This document shows, in pieces, positions 1 through 64,000 of a stretch of 64,000 nucleotides of DNA. The notes under the pieces were generated by a model that was not told where the DNA came from, did not search any database, and saw only the letters and a program-made list of their open reading frames with translations. The stretch is from Macrostomum lignano. Lineage: Eukaryota. The position numbers were made by a program, and so were the translations under genes. Numbering within the stretch: the stretch's first letter is position 1; every line of letters begins with the position of its first letter. Location of the stretch: positions 1 to 64,000 of the forward strand of contig NIVC01000178.1 of the NCBI GenBank assembly GCA_002269645.1, read 5' to 3'.

Positions 1-1213
1 ATCTGAAGCAGTAGCTAGATTCCCTATTCTGCGCGGACAACGCCCTTCACCACAATGCCTGATGAGGCTGAAGTCTTCTTCAGCAGCACTACCTGTCCTT
101 GTAACCAGAAAGCAAGCTTCGTTTGATTATTAGCTGCATGCTTATCACCCGCGCAAGTGACCTGACGCCTGGGGCAACATCATACCCGCTGAGTCGTGCT
201 AGCATAATTGAAGCACTAAATTAACTTATATTGTGATCATATTGTCGCACAGGATACATAATGTCCATTACAATATCAGGCTTGAATTTAGCAGGTCAGA
301 TTTAAACTCCATCTCAGATTTTACATGCATATCGAGTTCATGCAGCAGTTGGAGAAGAGCCAAACCGAATACAAGTACATGTAATTACATATTCTTATTA
401 TGCTAGTTCTATAATGGTTGAAAATTATATATAGACGGTGCAGTCTAAGAGACAATTGCAGTATAATACGAGTATACCCCCTGCCAGTTTCCTTCCTAGG
501 GTACTGGCCAGTCTGCCAGTACCCTGCAGACAGGGTAGATTTAAATAAAAAACAAAAAAGGAACTTTCAGCGTTTCTTGTGTCTGTACAGCTCGTGCGCA
601 TACATTCTGCTTCATAATATCGTACAGCTAGTGGCGTTTTCAGAACACTTTTTTATTAACATACTGCAAAACGAGGGTTAGGAAGCATAGATGCTTTCTT
701 CTAAACTCTTTTTGTCATCTAGTATGCAACTATTTTTCGGATAGTATCCAGTCGAAGAGAGAAAAATTTCTGCAGTTTTTTGTGTCATGAGAGAAGGCTG
801 ACAACAAACCGGTTGGCAAAGGTTGAAATTCCGAACTGACACAGGCTCTATCCTTGCTGGCAAATGCATAGACTTTAGCAATACAAACGGGTTGATAGCG
901 AAAACAATCTAAAACAAAGTTTTAGCATCGTTCAATCGTAAAAACAGTTGGTTTAAAGACTGTAAGACAGCAGGACGGTAAATTTAAAATTTCATATGTC
1001 GTAATTACCACCGATTAATTTATTGTCAGATTTGTCAGATTTAGGTTGTAAAACGAAGTTTAAAAGCTATAGCTATCAAGAACGCTGGCGCCAACACTAA
1101 CCTTTGACTTTGTGATACTTGATATAGCTGCATCTACGAGCTACATGTACCAGCTTTCATCTGCCCCTGACATAGTCACGCTTTGCTCTTATGAGCGTTT
1201 AATCAACTCCGAT

Positions 1214-1937
1214 TCGCTTGAAGGTTAGTCTGTGGATCGCTTGAAGGTTAGTTAGTGTAGGGATCACTTGAAGGCTAGTCTGGGGATCACTTGAAGGTTA
1301 GTCTGGGGATCGCTTGAAGGTTAGTCTGTGGATCGCTTGAAGGTTAGTTAGTGTAGGGATCACTTGAAGGCTAGTCTGGGGATCACTTGAAGGTTAGTCT
1401 GGGGATCGCTTGAAGGTTAGTCTGGGATTGCTTGAAGGTTATTCTGGGATTGCTTGAAGGTTAGTCTGGGGATTGCTTGAAGGTTAGTCTGGGGATTGCT
1501 TGAAGGTTAGTCTGGGGATTGCTTGAAGGTTAGTCTGGGGATCGCTTGAAGGTTAGTCTGGGGCTCGCTTGAATGTTAGTCTGGGGATTGCTTGAAGGTT
1601 AGTCTGGGGATTGCTTGAAGGTTAGTCTGGGGATTGCTTGAAGGTTAGTCTGGGGATTGCTTGAAGGTTAGTCTGGGGATCGCTTGAAGGCTAGTCTGTG
1701 GATTGGTTGAAGGTTAGGCTGGGGTCGCTTGAAGGTTAGTCTGGGGATTGCTTGAAGGTTAGTCTGGGGATCGCTTGATAGTCTGTGGATTGGTTGAAAG
1801 TTAGTCTGGGGCTCGCTTGAAGGTTAGTCTGGGGATCGCTTGAAGGTTAGTCTGTGGATCGCTTGAAGGCTAGTCTGTGGATCGCTTGAAGGTTAGTCTG
1901 GGGATTGCTTGAAGGTTAGTCTGGGGATTGCTTGAAT
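1214..1937. repeat. 23-bp minisatellite, ~31 copies
   Basis: Unit approx. CGCTTGAAGGTTAGTCTGGGGAT repeated head to tail with point variants. Confidence 0.95.
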
Positions 1938-2274
1938 GAGTTAGTAAAGAAGGACGTGCGATCCCCAGTTGCATCATTGTCCTTTTAATAGGCTATTACT
2001 TCGATATTGACAACAAAGAGACACTAGTTGGTAGGTCAGTTCATTGCTCCTTCTAATTGGAAACCCAATTTAACACATTTAACGGCCGGGACTGTTGCAT
2101 CCAAGACCCCTTGCAAATGTCATGCACTTTGTGCACTTTCAGGATGATAGCTTAAGAGACATTGTCGCCTGTTTTCACTATGCAAGGCGCACTTCAAAGG
2201 GTATCTTTTTGTTCCGTGATTGGCGTGATGGCGGGAGGACTTGCTGAGCAGCTTCATTGGCGCTGAGGTCCTGG

Positions 2275-2571
2275 CAGTGCCAGCAGCCCAGTCTCGATTC
2301 ACAAGTGCAGTCACATTTTTGGAGCTAAATTGGAATTTCGGCTTGGCTCTGCTCGTGTAATTAACGTCATTGAGGGCCAACTCACAAGGCATAGTGAAGT
2401 GTACATGCCTAACAATAAATGAAGTTAGGGCTGCTGTGCACTCCTGTGTGAGTGTGTGCCTGTGCGTATGACTGCGTGCGCATCCGCGAGCTTGTATGCC
2501 TGCTCAGGGGAATCGGCGAAATGGGCAGTAATGACTCTCGCCGGTTGTGTGACAATGTCGCTTAAAGTGCG
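2275..2571 (+). mobile_element. SINE-like dispersed repeat, copy 1
   Basis: About 300 bp alignable by eye to 56069-56367, e.g. shared CTCCTGTGTGAGTGTGTGCCTGTGCGTATGACTGCGT and ATGACTCTCGCCGGTTGTGTGACAATGTCGCTTAAAGTGCG. B-box-like CTCGATTC near the 5' end. Confidence 0.6.
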
Positions 2572-2966
2572 TCAGGGTACACACAGCCCCTGCCTATAAC
2601 TAACACAATAAGGTCCCAGTGTACAGTAGGTCAGTGCTGATGGACGCTTGACCAAGGAGTAATCTGGTGGCTAACGGTTTCCTTCCAGGGTGATAGCGGC
2701 CTTGCAACTCTTTGCCTGTGTTTAGCAGGAAGTCCCAGCATTTTCTTCTTTTTCGGCCAATGGCTCTTAGTCAACGTGAAGCAACTAGTCGTATTCACAT
2801 GTTGTATATTTTTAAGGTCAATATTTACGATGAAAAAGTGATATTCGGTTGCAATTTATTGCACTTTTAATTTTTCAATATTTAAATTCTACAAGTCGAA
2901 CTGGGATAACATTCTTACTGCTTATCAATCTTTTCGTGCGCTTCATCAAAGTTTCATGCTCAGGAG

Positions 2967-5900
2967 TCACTTATTGTACAGCACTCCGTCCAGCCACAGC
3001 CCCAGTGCCTCGACGTCGCAGTCATCGGCGCTCATGTCGAACCAGTTCGTCGCCGGCCCGGACTCCCCGCCGTCCAGTCGCTGATTCGCCAGCGCCCGGT
3101 AGCGAGCTCTCGACCGGCTGTCCACCTGCGAGTGAATAAAGATCGATACTGTATGTCTCACTCACACACAGTAGTGAGGCAGAGCTGTCTCACTCACACA
3201 GCAGTGAGGTACAGCTGTCTCACTCACACAGCAGTGAGGCAAAGCTACTCAAAACTCACACCTGCTCACTCAGTCTCACCTGTCCAACCTGAACTACCAG
3301 CAGGCGGCGTCTGAACGAGTTCGCAGCGAGGAAGGCTTGGAACTCGCACTGCAGCTCGGCCTCGTCTCTGAGCCAGCTGAGCAGGCCGTTGCTGAGCAGC
3401 AGCACGAACTGGCGAGTTCGCTTCATCAGGAAGCTGTTGATGCGGCTGGCTGGCGAGGCGCCCTCGAAGTTGTCAGGCCAGCGAGCAGCCAGGGCCGCGT
3501 CATTGGTGCCGAGCCGAACGCCTTGGAGGCGACGAACGATGAGCTCGACGACGGTGTTCGAGCTCGAATCTGGGTCGGCTCGGGACTCGGAGTCAGAGGC
3601 GGACTCAGGAGCGGACAGGATGAAGACCTCCGGCACTTTGTCCGAGTGGAACGGCGGCCAGTCCCGAATCGTGCTCAGGATGGTGCGGCTTCCTTTATAT
3701 TGGTTATGTGATTATAGATTATATGGGTAATGGTGGAAATTCCGAGCTCATCGTTTTGAAGCCGATTTCAGAACAGTGCCGCAATAATTTGTGTACTTAC
3801 TTATAAAATCTATTGTCTGCTCAACGTCCACAATTAATGGCTGCCCCTCGCCTGGAAGGTCTAATAGCTCTTCAGGCTCCGATGCGGTCCCGACGGTAAT
3901 ATCAAGGCGGTCAGCTACCGCGGGCGTGGCCGCCGCTGAAGTCTCTGGCGGAACAGACGAGTCAAACACGAGAACGGCGGCCGGATCTCGGTTCCGAATG
4001 CGCTCGATGAGTCGGTATTCCCAGTCAACGGACTTGTATTCGATGTCGCTCCCTGCGAGGATTCTCTGCAGAGTGTGGAACGCCTCCACGTCCTCAGGTC
4101 CGAGCTGTCTCTGGCGCTGAAGCGACACTCTGCGCGAGCTCAGGCGCAGAAACACGATGTCCTTGAACGGATTCCGACCTAAGCTGTCGAGATCTCGAAT
4201 CACCTGACACAGAGCCAGGTACTGGGTGTCGAGAAACCTCTCGGACAAAGCCACCACCACCTTGCCGCTGAACTTGGCTCCCTCAGCCGGACAGTCAAAG
4301 TAGGTGAGCGGACAGGAGCACAGGTCCGAGTAGAGGAAGCTCTCCGGAACGCACAGCTCGAGCTCGTCTCCGCCCGAGGCGCTGCGCACGCAGTTCAGCA
4401 CGTCGACCAGACAGTCCTGGTCTCTGTCCGACGCCCACAGCATCGCGTCGTACGGCAGCGAGTCCCGAGATGTCTGCTGCTGCAGTCGCCGACTGCTCTG
4501 GTACTTGAGGAGGATGAGGACTCGAACCACGGCCAGCAGTCGGTGTCGACGGCGGACAGCGAGCACCGCGAAACCGAGCAGCGCGAGACCGAATAATGAG
4601 GACAGAATGATCAGGACGATCTGCCTTCGCTGCTGTGCTGCCGAGTCCGCTATAAGCTCGCACACCCTGACGAGTCCGCCCTCATCGCTCACTGGATAGT
4701 CGCGAGATCCATTGCTTAAAAGAATTTTTTGGCAATCAAGTCGCCAGGCATCATTCCATCTGTTCAATTCGCAGGCTTCAATAATTGCCGGATCCACTTG
4801 GCAACGCATACTTTCGAAATCTGGGACAACTTGCGTTGTGCGCGCCACACTAATTAGAGATTTGTGAAGACTTGTCCACATTTCGTTACACTGACAGTGC
4901 CACGGATTGCTGCTGATCTTGAGTTCGTTTAAATTTGGAAGACAGCTAGAATTTAACAAATAGGGGTCAATCCAAGTTAGGTTGTTTCTCAATAGACTTA
5001 GCCGAATCAGATCTGAATTCGGTGAGCAGAAAGCTTTTGCCGGTACTTTTTCAAGCCTGTTGTCGTCCAAGTATAGAAACTTTATCGAAGTTTTATCTAC
5101 GAACGCATTCTCTTCGATGTAGCGAATGTTGCTATTGTTGAAAAACAAAACTACTAAGGCATCGCGGAGTTTTGGTGTTTCCCATTTCAGTGTGGAATTT
5201 GTTATTCTGTGGAAATAGTCGGACTCCCTGATTCCGGAAAAGTACATGTACTTTACAGGGATGCGCAGCAGTATGCTGACCATGTTTACATCAATATTGG
5301 TACAGTTGAGGTCGGACAACTCCCACTTGGCCGTGTGGTAGCAGCTGCAGTCGGGTACGCAAGTCTCCCAACACTCAAACGTGCTGTTAGTCAGGCCTGT
5401 TATGGGGATTGGTTCATTTGCGTACGACGCATACTGAGATTGTGGGGGTTGTTCGCAGTATTTTTTCGGTAATTTCTGTTCATAGTCGCCACTGAAGGCA
5501 CATAAGAACTCGCGGTACGATGCACCACTTAGTTTTCTAGTTGAGTTAGCACCGTCCTTCAAGAAGAATAGGCATGACGTAATTTCCAATTCGTGCTTAG
5601 GGATCGCTGGATAGTGGTAGTTAGTCCTTTCCAAGTCGGTCTCTTCCTCTGTTATGTAAGCGTAGACGTGATAGCAGTTGCAGACCGTTTTAACCTTTTG
5701 CCCGCTTATTAACAAGACAACACGAGAGCTTAAGGTTGGACGCTCCGACATGTTGAAGCTGTATGCATACATATTTTCTAAGCTATTGTTCCTTAGATCT
5801 ATTGTCTCCAAGGCTGGACGATTGTTGAAAGCGTTGTAGGAAATCGAGCTGATTGAATTGTTGGTCAGATTGATCCACCTAAGCCTTTCCGACTGGGGAA

Positions 5901-7858
5901 TGGAACTGAGCTCGATATTTGCCAGGCCACCATTTCGAATGCTCAGAGTCTCCAGGCGGCTCAAGCACTTTAAATGAATGTAGGGCAGTTGGTTGTCGTC
6001 GAGGTTAAGCGCCAGCAGGCTCTTTGACAGCAGCGAATAGCTGAATGCGTCCGAATTGATGCTCACAATAAAATTATTCTGCAGGTACAGCTCGGCCAGT
6101 GCCACCTAGATGTGACGAGTTGGGTTTTAAACTTGCTGGGTATCTTTTTTTACTAGAACAATTGTCGCGGCGTCATTTAAAGGTATCCGAGAAGATAGAA
6201 ACAGCTAGTAGAATTTAGAACAATGTCCGTTTAAAGACATTGTGGGTTGTCAACAGGTTTTATTATAAAACCCCAATACGAGGCTATCAAGAGAACTAGC
6301 GGTAAGCCCGTCTGACTCTCGCGCAACGACCCCTGGTTCGATTCCGCGCGCGGCCTCATACATTTGGGGCTTGTGTGCACGAAAAATGGTTGGGGGGGGG
6401 GGGTTTGTGCACTTCACACCCTGTGTGAGCGAGTGCATGAGTGAGTGCCTGCGTACAGTATTGGAGCGCTTGTGGAGTCAGTGGAATGAACAGAATGGCC
6501 TCAGCGTTGGTTGTGGGACAATGTCGCCGAAGACGTGCCTACAGCCATCCTGCGAATGAAAATATGAATAATATTTTTTCAATGCACCTTACCCCGTGCC
6601 AAGGTTGAATTTCGCCAATTTGTTTGATTCGATTGTAAGAAAGGTTCAGCACTTTCAGAGTCTGCCTGGATCCTCTGAACCAATAGCAGTGTCTGGTAGA
6701 GTTTGCCTTGTCTTCCTCGCGTATAGGAGGGTACCAGCACAGCCAGCTGTGATACAGCCTGCGTATTTTGTTGTGACTAAGGTCAATTGCATTTAAATTG
6801 CCAAACATGCTGATAGAAAAAGGGATCTCGGTCAGCTCATTGTATTGCAAGTTCAAGTAACTGAGAGCTACGTCGAACGGAATGTCGGAGGGAGAAAAGC
6901 CACTGCCCAGGCTGATGGTTCGGTAGCCGAATAGCAGCGAAAAGCTGATGTTGAATGAGTCCATCATGTCGTACAGATTGATTACCAAGTTCAGTTTGCC
7001 GGAGTCCTGCCTCATCTTACGCAGTCGTTTAATAGCCTCTGCTACTTGAGGATTCTCAGTGACTGGCTGCGGACCAACTCGTTGCAGATATTCATCTAGA
7101 GCCGTCAGCGCTTTCGACAAAGCGTCATCGGCAAACGTTCTCACGCTGCAGTTGCGCAGGGTCAAGCTATCGATTGACCGAAGGGCCAGTAGGTCAGTCA
7201 TCGATACCCACGTGATCGGCGACTCAACGATGCTTACACTACGAATGTACTGGCATTTGTGTAGAACATAGGCGGGCAAGTACCACATACTGCTCCGTCT
7301 GATGTGCAGGTAAGTCAGCCAACAATCGGACGCGTTGAAATCAGTCGGGTAGGTGACATTCACGGTGTAGTAGCCACCAACACCCGGATGTTGTGGCACA
7401 CCGAACTGTGCTATCTCCATGCCTTCAGTGACGCTGACATTCTCAGCTCTCAACTGCATCATTCTAATATTGAGACTGTTGACCCGACAATCGTTCAGTG
7501 AAATCTCCGACGGCGGATAAAAGTTTATCTGCTGGTCATCGTCATAATGAGCTCGAGTCATCTCGTGCATGTTCACTGAGACGCAGTTGCTGCAACCGGA
7601 GCAGCTGATGTTTAGGTGAGCAATCACTTTTGTAGGCAGGTTGGAGCAGCTGATGCTGCTATTTGCTGCCGTTAATCCTTTTTTAACGATCTCGCACAAG
7701 AAGTCGTATTCCGAAGAAACCGTATGACATCGACAGTCGTACGTGCGGCTGTAGTCGTGAAGAAAATCGACATAGCTCGGCAAAGAAGATTCACCGTGCA
7801 AACAGCAGCTGCTGAGAAGCAGCAGAGGCAGGGCTAGAGACACAAGATAGCGAGGCAT
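2967..7858 (-). CDS. Toll-like receptor: signal peptide, two LRR blocks with cysteine clusters, TM helix, TIR-like domain and second TIR-like domain; ~1380 aa
   Basis: Model complement(join(2967..3125,3280..3692,3801..6105,6593..7858)), 4143 nt, in frame. Donors GTAAGG, GTAAGT, GTGAGA and acceptors CTAG, TAAAG, CGCAG have matching phases. Signal MPRYLVSLALPLLLLSSCC; LRRs such as LSYLNLQYNELTEIP and LKVLNLSYNRIKQI; internal CNC and CVPDCSC clusters; NPWHCQC cap; TM IVLIILSSLFGLALLGFAVLAV; TIR box1-like YDAMLWAS. Confidence 0.85.
3149..3245. repeat. 30-bp tandem repeat (~3 copies) in TLR intron 3
   Basis: CTGTCTCACTCACACAGCAGTGAGG(C/T)A(G/C)AG repeated. Confidence 0.85.
6280..6358 (+). pseudogene. 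Degenerate tRNA-like sequence or tRNA-derived SINE head in TLR intron 1
   Basis: GAGGCT...GGCCTC acceptor-stem-like pairing, A-box-like TAGCGGTAAG and B-box GGTTCGATTCC. The D, anticodon and T stems pair poorly, so it is not called a functional tRNA. Confidence 0.5.
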
Positions 7859-7921
7859 TGTCAGTCAGATAAACTTTAAAGGCGTTATTTCTGACCTCCG
7901 CAGCCGAGTCCAGCTTTATTA

Positions 7922-7929
7922 TATTTATA
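7922..7929 (-). promoter_or_regulatory. Candidate TATA box of the TLR gene
   Basis: TATAAATA on the minus strand ~65 bp upstream of the ATG at 7858. Confidence 0.35.
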
Positions 7930-9025
7930 CAAAAGCCTAGGCTCTTAAAAATAGGTATTCTATCACAGCACCCATACAATTTAACTAGCTCGTAGACAGT
8001 AAACGCTGCCCAACGGCAAACCTAACTAAGAGAGAAACCCTATTGGCAAGCTGCATTTCCTTATTCCATATTAGGAAACTCACTTATATGCAAAATTCTA
8101 ACCCTAGGAAGGGCCTGGATCCTTATATATCAAAACTTCATTACAGAAGCCAGGATTCTGGATCCACGTTTATTTCAAACTGAACAAACTGATATAAACT
8201 GAATTCCAAGCTGGCATGATAAGAGAAGCAAGAAAAGTTATAAGCAACATACGCTCGTACATGCAGTGTATATACATGTAGCTACCGGGAGCTTTTCGTC
8301 CTAAGTAGCACTTCGTCAGGGTAGATTTTAACTTGAAACGAAAGAGTGAACAAACAACATTAATTGTATATATATATACATATATCAGATACTTGGGTTG
8401 ATAAGACAGGAAACACTGGAATGAGGTAAATTATGCTTTGGTACTTGTAGTAGTTTTGATGAGCCAGTCCAGTGGGCAAGCCAAGGGGCGTACAGGAAAG
8501 TGCAACCACTCATGTCACGTACGGTCAATTCATAATCTTGTCCTGAAGAGTTCTGAACCTAATGCTCCTTAGCCCTCATATACAACTGTCGTTAAGTTTT
8601 CTCCAGCATAGGTGGTGCACTGGTTCTCAGAGCAAATCAATTGGTAGACGACACGGTATTTCAATCTGCTGACAGATCGATGGCAAGGCTTCTCAGTGCG
8701 AAAAACATTAAGTTAACAACACCACCACATTAAAACTGAATAAATTGTCACTAGAATTGATATTTTATTGATTCAAACAGTCCAGGAAAAAACTTTGAGA
8801 GTTGACACTAGCTTCCGGTTCCGTAAAAAGCTTGATCATAGCATCAAGGTACTTCCATCACTAACATCTAATTAACCGTGCTAACGATAGAAACAATAGG
8901 TACCAGAGGGTGGTCTACCTAAGGATTGGAACGAGCTATGTCTTAGTTATGTAGTCACAGATACATAGCCTTCAAGGACACCACAGCCTTTATTATAAGT
9001 AAGTACTCGTAATTTTGAGTTAGCT

Positions 9026-9835
9026 AATTAGATCCCATAGACATTTGAGCTGTGTCAGCCAATTAGATCCCATAGACACCTGATTTGGTGAGCCAATTAG
9101 ATCCCATAGACACCTGATTTGGTGAGCTAACTAGATCCCATAGACACCTGATTTGGTGAGCCAATTAGATCCCATAGACACCTGATTTGGTGAGCTAACT
9201 AGATCCCTTAGACACCTGATTTGGTGAGCTAACTAGATCCCATAGACACCTGATTTGGTGAGCCAATTAGATCCCATAGACACCTGATTTGGTGAGCCAA
9301 TTAGATCCCATAGACACCTGATTTGGTGAGCCAATTAGATCCCATAGACACCTGATTTGGTGAGCTAACTAGATCCCTTAGACACCTGATTTGGTGAGCT
9401 AACTAGATCCCATAGACACCTGATTTGGTGAGCCAATTAGATCCCATAGACACCTGATTTGGTGAGCTAACTAGATCCCATAGACACCTGATTTGGTGAG
9501 CCAATTAGATCCCATAGACACCTGATTTGGTGAGCTAACTAGATCCCTTAGACACCTGATTTGGTGAGCCAATTAGATCCCTTAGACACCTGATTTGGTG
9601 AGCTAACTAGATCCCATAGACACCTGATTTGGTGAGCCAATTAGATCCCTTAGACACCTGATTTGGTGAGCTAACTAGATCCCATAGACACCTGATTTGG
9701 TGAGCCAATTAGATCCCATAGACACCTGATTTGGTGAGCTAACTAGATCCCTTAGACACCTGATTTGGTGAGCTAACTAGATCCCTTAGACACCTGATTT
9801 GGTGAGCCAACTAGATCCCTTAGACACCTGATTTA
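9026..9835. repeat. 34-bp minisatellite, ~23 copies
   Basis: Unit AATTAGATCCCATAGACACCTGATTTGGTGAGCC; a CTAACT/CCAATT variant alternates. Confidence 0.95.
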
Positions 9836-10218
9836 GCACCTTTGCAAGAGAATAAGATCTCATTAACACCTTATTATTTGGCACCCTGAATTTAGATCGG
9901 TAAGTTTAAAAAAGTAGCTAAGTAACTTTATAACTTCATAACTTATAGTTTTGGCACAAAATTATTAAAATATTCAACCGACAGGTAAACAGGTCAATTT
10001 GGTCAAAAAGGTAATATATTTAAACTTCAATACGAGCTATACTCGTACTTCTACAGATCAAATTAACTAAACATTATTGCAGGAAGAATATTTTTCAAAA
10101 AACAAATACATTACAGGTAATACATTATAGAATAAAAACTTTACGCGGAATACCAGTATTAGTTAGACAAAGCTCTTGAAAAAGATGTCCCTGCTACTGT
10201 GAGTAGTAAGTTATATTC

Positions 10219-13200
10219 CTAGCGAAACTCCGGCTTCAGAGTCCACATCCCGCTGGGCCGATCGAAGTCGCACATCTGTCGCAGCAGAGCTCGAAGCAGG
10301 TGGCCCTCGTCTGGTCGCAAAATCTCGCCAACTACGTCGCTACTCATACTACTTGAAGTAGAAAAGCTGAAATGCCTAGCAATCTCGGAGCTGTCCCTGC
10401 GGCAGTCCTGCACCAGCGTGTGAAACACTCGAATGCTGCTGGCCAGATCCACGGCGCGCCGGTTCAGACCGCCCGCCTGGCCGAGGCCAGCCGACTGTTG
10501 CTGCTGACGGCGGAGCCGGAGGTCGATGAGTAGGAACAGGTCGTCAGATGAGTAGCGAACTCGGCCAGTTGACAGCAGGGCGGCACCGGAGAAGTGGCTC
10601 TCGACTGAGTTGGGGCAGCGGCGGGTGGAACTACGAGCTAAGTATGTAGAGATCTCCAAATACGGTACAAAGTGAACTACTATAAGTAGTAACATAAAAA
10701 TGCGAAAACTTAATTTTAGAATCTAAAAATATCAAGTGATCATACTCCATTTTTAGAAGACCACGAAACAACGAGTGATCATCTTATGCAACATTTCTAA
10801 AAATAGAATTGACGCGCAAAACCTATATAGTTTATTCTATGCAATTTTCGAGAGGTCAAAATTCCAAAACGCAAATGAGTCACCTTCCCAAAATAACCTG
10901 TTTACCCCAAAAGTTTACTATAAATACAAGCCAAAATCCGAGTCAAAATCTCAGACTCGGACCTGCCTCCAAAGATGTTGAAGCTTGCTGGAACAGCTAA
11001 GCGAGGCTACATCTCTGAGGAAATAAATACCGTTCGGTAAGCCTTTGTTCGAGCCTTTGTTATTTGGATTACTGAGAGCGATTTTATTGCCGGCCGTTAT
11101 TGATCAGTTTATTCAACTGAGTTCATTGAATTTGAGGCCTCCCATTTTCCTAAGGGATTGGATGGGATCTGCGGACCGATTCCGATACCCTTAGAGGATT
11201 ATCGAGTTGATTGATTTTGGTTATCCTAGATTAACCGATAGGAGCACACCACTCCGATTCCGTTATTTCTAGAAGAAGACGCCTTTCTTGGAGGACCTCG
11301 TTATTATCACAGAAGTTGATCTTGTTATTAGGGCGCATTGTTGATATTGATTATTGAACCTAAGGCCTATATTGGTTTGCATTCGAGAAATACTGCGACG
11401 TCGCCAGACTTGATTGTTACGCTCTCACTTTCGGCCGATTCTAGACTTCAAGAAGATTCCTCCGGAGAAGAAGATTTAAAGAAACGAGCTCGGAGAACCT
11501 GCCCAACACAGAAGAGGAGCCCGCCACAGTAAGTGAACACCTTATTCTGTTCCCAGGCTCAAGTGTCTGGAAGTGGGAGTTTTCTGGAGACTGATCACCT
11601 CCCGAATCAACTCTTCAAGTATTTTATTGTGCGTGTAAGACAATTTTGCGGCTGGAAGCCACATCAGAAGTGTCATAAAATATCCCTAAAAGCAACACCG
11701 GGAGTGTCATAAAATATCCCCAAAAGCAACACCGGGAGTGTCATAAAATATCCCTAAAGGTGACACCGGGAGTGTCATAAAATATCCCCAAAAGCAACAC
11801 CGGGAGTGTCATAAAATATCCCTAAAGGTGACACCGGGAGTGTCATAAAATATCCCAAAAGCAACACCGGGAGTGTCATAAAATATCCCTAAAAGCAACA
11901 CCGGGAGTGTCATAAAATATCCCCAAAAGCAACACCGGGAGTGTCATAAAATATCCCTAAAAGCAACACCGGAAGTGTCATAAAATATCCCTAAAAGCAA
12001 CACCGGGAGTGTCATAAAATATCCCTAAAAGCAACACCGGGAGTGTCATAAAATATCCCCAAAAGCAACACCGGGAGTGTCATAAAATATCCCTAAAGGT
12101 GACACCGGGAGTGTCATAAAATATCCCCAAAAGCAACACCGGGAGTGTCATAAAATATCCCTAAAGGTGACACCGGGAGTGTCATAAAATATCCCCAAAA
12201 GCAACACCGGGAGTGTCATAAAATATCCCTAAAAGCAACACCGGGAGTGTCATAAAATATCCCCAAAAGCAACACCGGGAGTGTCATAAAATATCCCTAA
12301 AAGCAACACCGGAAGTGTCATAAAATATCCCTAAAAGCAACACCGGGAGTGTCATAAAATATCCCTAAAAGCAACACCGGGAGTGTCATAAAATATCCCT
12401 AAAAGCAACACCGGGAGTGTCATAAAATATCCCCAAAATCAACACCGGAAATTACGTTAAATGTTGCTTCAGACAACACCAAACATACAGTATTTGGTTG
12501 TCACTTGATAGCAACACCGGAAGTACCATTGGTTGTCACTTAAAGCAACACCGGAAGTACTATTTAGTTATCACTTAAAGCAACACCGGAAGTACTATTT
12601 GGTTGTCACTTGAAGCAACACCGGAAGTACCATTGGTTATCACTTAAAGCAACACCGGAAGTACTATTTAGTTATCACTTAAAGCAACACCGGAAGTACT
12701 ATTTGGTTGTCACTTGAAGCAACACCGGAAGTACTATTTGGTTATCACTTGAAGTAACACCGGAAGTACTATTTGGTTATCACTTAAAGCAACACCGGAA
12801 GTACTATTTAGTTATCACTTAAAGCAACACCGGAAGTACTATTTGGTTATCACTTAAAGCAACACCGGAAGTACTATTTGGTTGTCACTTGAAGCAACAC
12901 CGGAAGTACTATTTGGTTATCACTTAAAGCAATACTGGAAGTACTATTTGGTTATCACTTAAAGCAACACCGGAAGTACTATTTGGTTATTACTTAAAGC
13001 AACACTGGAAGTACTATTTAGTTATCACTTAAAGCAACACCGGAAGTACTATTTGGTTGTCACTTGAAGCAACACCGGAAGTACTATTTGGTTGTCACTT
13101 GAAGCAACACCGGAAGTACTATTTGGTTGTCACTTAAAGCAACACTGGAAGTACTATTTGGTTATTACTTAAAGCAACACTGGAAGTACTATTTAGTTAT

Positions 13201-16200
13201 CACTTAAAGCAACACCGGAAGTACTATTTGGTTGTCACTTGAAGCAACACCGGAAGTACTATTTGGTTGTCACTTGAAGCAACACCGGAAGTACTATTTA
13301 GTTATCACTTAAAGCAACACCGGAAGTACTATTTGGTTATTACTTAAAGCAACACTGGAAGTACTATTTAGTTATCACTTAAAGCAACACCGGAAGTACT
13401 ATTTGGTTGTCACTTGAAGCAACACCGGAAGTACTATTTGGTTGTCACTTGAAGCAACACCGGAAGTACTATTTGGTTGTCACTTGAAGCAACACCGGAA
13501 GTACTATTTGGTTGTCACTTGAAGCAACACCGGAAGTACTATTTGGTTATCACTTAAAGCAACACTGGAAGTACTATTTAGTTATCACTTAAAGCAACAC
13601 CGGAAGTACTATTTGGTTATCACTTAAAGCAACACTGGAAGTACTATTTGGTTATCACTTAAAGCAACACCGGAAGTAAAATTGGTTATCACTTAAAGGA
13701 ACACCGGAAATACTATTTGAATATCACTTGAAGCAACACCGGAAGTACTATTTGGTTGTCACTTGAGGTAACACACCGGAAGTGTCTATAACATCAAGCA
13801 ACATTTTTACCTTGGCCCTGAGCTGTTGAATCATCCAGCCGACACCAGAGCCAGCAGCGGCGCACCCGACCAAACTGCTTGACCGGCCCAGCGGCAGCGG
13901 CAGCAGCAGCAGAGGCAGCCAGTCGATCTCGCAGCGCTGCAACCGCCGCAGTCGCAGTCTCACTGGCCTGCCATTCGACCAGATCCACATCCGCTGGTCC
14001 GGGAGCTTCGATCACCTCCTGCAATACGGCGTCTTGCACGCCGCAACGAATCAACGCCCTCTCCAGTTTATTATTTGCACCGCTGGCTATTATACTACTG
14101 CCGCTAGACGGACCGGCAGTAGTAGATGCAGCCTTTGATTCTGTCTGCAACTTTGGTATCTTTGCTATTTTCGATTTCAATTTCTTTGCTTTGCCATCGA
14201 GAGCCGCCGGCGGCTTCCGCTTGGCCGGTGAGGCATCCAGACGGGCTTTGCGAAGTACTCGACGAACTTCAGCGTCAATTTGAGGATTTGAGCGTTCCGC
14301 TGCCTCAAGCCGGTGCTGACTGGCTCGCGGCACCAGGGCCGACACCAGGGGGTCCGCAGAGTCCGCTGCATCTCTGGAGGTCGACGGCCCGGCGCCGGTT
14401 TTGTCTGGTTAATTGAGAAGGGAATTATGGCTTTGATTCATACCTGGAGCATAATGAAATCCCAACTATTCTTCCCAATGGGATCAAGATTTACCTGGAT
14501 GATTATGAAATCCCAACGATTCTTCCCAATGAGATCAAGATTTACCTGGATCAAATTATGAAATCCCAAAGATTCTTCCCAATGAGATCAAGATTTACCT
14601 GTATCAAATTATGAAATCCCAAAGATTCTTCCCAATGGGATCAAGATTTACCTGGATCAAATTATGAAATCCCAACAATTCTTCCCAATGAGATCAAGAT
14701 TTACCTGAATAATTATGAAATCCCAACAATTCTTCCCAATGAGATCAAGATTTACCTGAATAATTATGAAATCCCAACAATTCTTCCCAATGAGATCAAG
14801 ATTTACCTGAATAATTATGAAATCCCAACAATTCTTCCCAATGAGATCAAGATTTACCTGAATAATTATGAAATCCCAACAATTCTTCCCAATGAGATCA
14901 AGATTTACCTGGATGAATATGAAATTCCAAAATTCTCTCCAATGGGATCAAGATTTACCTGGATCAAATTATGAAATCCCAAAATTCTCTCCAATGGGAT
15001 AAAGATTTACCTGGATCAAAATATGAAATCCCAAATATTCTTCCCAATAGGATAAAAATTTACCTGGATCAAAATATGAAATCCCAACTATTCTTCCCAA
15101 TAGGATAAAAATTTACCTGGATCAAAATATGAAATCCCAACTATTCTTCCCAATAGGATAAAAATTTACCTGGATAAAATTATGAAATCCAAAAATCTTT
15201 GCCAATAGGATCAAGATTTACCTGGATCGAAATATGAAATCCCAAAAGTTATTTGACTTTGAACAAGTATTAAATCTGATAAATTAAAGTGCTTTGGATT
15301 ACTTAAAATCTTGAACAGTGGTCTCACCCGAACCCCGCTGTCCATCTCCATAGTCGAACGCGGCCTGCTTTACCACAAACTCGATTCGATGGCCGTCGAC
15401 TTCCTGGCGCTTGGCGCCGCGAGCGCGTTTCCTGTCACCGCCGCTCTTGTCTTTGCTTTTCTTCTTCTTTTTCTTCTGCTTCTTCTCTTTACGACGGGAT
15501 TTCTCTTGAGCCGGCTCCCTGGTCTCGGCCGGCTCGGCCTCGGCGCCTGACGGGGCGCTAAATTCGCGCGCCACTTTGGCGCTTAACTTGCGCGCCAATT
15601 CGCGCAATTCTGCGCGTCTGCTGTCGGTCAACTGGGCCGCTGCGACCGGCGCTGCTGGGGGTGGTGAGATGAAGATTAAGTAATAAATATCATTTTCCAG
15701 AAAACTGTAAGGTGCAGAATGCAATTTAGCTAGAATTAACTTCAGGATCCAGCTAAACTTCAGGATCCAGCTAAACTTCGGGATCCAAATAGACTTCAGG
15801 ATCCAACTAAACTTCAAGATCCAAATAGACTTTAGGATCCAGCTAAACTTAAGGATCCAACTAAAAAACTTTAGGGTCAAACTAAAAAACTTTAGGGTCA
15901 AACTAAAAAACTTTAGGGTCAAACTAAAAAAACTTTAGGATCCAACTAAAAAACTTTAGGGTGCAAACTAAAAAACTTTAGGCTGCAAACTAAAAAAATT
16001 TAGGGTCCAAACTAAAAAAACTTTAGGGTCCAACTAACAAACTTTAGGGTGCAAACTAAAAAATTTTAGGGTCCAAACTAAACAACTTTAGGGTCCAACT
16101 AAGAAACTTTAGGGTGCAAACTAAAAAAACCTCTAACATTCGAGCTCGTAACTACATTAAACTTCATGGACCAAATAGGAAACTTCAGGACCAGACACGA

Positions 16201-16671
16201 AGTCAAGCAACAAAGTCCAACAAACAATCCAACACAAACCATCACTAGCGGACGACTCTTTCATCGCGTCCACATCGGTGGAGGCCGTCTCAGCTTCGCT
16301 GTCAGACGCTGCGCCCAGATCGACTCCGGCAGCTTCTTGACGCTGTCGCAAGGCGTCGAACCTGTTGGTGCTGGCCCCCGTGCCGGTGAACAGCGCCCTG
16401 GTCTCCGTGCCTTCGACGTCGTCTTTCAGAGCGAACAGCTCGTCTAAATTGTTGGCCTTGAAGAAGCGGCGCTGTCGAGGATCGCGAAGGATTCTGTTGG
16501 CCAGGAACTGCTTGAAGATCTGGCGATGGTAAACTTTCTCTTCGATTGTGCCGGAGGACAGCAGGCGGTAGATCACCACGTCTCTCTGCTGCCCGATGCG
16601 CCAGGCACGCTCTCGGGCCTGGTTGAGTGATTGATTAGATAGATAGATAGATAGATGATAGATAGATAGAC

Positions 16672-16711
<40 letters not shown>

Positions 16712-16726
16712 GATAGATAGATAGAC

Positions 16727-16766
<40 letters not shown>

Positions 16767-16805
16767 GATAGATAGATAGACAGATAGATAGATAGATAGA
16801 TAAAC

Positions 16806-16847
<42 letters not shown>

Positions 16848-17082
16848 CTAGATAGATAGATAGATAGATGATAGATAGATAGATAGATGATAGATAGATA
16901 GATATATATAGATGATAGATAGATAGATAGATAGATAGATAAATAGATAGATGGATGATAGATAGATAGATGATAGATAGATAGATAGATGATAGATAGA
17001 TAGATAGATAGATAAATAGATAGATGGATGATAGATAGATAGATGATAGATAGATAGATGATAGATAGATAGATAGATAGAT

Positions 17083-17137
<55 letters not shown>

Positions 17138-17580
17138 GATAGATAGATAGATAGATGATAGATAGATAGATAGATAGATAAATAGATAGATGGATGATAG
17201 ATAGATAGATGATAGATACATAGATAGATAGATAAATAGATAGATGGATGATAGATAGATAGATGATAGATAGATAGATGATAGATACATAGATAGATAG
17301 ATAAATAGATAGATGGATGATAGATAGATAGATGATAGATAGATAGATAGATAGATAAATAGATAGATGGATGATAGATAGATAGATGATAGATAGATAG
17401 ATAGATAGATAAATAGATAGATGGATGATAGATAGATAGATGATAGATAGATAGATAGATACTGTAGATGATAGATGATAGATAGATAGATAGATAGATA
17501 AATAGATAGATGGATGATAGATAGATAGATAGATAAATAGATAGATGGATGATAGATAGATGATAGATACATAGATAGAG

Positions 17581-17612
<32 letters not shown>

Positions 17613-20600
17613 TATTAATAAACGGATTGATTAAAGTTTCTCCCCATCAATCAAACCTGCAAATCCGTGCACGGATTCCAGTCGGGATCGAATATGATGA
17701 CCCGATTAGCCCCGGTCAAGTTGACTCCAATCCCGCCAACTCGCGAGGTCAGCAGGAACACAAACGTGCCAGGATCCGTATTGAACCTGTGCACCAGGGT
17801 CTGCCGGCTGCGTACGGCTGTGCCGCCGTCCATCCGCATGTAGGGATAGCCGCGCTTCTTCACGAACGCCTCCAGCACCCCCAGCATCCGGCGGCTCTGG
17901 CTGAACAGCAGCACTTTGTGACCATCCGAGCGCCAGGCCTTCAGCAGAGCGTCAACAACCAGCATCTTGCCGGAGCGCTTGTAGTAGCCGAATGTCAGAG
18001 ACTCGCGCGACGGCAGGCCGAACTTCTGCGGCGGCCCAGTTGACAGGTCCGGATGGTTGCAGATCTTGCGGAGGGTGGACAGGCCTGGGAATACCTGTGG
18101 GATTGGGGTGGTGGCGGGTTGTAAGCTATAGGACTGATTATTCATTTCCCTACCAAACCGTTTAAATGTTCTACCATTGTCTACCCACGTGTCTACCTAC
18201 TTAGTACTTGGCTGCCTAAACATCTACCTACCTGTCTAAAAATCTATCTACCTGTCTATCAAAATCTACCTGCCTAACTACCAATATATCAGTCTAATTT
18301 AATCTACCTGTCTACCCAAATCTACTGTCTACCCAAATCTACCCGTCTACCCTAATCTACTCTGTCAACCTTGATCTACCTGTCTACCCAAATCTACTGT
18401 CTACCCTAATCTACCCGTCTACCCTAATCTACTCTGTCAACCTTGATCTACCTATCTACCCAAATCTACTGTCTACCCTAATCTACCCGTCTACCCTAAT
18501 CTACCTGTCAACTGATCTACCTGTCTACCCTAATCTACCTGTCTACCCTAATCTACCTGTCTACCCTAATCTACCTGTCTACCCTAATCTACCTGTCTAC
18601 CCTAATCTACCTGTCTACCCTAATCTACCTGTCTACCCTAATCTACCTGTCTACCCTAATCTACCTGTCTACCCTAATCTACCTGTCTACCCTAATCTAC
18701 CTGTCTACCCTAATCTACCTGTCTACCCTAATCTATCTGTCTACTCAAACCCACCTGTCTACTCAAACCCACCTGCAACCCGAATCTACCTACCCACCTA
18801 AATCTACCTGTCTACCTAAATCTACCTGCTCACAAATCTACATATCGGCATACCAATTTATCTACCATTCTAGCGGTCTACCAATCCGCCTACACTACCT
18901 ACCTACAAATCTACCTATCAAGCTCTGTTCAGTAATCAACCGATCTGCTAATCTACCAAATAAACCTTACCATATAGCGACCCTCCAGAATCTGCCGGCA
19001 CTCCCTAGACGCCAGGTACTCCTTGTACACATCGCGTTGATAGTCAGACAGACGACAGAATAGCACCTGTTCGCTTTTGCCCGGCAATTGCAGGCGCACG
19101 TCCTCTTTCATTCGGCGCAATAGATAAGGATTGATGGTGTCCCGCAGGCTGCAGGCGCATCTGGTTTTGTATCAAGAAATAATTACCAGTGAATGAACAA
19201 ATTATCACTCCATTTGAACTATTCCATGCACTGCTATTTAGTTCTATTACTGTTAGTAGTAAATCTAGGAAAATTACTACGGGTCTACTGTCCAGCGGTC
19301 TAGAGCATTTATCTGTCAGGTGTAGACCTCTTAACCCCTAATTAGAGATCCCATCATCCAGGTATTAATCCTTAATTAAAGATCCCATCATCCAGGTACT
19401 AATCCCTAATTATAGATCCGATCATTAATCCCTAATTATAGATCCGATCATCCAGGTATTAATCATTAATTAGAGATCCCATCATCCAGGTATTAATCCA
19501 TAATTAGAGATCCCATCATCCAGCCATTAATCCATAATTAGAGATCCCATCATTCAGCCATTAATCCATAATTAGAGATCCCATCATCCAGGTATTAATC
19601 CATAATTAGAGATCCCATCATCCAGGTATTAATCCCTAATTAGAGATCCCATCACACAGCCATTAATCCCTAATTAGAGATCCGGTCATCCAGGTATTAA
19701 TCATTAATTAGAGATCCCATCATCCGGGTATTAATCATTAATTAAAGATCCCATCATCAAGGTATTAATCCCTAATTAGAGATCTTATCACACAGGTATT
19801 AATCCCTAATTAGAGATTCCATCACACAGGTATTAATCCCTAATTAAAGATCCCATCACACAGGTATTAATCCCTAATTAGAGATCCCATCATACAGACA
19901 TTAATCCCTAATTAGAGATCGCATCACCCAGTTAATAATAAAATATCTATAAATATACTATTAGCACATAAAGGCGGAACCAACCTGTAAGCCAATTCCA
20001 CCTGGAATTTGCTAGCGCTAGCGTAACCACCCTGTAGAATAGGGGTGGCCAGGTGCTGCATAAAGTCTTGCAGGTCGCCCAGTTTGCCAGGATAGACAAA
20101 GTCGAATAGAGACCAAAGTTCCTGGTATTGGGGGTTCGGTGTGATTGGTTTAAATTTGATATTTTTAACAGCTATTCAAATGCTTATTGATAAATTGTAT
20201 TTTTTAGCTTAAGTTGGTACTGTAAGTTGGTAAACAAATTGCAAAGTGTTAGGATATCACGAAGGCCATTAATTCAGCAGTATAAAACACACTTATTTTT
20301 AATAAGTAGTATATAACAGCCGCAATTAATCAGTAGTATACAACACACTCAATAATCAGTAGTATATAACACACACAAGCAATCAGTAGTATATAACACA
20401 CTCAATAATCAGTAGTATATAACACACAAGCAATCAGTAGTATATAACACACACAAGCAATCAGTAGTATATAACACACACAAGCAATCAGCAGTTTATA
20501 AAACACACAAGCAACAGTAGTATATAACACACTCAATAATCAGTAGTATATAACACACAAGCAATCAGTAGTATATAACACACACAAGCAATCAGCAGTA

Positions 20601-23600
20601 TATAAAACACTCAAGCAATCAGTAGTATATAACACACTCAAGCAATCAGTAGTATATAACACACTCAAGCAATCAGTAGTATATAACACACTCAAGCAAT
20701 CAGTAGTATATAACACACACAAGCAATCAGTAGTATATAACATACTCAAGCAATCAGTAGTATAAAACACTTTTAATTAATCAGTAGTATACAGCACAGT
20801 CAATTAATCAGTAGTATTAAAACACACTCAAGCAATCAGTAGTATAAAACACAATTAATCAGTAGTATACAGCACACTCAATTAATTAGTAAGTATATAA
20901 CACACCCAATTAATTAATCAGTAGTATTAAAACACACTCAAGCAATCAGTAGTATAAAACACAATTAATCAGTAAGTATATAACACACCCAATTAATTAA
21001 TCAGTAGTATTAAAACACACTCAAGCAATCAGTAGCATATATCAGTAGTTTAAGGTTAAAAAGTAGTATGTTCACCGCTCACCTTAAGATTATTTTGCAT
21101 CGGAGTACCGGATATAATTATCCTATGCGGCGTCGGGAACTGCTTGCAAGCGATAGTAACATCGCTAGTTGGATTCTTAATCCGATGGCCTTCGTCCAGG
21201 ATGACGTAATCCCATCTGTACTTTAACAGAATATCCCTATGCATAGTTAAGGTATTGTAGGTAGTCAGCAATATGCCGGGATGATTGGCAATGCTGTGCA
21301 CTAATTTAGCAGGTTTAGAGTAGCCGCTACCAGTAGAGTGCAGAATAGCCACCCGAAATCTCGGGTACCACTGTCGCAGCTCGCCAAGCCACTGCTGCAG
21401 CACGGTGCCCGGACAGGCGATTAGCACAGGGCCAAGACGAGGACCGCCTAGCCGGTTGTGACTGTAGGACAGGCCAGCCAATAGGGCAATCATTTGCACA
21501 GTTTTGCCCAGGCCCATCTGATCGCCCATAATACCGCCAACTCCCTGCAGTGATGTTGCATTGTGCTTGATTGTGTTTTCTTATACGAGTATGATATGAA
21601 TTTTTCAAAACAATCTATGGGTTTCTTATCCAGATCTTATAGACTTTTTATCCAGATCTATAGATTCCTCATCAAGATAGATATCTCATCAAGATCTAAA
21701 TATTCCTCATCAAAATCTATAGGTTCCTTATAATCAAGATCTATAGATTCCTCATCAAGATCTAAAGATTTCTCATCAAAATCTATAAATTCCTCATCAA
21801 GATCTAAAGATTTCTCATCAAAATCTATAAATTCATTATCAAGATCTATAGATTTCTCATCAAGATCTATAAATTCTTTATCAAGATCCATAGATTTCTC
21901 ATCAAGATATATAGATTTCTCATCAAGATCTATAGATTCCTCGTCGAGATCTTTAGATTTCTCTTAAAGATCTATAGATTTCTTATCAAGATCTGTAGAT
22001 TTCTTATCAAGATCTGTAGATTTCTTATCAAGATCCATAGATTCCCCATCAAGATCTATAGATTTCTCTTTAAGATCTAAAGATTCCTTATCAAGATCTA
22101 TAGATTTTTCATCAAGATTTATAGATTCCTCATCAAGATCTATAGATTTTTTATTAAGACCTATAGATTCCTTATCAAGATTGGTAGATTCCACGTCCGG
22201 TATACTAAAATGGTTTGTCTAGATCTGAGTACTAACAAATATCAATCATGTAAAGTACTCAAAACCCTCCAACCTGCCTGAGAGTGCAGCTCCCTCAGCC
22301 AGCGCACGGCCACTCGCTGATAAGGAAACAAAGACTGCCAGATTTTTCTGGGCAAAGCGAACGCCAAACCATCTGGCAGGCCTTCTAATTGCATCGGCAA
22401 ATCGTCGGATTCATCGTTAAAGTCATCGCCGCTGCCGCCGCCACCGTCCTCCAGACGAACCTGCCTGTCGATGAGTTCGCTGCGATTCAGACGGGCGATG
22501 CGCCTCTCGTAGGCCAGTAGGCTGGCGTCATCCAGCAGAGGACGGGCTCGCTGTTGCTGCTGCTGCTGATGCTGAGCCTCCTGATGAAGCTCCGAGGATG
22601 CCGCTGAAGAAGGCGACTCTGGAGGCGACTCCTCCACAAGGCGAACTGACTGTCTTCGACGTTGCTGGTGTTGCTTCTGCTGCTGTCGAGAGCGCTTTGT
22701 TGCAGGGACGCTTCGCGTGCTTGAATGGTCCACCTGATTAATTCAGATAGGCCATAAACATCTGAGAAAGATATCTGTTAGCTCTTGTTAGGATAGCTCG
22801 TACAAAGACTTGCATTACATCGAAACAAAGACTAGTTGCTTCTCTTAATAGACACGAATTGTGACAGGAAACAAAGTCTACAACTATGGTCCAGTATAAA
22901 CGCAGAGTCAGAAGCAGACAAAAATAAAGACTCCTCTACTTCTGTATCGGCTCTAATCAAAACCAGAGGAAAAACAAAGACTCCTCTACTTCTGTATCGG
23001 CTCTAATCAAAACCAGAGGAAAAACAAAGACTCCTCTACTTCTGTATCGGCTCTAATCAAAACCAGAGGAAAAACAAAGACTCCTCTACTTCTGTATCGG
23101 CTCTAATCAAAACCAGAGGAAAAACAAAGACTACTGCACTATTGACGCTGGTAATGAATAAGCAAGCCAATCTCAACAATGTAAACAAACCTCAACACAA
23201 ACTGCTGGCCGCTTCACAGCCACAGGCCTCTCAATTGAAGGCGCGGCAGCGGCCCTGCCAACTCCGGCGAATCCCATGTCGCAATCCGCATCCCCAGTTG
23301 CTGCAACCCGATTCGTCGTGCCAGCAGCCTCAGCTTCGGCAACAGCTTCCGCTTCTAAAGATGCAGCTTCGATTCGTTCCTTAGTAGCTCGACGCCTCGC
23401 CTCCAACGTTTGCAACTGGCGGACGCGAGCCTCGGCCGCCGCTTCCATCGAACGAATTCGACGCGTCTTGGCCGGATCGCAGCTTCCAGACTCGGCATCT
23501 CGCAGAGCCGCATCAAGTTGAGCCTCGCAGCTGGCCAGATCCCGACGAGCGCTATCGGCGTCGGATTCGATGCGAGCCAATTGAGCTCGAAGTCCGGCCA

Positions 23601-23807
23601 ATTCTGCTGCTCTTCGACGCTCAAGTTCGCCGCTGAGCTGGCGGACAACGGCGGAGTCGAGTTCGGCTCGGTCGTATTGGCGAACTCCGGCTAGGCTGCT
23701 CAGAGCGGCCTCGCTGGCTGCGCGAGGCGGCAGAGTCGGTGGCGGCGGTGGCGGCAGCATGCCAGACTCTCTACCATCTTCATCAGCCGCCAGCTCTCCT
23801 TCTTGCT

Positions 23808-23838
<31 letters not shown>

Positions 23839-23850
23839 AGGCTGCAGCAT
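10219..23850 (-). CDS. ERCC6: DNA excision repair protein ERCC-6 / CSB / Rad26 (Snf2-family ATPase), ~1353 aa
   Basis: Model complement(join(10219..10637,13811..14404,15328..15654,16240..16618,17657..18094,18971..19160,19985..20121,21083..21544,22278..22733,23191..23850)), 4062 nt, in frame. Motifs [98 protein letters not shown] and a CSB-type C-terminus LLRQMCDF...WTLKPEF. The exon 1, 2 and 9 donors are uncertain by a few codons. Confidence 0.93.
11669..12450. repeat. 34-bp minisatellite, ~23 copies (ERCC6 intron 9)
   Basis: Unit GAGTGTCATAAAATATCCCTAAAAGCAACACCGG. Confidence 0.95.
12510..13785. repeat. 35-bp minisatellite, ~36 copies (ERCC6 intron 9)
   Basis: Unit AAGTACTATTTGGTTGTCACTTGAAGCAACACCGG. 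Confidence 0.95.
14452..15245. repeat. 51-52-bp minisatellite, ~15 copies (ERCC6 intron 8)
   Basis: Unit AATTATGAAATCCCAACAATTCTTCCCAATGAGATCAAGATTTACCTGAAT. Confidence 0.92.
15735..16130. repeat. Adjacent 18-bp and 21-bp minisatellites (ERCC6 intron 7)
   Basis: AACTTCAGGATCCAGCTA followed by AACTAAAAAACTTTAGGGTCA units. Confidence 0.9.
16637..17612. repeat. (GATA)n microsatellite (ERCC6 intron 6)
   Basis: About 1 kb of imperfect GATA; source of the spurious YLSI-repeat ORF. Confidence 0.97.
18290..18800. repeat. 18-bp minisatellite (ERCC6 intron 5)
   Basis: Unit ATCTACCTGTCTACCCTA. Confidence 0.93.
19335..19915. repeat. 34-bp minisatellite (ERCC6 intron 4)
   Basis: Unit ATTAATCCCTAATTAGAGATCCCATCATCCAGGT. 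Confidence 0.92.
20300..21050. repeat. 27-bp minisatellite (ERCC6 intron 3)
   Basis: Unit AATCAGTAGTATATAACACACTCAAGC. Confidence 0.92.
21620..22190. repeat. 21-bp minisatellite (ERCC6 intron 2)
   Basis: Unit ATCAAGATCTATAGATTTCTC; source of the spurious DLDEKSI-repeat ORFs. Confidence 0.92.
22925..23130. repeat. 50-bp tandem repeat, ~3.5 copies (ERCC6 intron 1)
   Basis: AAAGACTCCTCTACTTCTGTATCGGCTCTAATCAAAACCAGAGGAAAAAC repeated exactly. Confidence 0.93.
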
Positions 23851-25497
23851 GTGGAATTAAGTTTATAGACCTGCGAGTTCTTTCTCGAGGTGAGGCTGCA
23901 GCATGTGGAATTAAATTTATAGACCTGCGAGTTCTTTCTCGAGGTGAGGCTGCAGCATGTGGAATTAAATTTATAGACCTGCGAGTTCTTTCTCGAGGTG
24001 AGGCTGCAGCATGTGGAATTAAATTTATAGACCTGCGAGTTCTTTCTCGAGGTGAGGCTGCAGCATGTGGAATTAAATTTATAGACCTGCGAGTTCTTTC
24101 TCGAGGTGAGGCTGCAGCATGTGGAATTAAGTTTATAGACCTGCGAGTTCTTTCTCGAGGTGAGGCTGCAGCATGTGGAATTAAGTTTATAGACCTGCGA
24201 GTTCTTTCTCGAGGTGAGGCTGCAGCATGTGGAATTAAGTTTATAGACCTGCGAGTTCTTTCTCGAGGTGAGGCTGCAGCATGTGGAATTAAGTTTATAG
24301 ACCTGCGAGTTCTTTCTCGAGGTGAGGCTGCAGCATGTGGAATTAAGTTTATAGACCTGCGAGTTCTTTCTCGAGGTGAGGCTGCAGCATGTGAAATTAA
24401 ATTTATAGACCTGCGAGTTCTTTCTCGAGGTGAGGCTGCAGCATGTGGAATTAAGTTTATAGACCTGCGAGTTCTTTCTCGAGGTGAGGCTGCAGCATGT
24501 GGAATTAAGTTTATAGACCTGCGAGTTCTTTCTCGAGGTGAGGCTGCAGCATGTGGAATTAAGTTTATAGACCTGCGAGTTCTTTCTCGAGGTGAGGCTG
24601 CAGCATGTGGAATTAAGTTTATAGACCTGCGAGTTCTTTCTCGAGGTGAGGCTGCAGCATGTGGAATTAAGTTTATAGACCTGCGAGTTCTTTCTCGAGG
24701 TGAGGCTGCAGCATGTGGAATTAAGTTTATAGACCTGCGAGTTCTTTCTCGAGGTGAGGCTGCAGCATGTGGAATTAAGTTTATAGACCTGCGAGTTCTT
24801 TCTCGAGGTGAGGCTGCAGCATGTGGAATTAAGTTTATAGACCTGCGAGTTCTTTCTCGAGGTGAGGCTGCAGCATGTGGAATTAAATTTATAGACCTGC
24901 GAGTTCTTTCTCGAGGTGAGGCTGCAGCATGTGGAATTAAGTTTATAGACCTGCGAGTTCTTTCTCGAGGTGAGGCTGCAGCATGTGGAATTAAGTTTAT
25001 AGACCTGCGAGTTCTTTCTCGAGGTGAGGCTGCAGCATGTGGAATTAAGTTTATAGACCTGCGAGTTCTTTCTCGAGGTGAGGCTGCAGCATGTGGAATT
25101 AAGTTTATAGACCTGCGAGTTCTTTCTCGAGGTGAGGCTGCAGCATGTGGAATTAAGTTTATAGACCTGCGAGTTCTTTCTCGAGGTGAGGCTGCAGCAT
25201 GTGGAATTAAGTTTATAGACCTGCGAGTTCTTTCTCGAGGTGAGGCTGCAGCATGTGGAATTAAGTTTATAGACCTGCGAGTTCTTTCTCGAGGTGAGGC
25301 TGCAGCATGTGGAATTAAGTTTATAGACCTGCGAGTTCTTTCTCGAGGTGGATGGAATCAATCGCAGGGGTTGAGACCTCTGAACCTTCTGCTGATGATG
25401 ATGAGGCTGCAGCATGTGGAATTAAGTTTATAGACCTGCGAGTTCTTTCTCGAGGTGGATGGAATCAATCGCAGGGGTTGAGACCTTTGAACCTTCT
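23837..25497. repeat. 54-bp array (~28 copies) containing the ERCC6 start codon, plus an adjacent 107-bp duplication
   Basis: Unit GAGGCTGCAGCATGTGGAATTAAGTTTATAGACCTGCGAGTTCTTTCTCGAGGT, nearly invariant, 23837-25350. Positions 25351 and 25458 start duplicate flanks GATGGAATCAATCGCAGGGGTTGAGACC. Confidence 0.97.
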
Positions 25498-25970
25498 CAA
25501 TAGCAATCCAGCATGCTCAAGCTTTGTGTCTCTTCTCAGCTCTCATTTTATCTATCCTCTTATCTCCTCTCTTATTTTCTATCCTTTCTTCTCTCTGTCT
25601 CTTTAATTACTTCTCTTGTCCTCTTCTCTGGCGTGCCTGCAGTCGTGAGTAATATTATTTATTTGGAACTTCAGTGAAATAAGGGTTTGTTAATCCCTGA
25701 TCTTGATCTGTGGGATTGATATTCCTATTTTTGTTTGAAATGGATTTGAACCACTTTTCAAAATAGTTTTCCAATGTGATTATCCCTATGGTAACTACAG
25801 TATAATTAATACCTATAGTGGCTATCTATACATACAACTATTTGTATAGCTATAATATATTGATATTGAGAAGTCAACTCTGCAACAGTCCTCAACTGCA
25901 TAAAACTCCTCAACAACATATTGGGTTCAACCAACAAAATTACCCTTGAGTAGGTTCTGGAAATCAGCCT

Positions 25971-26159
25971 CAGTGGCGGCGCAGCACCTCTAGTTGGAGG
26001 AGGGGCAGTGGCTGGGTGGCCACCCCTGTCCTTTACCTTTACAAGAAAAAATTTCTTGTGGCCTTGCACATACTTTTAATAGAATTTTTTATTAAAAGGG
26101 TGGTCACCCCTTGCTATAGACCCCCCCCCCATCCGACCCTCCTCCCTGCGCCACCACTG
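25971..26159. mobile_element. hAT-like MITE, 189 bp
   Basis: 14-bp TIR CAGTGGCGGCGCAG / CTGCGCCACCACTG with one mismatch; flanks ATCAGCCT / CTTAGCCT look like a decayed 8-bp TSD. Confidence 0.7.
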
Positions 26160-28767
26160 CTTAGCCTTTTTATTAGCTCTAGAAACTCCTTGTGCACCTC
26201 TCATAAAGAGATGTTTGAGCTGCCATTATGACCCTCTTAGGTCATGGCTATTTCTTTAGACATTAATACTTGCAATGCAAGGCAATACCACCAATGGCAA
26301 TTCCATTTGCAGTTTTTGTAACTAAGATAATGAACCTATTGAACATTATGCTAGTATCTATCCTACCTTCATGCAACATACAACATTGCGCAACATTGCG
26401 CAATAACATGCGCAACAGTCAGCTGAGTTGGCTGATCTGGCTGACCAATTTGGTGGCCAACCAAGGTAAATAGCAAAAATGCCCACCCAAATAAATATCA
26501 AAGTAGTACTAAGTAGATAACAAGGCATTTTGGCTTAATAAGGCAGTCATAGTTACTCGTGCCATCTACTCAAAGTTGCATTAACTTTGCTTTAGGGTTT
26601 CTTTTACATGTAAGTTGCATTTTTGGCCAAAAACTATGTTGAATTTTTTGTTAAAACTAAGTCACATAGCTGACCAAATTTGGAGGTTGCATGTATATAT
26701 TCATGCAAGCTAGACTCCCTTATATTGGGTCATAGCATAGAATAGCATAGATACTAGCAATACTAGGGGATCTCTCCAAGCAATACTAACTTTTTTTACA
26801 CTATAGGTATAGTAATGCATTGGCTATTCAAGGGTTAATAGAATGGATATTTATACCTTTTTCATTTAGTTGTCTTCTTTCAAAATAGCCCTATAGCTAA
26901 GTCCCAAAATGGAATTCTTGCTCGGGGATAAGAAATTTTTTGTTTTTGGAACAGTGTGCAAGTGCGCATGCCAGCTATAAAAATAAGTCATAATGTGGAT
27001 CATGGCCCATGCGCAAAAAAAGAATTCTCATTTTTCTAGTTTTTCAATTCTACGCTAATGTAAATTTAAAAATTGTACTTTAAGTGTAAGTAGCTTGAAC
27101 ACTACATTTTTATAGAAAATATTCTTAAAAATTTATGAGTTTTACTAAACTTTAAAGTAACTGTTTTTGCTAAAAACTATTATTCTTTGTTTTACTTTTT
27201 TTCGGCATAAAAACATCTGGACTATGAAAAGTAGTGAGAACTTGAGCACGCAAATGCCACATTGCACATAACCATGTTGAATGCATGTAATTTAAGTCAA
27301 ATCCTGTCTGTGATTCTGCAGCAAACAGCTTCTTATGCAAGCGCATATGATGGAGCATGCATACACCTTCTTTAAGAGTGCGCAAGTAGGCTCCTTTTCA
27401 GTGCGCAAGTGCGCACAAATTTGACAAGTGCGCATAAATGGGCAACAACTTTTTGTGCAAGAATTCTATCCTGGGCTAAGTCAATAAATAGGCCCTAAAT
27501 AAAATATAAATGTTGTAAGCTTTCTAATCAATTTCTTTTTAATTAATGAAAAGCCCTAAAATTTTAGACAATAGCATAGCATAAGAAATATCAAGATTAA
27601 AGTTTTAAGATTTTGAAAAGATAATTAATAAGAAATATTGACATTAACATTAATATATAACATTAATATCAGCATGATAATTAATAATAATATTATAATA
27701 AAAAGTTTTGAAATTACTAAAACTGAAACTGAAAACTGGTGTGATGTTTGTCTATCTTAATAATAATATAATAAATTTTGAAATTAAAAAAATTGGAATA
27801 TATCTATGTAACATAATGTAAGTTATAGATAATAACTATACACTATATAGCCTATAGGAGTAAGAAAAGCAATTATAATTCATATTACAATATTAAGATA
27901 TAGGGCCTAGGCTTATGAAAGATTTATTATCAAACAAATGCCTGAATACTGAATAGGATAGGATAAGGGAGAGGGCTAGGCCTAATCCAAGAAATTTCAA
28001 TAATATGCCTTCAAGAGCTGTTGTGCTCTAATCTTCACTAATGCTAATGTAATACCTGACAACGTAATTACTTTAATTTACATAATTCCTAAGCAGGTCT
28101 AACAGCTAGAGTAGTTGGCCAGACCAGAGGGCATAGTTTAAGGTTAATACGTGCGTTCTGAAAATTTTGTTGCAATATCAAACATTAAATAACCGCCACA
28201 TTTTTCGTGACTTCAATTGCGCTCACGCATATTTTTTGCGTCTGTTTTCTGCTGTCTTGTCTTCATGTGAGCGAACCCCATAGCTAACTTCTGTTATAAC
28301 TTGCATCCATGCACTGCACCCAACAGAGGCCTAGCATGCATCACATTATTGTAGAGACGCATTCCCAACAATTAAATAAACCATTCCGACCCATCCAAAA
28401 AATTGCGTTTTTCGTTAATATTGTCAATGATAGCTAATGTGCGTGTAATTCTTCTGTACTCATGCACGATCCTAATCACTGTGCGTTGCTTAATCGATAG
28501 CTCAGCTTGGCTTGGCTAAAACAGAATATTTAATATTCATCGTCTGTATAATCATTATTATTATTTATCGTCTAATGTTTTACAATGCTTGCAAGTCTCT
28601 TTTATTGCAAAGTTGTGATCAATCATTACAAATTAATATTATACCGCAAGCTACTACGTGCGCCGAAAAAATCATTTTCTGAAAGAAAGTAGGAGCATCA
28701 GAAATCTCTTTTGCTGTAGGTATGCATAATTATACATTTAGGCAACAAGTATACAATTAAGCTATAA

Positions 28768-31370
28768 CCCAGTGAAAAAAATGATATGGATTCCATGTGG
28801 ATTTTTCATATGAAATCCATATGCGCATTTGTCTCCGTCCATCCATGTGGAATCAAGATATGGATTCCACATGGAAGATCCATATGGAAGTAATTATGTA
28901 TTTCACATAGAATCCACATTGTCATTGAGTAAGCAGCCATTATACTGGTTGCCATAATAAATTGTTGCATCCTAAATCTCAAAATAATACCAGATCTCAA
29001 AATTTCATACGAACCCCAGATCTCAATAGGCCCTACCATATAAAATAAACTGAAACACAGATAAAACACTAGCTATAGCCAAAAATATTTCTGCACAAAA
29101 ATTCAAAATTCAATATTTAAAAACGATGTAAGGTGTATTTATGTACAGTAGTGAGTCATTGGCACACAAAGAATAAACACACTGATGTAAATATTGATAT
29201 CTTTAGAGTTGCACTGCGCATATGATATAATATATAATTTGAAATTGACATTGTCAATAGCATTAATTAATTAACAATAATATAATGCATCAGAATTAGA
29301 ACAGTCAGAAACATGCTGCTGCCAATTGCCAGAATGCTGCTTCTTCAGGTCAGGTGAGCAACCTTAGAAAAGAAAGGGTTTAAATTACAGAATTTTATAA
29401 CAGATTGATGACAGATTTTATAATAGATTTTGATAGATTTTGATGACAGAAAAAAATCAGTTTATAACTAAAACTTACCATTGCTTCACAAAAGGTAGCA
29501 TTTGAGATATTAAATTCAAATTCCAAGTAGCTTTGCAAGCTTCTTCAAATGCAAGACCAAGGTGACATCCAAGTTTGAGGATGGGCCATGTAATGTTAGG
29601 CATAAATAAAATAGAAAAATAATTGTTGCCAATTAAGATTGATAAATAATATTGATATAATTCATAAAACTAATTTATTGATGAATACTTATAAAAAAAG
29701 TTTATTTTAAAATTAACTAGGCCTAAGTCCTAGGTTTATTTTTTATGCGCAAAGTATGCATAGGCCTATGCACCCTAAATTTTAAAATCCCACCTTGAAA
29801 ATTGAAAATAAAAAGTGGATACAGTTTAGGTGCGATCTCATTACCTATTTTTTTGTTGAAGCCTTATTTGCACTGCCTTCATATAAGAAAAAAGAGAAAC
29901 TGCATTCTAAGCCTTAAAATTATAAAACCCTGAAAGTAAGCATAGGGTATGATTTTGCACCTTGTCTCTAGCAAAAAAGAAAACTCTACCTAAGTCAACC
30001 AATAAAATTACCAATAAAATAATAAGTACAAAAAGAATTAATAAATGTTTCTATAAATTTAATTTTTTATTTTAAAATTGATTTTAGACTATAAAGTATT
30101 TAGGCAAAGCAATGCATGTTTTTTATATTTGCTAGCCTAGTATGATTAAACATTAGGCCTAAGCGGCCTAAGCCTAAATAGCTATGCCCTATGGCTATTA
30201 AATTCTGGTCTTGGCCTAAATCAGATCAAATTTACAATAATTTAATACTTATTTATAATAGCAACCTTAGGGGTCTGCTAGGCTAGCTATGCCAAAAGCA
30301 AGTTGCAAGTGTAATTGCAAAGAATTATTTATTATAATTAATAATATCCATATACTAAAAATGAAAATCTTGCTTGTTTGTATGCAATTGATTAGAGAAA
30401 AATTGTTTTTAAAAAATGCAACAAGTCCAAAAGATGCTAATAGGCTTTTTTGAAGAAAATCATAAATTAATAGATTTTTAACAGATTAACTAGATTGACT
30501 AGTCACAATTCACAAAGTCAAGCTAGTCCTAACCTTAATTAAAATAGAAGGACCTAAATTTTAGGCTAAATTGATAGTTATAGGCCTAGCTTAAAATAGG
30601 CCTAATGAGCATACATATAAATAGATAGGTAGGACTAAGAGGAAATTATGAACTTCTAAAGGCCTATTCAAGTTAAAAAATGAGTAGCCAATCTATGGAC
30701 ATGGCCATGGGATTCCTAGAAATTGGATAAGCCTAAATAAATTTATCATGGATTTTACCAAAAGTATTAGGCCTATCTATGATAAAATACTGATTTATCT
30801 AATTTCTAATCCCATGGAGGCCATGGCCTTATAAGTTATTGCCTATAGGCTAGGTCTACTAAAATTTTTAAGGTGCTTAAATAGCCATAAACAAGGCAAT
30901 TTATGTTTCAAGGCCTTGAACCAAGACATTGACGAATTTAAAATAAAATTAATTTCATTTTAAAAAGCACGAAACGTTTTTTATTGTTTACTTCTATTTT
31001 GTCTATTTTAACAAACAGTGTCTTATTGTCCGATTATAATTTAGCTTTAAGATATTAATTTTTACTTAAAAGCATATAAATATAATAATTTATTATAGTA
31101 ATTTCATAAAAACGTCTGAATGTGGTGTATCACAGTTTTTTTATCGAAGTGGATTCCATGTTGAATCAATATACGCTTATTTCTCTTGAATTCCTTGTAA
31201 AATCCACATCAACATTAGGACAGTAAAAATAAAAAAAATAATGCATAAAAAATACTTTGCATACCATTATGTCATCTTTAAGTCATTAATTTGCAAAAAT
31301 TAAAGAAACATTTAAATTCCACATGGCCACGTGGAACCCACGTGGAATCCATAAATCATTTTTCACTGGG
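28768..31370. mobile_element. Non-autonomous TIR transposon, CMC/EnSpm-like, 2.6 kb
   Basis: Starts CCCAGTGAAAAAAATGATATGGATTCCATGTGG and ends CCACGTGGAATCCATAAATCATTTTTCACTGGG. 2-bp AA duplication; clustered TGGATTCCAC-type subterminal repeats at both ends; AT-rich interior with no ORF. Confidence 0.75.
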
Positions 31371-31947
31371 AATCCTGGCCCTGCGAGAAAGGTGAGTTTC
31401 TTTTTTAATCATACAAGCAGCTGCATCAGCCTATCCATTCCTCGCGGTTGAGCCCCTTACTACTAACACGTACTGTGATATGCGCGAATGCAGATTTTGC
31501 TTCTGTCGGCCACACCAATATATGTATATCTATATGCAGTTACAGGTATTCAAAGACTTTGGAAAAATTGTTATGGCGCTCCACTAGTAGCCCCTTCTTA
31601 AAAGCAATTAGTTTCGCGCTTCCTCACAACTTGTTGACGTCGACACCTATAGCTGCCATGTTCCCATGCAATTTTAGCTATTCCCAACACAACAATTTGA
31701 CACAACCTACTAGCTGCATGTGTACATGTGCTTCGTCACACACGGCTCGTAAATTGGCACAAAAATCACAAGTTAAAATTAAAAATGCTCCACATTTACT
31801 TCTTGCAGTAATCCTTGACTTTAAGCTTTTTGCCCCCCTGAACCCACACGACTACGATGCAGGGGAGCCATATGCACTTTGGGCCGCTCCCCGCTGGTGG
31901 CCCCAAAGCTGCGTGGCGCTCCCTAAAGAAGCGCCTATAATATCAAA

Positions 31948-32299
31948 CAGGCGCGTCACCACCGGGGGGACATGTGGGACATGTCCCACCCAGTGAAAGC
32001 TATTGGGGGAACATTCCAATGCTATATTATCCCTCCACCCCACCTTGTGACTCGTTTTGTGGTGATCAATATTTTTTCTTCAGGGCGCCAAAATGAGTGC
32101 CTGTGGCGCTAAAATGAGTACCTGCGGCGCCAAAAGAGTGCCTGTGGCGCTAAAAAGGAATTCTTGCGGCGCCAAAATATGTGCTGACAACACGATTCTC
32201 AAAATAATGGAAATGTAGGAATCTTAGTCACGTACTCTTACATGTTGAATTCTTGGCTTTGTCCCCCCCCACACCATAAAATCCAGGGCGACGCGCGCG
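31948..32299. mobile_element. Probable MITE
   Basis: Imperfect inverted ends CAGGCGCGTCACC...GGGGGGACA / TGTCCCCCCC...GGCGACGCGCGCG and internal GGCGC(C/T)AAAA repeats. Confidence 0.4.
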
Positions 32300-32549
32300 T
32301 ATTTTAAATGTAATGTACGAGCATAAAAATTACATGTAGCCATTAGACAATACATGTGCGCTAAGTAAATCGGGAAATATAAGATTGCTAGAGCGAATAT
32401 TATTAATAATTTCCTACGCCATAGTTTAAGTTCTCTTAAGCAGAATAGATTCCGCTACACGATGTATATTTGAATTGGACCTATTGCAGAATCCAGAAAA
32501 AATGATAAACTTTATTCTTCACAGCATGAGTATAATATACATGTGTATC

Positions 32550-35256
32550 TCACTGCCAGAGCATGCACTCAAAAGTCTTCATTGAGTACTCCAGTTTAAG
32601 CGAACTGCCCACTGAATTGACCAGGTAATAGAAGATGCCTGTGTTATTCAGTGCAGCAGGTGGGAGCAGGTAAACACCGTTAGGATTGATGAAGTTGCAC
32701 CAGCCGAACCACCAGCCACCTGATCTATCTCGGGCGCAGCTGCCACCGCTCCAGTTGTCATTGTCCGATTCAAGCGTGCTGAACTGCCAGTTGTTCGGAG
32801 ACCAGTGCTGCTCAGTACGCTGCCCGACACTCGACCTGCTCACGTCCAGAGGTCCCATCGAGCACCTGTACTTGTCGCTCGCTGGGCCAACAGAGAACGG
32901 AGAATTCTCAGCCCAGTACCAGGTGCCGTTCCAGTCGCTGAACTCCCAGCGGACTCTCCACACTCCAGTGGCGGTGAGCTGGTGGAGCTGCTCCAGTCCC
33001 ATCCAGTAGTTGAGACTCTCGCCCTGACCGAATCCGCTCGCATAGTCCGCCCAGCTGCGGTTAAAGCTGACGGAGCCGTCGACTCTGTGCTGGAAGGTCG
33101 TCCAGCACTTCACCGGCTCCCTCAGCTGCAATTAGCGATGCGGTGCTGCATTTCGTGCACGCATATTGATGCGGTGCTGCATTTCGTGCACGCATATTGA
33201 TGCGGTGCTGCATTTCATGCACGCATATTGATGCGGTGCTGCATTTCGTGCACGCATATTGATGCGGTGCTGCATTTCATGCACGCATATTGATGCGGTG
33301 CTGCATTTCGTGCACGCATATTGTTAGGATTCTTGAACGCTAACGAGTGCGTCATTGGCAAAAGCACGAGTGCGCGAAGCGCACGAGTGCTCTTTGCCAT
33401 AGACGCACGAGTTGGCGTGCATGAATCTCATTCTTATTTGATTCTTTCATTTTACATTCTGCCCAAAAAAGGTTATAATTGATATTACTATAGACATTAC
33501 CCGCTGCTAGCGGGGGTGCGGGGGCAGAGCCCCCGCTGGGGGCGTGGGGGCGAAGCCCCCACATTTTAACCATAGACAAAATCAATCTTGCACGCTGGAG
33601 ATGGTGAGGGGAGGGGGTAACGAAAGGAGATTACAATTGAAAGCTAGTTGCCACTATAAAAAAAAAAGCAATGGTTTGTTTCGCCATATTATGAAGTTGC
33701 GAGCGATTGACATAATAAATGATAAAGCCTTTCATGCCGCCAATCTTACCATGAAGAGCATTTGCAACGCTTTCCTTCGATCTGGAGGAAGAGTGAAGCA
33801 CTACGATGCTATTGAGAGTGACGACCTGAAGAAGCTCGGTAAATACTTCGATCGGTCGAATCCGGTGCGTCTTCAAGAGGAAGTATACTTTAACATCATT
33901 TATTACTATGGGAATAGAGGCCGTGAATGGTTGCGTGGTTTGAGGTTTGATCGGTTTTGTGAGAAGCGGCTCGCCAATGGACTCTACGCGATTGAGCTTG
34001 TTCAGGGAGATTCAAAGAATCTACATGGTTCTACCAGCGTCGCCGTCATGGTTGACAACAAGCAAGCGTTGATGGTGTCAAAGGGAGATTCTGCCAAATG
34101 CCCAGTTGAGGCGTTCAGACTGTACAAGCAAAAGGTCACCGAAGTTGAAGGATGGAACGGAGTGGACTTCTTTCTGCGACCAAACGCTAACTTTCGTTCA
34201 TCTGGTAAGTGGTACAGCAAGAGTGCAGTAGGAGTCAACACCCTTGGGCCTCTGATGAAGAAAATTTCTACGTCCGCCGGATTGTCCAAGCCATACACTG
34301 CGCATTGTGTGCGTGCAACTGTAATCACAGAACTTCACGACGCTGGATTTAATGTCGAAACTATCGCTAAAGTGACTGGCCACAAGCGAGGTGCATCCGT
34401 CGAGCGCTACATTCGACGAGGGAATAAACGAGAGCAAGCGATCTGTGCTATGAGCCATCAACTAACGGCTGCCGTGGAGGTGGCTACTACGGCCGACCCT
34501 CAAGTTGTAGGCACTGAGGCAAGTGACCCAGTTGACGTTATTAACGATCCTACGTCGGGCTCGGTGCGCTGTGTGCGAGTTATTCCGGAAAATCGGAAGA
34601 ATTTGAAGATTCGAGCCAATGGTGACACCAACGTCATTGAATTTGTATTTGAGTAGCATCTGATCGCAAGCGAAAAACTAGTAATGATATTAACCAATTT
34701 TCACTCGTTATTTTCTTGTTGTCTAAAAATAAAGTGCAATCCTGCACGTAAGATGCATTAGACCTAAAGGATAATTTGCCATAGACAACATCAATTCTGC
34801 ACGCTTGGGCGTGCCAGATCAGCAATCCTGCACGCAGAATCAAATAAGAATGATGCGGTGCTGCATTTCGTGCACGCATATTGATGCGGTGCTGCATTTC
34901 GTGCACGCATATTGATGCGGTGCTGCAAAGTGCAGAATCCACTAAGCAAAGCCCAGCTCACTCACCCACAGCTGAGGCAGGCTGGAGTCGCTGGAGTGCC
35001 GGCACTTCCTGCAGGCGTCCATCGCTCCCCGATCGCAGGCCAGCAGCGAGCAGGAGCCCGAGGCCGCGTCGAAGCGGACGGTATCTGCGTTCTCAGCAAG
35101 CATCGTACAGTGAATGTCGCTGATGGCCAGCTTCACCGCCAGCACCCGGTACTCGGCGAGGTCGCTTCGATGGCGCTCCCAGCCGGAGTTTGCGGCCACA
35201 GCAGTTGCTATGACAATGCAGTAGATGAAACCGAATGCGAAAAATAGATATGACAT
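32550..35256 (-). CDS. Secreted fibrinogen-related domain (FReD) protein with a short Cys-rich N-terminal region, 288 aa
   Basis: Model complement(join(32550..33125,34966..35256)), phase 0 (TGG|GTGAGT; CTAATTGCAG|CTG). Signal MSYLFFAFGFIYCIVIATAVAA; FReD motifs WTTFQHRVDGSVSFNRSWADYASGFG, YWMGLEQLHQLT, FSTLESDND, GGWWFGWCNFINPNG. Confidence 0.85.
33137..33322. repeat. 31-bp minisatellite, 6 copies (left of recombinase element)
   Basis: GATGCGGTGCTGCATTTCGTGCACGCATATT at 33137, 33168, 33199, 33230, 33261 and 33292. Confidence 0.97.
33323..34851 (+). mobile_element. Crypton-like tyrosine-recombinase DNA element, 1529 bp
   Basis: Interrupts a 31-bp array exactly at a unit boundary; carries a YR ORF and no RT; 18-bp inverted repeat at 33428-33445 / 34836-34853; hairpins at the left end. 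Confidence 0.8.
33601..34656 (+). CDS. Tyrosine recombinase (Crypton / DUF3504-type), possibly N-terminally damaged
   Basis: Catalytic pattern YYGNRGRE (R), HCVR (HxxR), VTGH and SVERY (Y), plus KWYSKSAVGVNTL typical of the Crypton-derived KCTD1/ZMYM-like domain. First ATG at 33601; the track starts at an upstream GTG. Confidence 0.85.
   Translation: MVRGGGNERRLQLKASCHYKKKSNGLFRHIMKLRAIDIINDKAFHAANLTMKSICNAFLRSGGRVKHYDAIESDDLKKLGKYFDRSNPVRLQEEVYFNIIYYYGNRGREWLRGLRFDRFCEKRLANGLYAIELVQGDSKNLHGSTSVAVMVDNKQALMVSKGDSAKCPVEAFRLYKQKVTEVEGWNGVDFFLRPNANFRSSGKWYSKSAVGVNTLGPLMKKISTSAGLSKPYTAHCVRATVITELHDAGFNVETIAKVTGHKRGASVERYIRRGNKREQAICAMSHQLTAAVEVATTADPQVVGTEASDPVDVINDPTSGSVRCVRVIPENRKNLKIRANGDTNVIEFVFE
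34852..34927. repeat. Same 31-bp minisatellite, 2.5 copies (right of recombinase element)
   Basis: Units resume in register at 34852, 34883 and 34914. Confidence 0.95.
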
Positions 35257-36588
35257 GTTTAGGGCTCCGGAAGATCTTTCCAGAAAATGAAGATTTTGTC
35301 GACGCTTTTGATGGAGAGGCAAAACGCTCGCCAAATACGAGTATTGACCCACTAGCTAGGTGAAAGGAAGAGAATATCCTTTTTAAGTGTTTAAACCGAA
35401 GCTGCCAAGTTTGTCTGTTTTATCGATTCGGCAATCGAAACGCTTTTACGGATCTGTATTTGAGCGATTTGCAATTGTTTGCAGATCATATTGTTTGCAC
35501 CGCCTAGTCTAGAGCTGTGACTGGTGATTGCTATCTGCAAGCAAAGCGCTCTTCATCGGTTGAATGGGATTTGAAGTGAAACTGCGGATGGTTTGTCTCA
35601 AGGACCTGGGAGGGGGGGGGCTTTCCGATTCAAGCTTTTCCTGGCTTCTGCAAACAAACGCATTGTTGATGGCTATGATGACATAAGAAAAAGAGAATTT
35701 GTTTAAAAGACGACAAACACACAGACGAAGATTCATTTGATTTTAGTTTTATTGACTAGTAAATGACTATATTCAGTATACAGTAACTATGTTTATTCAG
35801 TATAGCTATAGAATATTTCTTTTTTGAAATCTAAAAGAAAATGATCTTTCATCTTTTGAGTCTCATAATTTCTTCATAATTAAGAGAGTAGTACGTTCGG
35901 GTAAATCCTTGTATTTATTGTACGCAAAATATTTGACCGCTAACGGCTGCGAGATATGCTCGTCATGTTATAACTTCAAATTTATTTAGGGCTTTCCGTG
36001 TCCTCTCTGCTGTCTGTACTACAAACAGACATTGACATCTGTAGACATCGCTAGCAAATGGGTACTCTTACGTTGCACCAACGTTCAGGACGGCGAATAT
36101 AAATACGATAACAGCTACAACATCTGTTGAAAAAATTGAAAAATACATTTGAGACCGGTTACGTCCATATTGACTTTGGGTTACGTCAGCAGACGTATGG
36201 ATGTAGCCTGTGAAATCTGCTAAAATTAACAATTAAAACTTGAAACACTATGATGCGGTCCAGTTTTGGTGGCTTTAAAGTGAATCATGCCTTTTTTGAA
36301 TGAAAAACCCTAGTGCAGTTCGGGACAGACAGTTCGGGAGATTGACTGTCCGACGGTTTTTTGACCTCGGATAAAATTACTCGTAAACAACCGGCAAAAA
36401 TGAAGCTTAAGCTTCTACAATATGAAGTAGATACGCTAGTATTCTCGGGCCGTGTTTTGTCTATGGAAGTTCGGGATTTTATTCCAATCTGAGTAGAGCT
36501 TTGTAATCTGCATTCCAAGAGTTTGTCGCAGATGCGCATCATACTCTTCGCTAATATTGCCAATATCAGTTAACCGCTAAACTTAAGC

Positions 36589-37227
36589 ATGCCAAAATCC
36601 ACGCGAGTCAGTCAGCCGGCCATGGACCCGGCCTACATGAAACCGATGGCCTACACCGCCTCCATGGAGACGCACGATCTTGGACGGCGACTCTCTCAAG
36701 CGCAGCTGTTGCAACTGGCCAGCCGCAATCTCAACCGCTCATTTGAGCAAGGCGTCCTTGCTGGAGTTAGTAGCATTGAGCCACGACTCTCATATCCAGC
36801 CTCCCTATCGGCTTCATCAAACTCATCTACGACTTCGCCTTCTTCGTCGTCAACTTCGCGTCCTCGTCGTCGCGTCTCGTCCGCGGCCAACATTCAACGC
36901 TCACCGCTGATGTCCACCAGCAATGCCGACGTCGCCCGACGCGAGGCTGTGCTGCAGGGCGAGTTCGACATCATCAGTCGGTCGCACGTGGTCCGCTACG
37001 AGCAGGACTCGGCGTTCAAGAAGGACCGACGGGTGACGCCCGAGATCATGGCGCTGCAAAATTCTCAGCACCGACTGATGCCCCGAGGCCGATCAGCAGC
37101 AGCTTCCGGTCGACAATCTACTTTTACTAATAGAAAAGACTCTCAACAAACTTCGGCTTCATTTAGACAGCCGTTTGGTAACTCAATTTCAAAGGGACGC
37201 GAAAGCAAAACAAAGGAGACGAGATAG
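36589..37227 (+). CDS. Hypothetical protein, or upstream exon of the 37752-40485 gene
   Basis: ATG-initiated 212-codon ORF with GC-rich codon-like composition and a Ser-rich tract. A weak phase-1 donor could join it to the acceptor just before 37752. No recognisable family. Confidence 0.55.
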   Translation: MPKSTRVSQPAMDPAYMKPMAYTASMETHDLGRRLSQAQLLQLASRNLNRSFEQGVLAGVSSIEPRLSYPASLSASSNSSTTSPSSSSTSRPRRRVSSAANIQRSPLMSTSNADVARREAVLQGEFDIISRSHVVRYEQDSAFKKDRRVTPEIMALQNSQHRLMPRGRSAAASGRQSTFTNRKDSQQTSASFRQPFGNSISKGRESKTKETR

Positions 37228-37751
37228 TCACAAAAACACGTCATTGAAACTTTTCGTTTTTAACATTATCATTCTGCAGTGTCTCGATGGAAATGGCTAA
37301 AAAGGCCTCTTCAAATGGGCAGCATGATGTTCTTTTCAATGAAAAATAACTGTTTTAAGTTTTAAGTTTATAAATGTCAAGGACACGAAAACTTTTTCAT
37401 CCCATTTCGATTTGCATTCTTTCTGATCAGGCGTAATGAGGCTGATTGTATAAAAACTGTCTGATGAGGCTTAGACAGATACGATAAGCTTTGATTGAGC
37501 CATTCTGAATATAACCGTGACCGTTGCTATTGGCCACAATAATAGATCGACTATGTAAAGATTTATGCCAGCCAAGTCACACGCGATGCAACGCATCAGC
37601 TGCGCAGCATTGGTGCATTATGCATGAGCCATTACGCATCGATAAACCTGTGCAGAGGCCATACAATCGTATTATAGCTTGACTGGAACTCTAAGATACT
37701 TTTTGAGTATCCATCAATAGTAGCAAGTCTCAGCAGCCGCTAGACATCATC

Positions 37752-40485
37752 ATGGCCAGCAGAGATTCGCTTAGAGTTGAGGACGCAACTGGACGAAGCG
37801 ACAGCGACAGTGACAACGAGAATGAGCAGGACAATGGCGAAGATACCGACGGTGAAGATCATGAAGTCGAGGGTGAAGGAAAAGCTACAGGCGCCGAATT
37901 CGACATTGAAGATGGCGATGTGACAGCTCAGAAGGAGCTCGATGAGCTGTCTTCCGGCGCCAGTTCGGACACCGGAGGCGACGCCGTTAAGAGCGGCAGC
38001 AAGAGAAAGCGGCGATCCCATAAGAAGAAGATCAAATCGGCTTGGTCTTCGATCGGTAGCAGTGAGTCAATTGGTAGCAAGTGGTAATATTTCGGCTCTA
38101 GCTGGCCTTTCTACGAGCTACATACTTAGACTAATCAATATCCTTCGCACATCGATTTATGAAGAGTTAAAACATATTTCATAACTTAATTTTTACGACT
38201 AGTGGCACAAAATTATTAGCTCAGTATTTTCGATATTCTGGAAATTAACTCCGTTGAGTCCTTTGTTAACCAGAGACATCGCTAAAGAGTAAAAAATAAC
38301 GTTTAGAAGGTGGCCTCCACAAAAGTTAACGCACGAAGTCCACGAATCCAGCAGCGAAAAGAGGGTTTTGTACGTTGTAAGCTTCAAACTTTATACTCGG
38401 TAGGGTTCATTAAGCGACCTAAGACTCAACAAAGTACCCAAGTTCAATCAATCAAATTTTCCGTCCATAAAATGTCATCTTGTGTGAATTACCAACCCCA
38501 AGGACTCACACTACGCGTGTGCCTTTGTACGTATGCGTGCTCATAGGTCAGCGGATTACGCGTTGGCTAAGCTATCACAAAAATCAAAAGAAGCACCCAC
38601 AAAAAGTGGGTGCCCAGTGTGTCCCCAGCAATCAAACAATCTTTCTGAAGCTTTGCAACCCTAAAAAATGTAGAAGCCAGCAGCACCGCAGCGGGAGGCA
38701 GCCGGCTGAGCAGCGTCGTCCGCTCGGCAGCCAGCAGCAACAACGCCCAGGACCGAGACGAGCGCTACCTCAAAGAATTTTCCGTCCTATCAAAGAAGCG
38801 CTCGCCGCTCAATAAGAAGTACAAGTTCAAGGGCAAGCACGTGGTTTACCACGGCCTGGACCCAAATGACGGCCCGTCCGACGAGGTCGAATTCGAGAGC
38901 GACTGGGCGCCGATCCTCATCCGAGCCAGTGGCAAACGAATGAACCCGAAGAAGGTGCAAAATCTTCTGCCGCTGTTGAAGAAGCGAATCGGCCAGCTGG
39001 TTATAAACGACCCCGGTATGAAGCGGGTCATCCGTCCGGTGTACCTGAAATGCACTGAGCAGCCAAAGCACGTGGCCTCCGGGTTCACCGTTTGCTTTAA
39101 TTATCCAGGTGAGTAATTGTTCATCAAAGAGAATATTAAAAAGTTGAAGACTCTGAAATCCTGGGCTTTCTCGATCAGTTTAAGCCTTGTATCACTCTGC
39201 CTTTGAGCATCAAAGTTTGCCATAGGTTTTTGTACCCACTAGGTCCCTAAATCAGTCTAAAGTCCGTCCAAACTTTTAATAAAACTTTTAATATCGGAAA
39301 ATAGTCTCCATACCACTGAATTCATCACTAAGTCCGGATTCCAAGTGCCCCAAGTGATCTGTCCAAATCGGAGCAATGGCACTAGTAAACCATAAGAAGT
39401 CCTCGTCTACCAAGGCCTCTCTCTGACGCACGCGGAAGTCCGTGCGGCCATTGCCACTCGACTACGCGACGCGGTCCACATGCCATACACAATCAACAGC
39501 ATCCAGTTTCTGCCGCTGGCCAGCCAGCTGGAAGTTTCCGGCATGGACAATCGCTGGCTGGTTTCGCTCAGTCGAAACGACGCTAAACTGGAATTAATTC
39601 GCTTCGGGTTGAAGCTGCGAACAAGTCACGTGACTGTGCGAGACTACGGCGACGTGCAACGAATTGAGATCACCGTGTGGAGTCTCATTAATCGGGATCG
39701 GTGCGAATCTGCCGCTAGCAGGTAGGACGTCGGCAGCGGGCCCCCGCTGCTATTTGTCTATTTTTGGAAGGAGGCACAATGCATAGATGAATGAAGATCC
39801 ATGAGGTCCAGTAATATTGCACAAATATCAATCACTTCGTACAGATGACCACAATGAAGGACCATTAAGGACCAACTGCTAGTCTTAGGCGGTAGCAAAT
39901 GAGGTCGGTGGTAATTCGTTCGATTCTTGTACCAAAGTACTCGTACCTGCGATTCCGCAAATTGGCCTGAGGGTTTGCCATGAGATTCATGTCCACAGGG
40001 CCCAACAAACCCTAAGATGCAGGCAGGGTATGTAGACTCACGACTACACACGTAGATGTACACAGGCACTCATTCAGGGATGTGTACAGTAGCCCTGACT
40101 TCCTGTCGGCAGGCTCAGGGATCGGCTTTCATAATCATAAAACCCAAGTTCTTGTGGAGAGCGGAATCAAACCCGAGACGCTTTGACGCTTTGTTTCAGA
40201 CCCTTAGAGCCCTAAGACTCTGATTCAAGTCACCCTTTGTTTTCAACCAAAAAACTCTTTTCAAGCCGAGACACGCTGCAGGCGACGCCCAGCCCAGGAA
40301 ACTTGTCGACTCTGTCGTCGTCTCGAAGTCCGCTGAGCTCAGCCGCCGCTGGCGGCAGCAGCAACAGTCGAGACGAGAGCGCCCTGGGCTCCGTAATCGG
40401 CAGCGACCTTGACCGGGTGAAGCACGCCCTGCTCCGCAGGCGAAACACTTATGCCGAGCTGCGCCAAGTCCTGGCTGATAAATGA
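37752..40485 (+). CDS. Uncharacterised protein, ~429 aa (acidic N-terminus, basic NLS-like patch, globular core)
   Basis: Model join(37752..38061,38674..39108,39397..39721,40266..40485), 1290 nt. Donors GTGAGT, GTGAGT, GTAGGA have consistent phases (1, 1, 2). Confidence 0.7.
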
Positions 40486-40779
40486 CCGACAATTGATCGT
40501 GAATGTTGGTTGCATCTTCAATCCTCGACTTCTCTGATTACAAGAAATTTGTCTCGCTCAGACTTTAAATGGAATTTTGCGCCATTTTTGAAATTCACCC
40601 CTTAATCCTCACTTTAATTTTTAATCCTGCTTACTGCCAGCTGGTTTAATTTTTTTCAACCCTAGCCGTGCACTACCTTGTCCCTTATCTTCCCACCTAT
40701 CCTTTCATCTAGCACCCTGGGTGCCTTTTCCCCCTGTGTCATATCGCTCTCAGCTTCAAACCCCTCCATTTTGTGCATT

Positions 40780-41160
40780 CCCCCCTCTCTCCTTGTCTTA
40801 TCACTCTCGCTTCAACCCCACTCCATTTTGTGCCCTTACCCCTCTCTCCCCTGTGTCTTATCACTCTCGCTTTAACCCCCCATCGATTCTGTGCCCTTAC
40901 CCCTCTCTCCCCTGTGTCTTCTCACTCTCGCTTCAATTCCCCCCATTCTGTGCCCTTACCCCTCTCTCCCCTGTGTCTTATCACTCTCGCTTTAACCCCC
41001 CATCGATTCTGTGCCCTTACCCCTCTCTCCCCTGTGTCTTATCACTCTCGCTTCACCCCCCCCCCATTTTATGCCCCTACCCCTCTCTCCCGTGTCTTAT
41101 CACTCTCGCTTAACCCCCCTTGTGCCTTTTCCCCTCGCTCGCCTGTGTTTTATCACTCTC
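40780..41160. repeat. ~60-bp pyrimidine-rich tandem repeat
   Basis: TCACTCTCGCTT(C/T)AACCCC...TGTGCCCTTACCCCTCTCTCCCCTGTGTCTTA, about 6 copies. Confidence 0.88.
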
Positions 41161-43363
41161 GCTTCTGATTGGCTCTTCATTTTCACCTCTACCCTAGTAG
41201 TGCACTTTCTCGTTCTATATCGCCCAGTCTACTTATCCGTGGCTCCACCAACCCTTACGTCTAGCACCCAACCCCCCATTTTGTGCGTTGCATCCTGTCG
41301 CTCCCCTCTGTCTTTCCTCGCCTCTGATTGGCTCTCCATTTTCATTTTTTCCCCAGTAGTGCCCTCTTTGTCGCCCTATTTTGTGCCACTTCTTCTCTCT
41401 CCTCGTATAATATCTCTCTCCTGATTGGCTCTAGATTTTCATATCTAAGCACGCCATGAACTCTCAATTCTGATCACCACAATTCAGAACCCTATCAAAA
41501 TACTTTACAAATTCTTTCCGCAAAGAACAGATTATCCTACAAAAAAGACGATGCTGCTAACAATTTTCGACTTCAAAATATTGAGTAATCTGATGATGAA
41601 AGTGCATATTTCTTTTAAACAAAATTGAAAACTGCATTGGTATATTATATTTTTGAGATTCCAAAACAAAAAACGGCTGTTGTGGCGCATGCAGCGAAAA
41701 ACACAGTGAGCGGAAAGCAACAAAACATGCAACACCACAGAAGAAAAATATGGAATAAATTATCGCCAAAAATTGCCAGATAGAAAACTAAAAAACCTAC
41801 CTTACGTGGTAGACGGAGTAGTAAAAACCCCGCTAACAGTAAACCTGGGTGCATTAGAAAGTACATGTAATACCGAGAGATTTCATAACGCACAATCTGT
41901 CAGCGCAATCTGCCAAGTTAAGTAGAGTTGTCCGCGGTTAGTGCATGATAGAATTTGCCGTCTTCGCATCTGATCACTAATTATTAACGCAAGAAAGCTC
42001 CTCAGAAAACCCAAAAATATTATAAATTAGAAAGCTGACACCGTAACAGAAAAGGTTTAAAAAAAGCTGGAATGGTGCATTTTAGGTTTTTTTGTACAGA
42101 AAGACGACGATAAAACAACAAAATAAAAAAATCATAGTTTACTATGACGAGATCAGCAATAGGTTATGATAATATGCTCTTCAATTTGTACCAAGCCAAG
42201 GAGAAACTCTACAACTAATATAATCCATGTGCAGCACTATAGCGCAGAATTGGGCACAACAAGCTTAACAACAATAGAATAATTTGCTGTACTTTTTCCT
42301 TTTTATAGTGTTTTCTACTTTCAAGACGAAAGAATTATAAAAAAGACACAGAGAGGAAAAAGTGATGGATATTAACTATGCCTGTATAAGCTGACGGAAT
42401 TTGCATGTAATTAGCTACCATTTCTACTATAAGTAGTTGTAGTTGATCCATCTTCTTAGTAAACCCGTTTGTCGCACAGACACTAGAATAACTAGATGGG
42501 CCTTAGCAAAACATCTTTCTAGTTTCAGTTTAGTAGCAAAGAAAACATAAGCTATTTTACAAGAATAAAGGCAGCCTAGATGTGAAGTCAAGTTAAGTTA
42601 AGAAGCCAAGATTGCAGACGTAAACAGCTTGCTAATTGGTTGAGCCATAATGTACATTAGCTACTGAAATGTACGTACCAGATTTAGTGATAAAAATTGG
42701 GTGGCGGGGCAGGGGTAGAGGTTCTGTGTGGATTTTGGGGGGGGTAATAGCCAATAAATAAGCCTTGTCTTAAAAACACATTAAAATGCTTCACTTTATC
42801 TTACTACTGAATAGAAAGTAGCTTGCACGCAAATGTGTTGAGTGGCCCATCTAGTTATTGTAGTATATGTGGTTTGTCTTAAAAAGAGTAGCTAAAATAC
42901 AAGTAAAACTCTATATAGAGTCTACAGCGAAAGAAATCAAACTGAAAAACAGGAAAGTGAATTTCTAAGAAAATTCGAAAAGATTCAGTGCATCAGTGGC
43001 GGTGGATCAAATTGAAAAGCAATTTAATGACACAGAAAGTGCTTATACTAGTAAAAAAGATATTTAACAGCGCGCAAAAGATAAATAATTGATTAGCGGC
43101 TGAAAATAGGACGTGAAAAACGAAATTTTTAATGTGGATCGAAAAATATACCATAAAAAGCTAAGTAGCCTACTGCCAGCGAACCGCTGTAGGTAGAGTA
43201 AAGCGAATATATACTTGATATAAGTTGAAAATCTATTTAAGAATAACGAAAAACGCTATTCATACTACTGAATTTGGATCCGATAATTCCACGAGAGTTC
43301 CAACCATTTTTGTTAAAAAGGTCTTGACAGGAGGTTGAAGAAAACAAGTCTTCTGCTTTATGG

Positions 43364-46300
43364 TCACTTTTTCTTTGCCGGCTTCGGCTTGTGCTTGGCC
43401 AGCTGTTTCAGCAATTTCAGTTCCTTCTTGACCGCAAGCAGACGCTGACCTGGCTGACTTTTCTTCTCTGACGATTTCATATCGTTTGCCATTTTTTTCA
43501 CCTGCTTGTAGATCTCGGACATCTGGGCCTGGTTAATGATTAATCACAATGTCGCTATGAAAATTTTGCCATACTACTAAAGATATTATAAACTATCAAT
43601 ACGGCTCGTATTGATTTCCAAATTTACATGAGTAAAAATATTGACAGACATACTACACTCGTACAATGTATGCTAATCTTGAGTATTATCGTATTTCTTT
43701 TTACTATAAGTTGCACTGCGGAATTCGCTGATTTTATTATAAACAAGCTGTTGAAACCCGCGGATTTTGAACCCGGGGAATTCCAATACCCGGAACTACT
43801 TTTGCATGTATTCTGAAATCTAAGGCCATACACAAACAAAAACTTGTTAATAGTTAGGAATTTAGGATAGAGTTAAACATAAAATAGAGTACATTCGTGT
43901 ACAATTAGTATTTAAAGCAAACATTAATATTGTTGGTTGGGGTGCTGCACAGAATGTCAGGCAAACTCATGGCCTCTGCCTCTCCTTGTGTCCCTTGGAA
44001 GTTGGATCCTTAGAAACTTCTATCTTTACCTTTTCTTCTGTTTTCTCTCTTCTCTCTGGTCTGTGGTCTCTTCTCTCTCTCCTCTATCCCCTCTTCTCTC
44101 GTCTATTCCCTCTTAATAATTTCTCTCCTCTCCTCTCCTCTCTGCTCTCTTATCTCTCCCTTTCTCCTGTTTCATCTCTTCCTATTTCTCTCTGCTCTCT
44201 ATTCTATCTTCCCTCTGCTCTCTACTCTCTCTTCTCTCTCCTCTCTACTCTATTTTCTCTCTGCTCTCTACTCTCTTCTCTCTGCTCTCTATTCTCTCTT
44301 CCCTCTCCCCTCTTCTCACTCCTTACTCTACCCTCTCCGAACACTTCTCCTCTCTCCTTTCTCCTCTCCTCCCTCTTCTGTACTCTGTACTCTCTCGTCT
44401 CTCTCCTCTCCTCTCCTCTCTTCTCTCTCCTCTCTTCTATCGTCTCTTCCTTCGCCTCTCCTCTCTCGTCTTTGCTCTCTTATCTATCTCTCCTTTCTCT
44501 TCTTTTATCTTTTCTCTCTTATCTCTTCTCATTTCTCTCTGCATGCTCTCTACCTCTATCTCTCCCTCTCTCTCCTCTCCCCTCTCTCATCCTTTCCCCT
44601 CTTTCCCCTGTCCTCTCGATTCTCTCCCCTCCCCTCCTCTTTCTTCACTCACTTCTCTCTCTCTCTCCCTTTGTCTCACCTTTCATATCTCATCTCTTAT
44701 TTCTTATCTATCCTTTTTCTCTACTCTCCCATCTCTCGTCTTTGCTCTCTCAGTCTTATCTTCCCTCTCTCATCTGTCATCTTTACTCTCGTATACTCGT
44801 ATGTTCTCACCTCTCTCCTCTGTACTCTTCTCTTTCCCCTCATCTGACTCCTCTCTCCTCTTTCCTCTCAGATATCGTGTTCGCTCTCATCCCCTCTCTT
44901 TTCTGTCATCTGTACTCTCCAATTTTCAGTGTACTCTTCTCTTTACCCTCTTCTGATTCCTCTCTTTCCTTACTCCTCTTCTCTCTACTATACTCTCTCC
45001 CCTCTATTCTCTTCTCTCGCCTTTCTGCACTCTGCTCTCTCCTCCTTCATCTCTCATCTCTACTCTCTTCTCACTCTTGTCTACTCTCCTCTGTCATCGA
45101 TCCTGTCTCATCTCTCCCATCTTCTCTCTCCCTCTTCTCACTTCTACTCTTTCCTCTCTCTTCTCTCTCTTCTCCTCTCGCTTCTTACTCCAATATTATC
45201 TGCTCACTCCTTATCCTTACCCCATCATCTCTCTTCTTGTCTTCTATCTTTTCTCTTATCCTCCTCTCGCTTCTCCTCTCTTCTTATAGTCTATTGCTTC
45301 TCCTTTTAACTCTCATCTCATCAGCCATGAGCTGCATTCTTTATCTGGCATTTGAGGTTAAAGTCTGCCAATCCCCGCTTCGAAAGCGTTTGTGGGACGT
45401 AGTACTCTCATGGTTGTTATGCTTTAATCACATCATATTTCTGGCCAATTAGCAGCCCTGAGAGGAATTTGTGTATCTCCCTCCAGCCCAGCTCCACCAC
45501 CACAGTCTGCAGCAGTCTAACAACCAAGGAAATACACATTTCTTAGGAGCCATTTAAATTTTAAAGTACCTTATGCGAATCTTAATGTTAAAATTTTCAT
45601 GGTGTAACTAATTTAGTAGGATTGCATTGTAATCACTACTAATCAGTTATTAATTTTTCGCTTTTACAAACCATCCCATATCGCCTTGATTTGCCATCCA
45701 CTGTTAAACTGCTGCAGACTTGTCTATACAGAGGACAGTGGTTTGAATCTCTCGCTGAAACTGTCTCTCCTCTCCACGCCTCTCCGCGCGCGGGGTGCCG
45801 AGAAGGCTATTAAAAAGTTATTCCAAAACACTGTACATTCGCTAAGTACATTGAGCCCTATCGCCTGACCCTTCGTCTGGGCTGGGGGAATGAGTGAGTG
45901 AGAGGCACAAACAACAGAAAAGCAGACAAAATTCACATGCTTACAGTTTCTGTCCTGATTGAGATACAGAGTTGAGACTTTACATGTAGACAGAGAATGA
46001 GTCAATAAAGAATTGTGTCAAATTTGAAGTCAATCGCTTCACGTGGAGCAAAACTATGGCAGCCGAAAGTTAGGCATTTTAAAACCTACTCACACCCTTT
46101 GCCCAGATCGGGAAAGAGAGGCAGGCGGGCGGAGGTTGGGGTGGCTGCCTCGCTGAAAAAAACAGCCAAACTTTAAAAGTGCACAGCGCCGTTCAGGATT
46201 AACTTTCAGACTCTAAATTTTACATGATTGTGCCAAAATAGTTGAAAATTGTCTGTGTCAAATTTGAAAAGAATCGGTAGAAGTGGAGCGGCGCTATGGA

Positions 46301-48598
46301 GGATTTAGTGAAAAAATTGCGCATTTTGAGCAGCTTTTTGCACTTTTAGGTAGGAAGACTCAAATTTAGGAAATTAAAAGGTAGCCTAAGACATTCTCCG
46401 TAGTAAGTTTAGGGTGGGTGTAAAGTTTGGTGTAATTTGGTTGAGCGGTTTGGGAGTCCATAGCGATCAAAATTGTCCACACACACACACACACACAGAG
46501 TTTTGATTTTTATAGGTAGAGATTAGAAATTTCATACCCATAACTCAACGACTATTTTTACTCCAAGTAGAGTATCTGTTCCTACCACAGATACTGGAAT
46601 AGCCACTCGCAATTAAAGTCGTGAAAAAAGTGAAGCGTCTACTTTTTTCAATAGTTTTTCAGCGCAGTTTCACTTAAATTTAATATGACACTAAAATTTC
46701 TATTCTTTCCTCGGGATTTGCGGCCTCAGAAGCGTATGGGGTAAACAATGACAACAAGCGTTTAACTCGGTGTACACAAGTAAGCGCAAGACGGACGAAA
46801 CTGAGCCTAGGGGACAGGCCCAATCTAGCTCAGCCAATGAGAGAGCAGTAAGAAGAGAGGGTTAAAGTCAGACGGACGAAACTGAGCCTAGGGGACAGGC
46901 CCAATCTAGCTCAGCCAATGAGAGAGCAGTAAGAAGAGAGGGTTAAAGTCAGACGGACGAAACTGAGCCTGGGGGACAGGCCCAATCTAGATCAGCCAAT
47001 GAGAGACTAATAAGGAGAGATGTCAAAGTCAGACAAGCGGGCAAAAGGAAAGCCAAACTGTTTATTGGCCTGGCTGGGGCTGGAGCACCACCCCCTTTTT
47101 CGCTTGCTCGCTATGCACACACACCGGATTTGGATTATTAAAGTTCATTAGGCTTGTCTTGCCCATCGTAGAGCACAAAAGTATTGCCATTGGCTAAGGT
47201 GACTGGCAGTTTGAAGTTACGAGCGTAAGCAGTCACATATGGCTATTTGAATTTGGCTGCAATTTCTGCATGTAACTTACGGACATCTGCCGAATTGGCT
47301 ACTCAGCACCTGACAGCTACTCATAGTAAAGCACAAGAAATTTTTTCTCTCTCTCAAACTTACTCGAACAGCCGCAGCCAGGGGCGCCGGTCGACCAGCC
47401 AAAGCGACAAAGTCGCCACCCCTAGCAGCAGTTTTCCCAGCTTTACTGTCGCAGCCGCCGCCGCTAGACAATGTTGGCCACCAGATCGAGGCCAGTTCGG
47501 CGCGGCTCGCCTCGCAAGCCAGCGCGCCGAGCAGCTCCAGCCAGGCCATCCGCATGGCAACATCGCGTCTAAGTCGACGAGTCGACGGCGTAGAAAATTC
47601 GCCAATAGAAGCGACCAGTGTGCTCGGCGAGTAGGCCACTGAGCGGCACTTCGGATCGTTAATCAATTTAGCCAGCAGTTCGGCAATCAGGCAGAATCCT
47701 ACATCGTCAGCGCTGGATGCTGTCGAGTCGCTGCTGCCAAGGCGACGCAGCCGAGCCAGCAAGGCGGACAGGCGGCCGGTGAGCAGCGGGTGGCAGGCAG
47801 GCCCCAGCTGGTTCAGCAGCCGCAGGGCGTGCGGCCTCACCCGGTCAGAAGCCACCGCGTCGTCCACTAGTAACGGAGCCAATCGCAGATCTGTAGTTGC
47901 CATGGAGACGCTGTTGTTGTTAGCGCCGCGAGCCGATGCCAGCGCCAGGACGCAGCGGACGCGAATCTCGACGCCAGCCTCGGCCTGTCGCTCGTACAGG
48001 TCGGCGAGGGCTTCGTAGAGGCGTCCGTTGCGACAGAGCGGCTCGGCGCGCTGAGGCGACAGCAGGAGCCGCCCGATGAGCTGCAGATGGCCGATCAGCT
48101 GACCGGCATCTGTGCCGCCCTGCTCGCCGTTGCTTAACAACGAATAGAGACGTTTAATTAAAATATCGGCGTCGCCGTCAGCTAACAGGAGGGCGGCGTT
48201 GTCAGGCGCGTTGCTAAGGACGCGCAGACGAGCGTCGATAAATTGTGCAGTTAGCAATGGAGCCGAACTATTATTGGCGTCCTTAGCAACCGGTTTAGAT
48301 AGATGCAGTTTTGCGTCCTTAGCAACCAGCGGCACCGGGCTGGCAAAGTTTTGACACATCGCGCTGGCCACCAGATCCAATTCCGAGGCCGCCGCATCAG
48401 CGTCATCAGTTTTCTCCATGGCAACGATGTTGTCAACTATGCCGCTGTCGCCTCGACCACGTCGGATTTGCACCTGCTGATGCGGCAGTTCGTCCGGGCC
48501 GTCTGAGGCCGTCAGACCCGAGTCGCTGCTAGCGCTTGTGTTGGCTGAGACTGCAGCACCGACATTCTTTGTCTCCTGGTCCGCCGCCTGCTGTGCCT
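43364..48598 (-). CDS. Partial gene: ARM/HEAT-like helical protein with Lys-rich C-terminus (5' exon not found)
   Basis: Model complement(join(43364..43528,47364..48598)). Acceptor CTCCCTCAG (phase 1), donor CGA|GTAAGT, acceptor AACCAG (phase 0). Leu/Ala-rich amphipathic helices such as LYEALADLY...VRCVLALAS; ends KHKPKPAKKK-stop. Confidence 0.65.
43970..45300. repeat. CT-rich low-complexity tract
   Basis: About 1.3 kb of degenerate (CT)n/(CTCT)n; source of the spurious Leu/Ser ORFs. Confidence 0.92.
45960..46525 (+). mobile_element. Possible Helentron/DINE-1-like non-autonomous element
   Basis: Repeated GTGTCAAATTTGAA...AATCG...GTGGAGC...CTATGG motif, a third variant, then a (CA)n tract and TTTTTATAGGTAGAGATT. 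The layout resembles DINE-1/Lep1-type repeats as recalled, not searched. Confidence 0.4.
46789..47030. repeat. 81-bp tandem repeat, 3 copies
   Basis: AGACGGACGAAACTGAGCCT... at 46789, 46870 and 46951. Confidence 0.92.
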
Positions 48599-48714
48599 CT
48601 GAGGGAGTTCAGTATGAAATATGGGTCACGCTCTCAGGAGATTGTCAAGTTTGATGTCACATCCCCGGTCTCAAATATTTTTAGTTTGTTAAAACTTCGC
48701 AGGTAATTTTTTAT

Positions 48715-49020
48715 CCTAAAATAGGTAGATAGATAGATAGGTAAATAGATAGGTAGGTAGGTAGGTAGGTAGGTAGGTAGGTAGGTAGATAGGTAGGTAG
48801 GTAGGTAGGTAGGTACATGTAGGTAGGTAGATAGGTGTGAAGGTAGGTTGATAGGTAAGTAAGACAGGTAGGTAGATAGATATGCAAGTATGAAGATATA
48901 TATGTAGACACATATCAATGTGTTTACATACATATCGTGCATATCAATATAGGCATGGATATGGATAAGGTCATACATGTTGATGGATCACACCAAGGTA
49001 AATCATGTGTGACAGTACGA
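48715..49020 (+). repeat. (GGTA)n microsatellite with unique tail; dispersed repeat, copy 1
   Basis: Tail CATGGATATGGATAAGGTCAT...ATGGATCA...CAAGGTAAATCATG.GTGACAG is shared with 50590-50995. Confidence 0.8.
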
Positions 49021-49243
49021 GCTACCCTAGGCTCGGGCACAGACACGGGAAAGGTTTTGATGTATAGCATTAAAAAACTACTGCAAGTAGTGTAGACAAA
49101 ATACGCGCTCAAAAAGTTGGCAATCAGCCAATCGGAACGCAACTACAGACTAGATAGATTATAATAAATAAATTCTAATCTGGAAACTTTATCATAAAAC
49201 TTTTTTCTTACTATCACCTCGCATTGTTAAGCACTCTACAGAG

Positions 49244-52200
49244 ATGTGGCTACTGCTCCTTCTTACAATACTAAAACTAAGCCAGGGTGTAAACGCCTCG
49301 GGTCCAGATGGAACCGACTGTCAGAACTACTCAAACACCTCCCTAGCTGCAGGCATATTGGAAGAGCGACTTGTCAGCAAACTGCTGGATCCAAAGCGGT
49401 ACAACAAGAACCACAGGCCGCCAACGCGACACAGCACTGACGTGATGGTCAACTTGCACATCGTGTCCTTCAGCACGATGAGCGTACAGAATATGGACTT
49501 CACCGTTAATATTTATTTAAGAATGATCTGGAAAGATCAGCGTCTTGTGTACAAATCCACAAAGCCAGACGCGGCAATCAGTTTGCACACAATGAAAGAT
49601 CAACTATGGCTGCCGGACATCTTCTTTCGCAATGCTAAACAGGTGGAGAAGCACGCCGACCCAGTGCCAAATATTCTGGTCAAGCTTCAGCCTTCGGGGA
49701 AGATCTACTTTTCTCAGGTATGCGTTAATTTAGTTGGTTAAGTTAGTTGGTACACTGGCTAATAGTGCACTTGGTACACTGGCTAATAGTGCAGTTGCTA
49801 CACTGGCTAATAGTGCAGTTGGTACACTGGCTAATAGTGCACTTGGTACACTGGCTAATAGTACAGTTGGTACACTGGCTAATAGTGCACTTGGTACACT
49901 GGCTAATAGTGCACTTGGTACACTGGCTAATAGTGCACTTGGTACACTGGCTAAGTTGTTGAATTTCAAGAGCTATAAAATTCATACTTTCCTATTTTCT
50001 GCACAGGTCTGAGCACAGCTCATCGCTAATACTGCTAAAGTTTACACCTCAACAAAGCAGAAATTGTGCCATTCAAAACTTGGAATTAACTTCCTCATTC
50101 TCAGGGCTTCTTGCCATAACATACTTTCCATTATAGGCTGCACTCCTTCCATTATCAACCAAATTTCACTTGTAAGGCTTGCGAGCGCCGGTTATTGCAG
50201 ACCACGAGGAGAGAGGAGCTATCCCATCATGGGATAAACAGAGTTTTCCTGCGTCTCAGAGAAATACAGACAGAGCTCTCCCGATAATGAAAGAAGAATA
50301 TTGCAAAAAAAGGAAAGATAGAAAACACACACTGGGCCCCAGCCTGCTTCCGTCTCAGCACTGCCAGATCCTGTCTCCCACAGTAGGATCAAATTCCAAA
50401 TCTCATTTAGCTGCTGGACAAGAGAAAAGTCTGTCAGCAACGGCGCTAGTTAGTCGCATCCGGGATGAAGAAAAAACACAAACTGAGGCTCCCGCTCGTT
50501 AGAGGGAATGCAAAAAGAAAAAAATTTCGCTGCGTGGCTTGAGGAAACTTTGCAGCGAGATAGTGAACAGATGTACCACAGTCACAAGTGGGTGGGTGGG
50601 TAGATAGATAAGTAGGTAGATAGGTAGGTAAGTAGGTAGGTTGCTAGATAGAAAAGTAGGTAGGTGTGAAGGTTTCTTGGTAGGCAGATAGAGTAGGTAA
50701 GGTAGGCAGGGAGATACGTAGATAGGTATAGGTAGGTAGGTAGAGAAGGGTAGGTAGGTAGGTAGGTAGGTATTGGTAGGCAGATAGGTAGGTAGATAGG
50801 TAGTTTGTTAGGTAGGGAAGTAGGTAGGTAGGTAGGTAGGTAGGTAGGTAGGTAGGTAGGTAGGTAGATAGCAAGGTAGGAAGAGAAGGATATAGACACA
50901 CAGAGTGTAAATGAATAATAGACATGGATATGGATAAGGTCATGAATGAATGTACAATAGATGGATCATATCAAGGTAAATCATGCGTGACAGCACCCTG
51001 GGCCCAGCAGCCAAAAAACAGAGAGGCACGGCAGGGAGAAGCGCCAAAGCATTAGTAAAGCTCAAGTGCACTCAGCTTCATCAATTTTGCTCAATAATTA
51101 ATAGCCGAGGCCGGCATGCTGGGCCAGCTGAGGCACGGGTGACTCAAAGCCAGGCAGATAACGTCTTGCAGCCAGATAATACTTTAGAAAGAAAATTTGT
51201 TCCAACTTTACAAAACTGCCTCCGTCTCGGCGGTTATGCATCGATGAATTCTTTTCAAAAGAGTAGCGAAACAGGGAAGAAACAAGAAACAAGTGCGGTA
51301 TTAGTAAAGCAAGAGGCAGGCGAAAGAGGAGAGGACAAGAAGAGACAAGAGGGAGCGGAAATGAGAATTTTTTGGAGATTTAGGATAAAATGATAAAATA
51401 GGGAAGATAGGTAGAGAAGAGAGGGGGAATAAAGGAGATGATAAAGGGAGGGAAGGAGGTGAGAAGGAGAAAATAAACGGAGAAGAGATGGACAGGAGAT
51501 GGGGAGAGAAGATGGGGAGAGGAGATGGAGAGGAGATGGGGAGAGAAGATGGGGAGAGAAGATGGGGAGAGAAGATGGGGAGAGAAGATGGGGAGAGAAA
51601 ATGGGGAGAGAAGATGGGGAGAGAAGATGGGGAGAGAAAATGGGGAGAGAAGATGGGGAGAGAAGATGGGGAGAGAAAATGGGGAGAGAAGATGGGGAGA
51701 GAAGATGGGGAGAGAAGATGGAGAGGAGATGGGGAGAGAAGATGGGGAGAGGAGATGGGGAGAGGAGATGGGGAGAGAAGATGAGGAGAGGAGATGGGGA
51801 GAGGAGATGGAGAGGAGATGGGGAGAGGAGATGGAGAGGAGATGGGGAGAGAAGATGGGGAGAGGAGATGGGGAGAGAAGATGGGGAGAGGAGATGGGGA
51901 GAGGAGACTGGGAGAGATGGGGAGAGGAGATGGGGAGAGATGGGGAGAGAAGATGGGGAGAGGAGATTGGGAGAGGAGATGGGGAGAGGAGATGGAGAGG
52001 AGATGGGGAGAGAAGATGGGGAGAGGAGATGGGGAGAGAAGATGGGGAGAGGAGATGGGGAGAGGAGATTGGGAGAGGAGATGGGGAGAGGAGATGGGGA
52101 GAGGAGATGGGGAGAGGAGATTGGGAGAGATGGGGAGAGAAGATGGGGAGAGGAGATGGGGAGAGGAGATGGGGAGAGGAGATGGGGAGAGATGGGGAGA

Positions 52201-55096
52201 GAAGATGGGGAGAGGAGATGGGGAGAGGAGATGGGGAGAGGAGATGGGGAGAGGAGATGGGGAGAGATGGGGAGAGGAGATGGGGAGAGATGGGGAGAGG
52301 AGACGGGGAGAGATGGGGAGAGGAGATGGGGAGAGGAGATTGGGAGAGATGGGGAGAGGAGATGGGGAGAGATGGGGAGAGAAGATGGGGAGAGATGGGG
52401 AGAGGAGATGGGGAGAGATGGGGAGAGGAGATGGGGAGAGATGGGGAGAGGAGATGGGAGAGATGGGGAGAGGAGATGGGGAGAGATGGGGAGAGGAGAT
52501 GGGGAGAGATGGGGAGAGGAGATGGGGAGAGATGGGGAGAGGAGATGGGGAGAGATGGGGAGAGGAGATGGGGAGAGATGGGGAGAGGAGATGGGGAGAG
52601 ATGGGGAGAGGAGATGGGGAGAGATGGGGAGAGGAGATGGGGAGAGATGGGGAGAGGAGATGGGGAGAGATGGGGAGAGGAGACGGGGAGAGAAGATGGG
52701 GAGAGGAGATGGGGAGAGGAGATTGGGAGAGATGGGGAGAGGAGATTGGGAGAGATGGGGAGAGAAGATGGGGAGAGGAGATGGGGAGAGGAGATGGGGA
52801 GAGGAGATTGGGAGAGATGGGGAGAGGAGATGGGGAGAGATGGGGAGAGAAGATGGGGAGAGGAGATGGGGAGAGATGGGGAGAGGAGATGGGGAGAGAT
52901 GGGGAGAGGAGACGGGGAGAGATGGGGAGAGGAGATGGGGAGGCAATGACAGAATCCACCCCACCCTATTGAATTCCAGAAGCTGAAAGTACGCCTGTGG
53001 TGCATGATGGACCTTCGCGACTTCCCCTTGGACTGTCAGACCTGCCGCATAGAGATGGGAGCCTACGGCAGCTCGGTGAACGAAGTTCGATTCCACTGGT
53101 TCACCACGAATGTCACCCTTGAGGAGGACGCCATGCAGATACCCGAGTTCTCCGAGCCGAGCATCTCAGTGAAAAACTGCACTAAGAGTTTCTCAGTCAC
53201 TGGGGAATTCGCTTGTCTCAGGGTTGGTCTAAGATTCGAATTTTATTATGATCAGCTGTGCAGCAGAGTCGAGTCCCTGGAGAAATCAGTGTAATAGCAT
53301 AAATGTACATTCGTATAGTTACATAGTGTACTATGTACATAAATGTACATAGCTGCCTTTAAGGAACGGGAAACTTCAAATCAAGATGGAAGCTGTGGGG
53401 TTTTTAATGTTGCTAAATAATTAATTATCAGTTTTATTACTGTAAGTAGAAAGGACGACATTTGAGACGTAAAAAGATTTTTTCGAAGTGAAAATATAAA
53501 CTTAGCTTCTGACTGTCTCGAATTGCATGCATATCTAACGTGTTACAGATCCATTGTATTTTATGGGTGAGTTATGAGATAACACGAATAGGCTCTGGTC
53601 TAACAGGAACAGCCAAATATCTAACAGGAACAGCCGAATATCTAACAGGAACAGCCGAATATCTAACAGGAACAGCCGAATATCTAACAGGAACAGCCGA
53701 ATATCTAACAGGAACAGCCGAATATCTAACAGGAACAGCCGCATATCTAACAGGAACAGCCGAATATCTAACAGAAACAACCGAATATCAGGAAACCCAC
53801 ATATCTAACAGGAAGAGGCCCTGGTCTAACAGAAACTGTCAAATATCTAACAGGAAACCCGCATTTCTAACAGGATAACCCGCATGTCTAACAGGAGCAG
53901 ACTATGATCTAACAGGAACATCTGCATACGTAATAGGAACACCCGCATACCTAGCAGGAACACCCATATATCTAACAGGAAGAGCCAAACATCGAACAGG
54001 AACGCCATTGATAAAAATAGGCCCATAATAATACCTAATAATTGGTAGTAACGGCTACATTATCTAACAGACAGTAGATTGACTAACAGGACACGAACAT
54101 TCTTTCGGCCCGCAGGCGAACATCCGCATGCGCCGATCATTCGGTTTCTACCTGATGAACACCTACGCCCCGTTCACCCTAATGGTGTGCATCAGCTGGG
54201 CTGGATTCTGGATCGATGCCAGGGCCACCCCAGCCCGGGTGACCATATCCTTCCTGACTGTGCTGGCCGTGGTCACGCAGAACGCCGGCGCCCAGATGAC
54301 CGGCATGCCCAGAGTGAGCTACGCCAAGGCCATCGACCTGTTCATGATGGCCAGCCTCATGTTCGTCATCGCCGCTCTGTTGGAGTTTGCCGCAGCCAGC
54401 TTCTTGGCCAGGCAGCGCGACAAGCCGGGACTGGACGGCGGCCGGTTCAGTAGGCGTCGTCCGAGACAAGGAGGTGGGTGCGGCTGACATAACTGTCTGA
54501 TAGCTGACGCTCGTACCTAACAGCTCCGACACTCGTATCTAACAGCTCCGACACTCGTATCTAACAGCTCCGACACTCGTATCTAACAGCTCCGACACTC
54601 GTATCTAACAGCTCCGACACTCATATCTAACAGGTCCGACACTCATATCTAACAGGTCCGACACTCATATCTAACAGGTCCGACACTCATATCTAACAGC
54701 TCCGACACTCGTATCTAACAGCTATGACAATTGTATCTAACAGCTCCGATACTCGAATCTAACAGCTCCGATACTCGAATCTAACAACTCCGACACTTGT
54801 ATCTAACAGCTCTGAAACTCGTATCTAACACTGCAGACAGGAACGCGACAGAAGCCCAGAATTCCCCGGTGGAACTCGGCAACAAATTCAATGAAGAAGC
54901 TGCAGTCGCTCTGGAAATGCGCCAGTCGCCAGAAAATCGACTTGAACCAGAAGAAGGTCAACGCCGCAACTGTTGGACGCCTCGAAGTTTGGATTATTGG
55001 AGTCGGTTCATTTTTCCCACAGTTTATGCGCTGTTCCAAGCTGTCTACTGGGCCTACTACACTAGGGGGAGGGACCATTGTGGAGGTGGCGCCTAG
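49244..55096 (+). CDS. Cys-loop ligand-gated chloride channel subunit (GlyR/GluCl-like), 444 aa
   Basis: Model join(49244..49717,52980..53222,54116..54473,54837..55096), 1335 nt, phases 0, 0, 1. Signal peptide; LWLPDIFF; Cys loop CMMDLRDFPLDCQTC; second loop-C Cys pair CTKSFSVTGEFAC; M1 RRSFGFYLMNTYAP; PAR anion filter; M3 KAIDLF...ALLEFA; M4 LDYWSRFIFP. Confidence 0.92.
49747..49953. repeat. 24-bp minisatellite
   Basis: Unit TTGGTACACTGGCTAATAGTGCAC, ~8.5 copies. Confidence 0.95.
50590..50995 (+). repeat. (GGTA)n microsatellite with unique tail; dispersed repeat, copy 2
   Basis: Matches 48715-49020 in the same orientation. Confidence 0.8.
51490..52940. repeat. Purine-rich GGAGATGGGGAGA satellite
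   Basis: About 1.45 kb almost free of C; recurrent GGGG runs. Confidence 0.95.
53599..54070. repeat. 21-bp minisatellite, degenerating 3'
   Basis: Unit TATCTAACAGGAACAGCCGAA. Confidence 0.9.
54515..54830. repeat. 22-bp minisatellite
   Basis: Unit TATCTAACAGCTCCGACACTCG. Confidence 0.93.
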
Positions 55097-55118
55097 CTGC
55101 TGAACATTTGACATTGAG

Positions 55119-55433
55119 CAGGTGGCATCCCTGTTGAACAGGTGACATCCCTGTTGAACAGGTGACATCCTTGTTGAACAGGTGGCATCCCTGTTGAACA
55201 GGTGACATCCCTTTCTTTTGAACAGGTGACATCCCTTTCTTTTGAACAGGTGACATCCCTGTTGAACAGGTGACATCCCTTTTGAACAGGTGACATCCCT
55301 GTCGAACATGTGACATCCCTGTTGAACAGGTGACATTCTCACAGATGTGAGAATCTCTCACAGATGTCCCTGTTGAACAGGTGACATCCCTGTTGAACAT
55401 GTGGCATCCCTGTTGAACAGGTGACATCCCTGT
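55119..55433. repeat. 20-bp minisatellite just 3' of the stop codon
   Basis: Unit CAGGTGACATCCCTGTTGAA. Confidence 0.92.
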
Positions 55434-56068
55434 TGTTCAAGTGGTGTCTGCTAAATGCGCTATCCTTCTATAAACTTAAGAATTTGTTGTCAGTGAATTC
55501 CGAATATTCATGCCGATATAAAGCATCGAAATCATTCCTGAACTATACAACATAAAGTGCTCGTAACTTTACCACGCAAATTAATACAATATCTACTTAT
55601 AACTACTTACGCGTAAAGTAGTATGAATGGTATATTGCAAATAAAACTAAATTCTCATTAGCTGTATCACGTTTCGAATATCTATTTATTGATCATATCA
55701 GCCTGCCCCTATTCAAAGAGATTCTTCTGCCTTTCGGGTTTCTCATTTCCTGAGTAGTGAAGATAGAATTATTATTGCCGGTCAGTCTCGCTGTTGACAG
55801 GAAACAATCAGGCAAAGAGAATCTCTCAATGCCTGCACACACAAAGGCGCGGATCAGCAGAAGGAGCCGTTGGAGACACAAAAAAGAAAATGATTTTCCC
55901 GGCTCCTGTCCTTATTAGAAGAGTCAGTGAAGCCGACTGACGCGGGTCTTTGCTATAAGATGGAAGATTTCATTAGTCTGAAGGGTCTCAGGCCTCGCCA
56001 TTTCCAAAACATAATTTCGAATAAATTTGTAAGGCATATTCTCTGTAAGTAGCCCTCTGTATACGGCT

Positions 56069-56367
56069 CTGTGCCAGCGGCCCAGGCTCGATTCCAAACG
56101 CAGTCACATAATTTAGGGCTAAATTTGAATCTCAGCTTGGCTCTGAGATTGCAGTTAACGGTGCAGTTAACGCCATTGAGGGCCAAGTGAAGATGTGTAC
56201 ATGCCTAACGATAAATAAAGTTAAGGCCGCTGTACACTCCTGTGTGAGTGTGTGCCTGTGCGTATGACTGCGTACGCATCCGCGCGCTTGTGTGCCTGCT
56301 CAGGGGAGTCGGCGGAATGGGCAGCAATGACTCTCGCCGGTTGTGTGACAATGTCGCTTAAAGTGCG
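56069..56367 (+). mobile_element. SINE-like dispersed repeat, copy 2
   Basis: Homologous to 2275-2571; B-box-like GGCTCGATTCC at the 5' end. Confidence 0.6.
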
Positions 56368-56513
56368 CCTTTAAACTGAACACTCGCAAGCTTCCTAATA
56401 ACTACCCTAAGAGCTCTTAAGAGTCCAAGTGACGTGTAAGGGGTCAAGGATGGCTACGCATCACCTAATCGGCTGGCAAAGTATGTGGCACACCCTTTAC
56501 ACGTGATATAGCT

Positions 56514-57910
56514 TTGGCGCCCCTGGTGCTGGCGCCCCTGGTGCTGGCGCCCCTGGTGCTGGCGCCCCTGGTGCTGGCGCCCCTGGTGCTGGCGCCCCTG
56601 GTGCTGGCGCCCCTGGTGCTGGGGCCCCTGGTGCTGAAGCCCCTGGTGCTAAAGCCCCTGGTGCTAAAGCCCCTGGTGCTAAAGCCCCTGGTGCTAAAAC
56701 CCCTGGTGCTGGCGCCCCTGGTGCTGGCGCCCCTGGTGCTGGCGCCCCTGGTGCTGGCGCCCCTGGTGCTGGCGCCCCTGGTGCTGGCGCCCCTGGTGCT
56801 GGCGCCCCTGGTGCTGGCGCCCCTGGTGCTGGCGCCCCTGGTGCTGGCGCCCCTGGTGCTGGCGCCCCTGGTGCTGGCGCCCCTGGTGCTGGCGCCCCTG
56901 GTGCTGGCGCCCCTGGTGCTGGCGCCCCTGGTGCTGGCGCCCCTGGTGCTGGCGCCCCTGGTGCTGGCGCCCCTGGTGCTGGCGCCCCTGGTGCTGGCGC
57001 CCCTGGTGCTGGCGCCCCTGGTGCTGGCGCCCCTGGTGCTGGCGCCCCTGGTGCTGGCGCCCCTGGTGCTGGCGCCCCTGGTGCTGGCGCCCCTGGTGCT
57101 GGCGCCCCTGGTGCTAAAGCCTCTGGTTCTAAAGACACTGGTTCTAAAGCCCCTGGTTCTAAAGCCTCTGGTTCTAAAGACACTGGTTCTAAAGCCCCTG
57201 GTTCTAAAGAACCTGGTTCTAAAGACACTGGTTCTAAAGCCCCTGGTTCTAAAGACACTGGTTCTAAAGCCCCTGGTTCTAAAGAACCTGGTTCTAAAGA
57301 CACTGGTTCTAAAGCCCCTGGTTCTAAAGAACCTGGTTCTAAAGACACTGGTTCTGGCGCCCCTGGTTCTAAAGACACTGGTTCTAAAGCCCCTGGTTCT
57401 AAAGACACTGGTTCTAAAGCCCCTGGTTCTAAAGCCTCTGGTTCTAAAGACACTGGTTCTAAAGCCCCTGGTTCTAAAGAACCTGGTTCTAAAGACACTG
57501 GTTCTAAAGCCTCTGGTTCTAAAGACACTGGTTCTAAAGCCCCTGGTTCTAAAGCCTCTGGTTCTAAAGACACTGGTTCTAAAGCCCCTGGTTCTAAAGA
57601 ACCTGGTTCTAAAGACACTGGTTCTAAAGCCCCTGGTTCTAAAGACACTGGTTCTAAAGCCCCTGGTTCGAAAGCCTCTCGTTCTAAAGACACTGGTTCT
57701 AAAGCCCCTGGTTCTAAAGAACCTGGTTCTAAAGACACTGGTTCTAAAGACACTGGTTCTGGCGCCCCTGGTTCTAAAGCCCCTGGTGCTGGCGCCCCTG
57801 GTGCTGGCGCCCCTGGTGCTGGCGCCCCTGGTGCTGGCGCCCCTGGTGCTGGCGCCCCTGGTGCTGGCGCCCCTGGTGCTAAAGAACCTGATGCTAAAGC
57901 CAATCCCTGG
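56514..57910. repeat. 15-bp minisatellite with variant blocks
   Basis: CCCTGGTGCTGGCGC blocks flank a central block of (C/A)CTGGTTCTAAAG(C/A) variants. Confidence 0.96.
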
Positions 57911-59989
57911 TGCTTCACGTCTTCACACATCACTGAACCACGAATGACATTGCTTAACTTCTTCAAGACTCTGACAGTATAAATGAATTTAAATATTTAT
58001 TCAAAAGGTATATTCTTTCTGCTGTGCCATTGGATTTATATAATGGCAAAGGAACCATGAGAATATAAATTGCCTGTCTTATACATTGATAGCAGCAAAA
58101 TCAACTTTAAGAAATTTATGAATGATGGAGTCTTTCATATTTTGTTTGAAAGTTATACTTACTTCGATATTAAATTATTATTTATAAAATAAATATTTCC
58201 TTTATATAATTATTTCATTTATAATCAGTTAGTTTTTAATACTCGTATATACATAATAATATAATATAACTGCAGTGCCACTGTGCTTTAATTAAAAAAT
58301 TAACAATAGACCCTATGGATGACTAAATTCCTTAAACATATATTATGTTTCTTAAAAGTATATAAATTAACTAAAATGCAAGTTTTGGGCTCTGGTATTT
58401 TGTGCTTTATTTTAAGTTTTACTCAAATTAAATTCCAAAAAACTAAAACGTTTAAAATATTATTTACTCTTTTGATTCTAGTATTAAATAGGATTTGATA
58501 AAGTTCCATATCTCTCTATTGAACTGAATGCAAAATAAGCCGATGAACATTGTAGTTGACTTGATTCTTATTTAAATGGAACTGCTTAAAGTTATAAATT
58601 AGCTATATAAAACCAGAAGACTATTTAGATAGAAAGCAAAACATAGGAAATACTCTATTTAAAACAATAGCTAATATTTCAATATAGTCAATCTTTCAAG
58701 CACGCCTTAATGAATTATTACGTACCTTGAATTCTGCTTATAGACCAAGACTTTCTCGAGTATATGCAGTAAGCTGCAATTGTAGCGCATGCCCCTAAGC
58801 TAGCCAAAGCAATTGTTCTTTGGTTTAGCAAATTCAAAATATTCGACATCTTAAAGATAGAAAACTGAAAGTATCTTGGCCTAGGCCAAAAGTGCGAACG
58901 TCACATTTCTGTGGAGTAAAACTCGCGAACTTCCAAACTGCCAAAAGATTTTAGAGGAACAACAACAAGTCTCGTTAATTCAAAAGCATTTATACAGTGT
59001 TTTCCTTCTATGAAAAGATATCGATCTGTTTTCGATTTTCGTGTCTTTCTCTGAAAACGCCTAATTTCAAATTATTACCGTGGCTCTTTTCCACGTGGTA
59101 TAACTAAACTCTAGCAAAAAGCTTCCAAGGCGAGTTTTATTGGCGATAATTTCTTGTTATTACTTGTTTTGCATTATAAACTCAGCAAAAAGATGGAAAA
59201 GAACCCTGAAGACCCAAAGTGGGGCGAACCATTACCCCCATCTTTTTGTATAGAAACAAATTGTTGTTCTTCTGTAGCCTGAGTTCGCTGTCTATATAAG
59301 GGTATCTAAACATTTTATATTATGTTTTTTGGATGCAATTACTCCTACAAAATTTGTTTCTACATGGATGTTACTAAATATTAAGCTCGGCGGATTAACA
59401 GACTACTTAAGTGACGTTATATATTTACCTCAGTTTATTCTTTGTAGCATTGAGAATTTTTATCCTCACCCCTTATATATGAGGAAGCACATGCATTATC
59501 ATAGTGATGATAATTAAAAGCACAAATTTTTAACAAGTATTATAAACATGTTACGATCTAAGTATATACTACAGGACATTAAATTAACATGCAATAATAC
59601 CAAGAACGTACGATCAAGTAAGTCGGAAACTACGTTTCTTGGAAAATTTTAGGAAGCAGGGTTCTACCAAAAAATACATTACGAATAAAATAAAATACAT
59701 AGTACACAAAGAATAAAATACATAGTACACAAAGAATAAAATACATAGCTAGAGGTTTTCAGTTTTTCAGCACAAAAGTTGTTCTTGCTTTTGATAGAAA
59801 AGCAAGGATCCAAATGCTCATCTTTTGATACGGCTTATATATCTTTTAAATATAGCTCTACATGCAGTATATTGATTTTCACAAAGCTTTCGGTGCCCCT
59901 AAAATTTTCCAAGAAACGTAGTTTCCCGTCCCTCCACTTGAGTAGTACTTAATAGCTACACGCATATGGAAACTACATGATATATATAC

Positions 59990-60140
59990 AACCCCCTGTA
60001 TGTATATACATATGTATACATATACATGTATGTATACATGCATACATACATATGTATGTAATATATACATTTACATATATGTATATATATGTAAATGTAT
60101 ATACGTATGTATATGATATATATATATATATATATACAGT
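59990..60140. repeat. TA-rich microsatellite
   Basis: Imperfect (TA)n/(TATG)n/(TACA)n. Confidence 0.9.
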
Positions 60141-61047
60141 GTACAATACATATTTACAAGCATCGTAAATAAAAGACAAATCGATTACGGTAGCTACCGA
60201 GTTCCCCTGCAGCTTTGGCACCCGCAAACAATGCAGTCGCATTCATAAATTACTTCTAAGTATGTAAAGAAAGATCTATACACTTTATTTCCATACGTAT
60301 ATAACAGCTAGTTTTTTCTTGATCCCGAGGCCCAGGCGCGACGTGAATTTTTTGAACAAAGATAATGGCCATTCGCATTTGTTCGTAGTTGTTTGTAAAT
60401 CAAGCTTCGTAACTGAAAGAGCCCCCAAGTTTCCACTTAATGAAGCACATCTATATAACTATAGTAGGGAATAAAAACCAATGCCGATTGGAATTGAGTA
60501 GCTACTCGAAATTCACGTGGCGTGCATCTACGTGTATTCACTGATTGAAATCTCACTACATGTAATAATGACGCGTATAGAGACAATGAACCAAAGCTGG
60601 CAAAATCTCACCCACCCATGGAAAAAGCAAGCAGCGATTTTCTATAAAGACGAAAAAAGTACATAAATTTACCTTAACTACTGTGTAAACAAAGTGCGCA
60701 CTTTCTCGGAACGCGTAAATTAATTCCAGATTTTTAATCCTGCTTTTATTAGATTTTATCCGCAAACGGGTACCGTGGATCCAATTCCATCCCTCGTTCC
60801 CGCTAAAGCTGATCCAGAAGTCCATGACATTTTGATGAAGAACGAGAACAGGCTCTCGATGTTTTCGGTTTAATCGGCGCTCACAATCGTAGTAAAATTA
60901 TTGCGTTTCTTAGTACTGCATTATTCTACAAAAAAGTGGGAAATTTTGATCCCAGTATAGTTTCTCGCATAAATAACATTTGTAAGACTAGCTGGCTGGC
61001 AAAGAAACTCAGAAAACAGTGTTTAGACCAGCAAAGTGCTTGCAGCC

Positions 61048-61084
61048 ATTGGCCAATGAGGGAAGGACAGCGCGCCGCTATAAA
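61048..61084 (+). promoter_or_regulatory. Candidate core promoter: palindromic double CCAAT box and TATA box
   Basis: ATTGGCCAAT at 61048-61057 and TATAAA at 61079-61084, 84 nt before the ATG at 61168. Confidence 0.5.
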
Positions 61085-61167
61085 TTGGGTGCTGTTCCAA
61101 TAGACCGCAAAAGCTGGCACTCACGAACAGAAGTTGAAAATACGCTCTCATTAACAGAATTGGTACA

Positions 61168-63495
61168 ATGCTGTTTAACTCAGGCAGTCTACAGCATCCT
61201 CTCGTGTGCCTCGCCATCATTCTCGCCCTCCCGATCGGCAGCCCTTGCTCAGCCATGCTGTACACAGCCGGAGTCAACCACACCGAGATGACAAAGAACA
61301 TCACCGAGACGCTCAACAGACTGCTGGACAACTACGACAAGAACCTCAGGCCCGACTTTGACGCGCAGCCGGTTACTGTGCGCATCAACATGAACATCAG
61401 GAGCGTCGGTCCCATCTCTGAGAAGTCCATGATATTCTCATTCGACTGCTACTTCAGGCAGGAGTGGATGGACGCCAGGCTCACCTTTCCAACTCATCAC
61501 AACTTTTCGCACCTGCAGCTTAACGAGAAAATGCTCAGAGACATCTGGAAGCCGGACACGTACTTTGTGAACGGCATGGGCTCGTACTTGCACAACATCA
61601 CGTCTCCGAATGTACTCTTCAGGATTAACAGCACCGGGCACATTCTCTACTCAATGAGACTCACCATCAAGGCCAATTGTCCCATGAATCTGCTCAAGTT
61701 CCCCATGGACACCCAGGTGTGTCCGTTGGTGGTAAGCAGTCACGGCTACACAGAGGCAGATGTGGTGTACGAGTGGAGTAAAGGCGATGAGTCGATTCAG
61801 CTGAACAAAGACCTGCTGCTGTCCCAGTTCGACTTGCGCAGTGAGTCAGCTGTACTGTGCTTGGGTCTTTGTGACAAAGTTTGTTTTGAGTCCTTTCGAG
61901 ACAGTCGGAGTCGATGGGGTTATTGGGTGGCTTCTCTGCTTGAGTTGCTTCCGTGTCTTTGAGTTGATGGTGTGGCTTCTCTGCTTGAGTTGCTTCCGTG
62001 TCTTTGAGTTGATGGTGTGGCTTCTCTGCTTGAGTTGCTTCAGTGTCTTTGAGTTGATGGTGTGGCTTCTCTGCTTGAGTTGCTTCCGTGTCTTTGAGTT
62101 GATGGTGTGGCTTCGCTGCTTGAGTTGCTTCCGTGTCTTTGAGTTGATGGTGTGGCTTCTCTGCTTGAGTTGCTTCCGTGTCTTTGAGTTGATGGTGTGG
62201 CTTCTCTGCTTGAGTTGCTTCCGTGTCTTTGAGTTGATGGTGTGGCTTCTCTGCTTGAGTTGCTTCAGTGTCTTTGAGTTGATGGTGTGGCTTCTCTGCT
62301 TGAGTTGCTTCCGTGTCTTTGAGTTGATGGTGTGGCTTCTCTGCTTGAGTTGCTTCCGTGTCTTTGAGTTGATGGTGTGGCTTCTCTGCTTGAGTTGCTT
62401 CCGTGTCTTTGAGTTGATGGTGTGGCTTCTCTGCTTGAGTTGCTTCCGTGTCTTTGAGTTGATGGTGTGGCTTCTCTGCTTGAGTTGCTTCCGTGTCTTT
62501 GAGTTGATGGTGTGGCTTCTCTGCTTGAGTTGCTTCCGTGTCTTTGAGTTGATGGTGTGGCTTCTCTGCTTGAGTTGCTTCCGTGTCTTTGAGTTGATGG
62601 TGTGGCTTCTCTGCTTGAGTTGCTTCCGTGTCTTTGAGTTGATGGTGTGGCTTCTCTGCTTGAGTTGCTTCCGTGTGTTTGAGTTGATGGTGTGGCTTCT
62701 CTGCTTGAGTTGCTTCCGTGTCTTTGAGTTGATGGTGTGGCTTCTCTGCTTGAGTTGCTTCCGTGTCTTTGAGTTGATGGTGTGGCTTCTCTGCTTGAGT
62801 TGCTTCCGTGTCTTTGAGTTGATGGTGTGGCTTCTCTGTCTCTGCTTGAGTTGCTTCCGTGTCTTTGAGTTGATGGTGTGGCTTCTCTGCTTGAGTTGCT
62901 TCCGTGTCTTTGAGTTGATGGTGTGGCTTCTCTGCTTGAGTTGCTTCCGTGTCTTTGAGTTGATGGTGTGGCTTCTCTGCTGGAGATGCTTCCGTGTCTT
63001 TGAGTTGATGGTGTGGCTTCTCTGCTTGAGTTGCTTCCGTGTCTTTGAGTTGATGGTGTGGCTTCTCTGCTTGAGTTGCTTCCGTGTCTTTGAGTTGATG
63101 GTGTGGCTTCTCTGCTGGAGTTGCTTCCGTGTCTTTGAGTTGATGGTGTGGCTTCTCTGCTTGAGTTGCTTCCGTGTCTTTGAGTTGATGGTGTGGCTTC
63201 TCTGCTGGAGTTGCTTCCGTGTCTTTGAGTTGATGGTGTGGCTTCTCTGCTTGAGTTGCTTCCGTGGGTTTGAGTTGATGGTGTGGCTTCTCTGCTTGAG
63301 TTGCGAATCAGAATTCTGTCTCCCAGTTAATCAGAGCAGTTAGCGATGATGGTTTGTCACAAGTTCCGCTTATCAACCGGGCCAACAGGAATTCCCATCA
63401 GCCGTGACACGCTTCGAATGGGCAGACGAGGCTCCTTCTCGGCGTTGATGTGTCACTTCGAGTTTGAACGGCACATGGGGTATTTTCTACTGCAG
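61168..63495 (+). CDS. GABA-A alpha/GRD-like Cys-loop receptor subunit, 5' part (continues past the window)
   Basis: Model join(61168..61840,63389..63495): donor A|GTGAGT, acceptor CCAACAG|GA, donor CAG|GTGAGT. Motifs LLDNYDKNLRP, DCYFRQEW, IWKPDTYF, YSMRLTIKANCPMNLLKFPMDTQVCPL, FSALMCHFEFERHMGYFLLQ. Confidence 0.92.
61927..63303. repeat. 45-bp minisatellite, ~30 copies (intron 1 of the GABA-A-like gene)
   Basis: Unit GATGGTGTGGCTTCTCTGCTTGAGTTGCTTCCGTGTCTTTGAGTT. Confidence 0.97.
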
Positions 63496-64000
63496 GTGAG
63501 TAGTTGATGAAAATGAGTGGAAGTCTGGTGACAGCTCAGACTCAAGGTGCAACGAACAAAACGCACATAAAACTCATGTACTCAGCGGTGCTTTCGGCAA
63601 GCTAAAGGTTCCCAAAGCCTGCAGAGTTTGACGATGCATTGGATCGCTAAAGTGGCCGTGAGCCGAGATACAACTTGCGCGAAATTTATCAGGAATATTG
63701 GAATAGGCGCTCCCAAACTCTACTATCGTCCACTTGAATATTACCGGGTAAATCTCGTTTCTTGGAATCTCATTTCGTTGCCAGTTTTGGATTGGAAAAC
63801 CGACAAACTGCACGCGCGCGGCGAGACAGCTTAATCCAGTGAATTTTATTCCATCTAGTTAAAATTCAGACTCCTAGATCCCTGCTTCATTCTCCTGTTG
63901 AAATGAAATGAGAGCCACATGGCGTCCAGCATGCAGCAGGAGAAATCTTTCCTGTCAGCGACCCAGATTAGCACCGAATCCCTCTTCTTTTCCAGCTGCC

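What the first reader, a model, noticed from the sequence alone, without database searches (positions are those of the whole stretch)
2967..7858. Full-length multi-cysteine-cluster Toll-like receptor in a flatworm-like genome
Seen: a clean 4-exon frame gives signal-LRR-[Cys cluster]-LRR-[NPWHCQC]-TM-TIR. Known: this two-block layout is the insect Toll (mcc) type, and canonical LRR-TM-TIR receptors have been reported missing from planarians and schistosomes. Inference: if the host is an early-branching flatworm, this is a retained or re-assembled TLR. It is invisible in the ORF track because it is split over four ORFs.
Basis: partly seen in the sequence, partly recalled or inferred. Interest (0 to 1): 0.7.

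Follow-up and report, generated by a model that had tools for sequence, protein, structure and literature searches.

The report
Cryptic Toll-like receptor in a flatworm
The window is from the free-living flatworm Macrostomum lignano and carries an expressed, intact gene with the full layout of an insect-type Toll receptor; its signalling domain is too divergent for standard searches, which probably explains why surveys report that flatworms have no Toll-like receptors.

Summary
On the minus strand, exons 7858-6593, 6105-3801, 3692-3280 and 3125-2967 splice with GT-AG into a 1380-aa protein. Its order is signal peptide, Cys cluster, LRRs, LRRCT+LRRNT clusters, LRRs, LRRCT (NPWHCQC), one TM helix and a 441-aa tail.

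The host is Macrostomum lignano. Two RNA-seq-derived GenBank proteins are exact substrings of the model and cover all three junctions. UniProt already auto-names the protein 'TIR domain-containing protein', so the gene is in databases. Three papers, one naming M. lignano, report no TLRs in Platyhelminthes.

The TIR call is remote:
- Pfam finds no TIR, even at E<=10.
- Both AlphaFold runs gave low confidence for the tail.
- A profile-profile comparison of tail domain 1 with Toll TIR domains gives P=6.7e-6 (score 42 against 13±3 for shuffled columns), with box 1 and the core strands in register.
- The canonical BB-loop motif is absent.

- A second conserved C-terminal domain of unknown fold.
- A tandem paralogue about 6 kb downstream with a saturated ectodomain but 95-100% identical tail DNA (gene conversion).
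- A third, distant paralogue.

Verdict: a divergent mcc-type TLR family in a flatworm, confidence about 0.7.

The parts
2967..7858 (-). Whole coding region of the TLR-like gene. It has 4 exons and encodes 1380 aa. It corresponds to GenBank BOX15_Mlig012993g2 / Mlig004240g1 and UniProt A0A1I8HAC1.
   Evidence: Spliced translation. PAA61380.1 and PAA88685.1 are exact substrings. P0001 is 96% identical over 100% of the query.
6593..7858 (-). Exon 1 (aa 1-422). It holds the signal peptide (7858-7793), an N-terminal Cys cluster (aa 42-92, 7735-7583), an irregular N-terminal region, and the first LRRs from aa 332 (6865 onward).
   Evidence: The donor GT is at 6592-6591. The same intron position occurs in paralogues P0002 and P0058.
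6106..6592 (-). Intron 1 (487 nt, GT..AG).
   Evidence: No tRNA or Rfam match inside it.
3801..6105 (-). Exon 2 (aa 423-1190). It carries the rest of LRR block 1, both central Cys clusters, LRR block 2, LRRCT2, the TM helix, tail domain 1 and most of the linker, all in one exon.
5737..6865 (-). LRR block 1 (aa 332-545; spans intron 1).
   Evidence: Pfam LRR_8 2.2e-29, best stretch aa 471-531; LRR_4 aa 400-439. LxxLxLxxN motif scan.
5296..5706 (-). Central cysteine clusters: LRRCT1 (aa 556-624, 5706-5500) and LRRNT2 (aa 639-692, 5457-5296). This is the feature that defines the mcc/P-type layout.
   Evidence: Ten Cys are invariant in the alignment with Toll, Tollo, Toll-6, a mollusc TLR and a nematode TOL-1-like protein. 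Collinear phmmer matches link query 663-857 to the membrane-proximal block of the Tolls. The Pfam LRRCT and LRRNT models did not hit.
4732..5169 (-). LRR block 2 (aa 735-815) and the membrane-proximal LRRCT2 with NPWHCQC (aa 820-880).
   Evidence: AlphaFold pLDDT is 70-93 for this part. Best Foldseek hit is the TOL-1 ectodomain 8suf, E 2e-8.
4555..4623 (-). Single transmembrane helix (aa 917-939), followed by RRRHR.
   Evidence: Kyte-Doolittle maximum 2.71. Predicted as a long helix.
3979..4464 (-). Tail domain 1 (aa 970-1131), a divergent TIR domain. Box 1 is PYDAMLWAS. The central strand and helix are GKVVVALSERFLDTQY. The next strand is DIVFLRL. A box-3-like VDWEY is present. The BB loop is replaced by a Cys-rich insert.
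   Evidence: For:
- hhalign against 5 Toll TIRs gives Prob 84.7%, P 6.7e-6.
- Shuffled-column null is 13.4±2.7, max 20.9, against 42.2 for the real profile.
- The real sequences rank above 9000 decoys with a Toll-only HMM.
- MAFFT gives the same register.

Against:
- Pfam finds nothing.
- The PDB HMM search finds nothing.
- pLDDT is 45-68.
3622..3978 (-). Variable acidic, Ala/Pro-rich linker (aa 1132-1214), including intron 2 (3800-3693).
   Evidence: 43% aa identity and pS 0.61 against the tandem paralogue. Predicted disordered. Nucleotide identity is at random level.
2970..3621 (-). Tail domain 2 (aa 1215-1380; exons 3 and 4 with intron 3 at 3279-3126). It is a conserved alternating strand/helix domain of unknown family, possibly a second degenerate TIR.
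   Evidence: 32% identical to the same region of the distant paralogue P0058, with the invariant motifs WPP, PDxFEGAS, TRQFV and RRxLV. hhalign against TIR is not significant (Prob 0.8; 10 of 200 shuffles reach the score). Pfam finds nothing. pLDDT is below 50.
3981..4700 (-). Gene-conversion tract 1, shared with the tandem paralogue Mlig017824g1. It covers the juxtamembrane region, the TM helix and domain 1.
   Evidence: 95-100% nucleotide identity, flanked by about 50%. pS 0.035 against about 0.8 in the ectodomain. blastn 96.1% over 727 nt.
2978..3674 (-). Gene-conversion tract 2, covering domain 2 and most of intron 3. It ends at the stop codon.
   Evidence: 87-100% nucleotide identity, intron included. 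pS 0.056. blastn 96.9% over 512 nt.
1..2631 (-). Intergenic DNA leading to the tandem paralogue. It is 99.6% identical to the start of GenBank contig NIVC01001362.1. On that contig the paralogue gene begins about 3.3 kb beyond the window edge, on the same strand.

Best explanation
This is an expressed, intact type-I membrane receptor of Macrostomum lignano. It descends from the multiple-cysteine-cluster (insect/protostome-type) Toll receptor family.

Shown here:
- The ectodomain runs LRRNT-like cluster, LRRs, LRRCT, LRRNT, LRRs, LRRCT.
- There is one TM helix.
- Directly after it, in the same exon, lies a very divergent TIR domain.
- An approximately 80-aa variable linker and a second conserved domain of about 165 aa follow.

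Inferred mechanism: ligand binding to the LRR solenoid dimerises the receptor. By analogy with Toll or TOL-1, the ligand could be an endogenous protein rather than a microbial pattern. Dimerisation brings the TIR domains together and recruits a cytoplasmic partner. Because the canonical BB loop is replaced, that partner is probably a co-diverged TIR adaptor or a lineage-specific protein, and the second tail domain may take part.

Family (shown): there are at least three paralogues. The tandem neighbour has a completely diverged ectodomain, but its two tail domains are kept almost identical by gene conversion. This suggests different ligands feeding one shared signalling output.

Why it was missed (inferred from their methods): published surveys first filtered proteomes with a TIR HMM, and this domain does not pass such a filter.
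For: Gene and expression:
- Clean spliced ORF.
- Exact identity to two RNA-seq-derived GenBank proteins spanning all junctions.
- The 4-exon structure is conserved in paralogue P0002, and two intron positions are conserved in P0058.

Host: M. lignano.

Ectodomain:
- LRR Pfam hits.
- Global alignment is collinear with 8 Toll/TLR proteins, with 10 invariant Cys in LRRCT1, LRRNT2 and LRRCT2.
- phmmer matches to the Tolls are collinear.
- AlphaFold pLDDT is 70-93, and the best PDB neighbour is the TOL-1 ectodomain at E 2e-8.

TIR:
- hhalign P 6.7e-6, Prob 85%, in the box 1 / central strand / next strand register.
- Score 42.2 against a shuffled-column null of 13.4±2.7, max 20.9, n=200; the reversed profile scores 10.4.
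- A Toll-only HMM ranks both divergent domain-1 sequences above 9000 decoys.
- UniProt auto-names three paralogue entries 'TIR domain-containing protein' and names fragments 'Protein toll'.
- The predicted secondary-structure order, alternating strands and helices, fits a TIR.

Functional constraint:
- All three paralogues are intact.
- dN/dS is 0.19-0.28 in the tail domains.
- Sharp-edged conversion tracts coincide with the two tail domains.
Against: - No Pfam TIR or TIR_2 hit, even at E<=10 on the isolated domain.
- A profile of domain 1 finds no TIR chain in the PDB, and the single sequence finds none either.
- AlphaFold confidence for domain 1 is low: mean 43.5 for the tail construct and 45-63 in the larger model. 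Foldseek on the tail model is uninformative.
- The RDxxPG BB-loop motif is absent in both divergent paralogues.
- An exhaustive phmmer search of 1.84 billion representative proteins with TM plus domain 1 found relatives only in M. lignano. There is therefore no cross-species conservation to lean on, and the profiles are very shallow (Neff about 1.5).
- The second AlphaFold run used an alignment that contained Tolls, so its resemblance to TOL-1 is not fully independent.
- No functional data exist.
Confidence: 0.7

Rival explanations
1. An LRR-only 'TLR-like' membrane receptor, of the chaoptin, Slitrk or adhesion type. Its cytoplasmic tail would be a lineage-specific domain unrelated to TIR, and the hhalign similarity would come from a generic strand-helix pattern.
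For: - Pfam, PDB sequence searches and AlphaFold/Foldseek all fail to call a TIR.
- The top non-flatworm hits of the whole protein are chaoptins.
- The BB-loop motif is absent.
- PMC8609888 notes that TLR-like, LRR-only proteins exist in flatworms.
Against: - The hhalign score lies about 10.7 SD above the shuffled-column null, and the alignment is in the correct TIR register, starting at box 1 about 30 residues after the TM helix.
- Two domain-1 sequences only about 30% identical to each other both beat 9000 decoys.
- MAFFT finds the same register independently.
- UniProt's rule-based naming calls it TIR.
- Chaoptins have no TM helix plus tail of this layout; the matches to them cover LRRs only, 10-17% of the query.
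Confidence: 0.17
2. A re-assembled, convergent TLR. Flatworms would have lost the ancestral TLR, and Macrostomum later fused an LRR-only gene with a TIR-only gene.
For: - No relatives of the tail outside M. lignano in 1.84 billion representative proteins.
- The TIR is unlike any canonical TLR TIR.
- The extra second tail domain is not a usual TLR feature.
- TIR-only and LRR-only genes are reported in flatworms.
Against: - LRR block 2, LRRCT2, the TM helix and the TIR lie in one exon with no intron between ectodomain and TIR. Exon shuffling would not predict this.
- The whole stretch LRRCT1, LRRNT2, LRR, LRRCT2, TM, TIR is collinear with the Tolls.
- The TIR profile matches Toll-receptor TIRs in register.
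- The sequences are too divergent for a decisive phylogeny, so this reading is disfavoured, not excluded.
Confidence: 0.1
3. A decaying relic or annotation artefact: a pseudogene, or a chimeric model that joins separate genes.
For: - GenBank holds this copy only as two partial models on different contigs.
- The UniProt models P0001 and P0069 have internal gaps.
- The assembly is known to be redundant (PMC5730564).
Against: - The two partial models overlap by 381 identical residues and are exact substrings of one uninterrupted frame in this window.
- The paralogue P0002 is annotated full length with the same exon structure.
- There are no frameshifts or stops in any of the three paralogues.
- dN/dS is below 0.3 in the tail domains.
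Confidence: 0.03

Closest known systems
Protostome-type (mcc / P-type) Toll receptors: Drosophila Toll, Toll-6, Tollo and their arthropod and mollusc relatives
   Same: - Type-I topology.
- LRR block, then LRRCT plus LRRNT cysteine clusters, then a second LRR block, then LRRCT (NPWxCxC), TM helix and TIR, all collinear in one alignment with invariant Cys.
- TIR box 1 (F/Y)DA and the core strands are in register.
   Different: - Only 17-23% identity.
- The TIR fails the Pfam models.
- The RDxxPG BB loop is replaced by a Cys-rich insert.
- The N-terminal 330 aa are irregular.
- The tail is 441 aa with an extra conserved C-terminal domain.
- Pfam LRRCT and LRRNT are not detected.
Caenorhabditis elegans TOL-1, the sole nematode TLR (PDB 8suf)
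   Same: - Best structural neighbour of the modelled ectodomain: E 2e-8 over about 370-380 aligned columns.
- It is also an mcc-type receptor in a lineage with a reduced Toll pathway.
- The Toxocara relative P0053 likewise has no precomputed Pfam TIR hit but is named a TIR protein.
   Different: - 16% identity.
- TOL-1 is single-copy with one TIR (own knowledge). The flatworm gene has at least three paralogues and a two-domain tail.
- The model was built with a nematode relative in the alignment, so the match is not fully independent.
Twin-TIR TLRs described in bivalves (recalled from Gerdol et al. 2017; not read here)
   Same: A TLR-type receptor whose tail holds two globular domains in tandem. 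Domain 2 shows a TIR-like strand/helix rhythm (VFILSA ... TRQFVLLLS..LLSW ... RRLLVVQV).
   Different: Domain 2 has no significant similarity to TIR or to domain 1. Calling it a second TIR is a guess, not a result.
[quoted passage not shown]
   Same: The same phylum-level context: surveys report only split 'TLR-like' components in Platyhelminthes.
   Different: Here the LRRs, the TM helix and the TIR-like domain are on one polypeptide, and partly in one exon.

Membership tests
Toll-like receptor (general definition used in PMC8609888: at least one LRR, a TM helix and a TIR on one protein) | Extracellular leucine-rich repeats | tested here: met
   Pfam LRR_8 2.2e-29 (6 stretches) and LRR_4 4.4e-14. 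About 13 LxxLxLxxN units.
Toll-like receptor | Signal peptide and a single transmembrane helix (type-I topology) | tested here: met
   The only two hydrophobic segments are aa 1-22 and aa 917-939, the latter followed by RRRHR. There are 21 N-glycosylation sequons in the ectodomain. No dedicated signal-peptide or TM predictor was available.
Toll-like receptor | Cytoplasmic TIR domain recognised by curated models (Pfam PF01582 or PF13676) | tested here: not met
   No TIR family at E<=1 on the whole protein or at E<=10 on the isolated tail pieces. The precomputed Pfam lists for P0001-P0003 also lack TIR.
Toll-like receptor | Cytoplasmic domain homologous to TIR by remote-homology methods | tested here: met
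   - hhalign Prob 84.7%, P 6.7e-6, 99 columns in register.
- Real score 42.2 against a null of 13.4±2.7, max 20.9; 0 of 200 shuffles reach it.
- A Toll-only HMM puts the three real sequences above 9000 decoys.
- UniProt's automatic name is 'TIR domain-containing protein'.
Toll-like receptor | TIR three-dimensional fold | tested here: inconclusive
   AlphaFold pLDDT is 43.5 for the tail construct and 45-63 for domain 1 in the larger model. The secondary-structure order is compatible with a TIR. Foldseek on the tail model found nothing at E<=0.001.
Toll-like receptor | TIR signature boxes: box 1 (F/Y)DA, box 2 RDxxPG (BB loop), box 3 FW | tested here: inconclusive
   Box 1 is present (YDA in the window protein, FDV in P0058), with invariant D in the alignment. 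Box 2 is absent in both paralogues. Box 3 is possibly VDWEY / IDWEY, but MAFFT did not align it to FW.
mcc / P-type (insect Toll-type) TLR | More than one LRRCT cysteine cluster, with an internal LRRNT | tested here: met
   LRRCT1 (C564, C566, C600, C624), LRRNT2 (C639 to C690) and LRRCT2 (C826, C828, C857, plus later Cys) align to the Toll clusters, with 10 invariant Cys. The Pfam LRRCT and LRRNT models themselves did not hit.
Toll-like receptor | Signals through TIR adaptors (MyD88 or SARM type) to NF-kB or MAPK outputs | not testable with these tools
   No interaction or expression data. No paper linking Macrostomum and MyD88 was found.
Twin-TIR TLR | Second cytoplasmic domain is a TIR | tested here: not met
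   - Domain 2 against the TIR profile: Prob 0.8%, and 10 of 200 shuffles reach the score.
- Domain 2 against domain 1: E 0.74.
- Domain 2 against the merged TIR profile: E 0.16.
- Pfam finds nothing.

The most novel reading that the evidence does not exclude
Platyhelminthes did not lose Toll-like receptors at their base. Macrostomorpha keep a small, expressed, tandemly evolving family of mcc-type TLRs. The TIR domain of this family has drifted beyond the reach of standard HMMs, and it is coupled to a second, previously undescribed conserved tail domain. The tail is homogenised by gene conversion while the ectodomains diversify. If so, the 'TLR-less' status of other lineages (planarians, parasitic flatworms, gastrotrichs, acoels) may partly be a detection artefact. 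The two-domain tail would then be a new signalling module.
Probability: 0.5. Interest if true: 0.7.

Novelty: new variant of a known kind. Interest (0 to 1): 0.58.

Why it matters
Reviews and three surveys or reviews read here state that flatworms have no TLRs. From this they argue for an early loss in the phylum, or a loss linked to parasitism, and they ask how flatworms sense microbes without TLRs. One survey lists M. lignano itself with zero TLRs.

A full LRR-TM-TIR receptor family in this free-living, transgenesis-ready model would have three consequences:
- It would move the inferred loss to after the Macrostomorpha split.
- It would show that surveys which filter first with a TIR HMM under-count divergent receptors.
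- It would give a tractable system (RNAi and transgenesis exist for this species, PMC5730564) to test what a Toll receptor does in a regenerating flatworm.

The mosaic pattern is also a neat example of concerted evolution confined to signalling domains. The ectodomains are saturated with change, while the tails are kept identical by gene conversion whose tracts end at the domain borders.

Tried and rejected
- **Pfam on the whole protein and on isolated tail pieces up to E 10:** only LRR families.
- **PDB sequence searches:** nothing with the tail or with a two-sequence domain-1 profile; the best hits were an endonuclease and a bacterial kinase at E about 0.5, judged chance.
- **AlphaFold on aa 940-1190 with the 4-sequence family alignment:** pLDDT 43.5. 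Foldseek on it found nothing at E<=0.001 and was discarded as meaningless.
- **Second AlphaFold run (aa 534-1380, Tolls included in the alignment):** good ectodomain, but the tail stayed below pLDDT 63. It is used only for the ectodomain and the secondary-structure order.
- **Two alignment-mode searches of the 5.8-billion-protein collection with tail profiles:** nothing returned, not even the query's own paralogues. This looks like a word-prefilter limitation, so the searches say nothing about distribution. The whole-protein search also missed paralogue P0058, so it is not exhaustive.
- **Handing in the spliced tail for the exhaustive search:** The contiguous exon-2 part was used instead.
- **Domain 2 as a second TIR or as a duplicate of domain 1:** not supported.
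- **tRNA or SINE-like element in intron 1:** ARAGORN and Rfam were negative.
- **Purifying selection alone as the cause of identical tails:** rejected. Synonymous sites and intron 3 are identical too, and the tract edges are sharp.
- **TIR phylogeny:** not attempted. At 17% identity with a profile of Neff about 1.5 it would not be informative.

Full report
**1. The observation**

On the minus strand the four segments 7858-6593, 6105-3801, 3692-3280 and 3125-2967 are each bounded by canonical GT..AG. Together they give one uninterrupted 4143-nt frame, 1380 aa plus stop. An in-frame TGA lies 9 nt upstream of the start codon.

Hydropathy shows two hydrophobic segments only, aa 1-22 and aa 917-939. 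The second is followed by RRRHR. This is a type-I membrane topology with a 441-aa cytoplasmic tail. Pfam finds strong LRR matches (LRR_8 2.2e-29, LRR_4 4.4e-14) and nothing else.

**2. Host and database status**

The whole protein matches Macrostomum lignano entries:
- UniProt A0A1I8HAC1, 'TIR domain-containing protein': 96% identity over 100% of the query. The differences are gaps in that gene model.
- Paralogue BOX15_Mlig017824g1: 57% identity.

M. lignano is a macrostomorph, an early-branching rhabditophoran flatworm.

GenBank PAA61380.1 (914 aa) and PAA88685.1 (847 aa) are exact substrings of my model, at aa 1-914 and aa 534-1380. They overlap by 381 residues and span all three junctions. 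That GenBank annotation was derived from RNA-seq by genome-guided transcript assembly (PMC5730564). So the gene is transcribed and the exons belong to one mRNA. The gene is present in databases under automatic names only.

**3. What the literature says**

[quoted passage not shown] Its method first selected proteins with a TIR HMM and then looked for LRRs.
- The planarian review PMC7958881 says the same.
- No paper in the held library describes a Macrostomum TLR.

**4. Ectodomain**

A MAFFT alignment with eight Toll, Tollo, Toll-6, mollusc TLR and nematode TOL-1-like proteins is collinear from the first LRRCT to the TIR. Ten cysteines of LRRCT1 (CxC...C...C), LRRNT2 (C...C...C..CxC...C) and LRRCT2 are invariant. 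Unfiltered phmmer gives matches in the same order. This is the multiple-cysteine-cluster layout.

The AlphaFold model of aa 534-1380 is confident for this part (pLDDT 70-93). Its best PDB neighbour is the C. elegans TOL-1 ectodomain, 8suf, at E 2e-8. That is about 100-fold better than Nogo receptor, Slit or VLRs. One caveat applies: Tolls were in the input alignment. The N-terminal 330 aa are irregular and family-specific.

**5. Is the tail a TIR?**

Negative results:
- No Pfam TIR or TIR_2, even at E<=10 on isolated pieces.
- No PDB TIR chain by sequence or by a two-sequence profile.
- AlphaFold confidence is low (43.5 and 45-63), and Foldseek on the tail model is uninformative.

Positive results:
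- An exhaustive phmmer search of 1.84 billion representative proteins with TM plus domain 1 found one further relative, P0058. This is BOX15_Mlig015932g1, also M. lignano, also auto-named a TIR protein. It is 28% identical and has the same overall architecture.
- A profile of the window protein, P0002 and P0058 was compared with five Toll TIR tails by hhalign. The result was Prob 84.7%, P 6.7e-6, over 99 columns. Box 1 (PYDAMLWAS against YDAFISYS), the LC of the second strand, the central strand and helix (GKVVVALSERFLDTQY against RTIIVLSRNFLxxEW) and the next strand are in register.
- With the query columns shuffled 200 times the score was 13.4±2.7 (max 20.9), against 42.2 for the real profile. 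The reversed profile scored 10.4.
- An HMM built from the Toll tails alone, run without filters, placed all three real domain-1 sequences (13.1-13.3 bits) above 9000 shuffled decoys (max 9.7).
- MAFFT found the same register independently.
- The predicted secondary structure alternates strands and helices as a TIR does.

I conclude that aa 970-1131 is a remote but real TIR homologue. Its BB loop (box 2, RDxxPG) has been replaced: by a Cys-rich insert in the window gene and by a different sequence in P0058. The fold itself remains unconfirmed.

**6. The rest of the tail**

After domain 1 comes a variable, predicted-disordered linker (aa 1132-1214). A second region (aa 1215-1380) follows. It is 32% identical between the window protein and P0058, with invariant motifs WPP, PDxFEGAS, TRQFV and RRxLV. 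It has a strand/helix rhythm reminiscent of a TIR. However, it has no significant similarity to TIR profiles, to domain 1 or to any Pfam family. I treat it as a conserved domain of unknown fold.

**7. Family and genome context**

- **Tandem neighbour.** Window 2631-1 is 99.6% identical to the first 2630 bases of GenBank contig NIVC01001362.1. On that contig the P0002 gene starts 3.3 kb further on, on the same strand. The window gene and Mlig017824g1 are therefore head-to-tail neighbours about 6.3 kb apart, with the same four-exon structure.
- **Third tail copy.** A third copy of the last exon lies tail-to-tail about 9 kb beyond P0002.
- **P0058.** It sits alone at another locus and shares the positions of introns 1 and 2.
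- **Mosaic divergence between the tandem pair.**

| Region | aa identity | pS |
|---|---|---|
| Ectodomain | 43% | about 0.8 (saturated) |
| Domain 1 | 98% | 0.035 |
| Linker | 43% | 0.61 |
| Domain 2 | 96% | 0.056 |

- **Tract edges.** At the DNA level two tracts, window about 4700-3981 and about 3674-2978, are 95-100% identical. The second includes intron 3 and stops at the stop codon. Everything around them is unalignable. Identical synonymous sites, an identical intron and sharp edges mean gene conversion, not just selection. dN/dS of 0.19-0.28 within the tracts shows constraint since then.

**8. Mechanism**

Shown: an expressed type-I LRR receptor with a Toll-type ectodomain and a TIR-homologous membrane-proximal tail domain.

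Inferred:
- Ligand-driven dimerisation juxtaposes the TIR domains and recruits a cytoplasmic partner.
- The lost BB loop and the extra domain argue for a co-diverged or lineage-specific adaptor.
- The shared, converted tail on divergent ectodomains argues for several ligands feeding one output.
- Whether the role is immune or developmental/neuronal (as for Toll-6/7/8 and TOL-1) cannot be told from sequence.
- LRR block 2, LRRCT2, the TM helix and the TIR share one exon. This favours retention of an ancestral TLR over re-assembly by exon shuffling. The sequences are too divergent to settle this by phylogeny.

**9. Verdict**

The gene is best described as a divergent variant of the mcc-type TLR family in a phylum reported to lack TLRs (confidence about 0.7). 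The main uncertainty is the unverified TIR fold. The finding is not new to databases, but it contradicts the papers read here and can be tested directly in a tractable model.

Noticed in passing
window 1-2631, and beyond the window edge (L001 5925-11414): A tandem paralogue (BOX15_Mlig017824g1, 1383 aa) lies about 6.3 kb downstream on the same strand. Its ectodomain is 43% identical to the window protein, but its tail domains are 96-98% identical through gene conversion.
   Followed up: yes
L001 20508-20660 (minus strand): A third copy of the last tail exon, with the same splice acceptor. It encodes ...DSRSRSRYRALANQRLESGECGFDMSAEDCDVEALGLWLD... and sits tail-to-tail with the paralogue, next to a long array of the ~32-bp repeat that also occupies intron 3 of the window gene. 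The rest of this copy lies outside the DNA fetched.
   Followed up: partly
window 3126-3279 (intron 3): The intron is made largely of ~32-bp tandem units (gcctcactgctgtgtgagtgagacagct...). Their copy number differs between the two tandem paralogues.
   Followed up: partly
window 1211-1945: A long tandem array with a unit of about 23 bp in the intergenic region between the two TLR-like genes. It is also present in the GenBank contig.
   Followed up: no
window 32553-33131 (-): An ORF with a fibrinogen C-terminal globular domain (Pfam 3.9e-34). This is a FREP-type lectin domain, another class often tied to invertebrate immunity.
   Followed up: partly
window 33544-34656 (+): An intact 370-aa ORF with a tyrosine-recombinase catalytic region (Phage_integrase 3e-7) plus DUF3504 (5.5e-6). 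This combination is typical of Crypton-type DNA transposons or their domesticated derivatives.
   Followed up: partly
window 16157-23850 (-): Exons of an ERCC6/CSB-like SNF2 helicase (SNF2-rel_dom 1.9e-42, Helicase_C 1e-19), interrupted by long tandem-repeat arrays that read as open frames.
   Followed up: partly
window 49244-49741 (+) and 61168-61962 (+): Two N-terminal exons of Cys-loop ligand-gated ion channels (Neur_chan_LBD 4e-25 and 1.9e-48), each starting with a signal peptide.
   Followed up: partly
window 23.7-25.4 kb, 44.0-45.5 kb, 51.3-53.1 kb, 56.5-58.0 kb, 61.8-63.3 kb: Five kilobase-scale tandem arrays with strong strand composition skew. They produce spurious 400-600-aa ORFs in several frames on both strands, so the ORF list in this genome is dominated by repeats.
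   Followed up: no
tool behaviour: The word-prefiltered protein search missed the clear paralogue P0058 (phmmer E 4e-142 when compared directly). It also returned nothing for two tail-profile queries. Absence of hits from that tool is not evidence of absence for LRR-rich or low-complexity queries.
   Followed up: yes

What the first reader, a model, noticed from the sequence alone, without database searches (positions are those of the whole stretch)
23837..25497. The ERCC6 start codon is amplified ~28 times, giving a uORF ladder or a new intron
Seen on the minus strand: each 54-nt unit is ...CTCGCAG|GTCTATAAACTTAATTCCAC-ATG-CTG-CAG-CCT-C. The last unit supplies the real ATG (23850). Every other unit encodes MLQPHLEKELAGL-stop, in frame with CSB. 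A further ATG at 25415, from a 107-bp duplication, opens a 571-codon out-of-frame ORF that overlaps the CSB start. Each unit also has a TATAAA and a CAG|GT. Inference, three testable options: (a) copy-number-tuned translational repression of a repair gene, (b) the array is spliced out from first GT to last AG, as in the AG|GT tandem-duplication model of intron gain, or (c) each CAG is a trans-splice acceptor and only the last gives protein.
Basis: partly seen in the sequence, partly recalled or inferred. Interest (0 to 1): 0.72.

Follow-up and report, generated by a model that had tools for sequence, protein, structure and literature searches.

The report
Repeat array multiplying a trans-splice site
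In one of the two copies of the flatworm Macrostomum lignano's ERCC6 (CSB) repair gene, a young 54-base repeat has copied the gene's 5' end 29 times, but what it most likely multiplies is a spliced-leader acceptor site in RNA that is cut off and discarded, so it is probably a harmless by-product of a very repeat-rich genome rather than a regulatory device.

Summary
Window 23837-25348 holds 28 near-identical 54-bp units, and 25349-25497 holds a 107-bp duplication. Together they give 29 copies of CAC-ATG-CTGCAG-CCTCA, and the last runs into exon 1 of an intact ERCC6 gene.

The genome is Macrostomum lignano, assembly Mlig_3_7. A second, inverted and colinear copy of the whole region lies on contig C177. 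It has a single unit and an equally intact gene, so the array is private to one homeologous copy. It is also young: 7 substitutions in 1512 nt. It is one of 24 minisatellite arrays that cover 26% of the window.

M. lignano trans-splices about 30% of its genes with a 35-nt spliced leader (SL) that ends in ATG. The published acceptor motif is [T/C]TNCAG. The unit's CTGCAG|CCT fits that motif; CTCGCAG|GT does not. The depositors' transcript-based model for the C177 copy is 5'-partial and starts exactly at CCT, and the leader's AUG would be in frame there.

My reading is therefore that the array multiplies a trans-splice acceptor inside the outron. The last acceptor would still give normal mRNA, and the genomic ATG is probably not the start codon in the trans-spliced mRNA.

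Options (a) and (b) are poorly supported. I could reach no RNA reads, so the splicing step is inferred. Interest is moderate.

The parts
23837..25348 (-). 28 tandem units of exactly 54 bp. Each holds TATAAA, CAC-ATG, the putative trans-splice acceptor CTGCAG| and the first 5 nt (CCTCA) of exon 1.
   Evidence: Of the 28 units, 22 are identical. Six carry C>T at unit position 30, and one of those has a second change, giving 7 substitutions in 1512 nt.
25349..25497 (-). Older 107-bp tandem duplication: copy 1 at 25497-25391, and the start of copy 2 at 25390-25349. Copy 1 holds ATG 25415 followed by CAT x3 CAG x2, a short version of the His/Gln run.
   Evidence: 95 of the first 96 positions are identical. 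The junction ...CATCAGC|AGAAGGTTCAG lies in an AGAAGG (at least AG) microhomology, which is present both upstream (TTGAGAAGGTT) and in the CDS (CAAGAAGGAG).
23842..23847 (-). CTGCAG, the last (productive) copy of the putative SL trans-splice acceptor. The mature mRNA body would start at 23841 (CCT).
   Evidence: It fits [T/C]TNCAG (PMC8629364). The NCBI model for the C177 copy begins with P = CCT. The SL ends in ATG, giving the in-frame join ATG|CCT CAT.
23848..23850 (-). Genomic ATG that heads the long ORF ([10 protein letters not shown]...). It is in frame, 9 nt upstream of the putative acceptor, with in-frame TAA at -12 and -18.
   Evidence: Ab initio UniProt models use it (P0003). The transcript-based NCBI models do not.
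23191..23841 (-). Exon 1 of ERCC6 (poorly conserved N-terminal part), with donor GAG|GTTTGT at 23190.
   Evidence: exact spliced mapping of P0121. The model itself starts at 23826.
10222..23826 (-). ERCC6/CSB gene as modelled by the depositors (PAA88686.1, BOX15_Mlig006870g2, 1333 aa, 5'-partial). It has 10 exons, and 9 minisatellite arrays lie within the 13794-25457 span of the gene.
   Evidence: the translation of the 10 exons equals P0121 exactly. Pfam. Homologs.
23700..25415 (-). 571-codon ORF running through the array, out of frame with ERCC6. It is a by-product of a repeat unit whose length is a multiple of 3; two minus-strand frames and one plus-strand frame are open.

Best explanation
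The array is a young minisatellite, private to one homeologous copy of the M. lignano ERCC6 gene.

How it formed:
- Two successive tandem duplications at short microhomologies produced it: first 107 bp at AGAAGG, then 54 bp at CA.
- Slippage or unequal exchange then expanded the 54-bp unit to 28 copies (inferred).
- The duplicated segment spans the last 49 nt of the outron, including the branch-like, AT-rich stretch and the acceptor CTGCAG|, plus the first 5 nt of exon 1.

How the mRNA is made (inferred):
- ERCC6 mRNA gets its 5' end by spliced-leader trans-splicing at CTGCAG|CCT.
- The 35-nt leader ends in AUG, and that AUG is in frame. The protein then starts M-P-H-H-H.
- The genomic ATG-CTG-CAG lies in the discarded outron.

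What the array does (inferred):
- The array is 29 acceptors in a row.
- Adding a leader at any acceptor throws away everything upstream of it.
- So the last acceptor, whose 49-nt upstream context is identical to the others, still yields a normal mRNA at about its usual efficiency.
- Transcripts whose most downstream splice is at an inner acceptor would carry SL-AUG-CCUCACCUCGAG... (MPHLEKELAGL-stop) followed by more short ORFs, and would be poorly translated.
- The net effect should be neutral to mildly hypomorphic. An intact single-unit copy of the gene elsewhere in this neopolyploid genome buffers any loss.

Shown here: the array, its privacy to one copy, its youth, the junctions, both genes intact, SL genes in the genome, the motif match and the frame.
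Inferred: that the site is used, and which acceptors are used.
For: Array and unit structure.

Organism: best hits are M. lignano ERCC-6 (97-99%). The assembly size and scaffold count match Mlig_3_7 (PMC8629364; PMC5730564).

Second copy of the region:
- C177 406001-461882 is colinear with the whole window in inverted orientation, at 92-99% identity. Colinearity still holds at C178 127-130 kb.
- C177 has one unit.
- Only these two ERCC6 exon-1 loci exist in the assembly.
- Joining the array's flanks in silico reproduces the C177 sequence, apart from 3 SNPs and the CAT/CAG-run length.
- The two encoded proteins are 1314/1333 identical and both are full length.

Repeat context:
- 24 arrays cover 26% of the window and 55% of the gene span.
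- My crude unit matching found 17 of the 24 on C177 too. This array is not among them.
- Simple and tandem repeats make up 15% of the genome (PMC5730564).

Trans-splicing:
- The SL is CGGTCTCTTACTGCGAAGACTCAATTTATTGCATG, about 30% of genes are trans-spliced, and the acceptor motif is [T/C]TNCAG (PMC8629364).
- There are 30 exact copies of the SL exon plus GTAAG in this genome, and 0 for the reversed control pattern.
- The annotation pipeline cuts transcripts at peaks of SL-read mapping (PMC5730564).
- PAA88723.1 (C177 copy) is 5'-partial and starts PHHHQQQQQ, that is, at the first base after CTGCAG. A random position fits the motif about 1 time in 512.
- Flatworm SL AUGs are known to serve as initiators (Cheng et al. 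2006, as cited in PMC9851317).
Against: - No RNA read was seen. Trans-splicing at this site rests on a gene-model boundary, a motif match and the frame.
- The model for the window's own copy (PAA88686.1) starts at 23826 (HHQQQQQQ), not at 23841. That offset is what an ungapped projection of a C177-type transcript would give. So there is no independent evidence that the array-bearing copy is expressed or spliced at its last acceptor.
- The genomic ATG is in frame 9 nt upstream, with stop codons before it. It looks like a bona fide start and may be used on transcripts that are not trans-spliced.
- Inner acceptors could act as decoys if export is faster than use of the last site.
- The promoter and transcription start site are unknown.
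- Copy number is unverified by reads.
Confidence: 0.55

Rival explanations
1. uORF ladder. The array is kept in the mature 5' leader. Its 28 upstream AUGs (27 in-frame 13-codon uORFs and one 571-codon overlapping ORF) repress translation of CSB in proportion to copy number. This would be either an evolved tuning device or simply a hypomorphic or null copy.
For: The uORFs and the overlapping ORF exist as described. The AUG context CACAUGC is weak, so some leaky scanning is conceivable. The genome holds a second intact copy, so a crippled copy could persist. Transcripts spliced only at inner acceptors would carry such uORFs.
Against: Neither transcript-based model has any 5' UTR reaching into the array; both are 5'-partial at or just after CAG|CCT. 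Trans-splicing at the last acceptor would remove the whole ladder. The array is absent from the sister copy and is very young (7 changes in 1512 nt), so there is no sign of a conserved device. It is one of 24 arrays in the window. With 28 AUGs in front, output would be near zero rather than tuned.
Confidence: 0.15
2. New cis intron. The array is spliced out from the first CAG|GT to the last CAG|, which regenerates the single-unit sequence, as in the AGGT tandem-duplication model of intron gain.
For: Each unit has CAG|GT. Splicing from first to last would restore the ancestral sequence exactly.
Against: The donor GTCTAT has A at +5. Eight of this gene's 9 donors have G there, and the species' enriched donor motif is GT[G/A]AG (PMC8629364). 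The sister copy reads CAG|GC at that site. The 20 nt before CTCGCAG| are purine-rich (GAGAAAGAAC), unlike the gene's real acceptors. The model also needs a cis 5' exon upstream, and no annotation supports one.
Confidence: 0.03
3. Assembly artefact. The array, or its length, was produced by mis-assembly of long noisy reads in a repeat-rich polyploid genome, and the true locus has one or a few units.
For: 36% of the assembly length is reported to lie in chimeric scaffolds, and the assembly is redundant (PMC10733133). Copy number could not be checked against reads.
Against: The array is 1.6 kb. By my own knowledge of PacBio read lengths, not checked here, single reads of the PacBio data behind the assembly (PMC8629364) should span it. 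The units show a structured, non-random pattern of variants: T-type units at positions 10, 19 and 25-28. The flanks join cleanly to unique sequence on both sides and match C177. A nested 107-bp duplication with its own junction is unlikely to be created by an assembler.
Confidence: 0.07
4. Internal promoter units. Each unit carries its own core promoter (TATAAA) and start site, so transcription can begin inside the array and the last unit gives a normal short-leader mRNA.
For: TATAAA is present in every unit.
Against: TATAAA starts only 17 nt before the ATG. A start site about 25-30 nt downstream of it would fall inside the coding sequence, after the ATG, in the ancestral single-unit state (reasoned from the usual spacing of TATA boxes, not from a tool result). 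The AT-rich stretch is better explained as the region just upstream of a splice acceptor. The transcript models start at the acceptor, not at a plausible initiator.
Confidence: 0.05

Closest known systems
Flatworm spliced-leader trans-splicing in which the leader's 3'-terminal AUG serves as the initiator (Cheng et al. 2006 J Biol Chem, as cited in PMC9851317; 'slORFs')
   Same: The leader ends in AUG. The acceptor CTGCAG|CCT puts that AUG in frame with the ORF, with no stop between. The transcript-based model lacks a genomic start codon.
   Different: The acceptor module is present 29 times in tandem here. A genomic in-frame ATG also sits 9 nt upstream. Use of the site is inferred, not observed.
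The '5'-UTR sanitisation' idea for SL trans-splicing (Hastings 2005; Danks and Thompson 2015, as cited in PMC8629364), and repeat accumulation in M. lignano outrons and operon spacers (PMC8629364)
   Same: Upstream AUGs and a repeat expansion lie in sequence that trans-splicing would discard, which would explain why they are tolerated.
   Different: The repeat is made of the acceptor itself plus 5 nt of exon, so it creates competing splice sites rather than inert spacer.
Minisatellites (VNTRs) in gene 5' regions, such as the human INS VNTR and the CSTB dodecamer expansion (from my own knowledge)
   Same: Head-to-tail units of tens of bp, copy number differing between gene copies, and an origin by slippage or unequal exchange.
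   Different: Those lie in promoters and act on transcription. This one overlaps the 5' end of the mRNA body and an apparent start codon.
Intron gain by tandem duplication of an AGGT-containing segment (Rogers 1989, from my own knowledge)
   Same: A tandem duplication contains CAG|GT, so first-donor to last-acceptor splicing would restore the original sequence.
   Different: The splice signals are poor, the sister copy has GC, and no upstream cis exon is known.
GCN4/ATF4-type control by multiple uORFs (from my own knowledge)
   Same: Several short uORFs would precede the main ORF if the array were retained in the mRNA.
   Different: There are 28 uORFs spaced only 12 nt from the next AUG, there is no conservation, and they are probably not in mature mRNA.

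Membership tests
Minisatellite / VNTR | Head-to-tail tandem units of about 10-100 bp | tested here: met
   TRF period 54, 30 copies, score 2982. There are 28 exact 54-bp units.
Minisatellite / VNTR | Copy number differs between homologous loci | tested here: met
   The window has 28 units plus the 107-bp duplication; the C177 copy has 1 unit. Variation among individuals was not tested.
SL trans-spliced gene using the leader's AUG (slORF) | The organism has SL RNA genes whose exon ends in AUG and is followed by a donor | tested here: met
   30 exact matches to the 35-nt SL plus GTAAG in G000, and 0 for the control pattern. The sequence is from PMC8629364.
SL trans-spliced gene using the leader's AUG (slORF) | An acceptor matching the species' trans-splice motif lies at the 5' end of exon 1 | tested here: met
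   CTGCAG|CCT fits [T/C]TNCAG. CTCGCAG|GT does not.
SL trans-spliced gene using the leader's AUG (slORF) | The leader's AUG is in frame with the ORF, with no stop between | tested here: met
   ATG|CCT CAT CAT ... continues the ERCC6 frame.
SL trans-spliced gene using the leader's AUG (slORF) | SL-containing reads or cDNAs are joined at that site | not testable with these tools
   Only indirect evidence: the 5'-partial model PAA88723.1 starts at CCT, and the pipeline cuts at SL-read peaks. No RNA-derived fragments were found.
uORF-regulated mRNA | uORFs are present in the mature 5' leader | not testable with these tools
   The uORFs exist in the DNA, but neither gene model has a leader containing them.
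uORF-regulated mRNA | uORFs are conserved in related gene copies | tested here: not met
   The sister copy on C177 has none of the array's uORFs.
Intron created by AGGT tandem duplication | Donor and acceptor are competent by the standards of the host's introns | tested here: not met
   GTCTAT has no +5 G, against 8 of 9 donors of this gene. The tract before the acceptor is purine-rich. C177 reads GC. The species motif is GT[G/A]AG.
ERCC6/CSB (SNF2-family ATPase) | SNF2-related ATPase domain plus Helicase_C, with best hits to ERCC6 orthologs | tested here: met
   Pfam hits. Named ERCC-6 hits at 58-64% identity over residues 300-860.

The most novel reading that the evidence does not exclude
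The 29 tandem acceptors act as a decoy ladder. A sizeable share of the array-bearing copy's transcripts would end up trans-spliced at inner units and carry SL-AUG-initiated short ORFs. One homeolog of a DNA-repair gene would then be turned down after transcription, in proportion to repeat number. This would be a repeat-based route to dosage adjustment, or to silencing of duplicates, in a young polyploid.
Probability: 0.1. Interest if true: 0.6.

Novelty: new member of a known kind. Interest (0 to 1): 0.38.

Why it matters
If the reading is right, this locus is a ready-made natural experiment on two open points about spliced-leader trans-splicing. One is how the machinery chooses among identical acceptors in a row. 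The other is whether trans-splicing really shields genes from upstream AUGs and from repeat growth in their 5' regions (the 'sanitisation' idea).

The organism has public SL-read data, and transgenesis works in it. The two gene copies can be told apart by their CAT-run length (6 versus 3), so the test is cheap.

The locus also warns annotators. In this species an in-frame genomic ATG next to a CAG may not be the start codon. It says little about DNA repair itself.

Tried and rejected
- RNA-derived fragments: two protein-database searches with exon 1 found nothing. One used the whole exon and one the non-repetitive part 44-150. I was looking for products beginning MPHHH.
- Searches for ERCC6 or the two gene IDs found nothing, either in paper texts or in the held supplements of PMC5730564 and PMC5816591.
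- Rfam on the whole window gave no family at gathering score.
One DNA search showed colinearity at 127-130 kb instead. Beyond window position 66.5 kb an inverted satellite blurs the alignment.
- I considered a dispersed satellite or transposon origin for the unit and rejected it. The 162-nt (three-unit) query hit only this array and the single unit on C177.
- I considered a true palindrome formed by C177 and C178 and rejected it. Both contigs run in parallel to about the same end point and differ by 1-10%, which fits the known homeologous redundancy of the assembly (PMC5730564, PMC10733133).
Full report
OBSERVATION

The array is real. Tandem Repeats Finder reports 23837-25457, period 54, 30 copies, score 2982. 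Read on the minus strand, there are 28 units of exactly 54 bp at 25348-23837. Each unit reads CCTCGAGAAAGAACTCGCAGGTCTATAAACTTAATTCCAC-ATG-CTGCAGCCTCA.

An older 107-bp duplication precedes them. Copy 1 (25497-25391) and copy 2 (from 25390) are identical at 95 of their first 96 positions.

The motif CACATGCTGCAGCCTCA occurs 29 times. The last copy (ATG at 23850) heads a 225-codon ORF that is exon 1 of an SNF2-family gene. The 27 ATGs from 25308 to 23904 are in frame with that ORF and each encodes MLQPHLEKELAGL-stop. The ATG at 25415 is out of frame and opens a 571-codon ORF.

THE GENE AND THE ORGANISM

- Pfam finds SNF2-rel_dom and Helicase_C in the downstream exons.
- A database search gives proteins named DNA excision repair protein ERCC-6 from many animals at 58-64% identity. 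Three Macrostomum lignano proteins score 97-99%.
- The assembly has 764,410,778 bases in 5269 contigs. The published Mlig_3_7 assembly has 764 Mb in 5270 scaffolds (PMC5730564; PMC8629364).
- The window's own depositor model is PAA88686.1 (BOX15_Mlig006870g2, 1333 aa, partial). I mapped it exactly onto the window as 10 exons, 23826 to 10222.

A SECOND COPY WITHOUT THE ARRAY

A genome-wide search with the unit found one further hit, a single unit on contig C177. Reading it shows the same upstream sequence, one unit, then ATGCTGCAGCCT-CATx3-CAGx4-CAA and the same exon 1.

- The tail of C177 (406001-461882; the contig ends at 462809) is colinear with the entire window in inverted orientation, at 92-99% identity.
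- Colinearity still holds at C178 127-130 kb against C177 334.5-337.4 kb.
- Exon 1 has only these two loci in the assembly.
- The two encoded proteins are 1314/1333 identical and both are full length.
- Joining the array's flanks in silico reproduces the C177 sequence, apart from 3 SNPs and the CAT/CAG-run length.

The array is therefore a clean amplification of resident sequence, private to one copy. The literature explains the two copies. The DV1 line is a highly inbred neopolyploid with three subgenomes (S, L1, L2) that differ by about 2% in SNPs and much more in indels. The assembly keeps them apart (PMC10733133; PMC5730564). The two copies are therefore better called homeologs than alleles.

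ORIGIN AND AGE

- The 107-bp junction (...CATCAGC|AGAAGGTTCAG) lies in an AGAAGG, or at least AG, microhomology. That motif is found both upstream (TTGAGAAGGTT) and in the CDS (CAAGAAGGAG).
- The 54-bp junction (...GCCTCA|CCTCGAG) lies at a CA shared by ATCCA|CCTCGAG and GCCTCA|TCAT.
- This pattern is the signature of slippage or microhomology-mediated tandem duplication. Later expansion by slippage or unequal exchange is inferred.
- The 28 units differ from their consensus at 7 of 1512 positions. That is less than the divergence between the two copies in the flanks.
- Six units carry T at unit position 30, the base that C177 has.

CONTEXT: A GENOME FULL OF SUCH ARRAYS

At score 200 or more, the window holds 24 separate arrays. 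They cover 26% of its bases and 55% of the 13794-25457 span of the ERCC6 gene. My crude unit matching found seventeen of them on C177 too, often with a different copy number, for example 24 versus 13 or 120 versus 211 copies. The 54-bp array is not among them. Simple and tandem repeats make up 15% of this genome (PMC5730564). An array is thus the expected kind of mutation here. Only its position is unusual.

WHAT THE ARRAY MOST LIKELY MULTIPLIES

M. lignano adds a 35-nt spliced leader, CGGTCTCTTACTGCGAAGACTCAATTTATTGCATG, to about 30% of its genes. The top motif at trans-splice acceptors is [T/C]TNCAG, and the cis donor motif is GT[G/A]AG (PMC8629364). The genome in hand has 30 exact copies of the leader plus GTAAG, and none of the reversed control pattern.

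Each unit contains two CAGs. CTGCAG|CCT fits the acceptor motif. CTCGCAG|GT does not.

The annotation pipeline (TBONE) cuts transcripts at peaks of trimmed SL reads (PMC5730564). Its model for the C177 copy, PAA88723.1, is 5'-partial and starts PHHHQQQQQ, that is, at the first base after CTGCAG.

- If the transcript had included the genomic ATG, the ORF caller would have started at MLQP, as the ab initio UniProt model P0003 does.
- A random position matches the motif about once in 512.
- The leader's terminal ATG joined to CCT CAT CAT is in frame.
- Flatworm leader AUGs are known to act as initiators (Cheng et al. 2006, cited in PMC9851317).

I therefore infer that ERCC6 mRNA starts by trans-splicing at CTGCAG|CCT. 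The genomic ATGCTGCAG would then be outron, and the array would be a row of 29 acceptor modules.

CONSEQUENCE (INFERRED)

Adding a leader at any acceptor discards everything upstream. The last acceptor has the same 49-nt upstream context as in the single-unit copy, so it should still make a normal mRNA. This follows from the trans-splicing mechanism as described in PMC8629364, which also gives the idea that trans-splicing clears upstream AUGs and frees upstream sequence to evolve.

Only transcripts whose most downstream splice is at an inner unit would carry short ORFs (SL-AUG CCU CAC CUC GAG ... UAA, giving MPHLEKELAGL). The expected effect is none to mild, and a second intact gene copy buffers it.

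CAVEATS

- I saw no RNA reads.
- The model for the window's own copy begins at 23826 (HHQQQQQQ). This is exactly what an ungapped projection of a C177-type 5' end (P-H3-Q5) onto H6-Q6 gives once the mismatched first codon is clipped. It is therefore not independent evidence that the array copy is expressed.
- The in-frame genomic ATG, with stop codons just upstream, could be a working start on transcripts that are not trans-spliced.
- The copy number is not verified by reads. However, the structured pattern of variant units and the nested 107-bp duplication argue against an assembler artefact.

- (a) uORF ladder. This needs the array in mature mRNA. No model has such a leader, the sister copy lacks the array, and 28 AUGs would abolish translation rather than tune it.
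- (b) cis intron.
  - GTCTAT lacks the G at +5 found in 8 of this gene's 9 donors, and it does not fit GT[G/A]AG.
  - C177 reads GC there.
  - The tract before CTCGCAG is purine-rich.
- (c) trans-splicing with only the last unit productive. This is closest to my conclusion. The acceptor, however, is the CAG after the ATG (exon start at 23841, not 23870), and the start codon then comes from the leader.

VERDICT

This is a real, young minisatellite private to one copy. It most likely sits in discarded outron sequence and multiplies a trans-splice acceptor. As a kind of element it is ordinary for this genome. Its position makes it a neat, cheaply testable case for acceptor choice and for the protective role of trans-splicing. 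Interest is moderate (0.38). Confidence in the full mechanistic reading is 0.55.

Noticed in passing
window 1-64000 versus G000:C177:406001-461882 (loci L011-L017): The whole window has an inverted, colinear second copy at the end of the neighbouring contig, at 92-99% identity with many indels. Both contigs stop at about the same point. This fits the S/L1/L2 homeologous redundancy reported for this assembly.
   Followed up: partly
window 33323-34851 (ORF 33511-34656, + strand): This 1.5-kb segment is absent from the C177 copy. It carries a 381-codon ORF with Phage_integrase (3.2e-07) and DUF3504 (5.9e-06) matches. It looks like a Crypton-type tyrosine-recombinase element inserted next to a 31-bp minisatellite (33137-33323).
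   Followed up: partly
window 28770-31371, 43743-46522, 56284-57531: Three further segments have no counterpart in C177. The last overlaps a 15-bp x 92 array (56519-57901) that also appears private to this copy.
   Followed up: no
window 32550-33131 (- strand): A fibrinogen C-terminal domain exon (Pfam 3.9e-34) lies on the same strand, about 8.7 kb upstream of the ERCC6 acceptor. Whether the two genes share a polycistronic transcript was not tested. The gene IDs (g2, g3) hint at multi-gene transcriptional units.
   Followed up: no
window 22920-23132 (intron 1 of ERCC6): A 50-bp x 4.3 repeat at 99% identity is present with the same copy number in C177. It is unusually homogeneous compared with the other shared arrays.
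   Followed up: no
C178:65089-69476 versus C177:399442-405461 (L032, L012-L013): Just beyond the window there is a satellite array of about 1 kb in C178 against about 5 kb in C177. A block in C178 lies in the opposite orientation, suggesting a local inversion or an assembly problem.
   Followed up: no
window 23821-23838 versus L011:5020-5028: The His run at the N-terminus is 6 CAT in the window copy and 3 in C177 (and 3 in the 107-bp duplicate). The Gln run is 6 versus 5, and a Pro run downstream also differs ([10 protein letters not shown] versus PPPPPLPP). These give handy markers to tell the two copies' transcripts apart.
   Followed up: partly
UniProt A0A1I8JJE9 (P0002), from the older ML2 assembly: The window-type copy was modelled there from an internal Met ([12 protein letters not shown]). 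The C177-type copy (P0003) was modelled from MLQPHHH. This is a weak hint that the older assembly also had something unusual upstream of the window-type copy.
   Followed up: no
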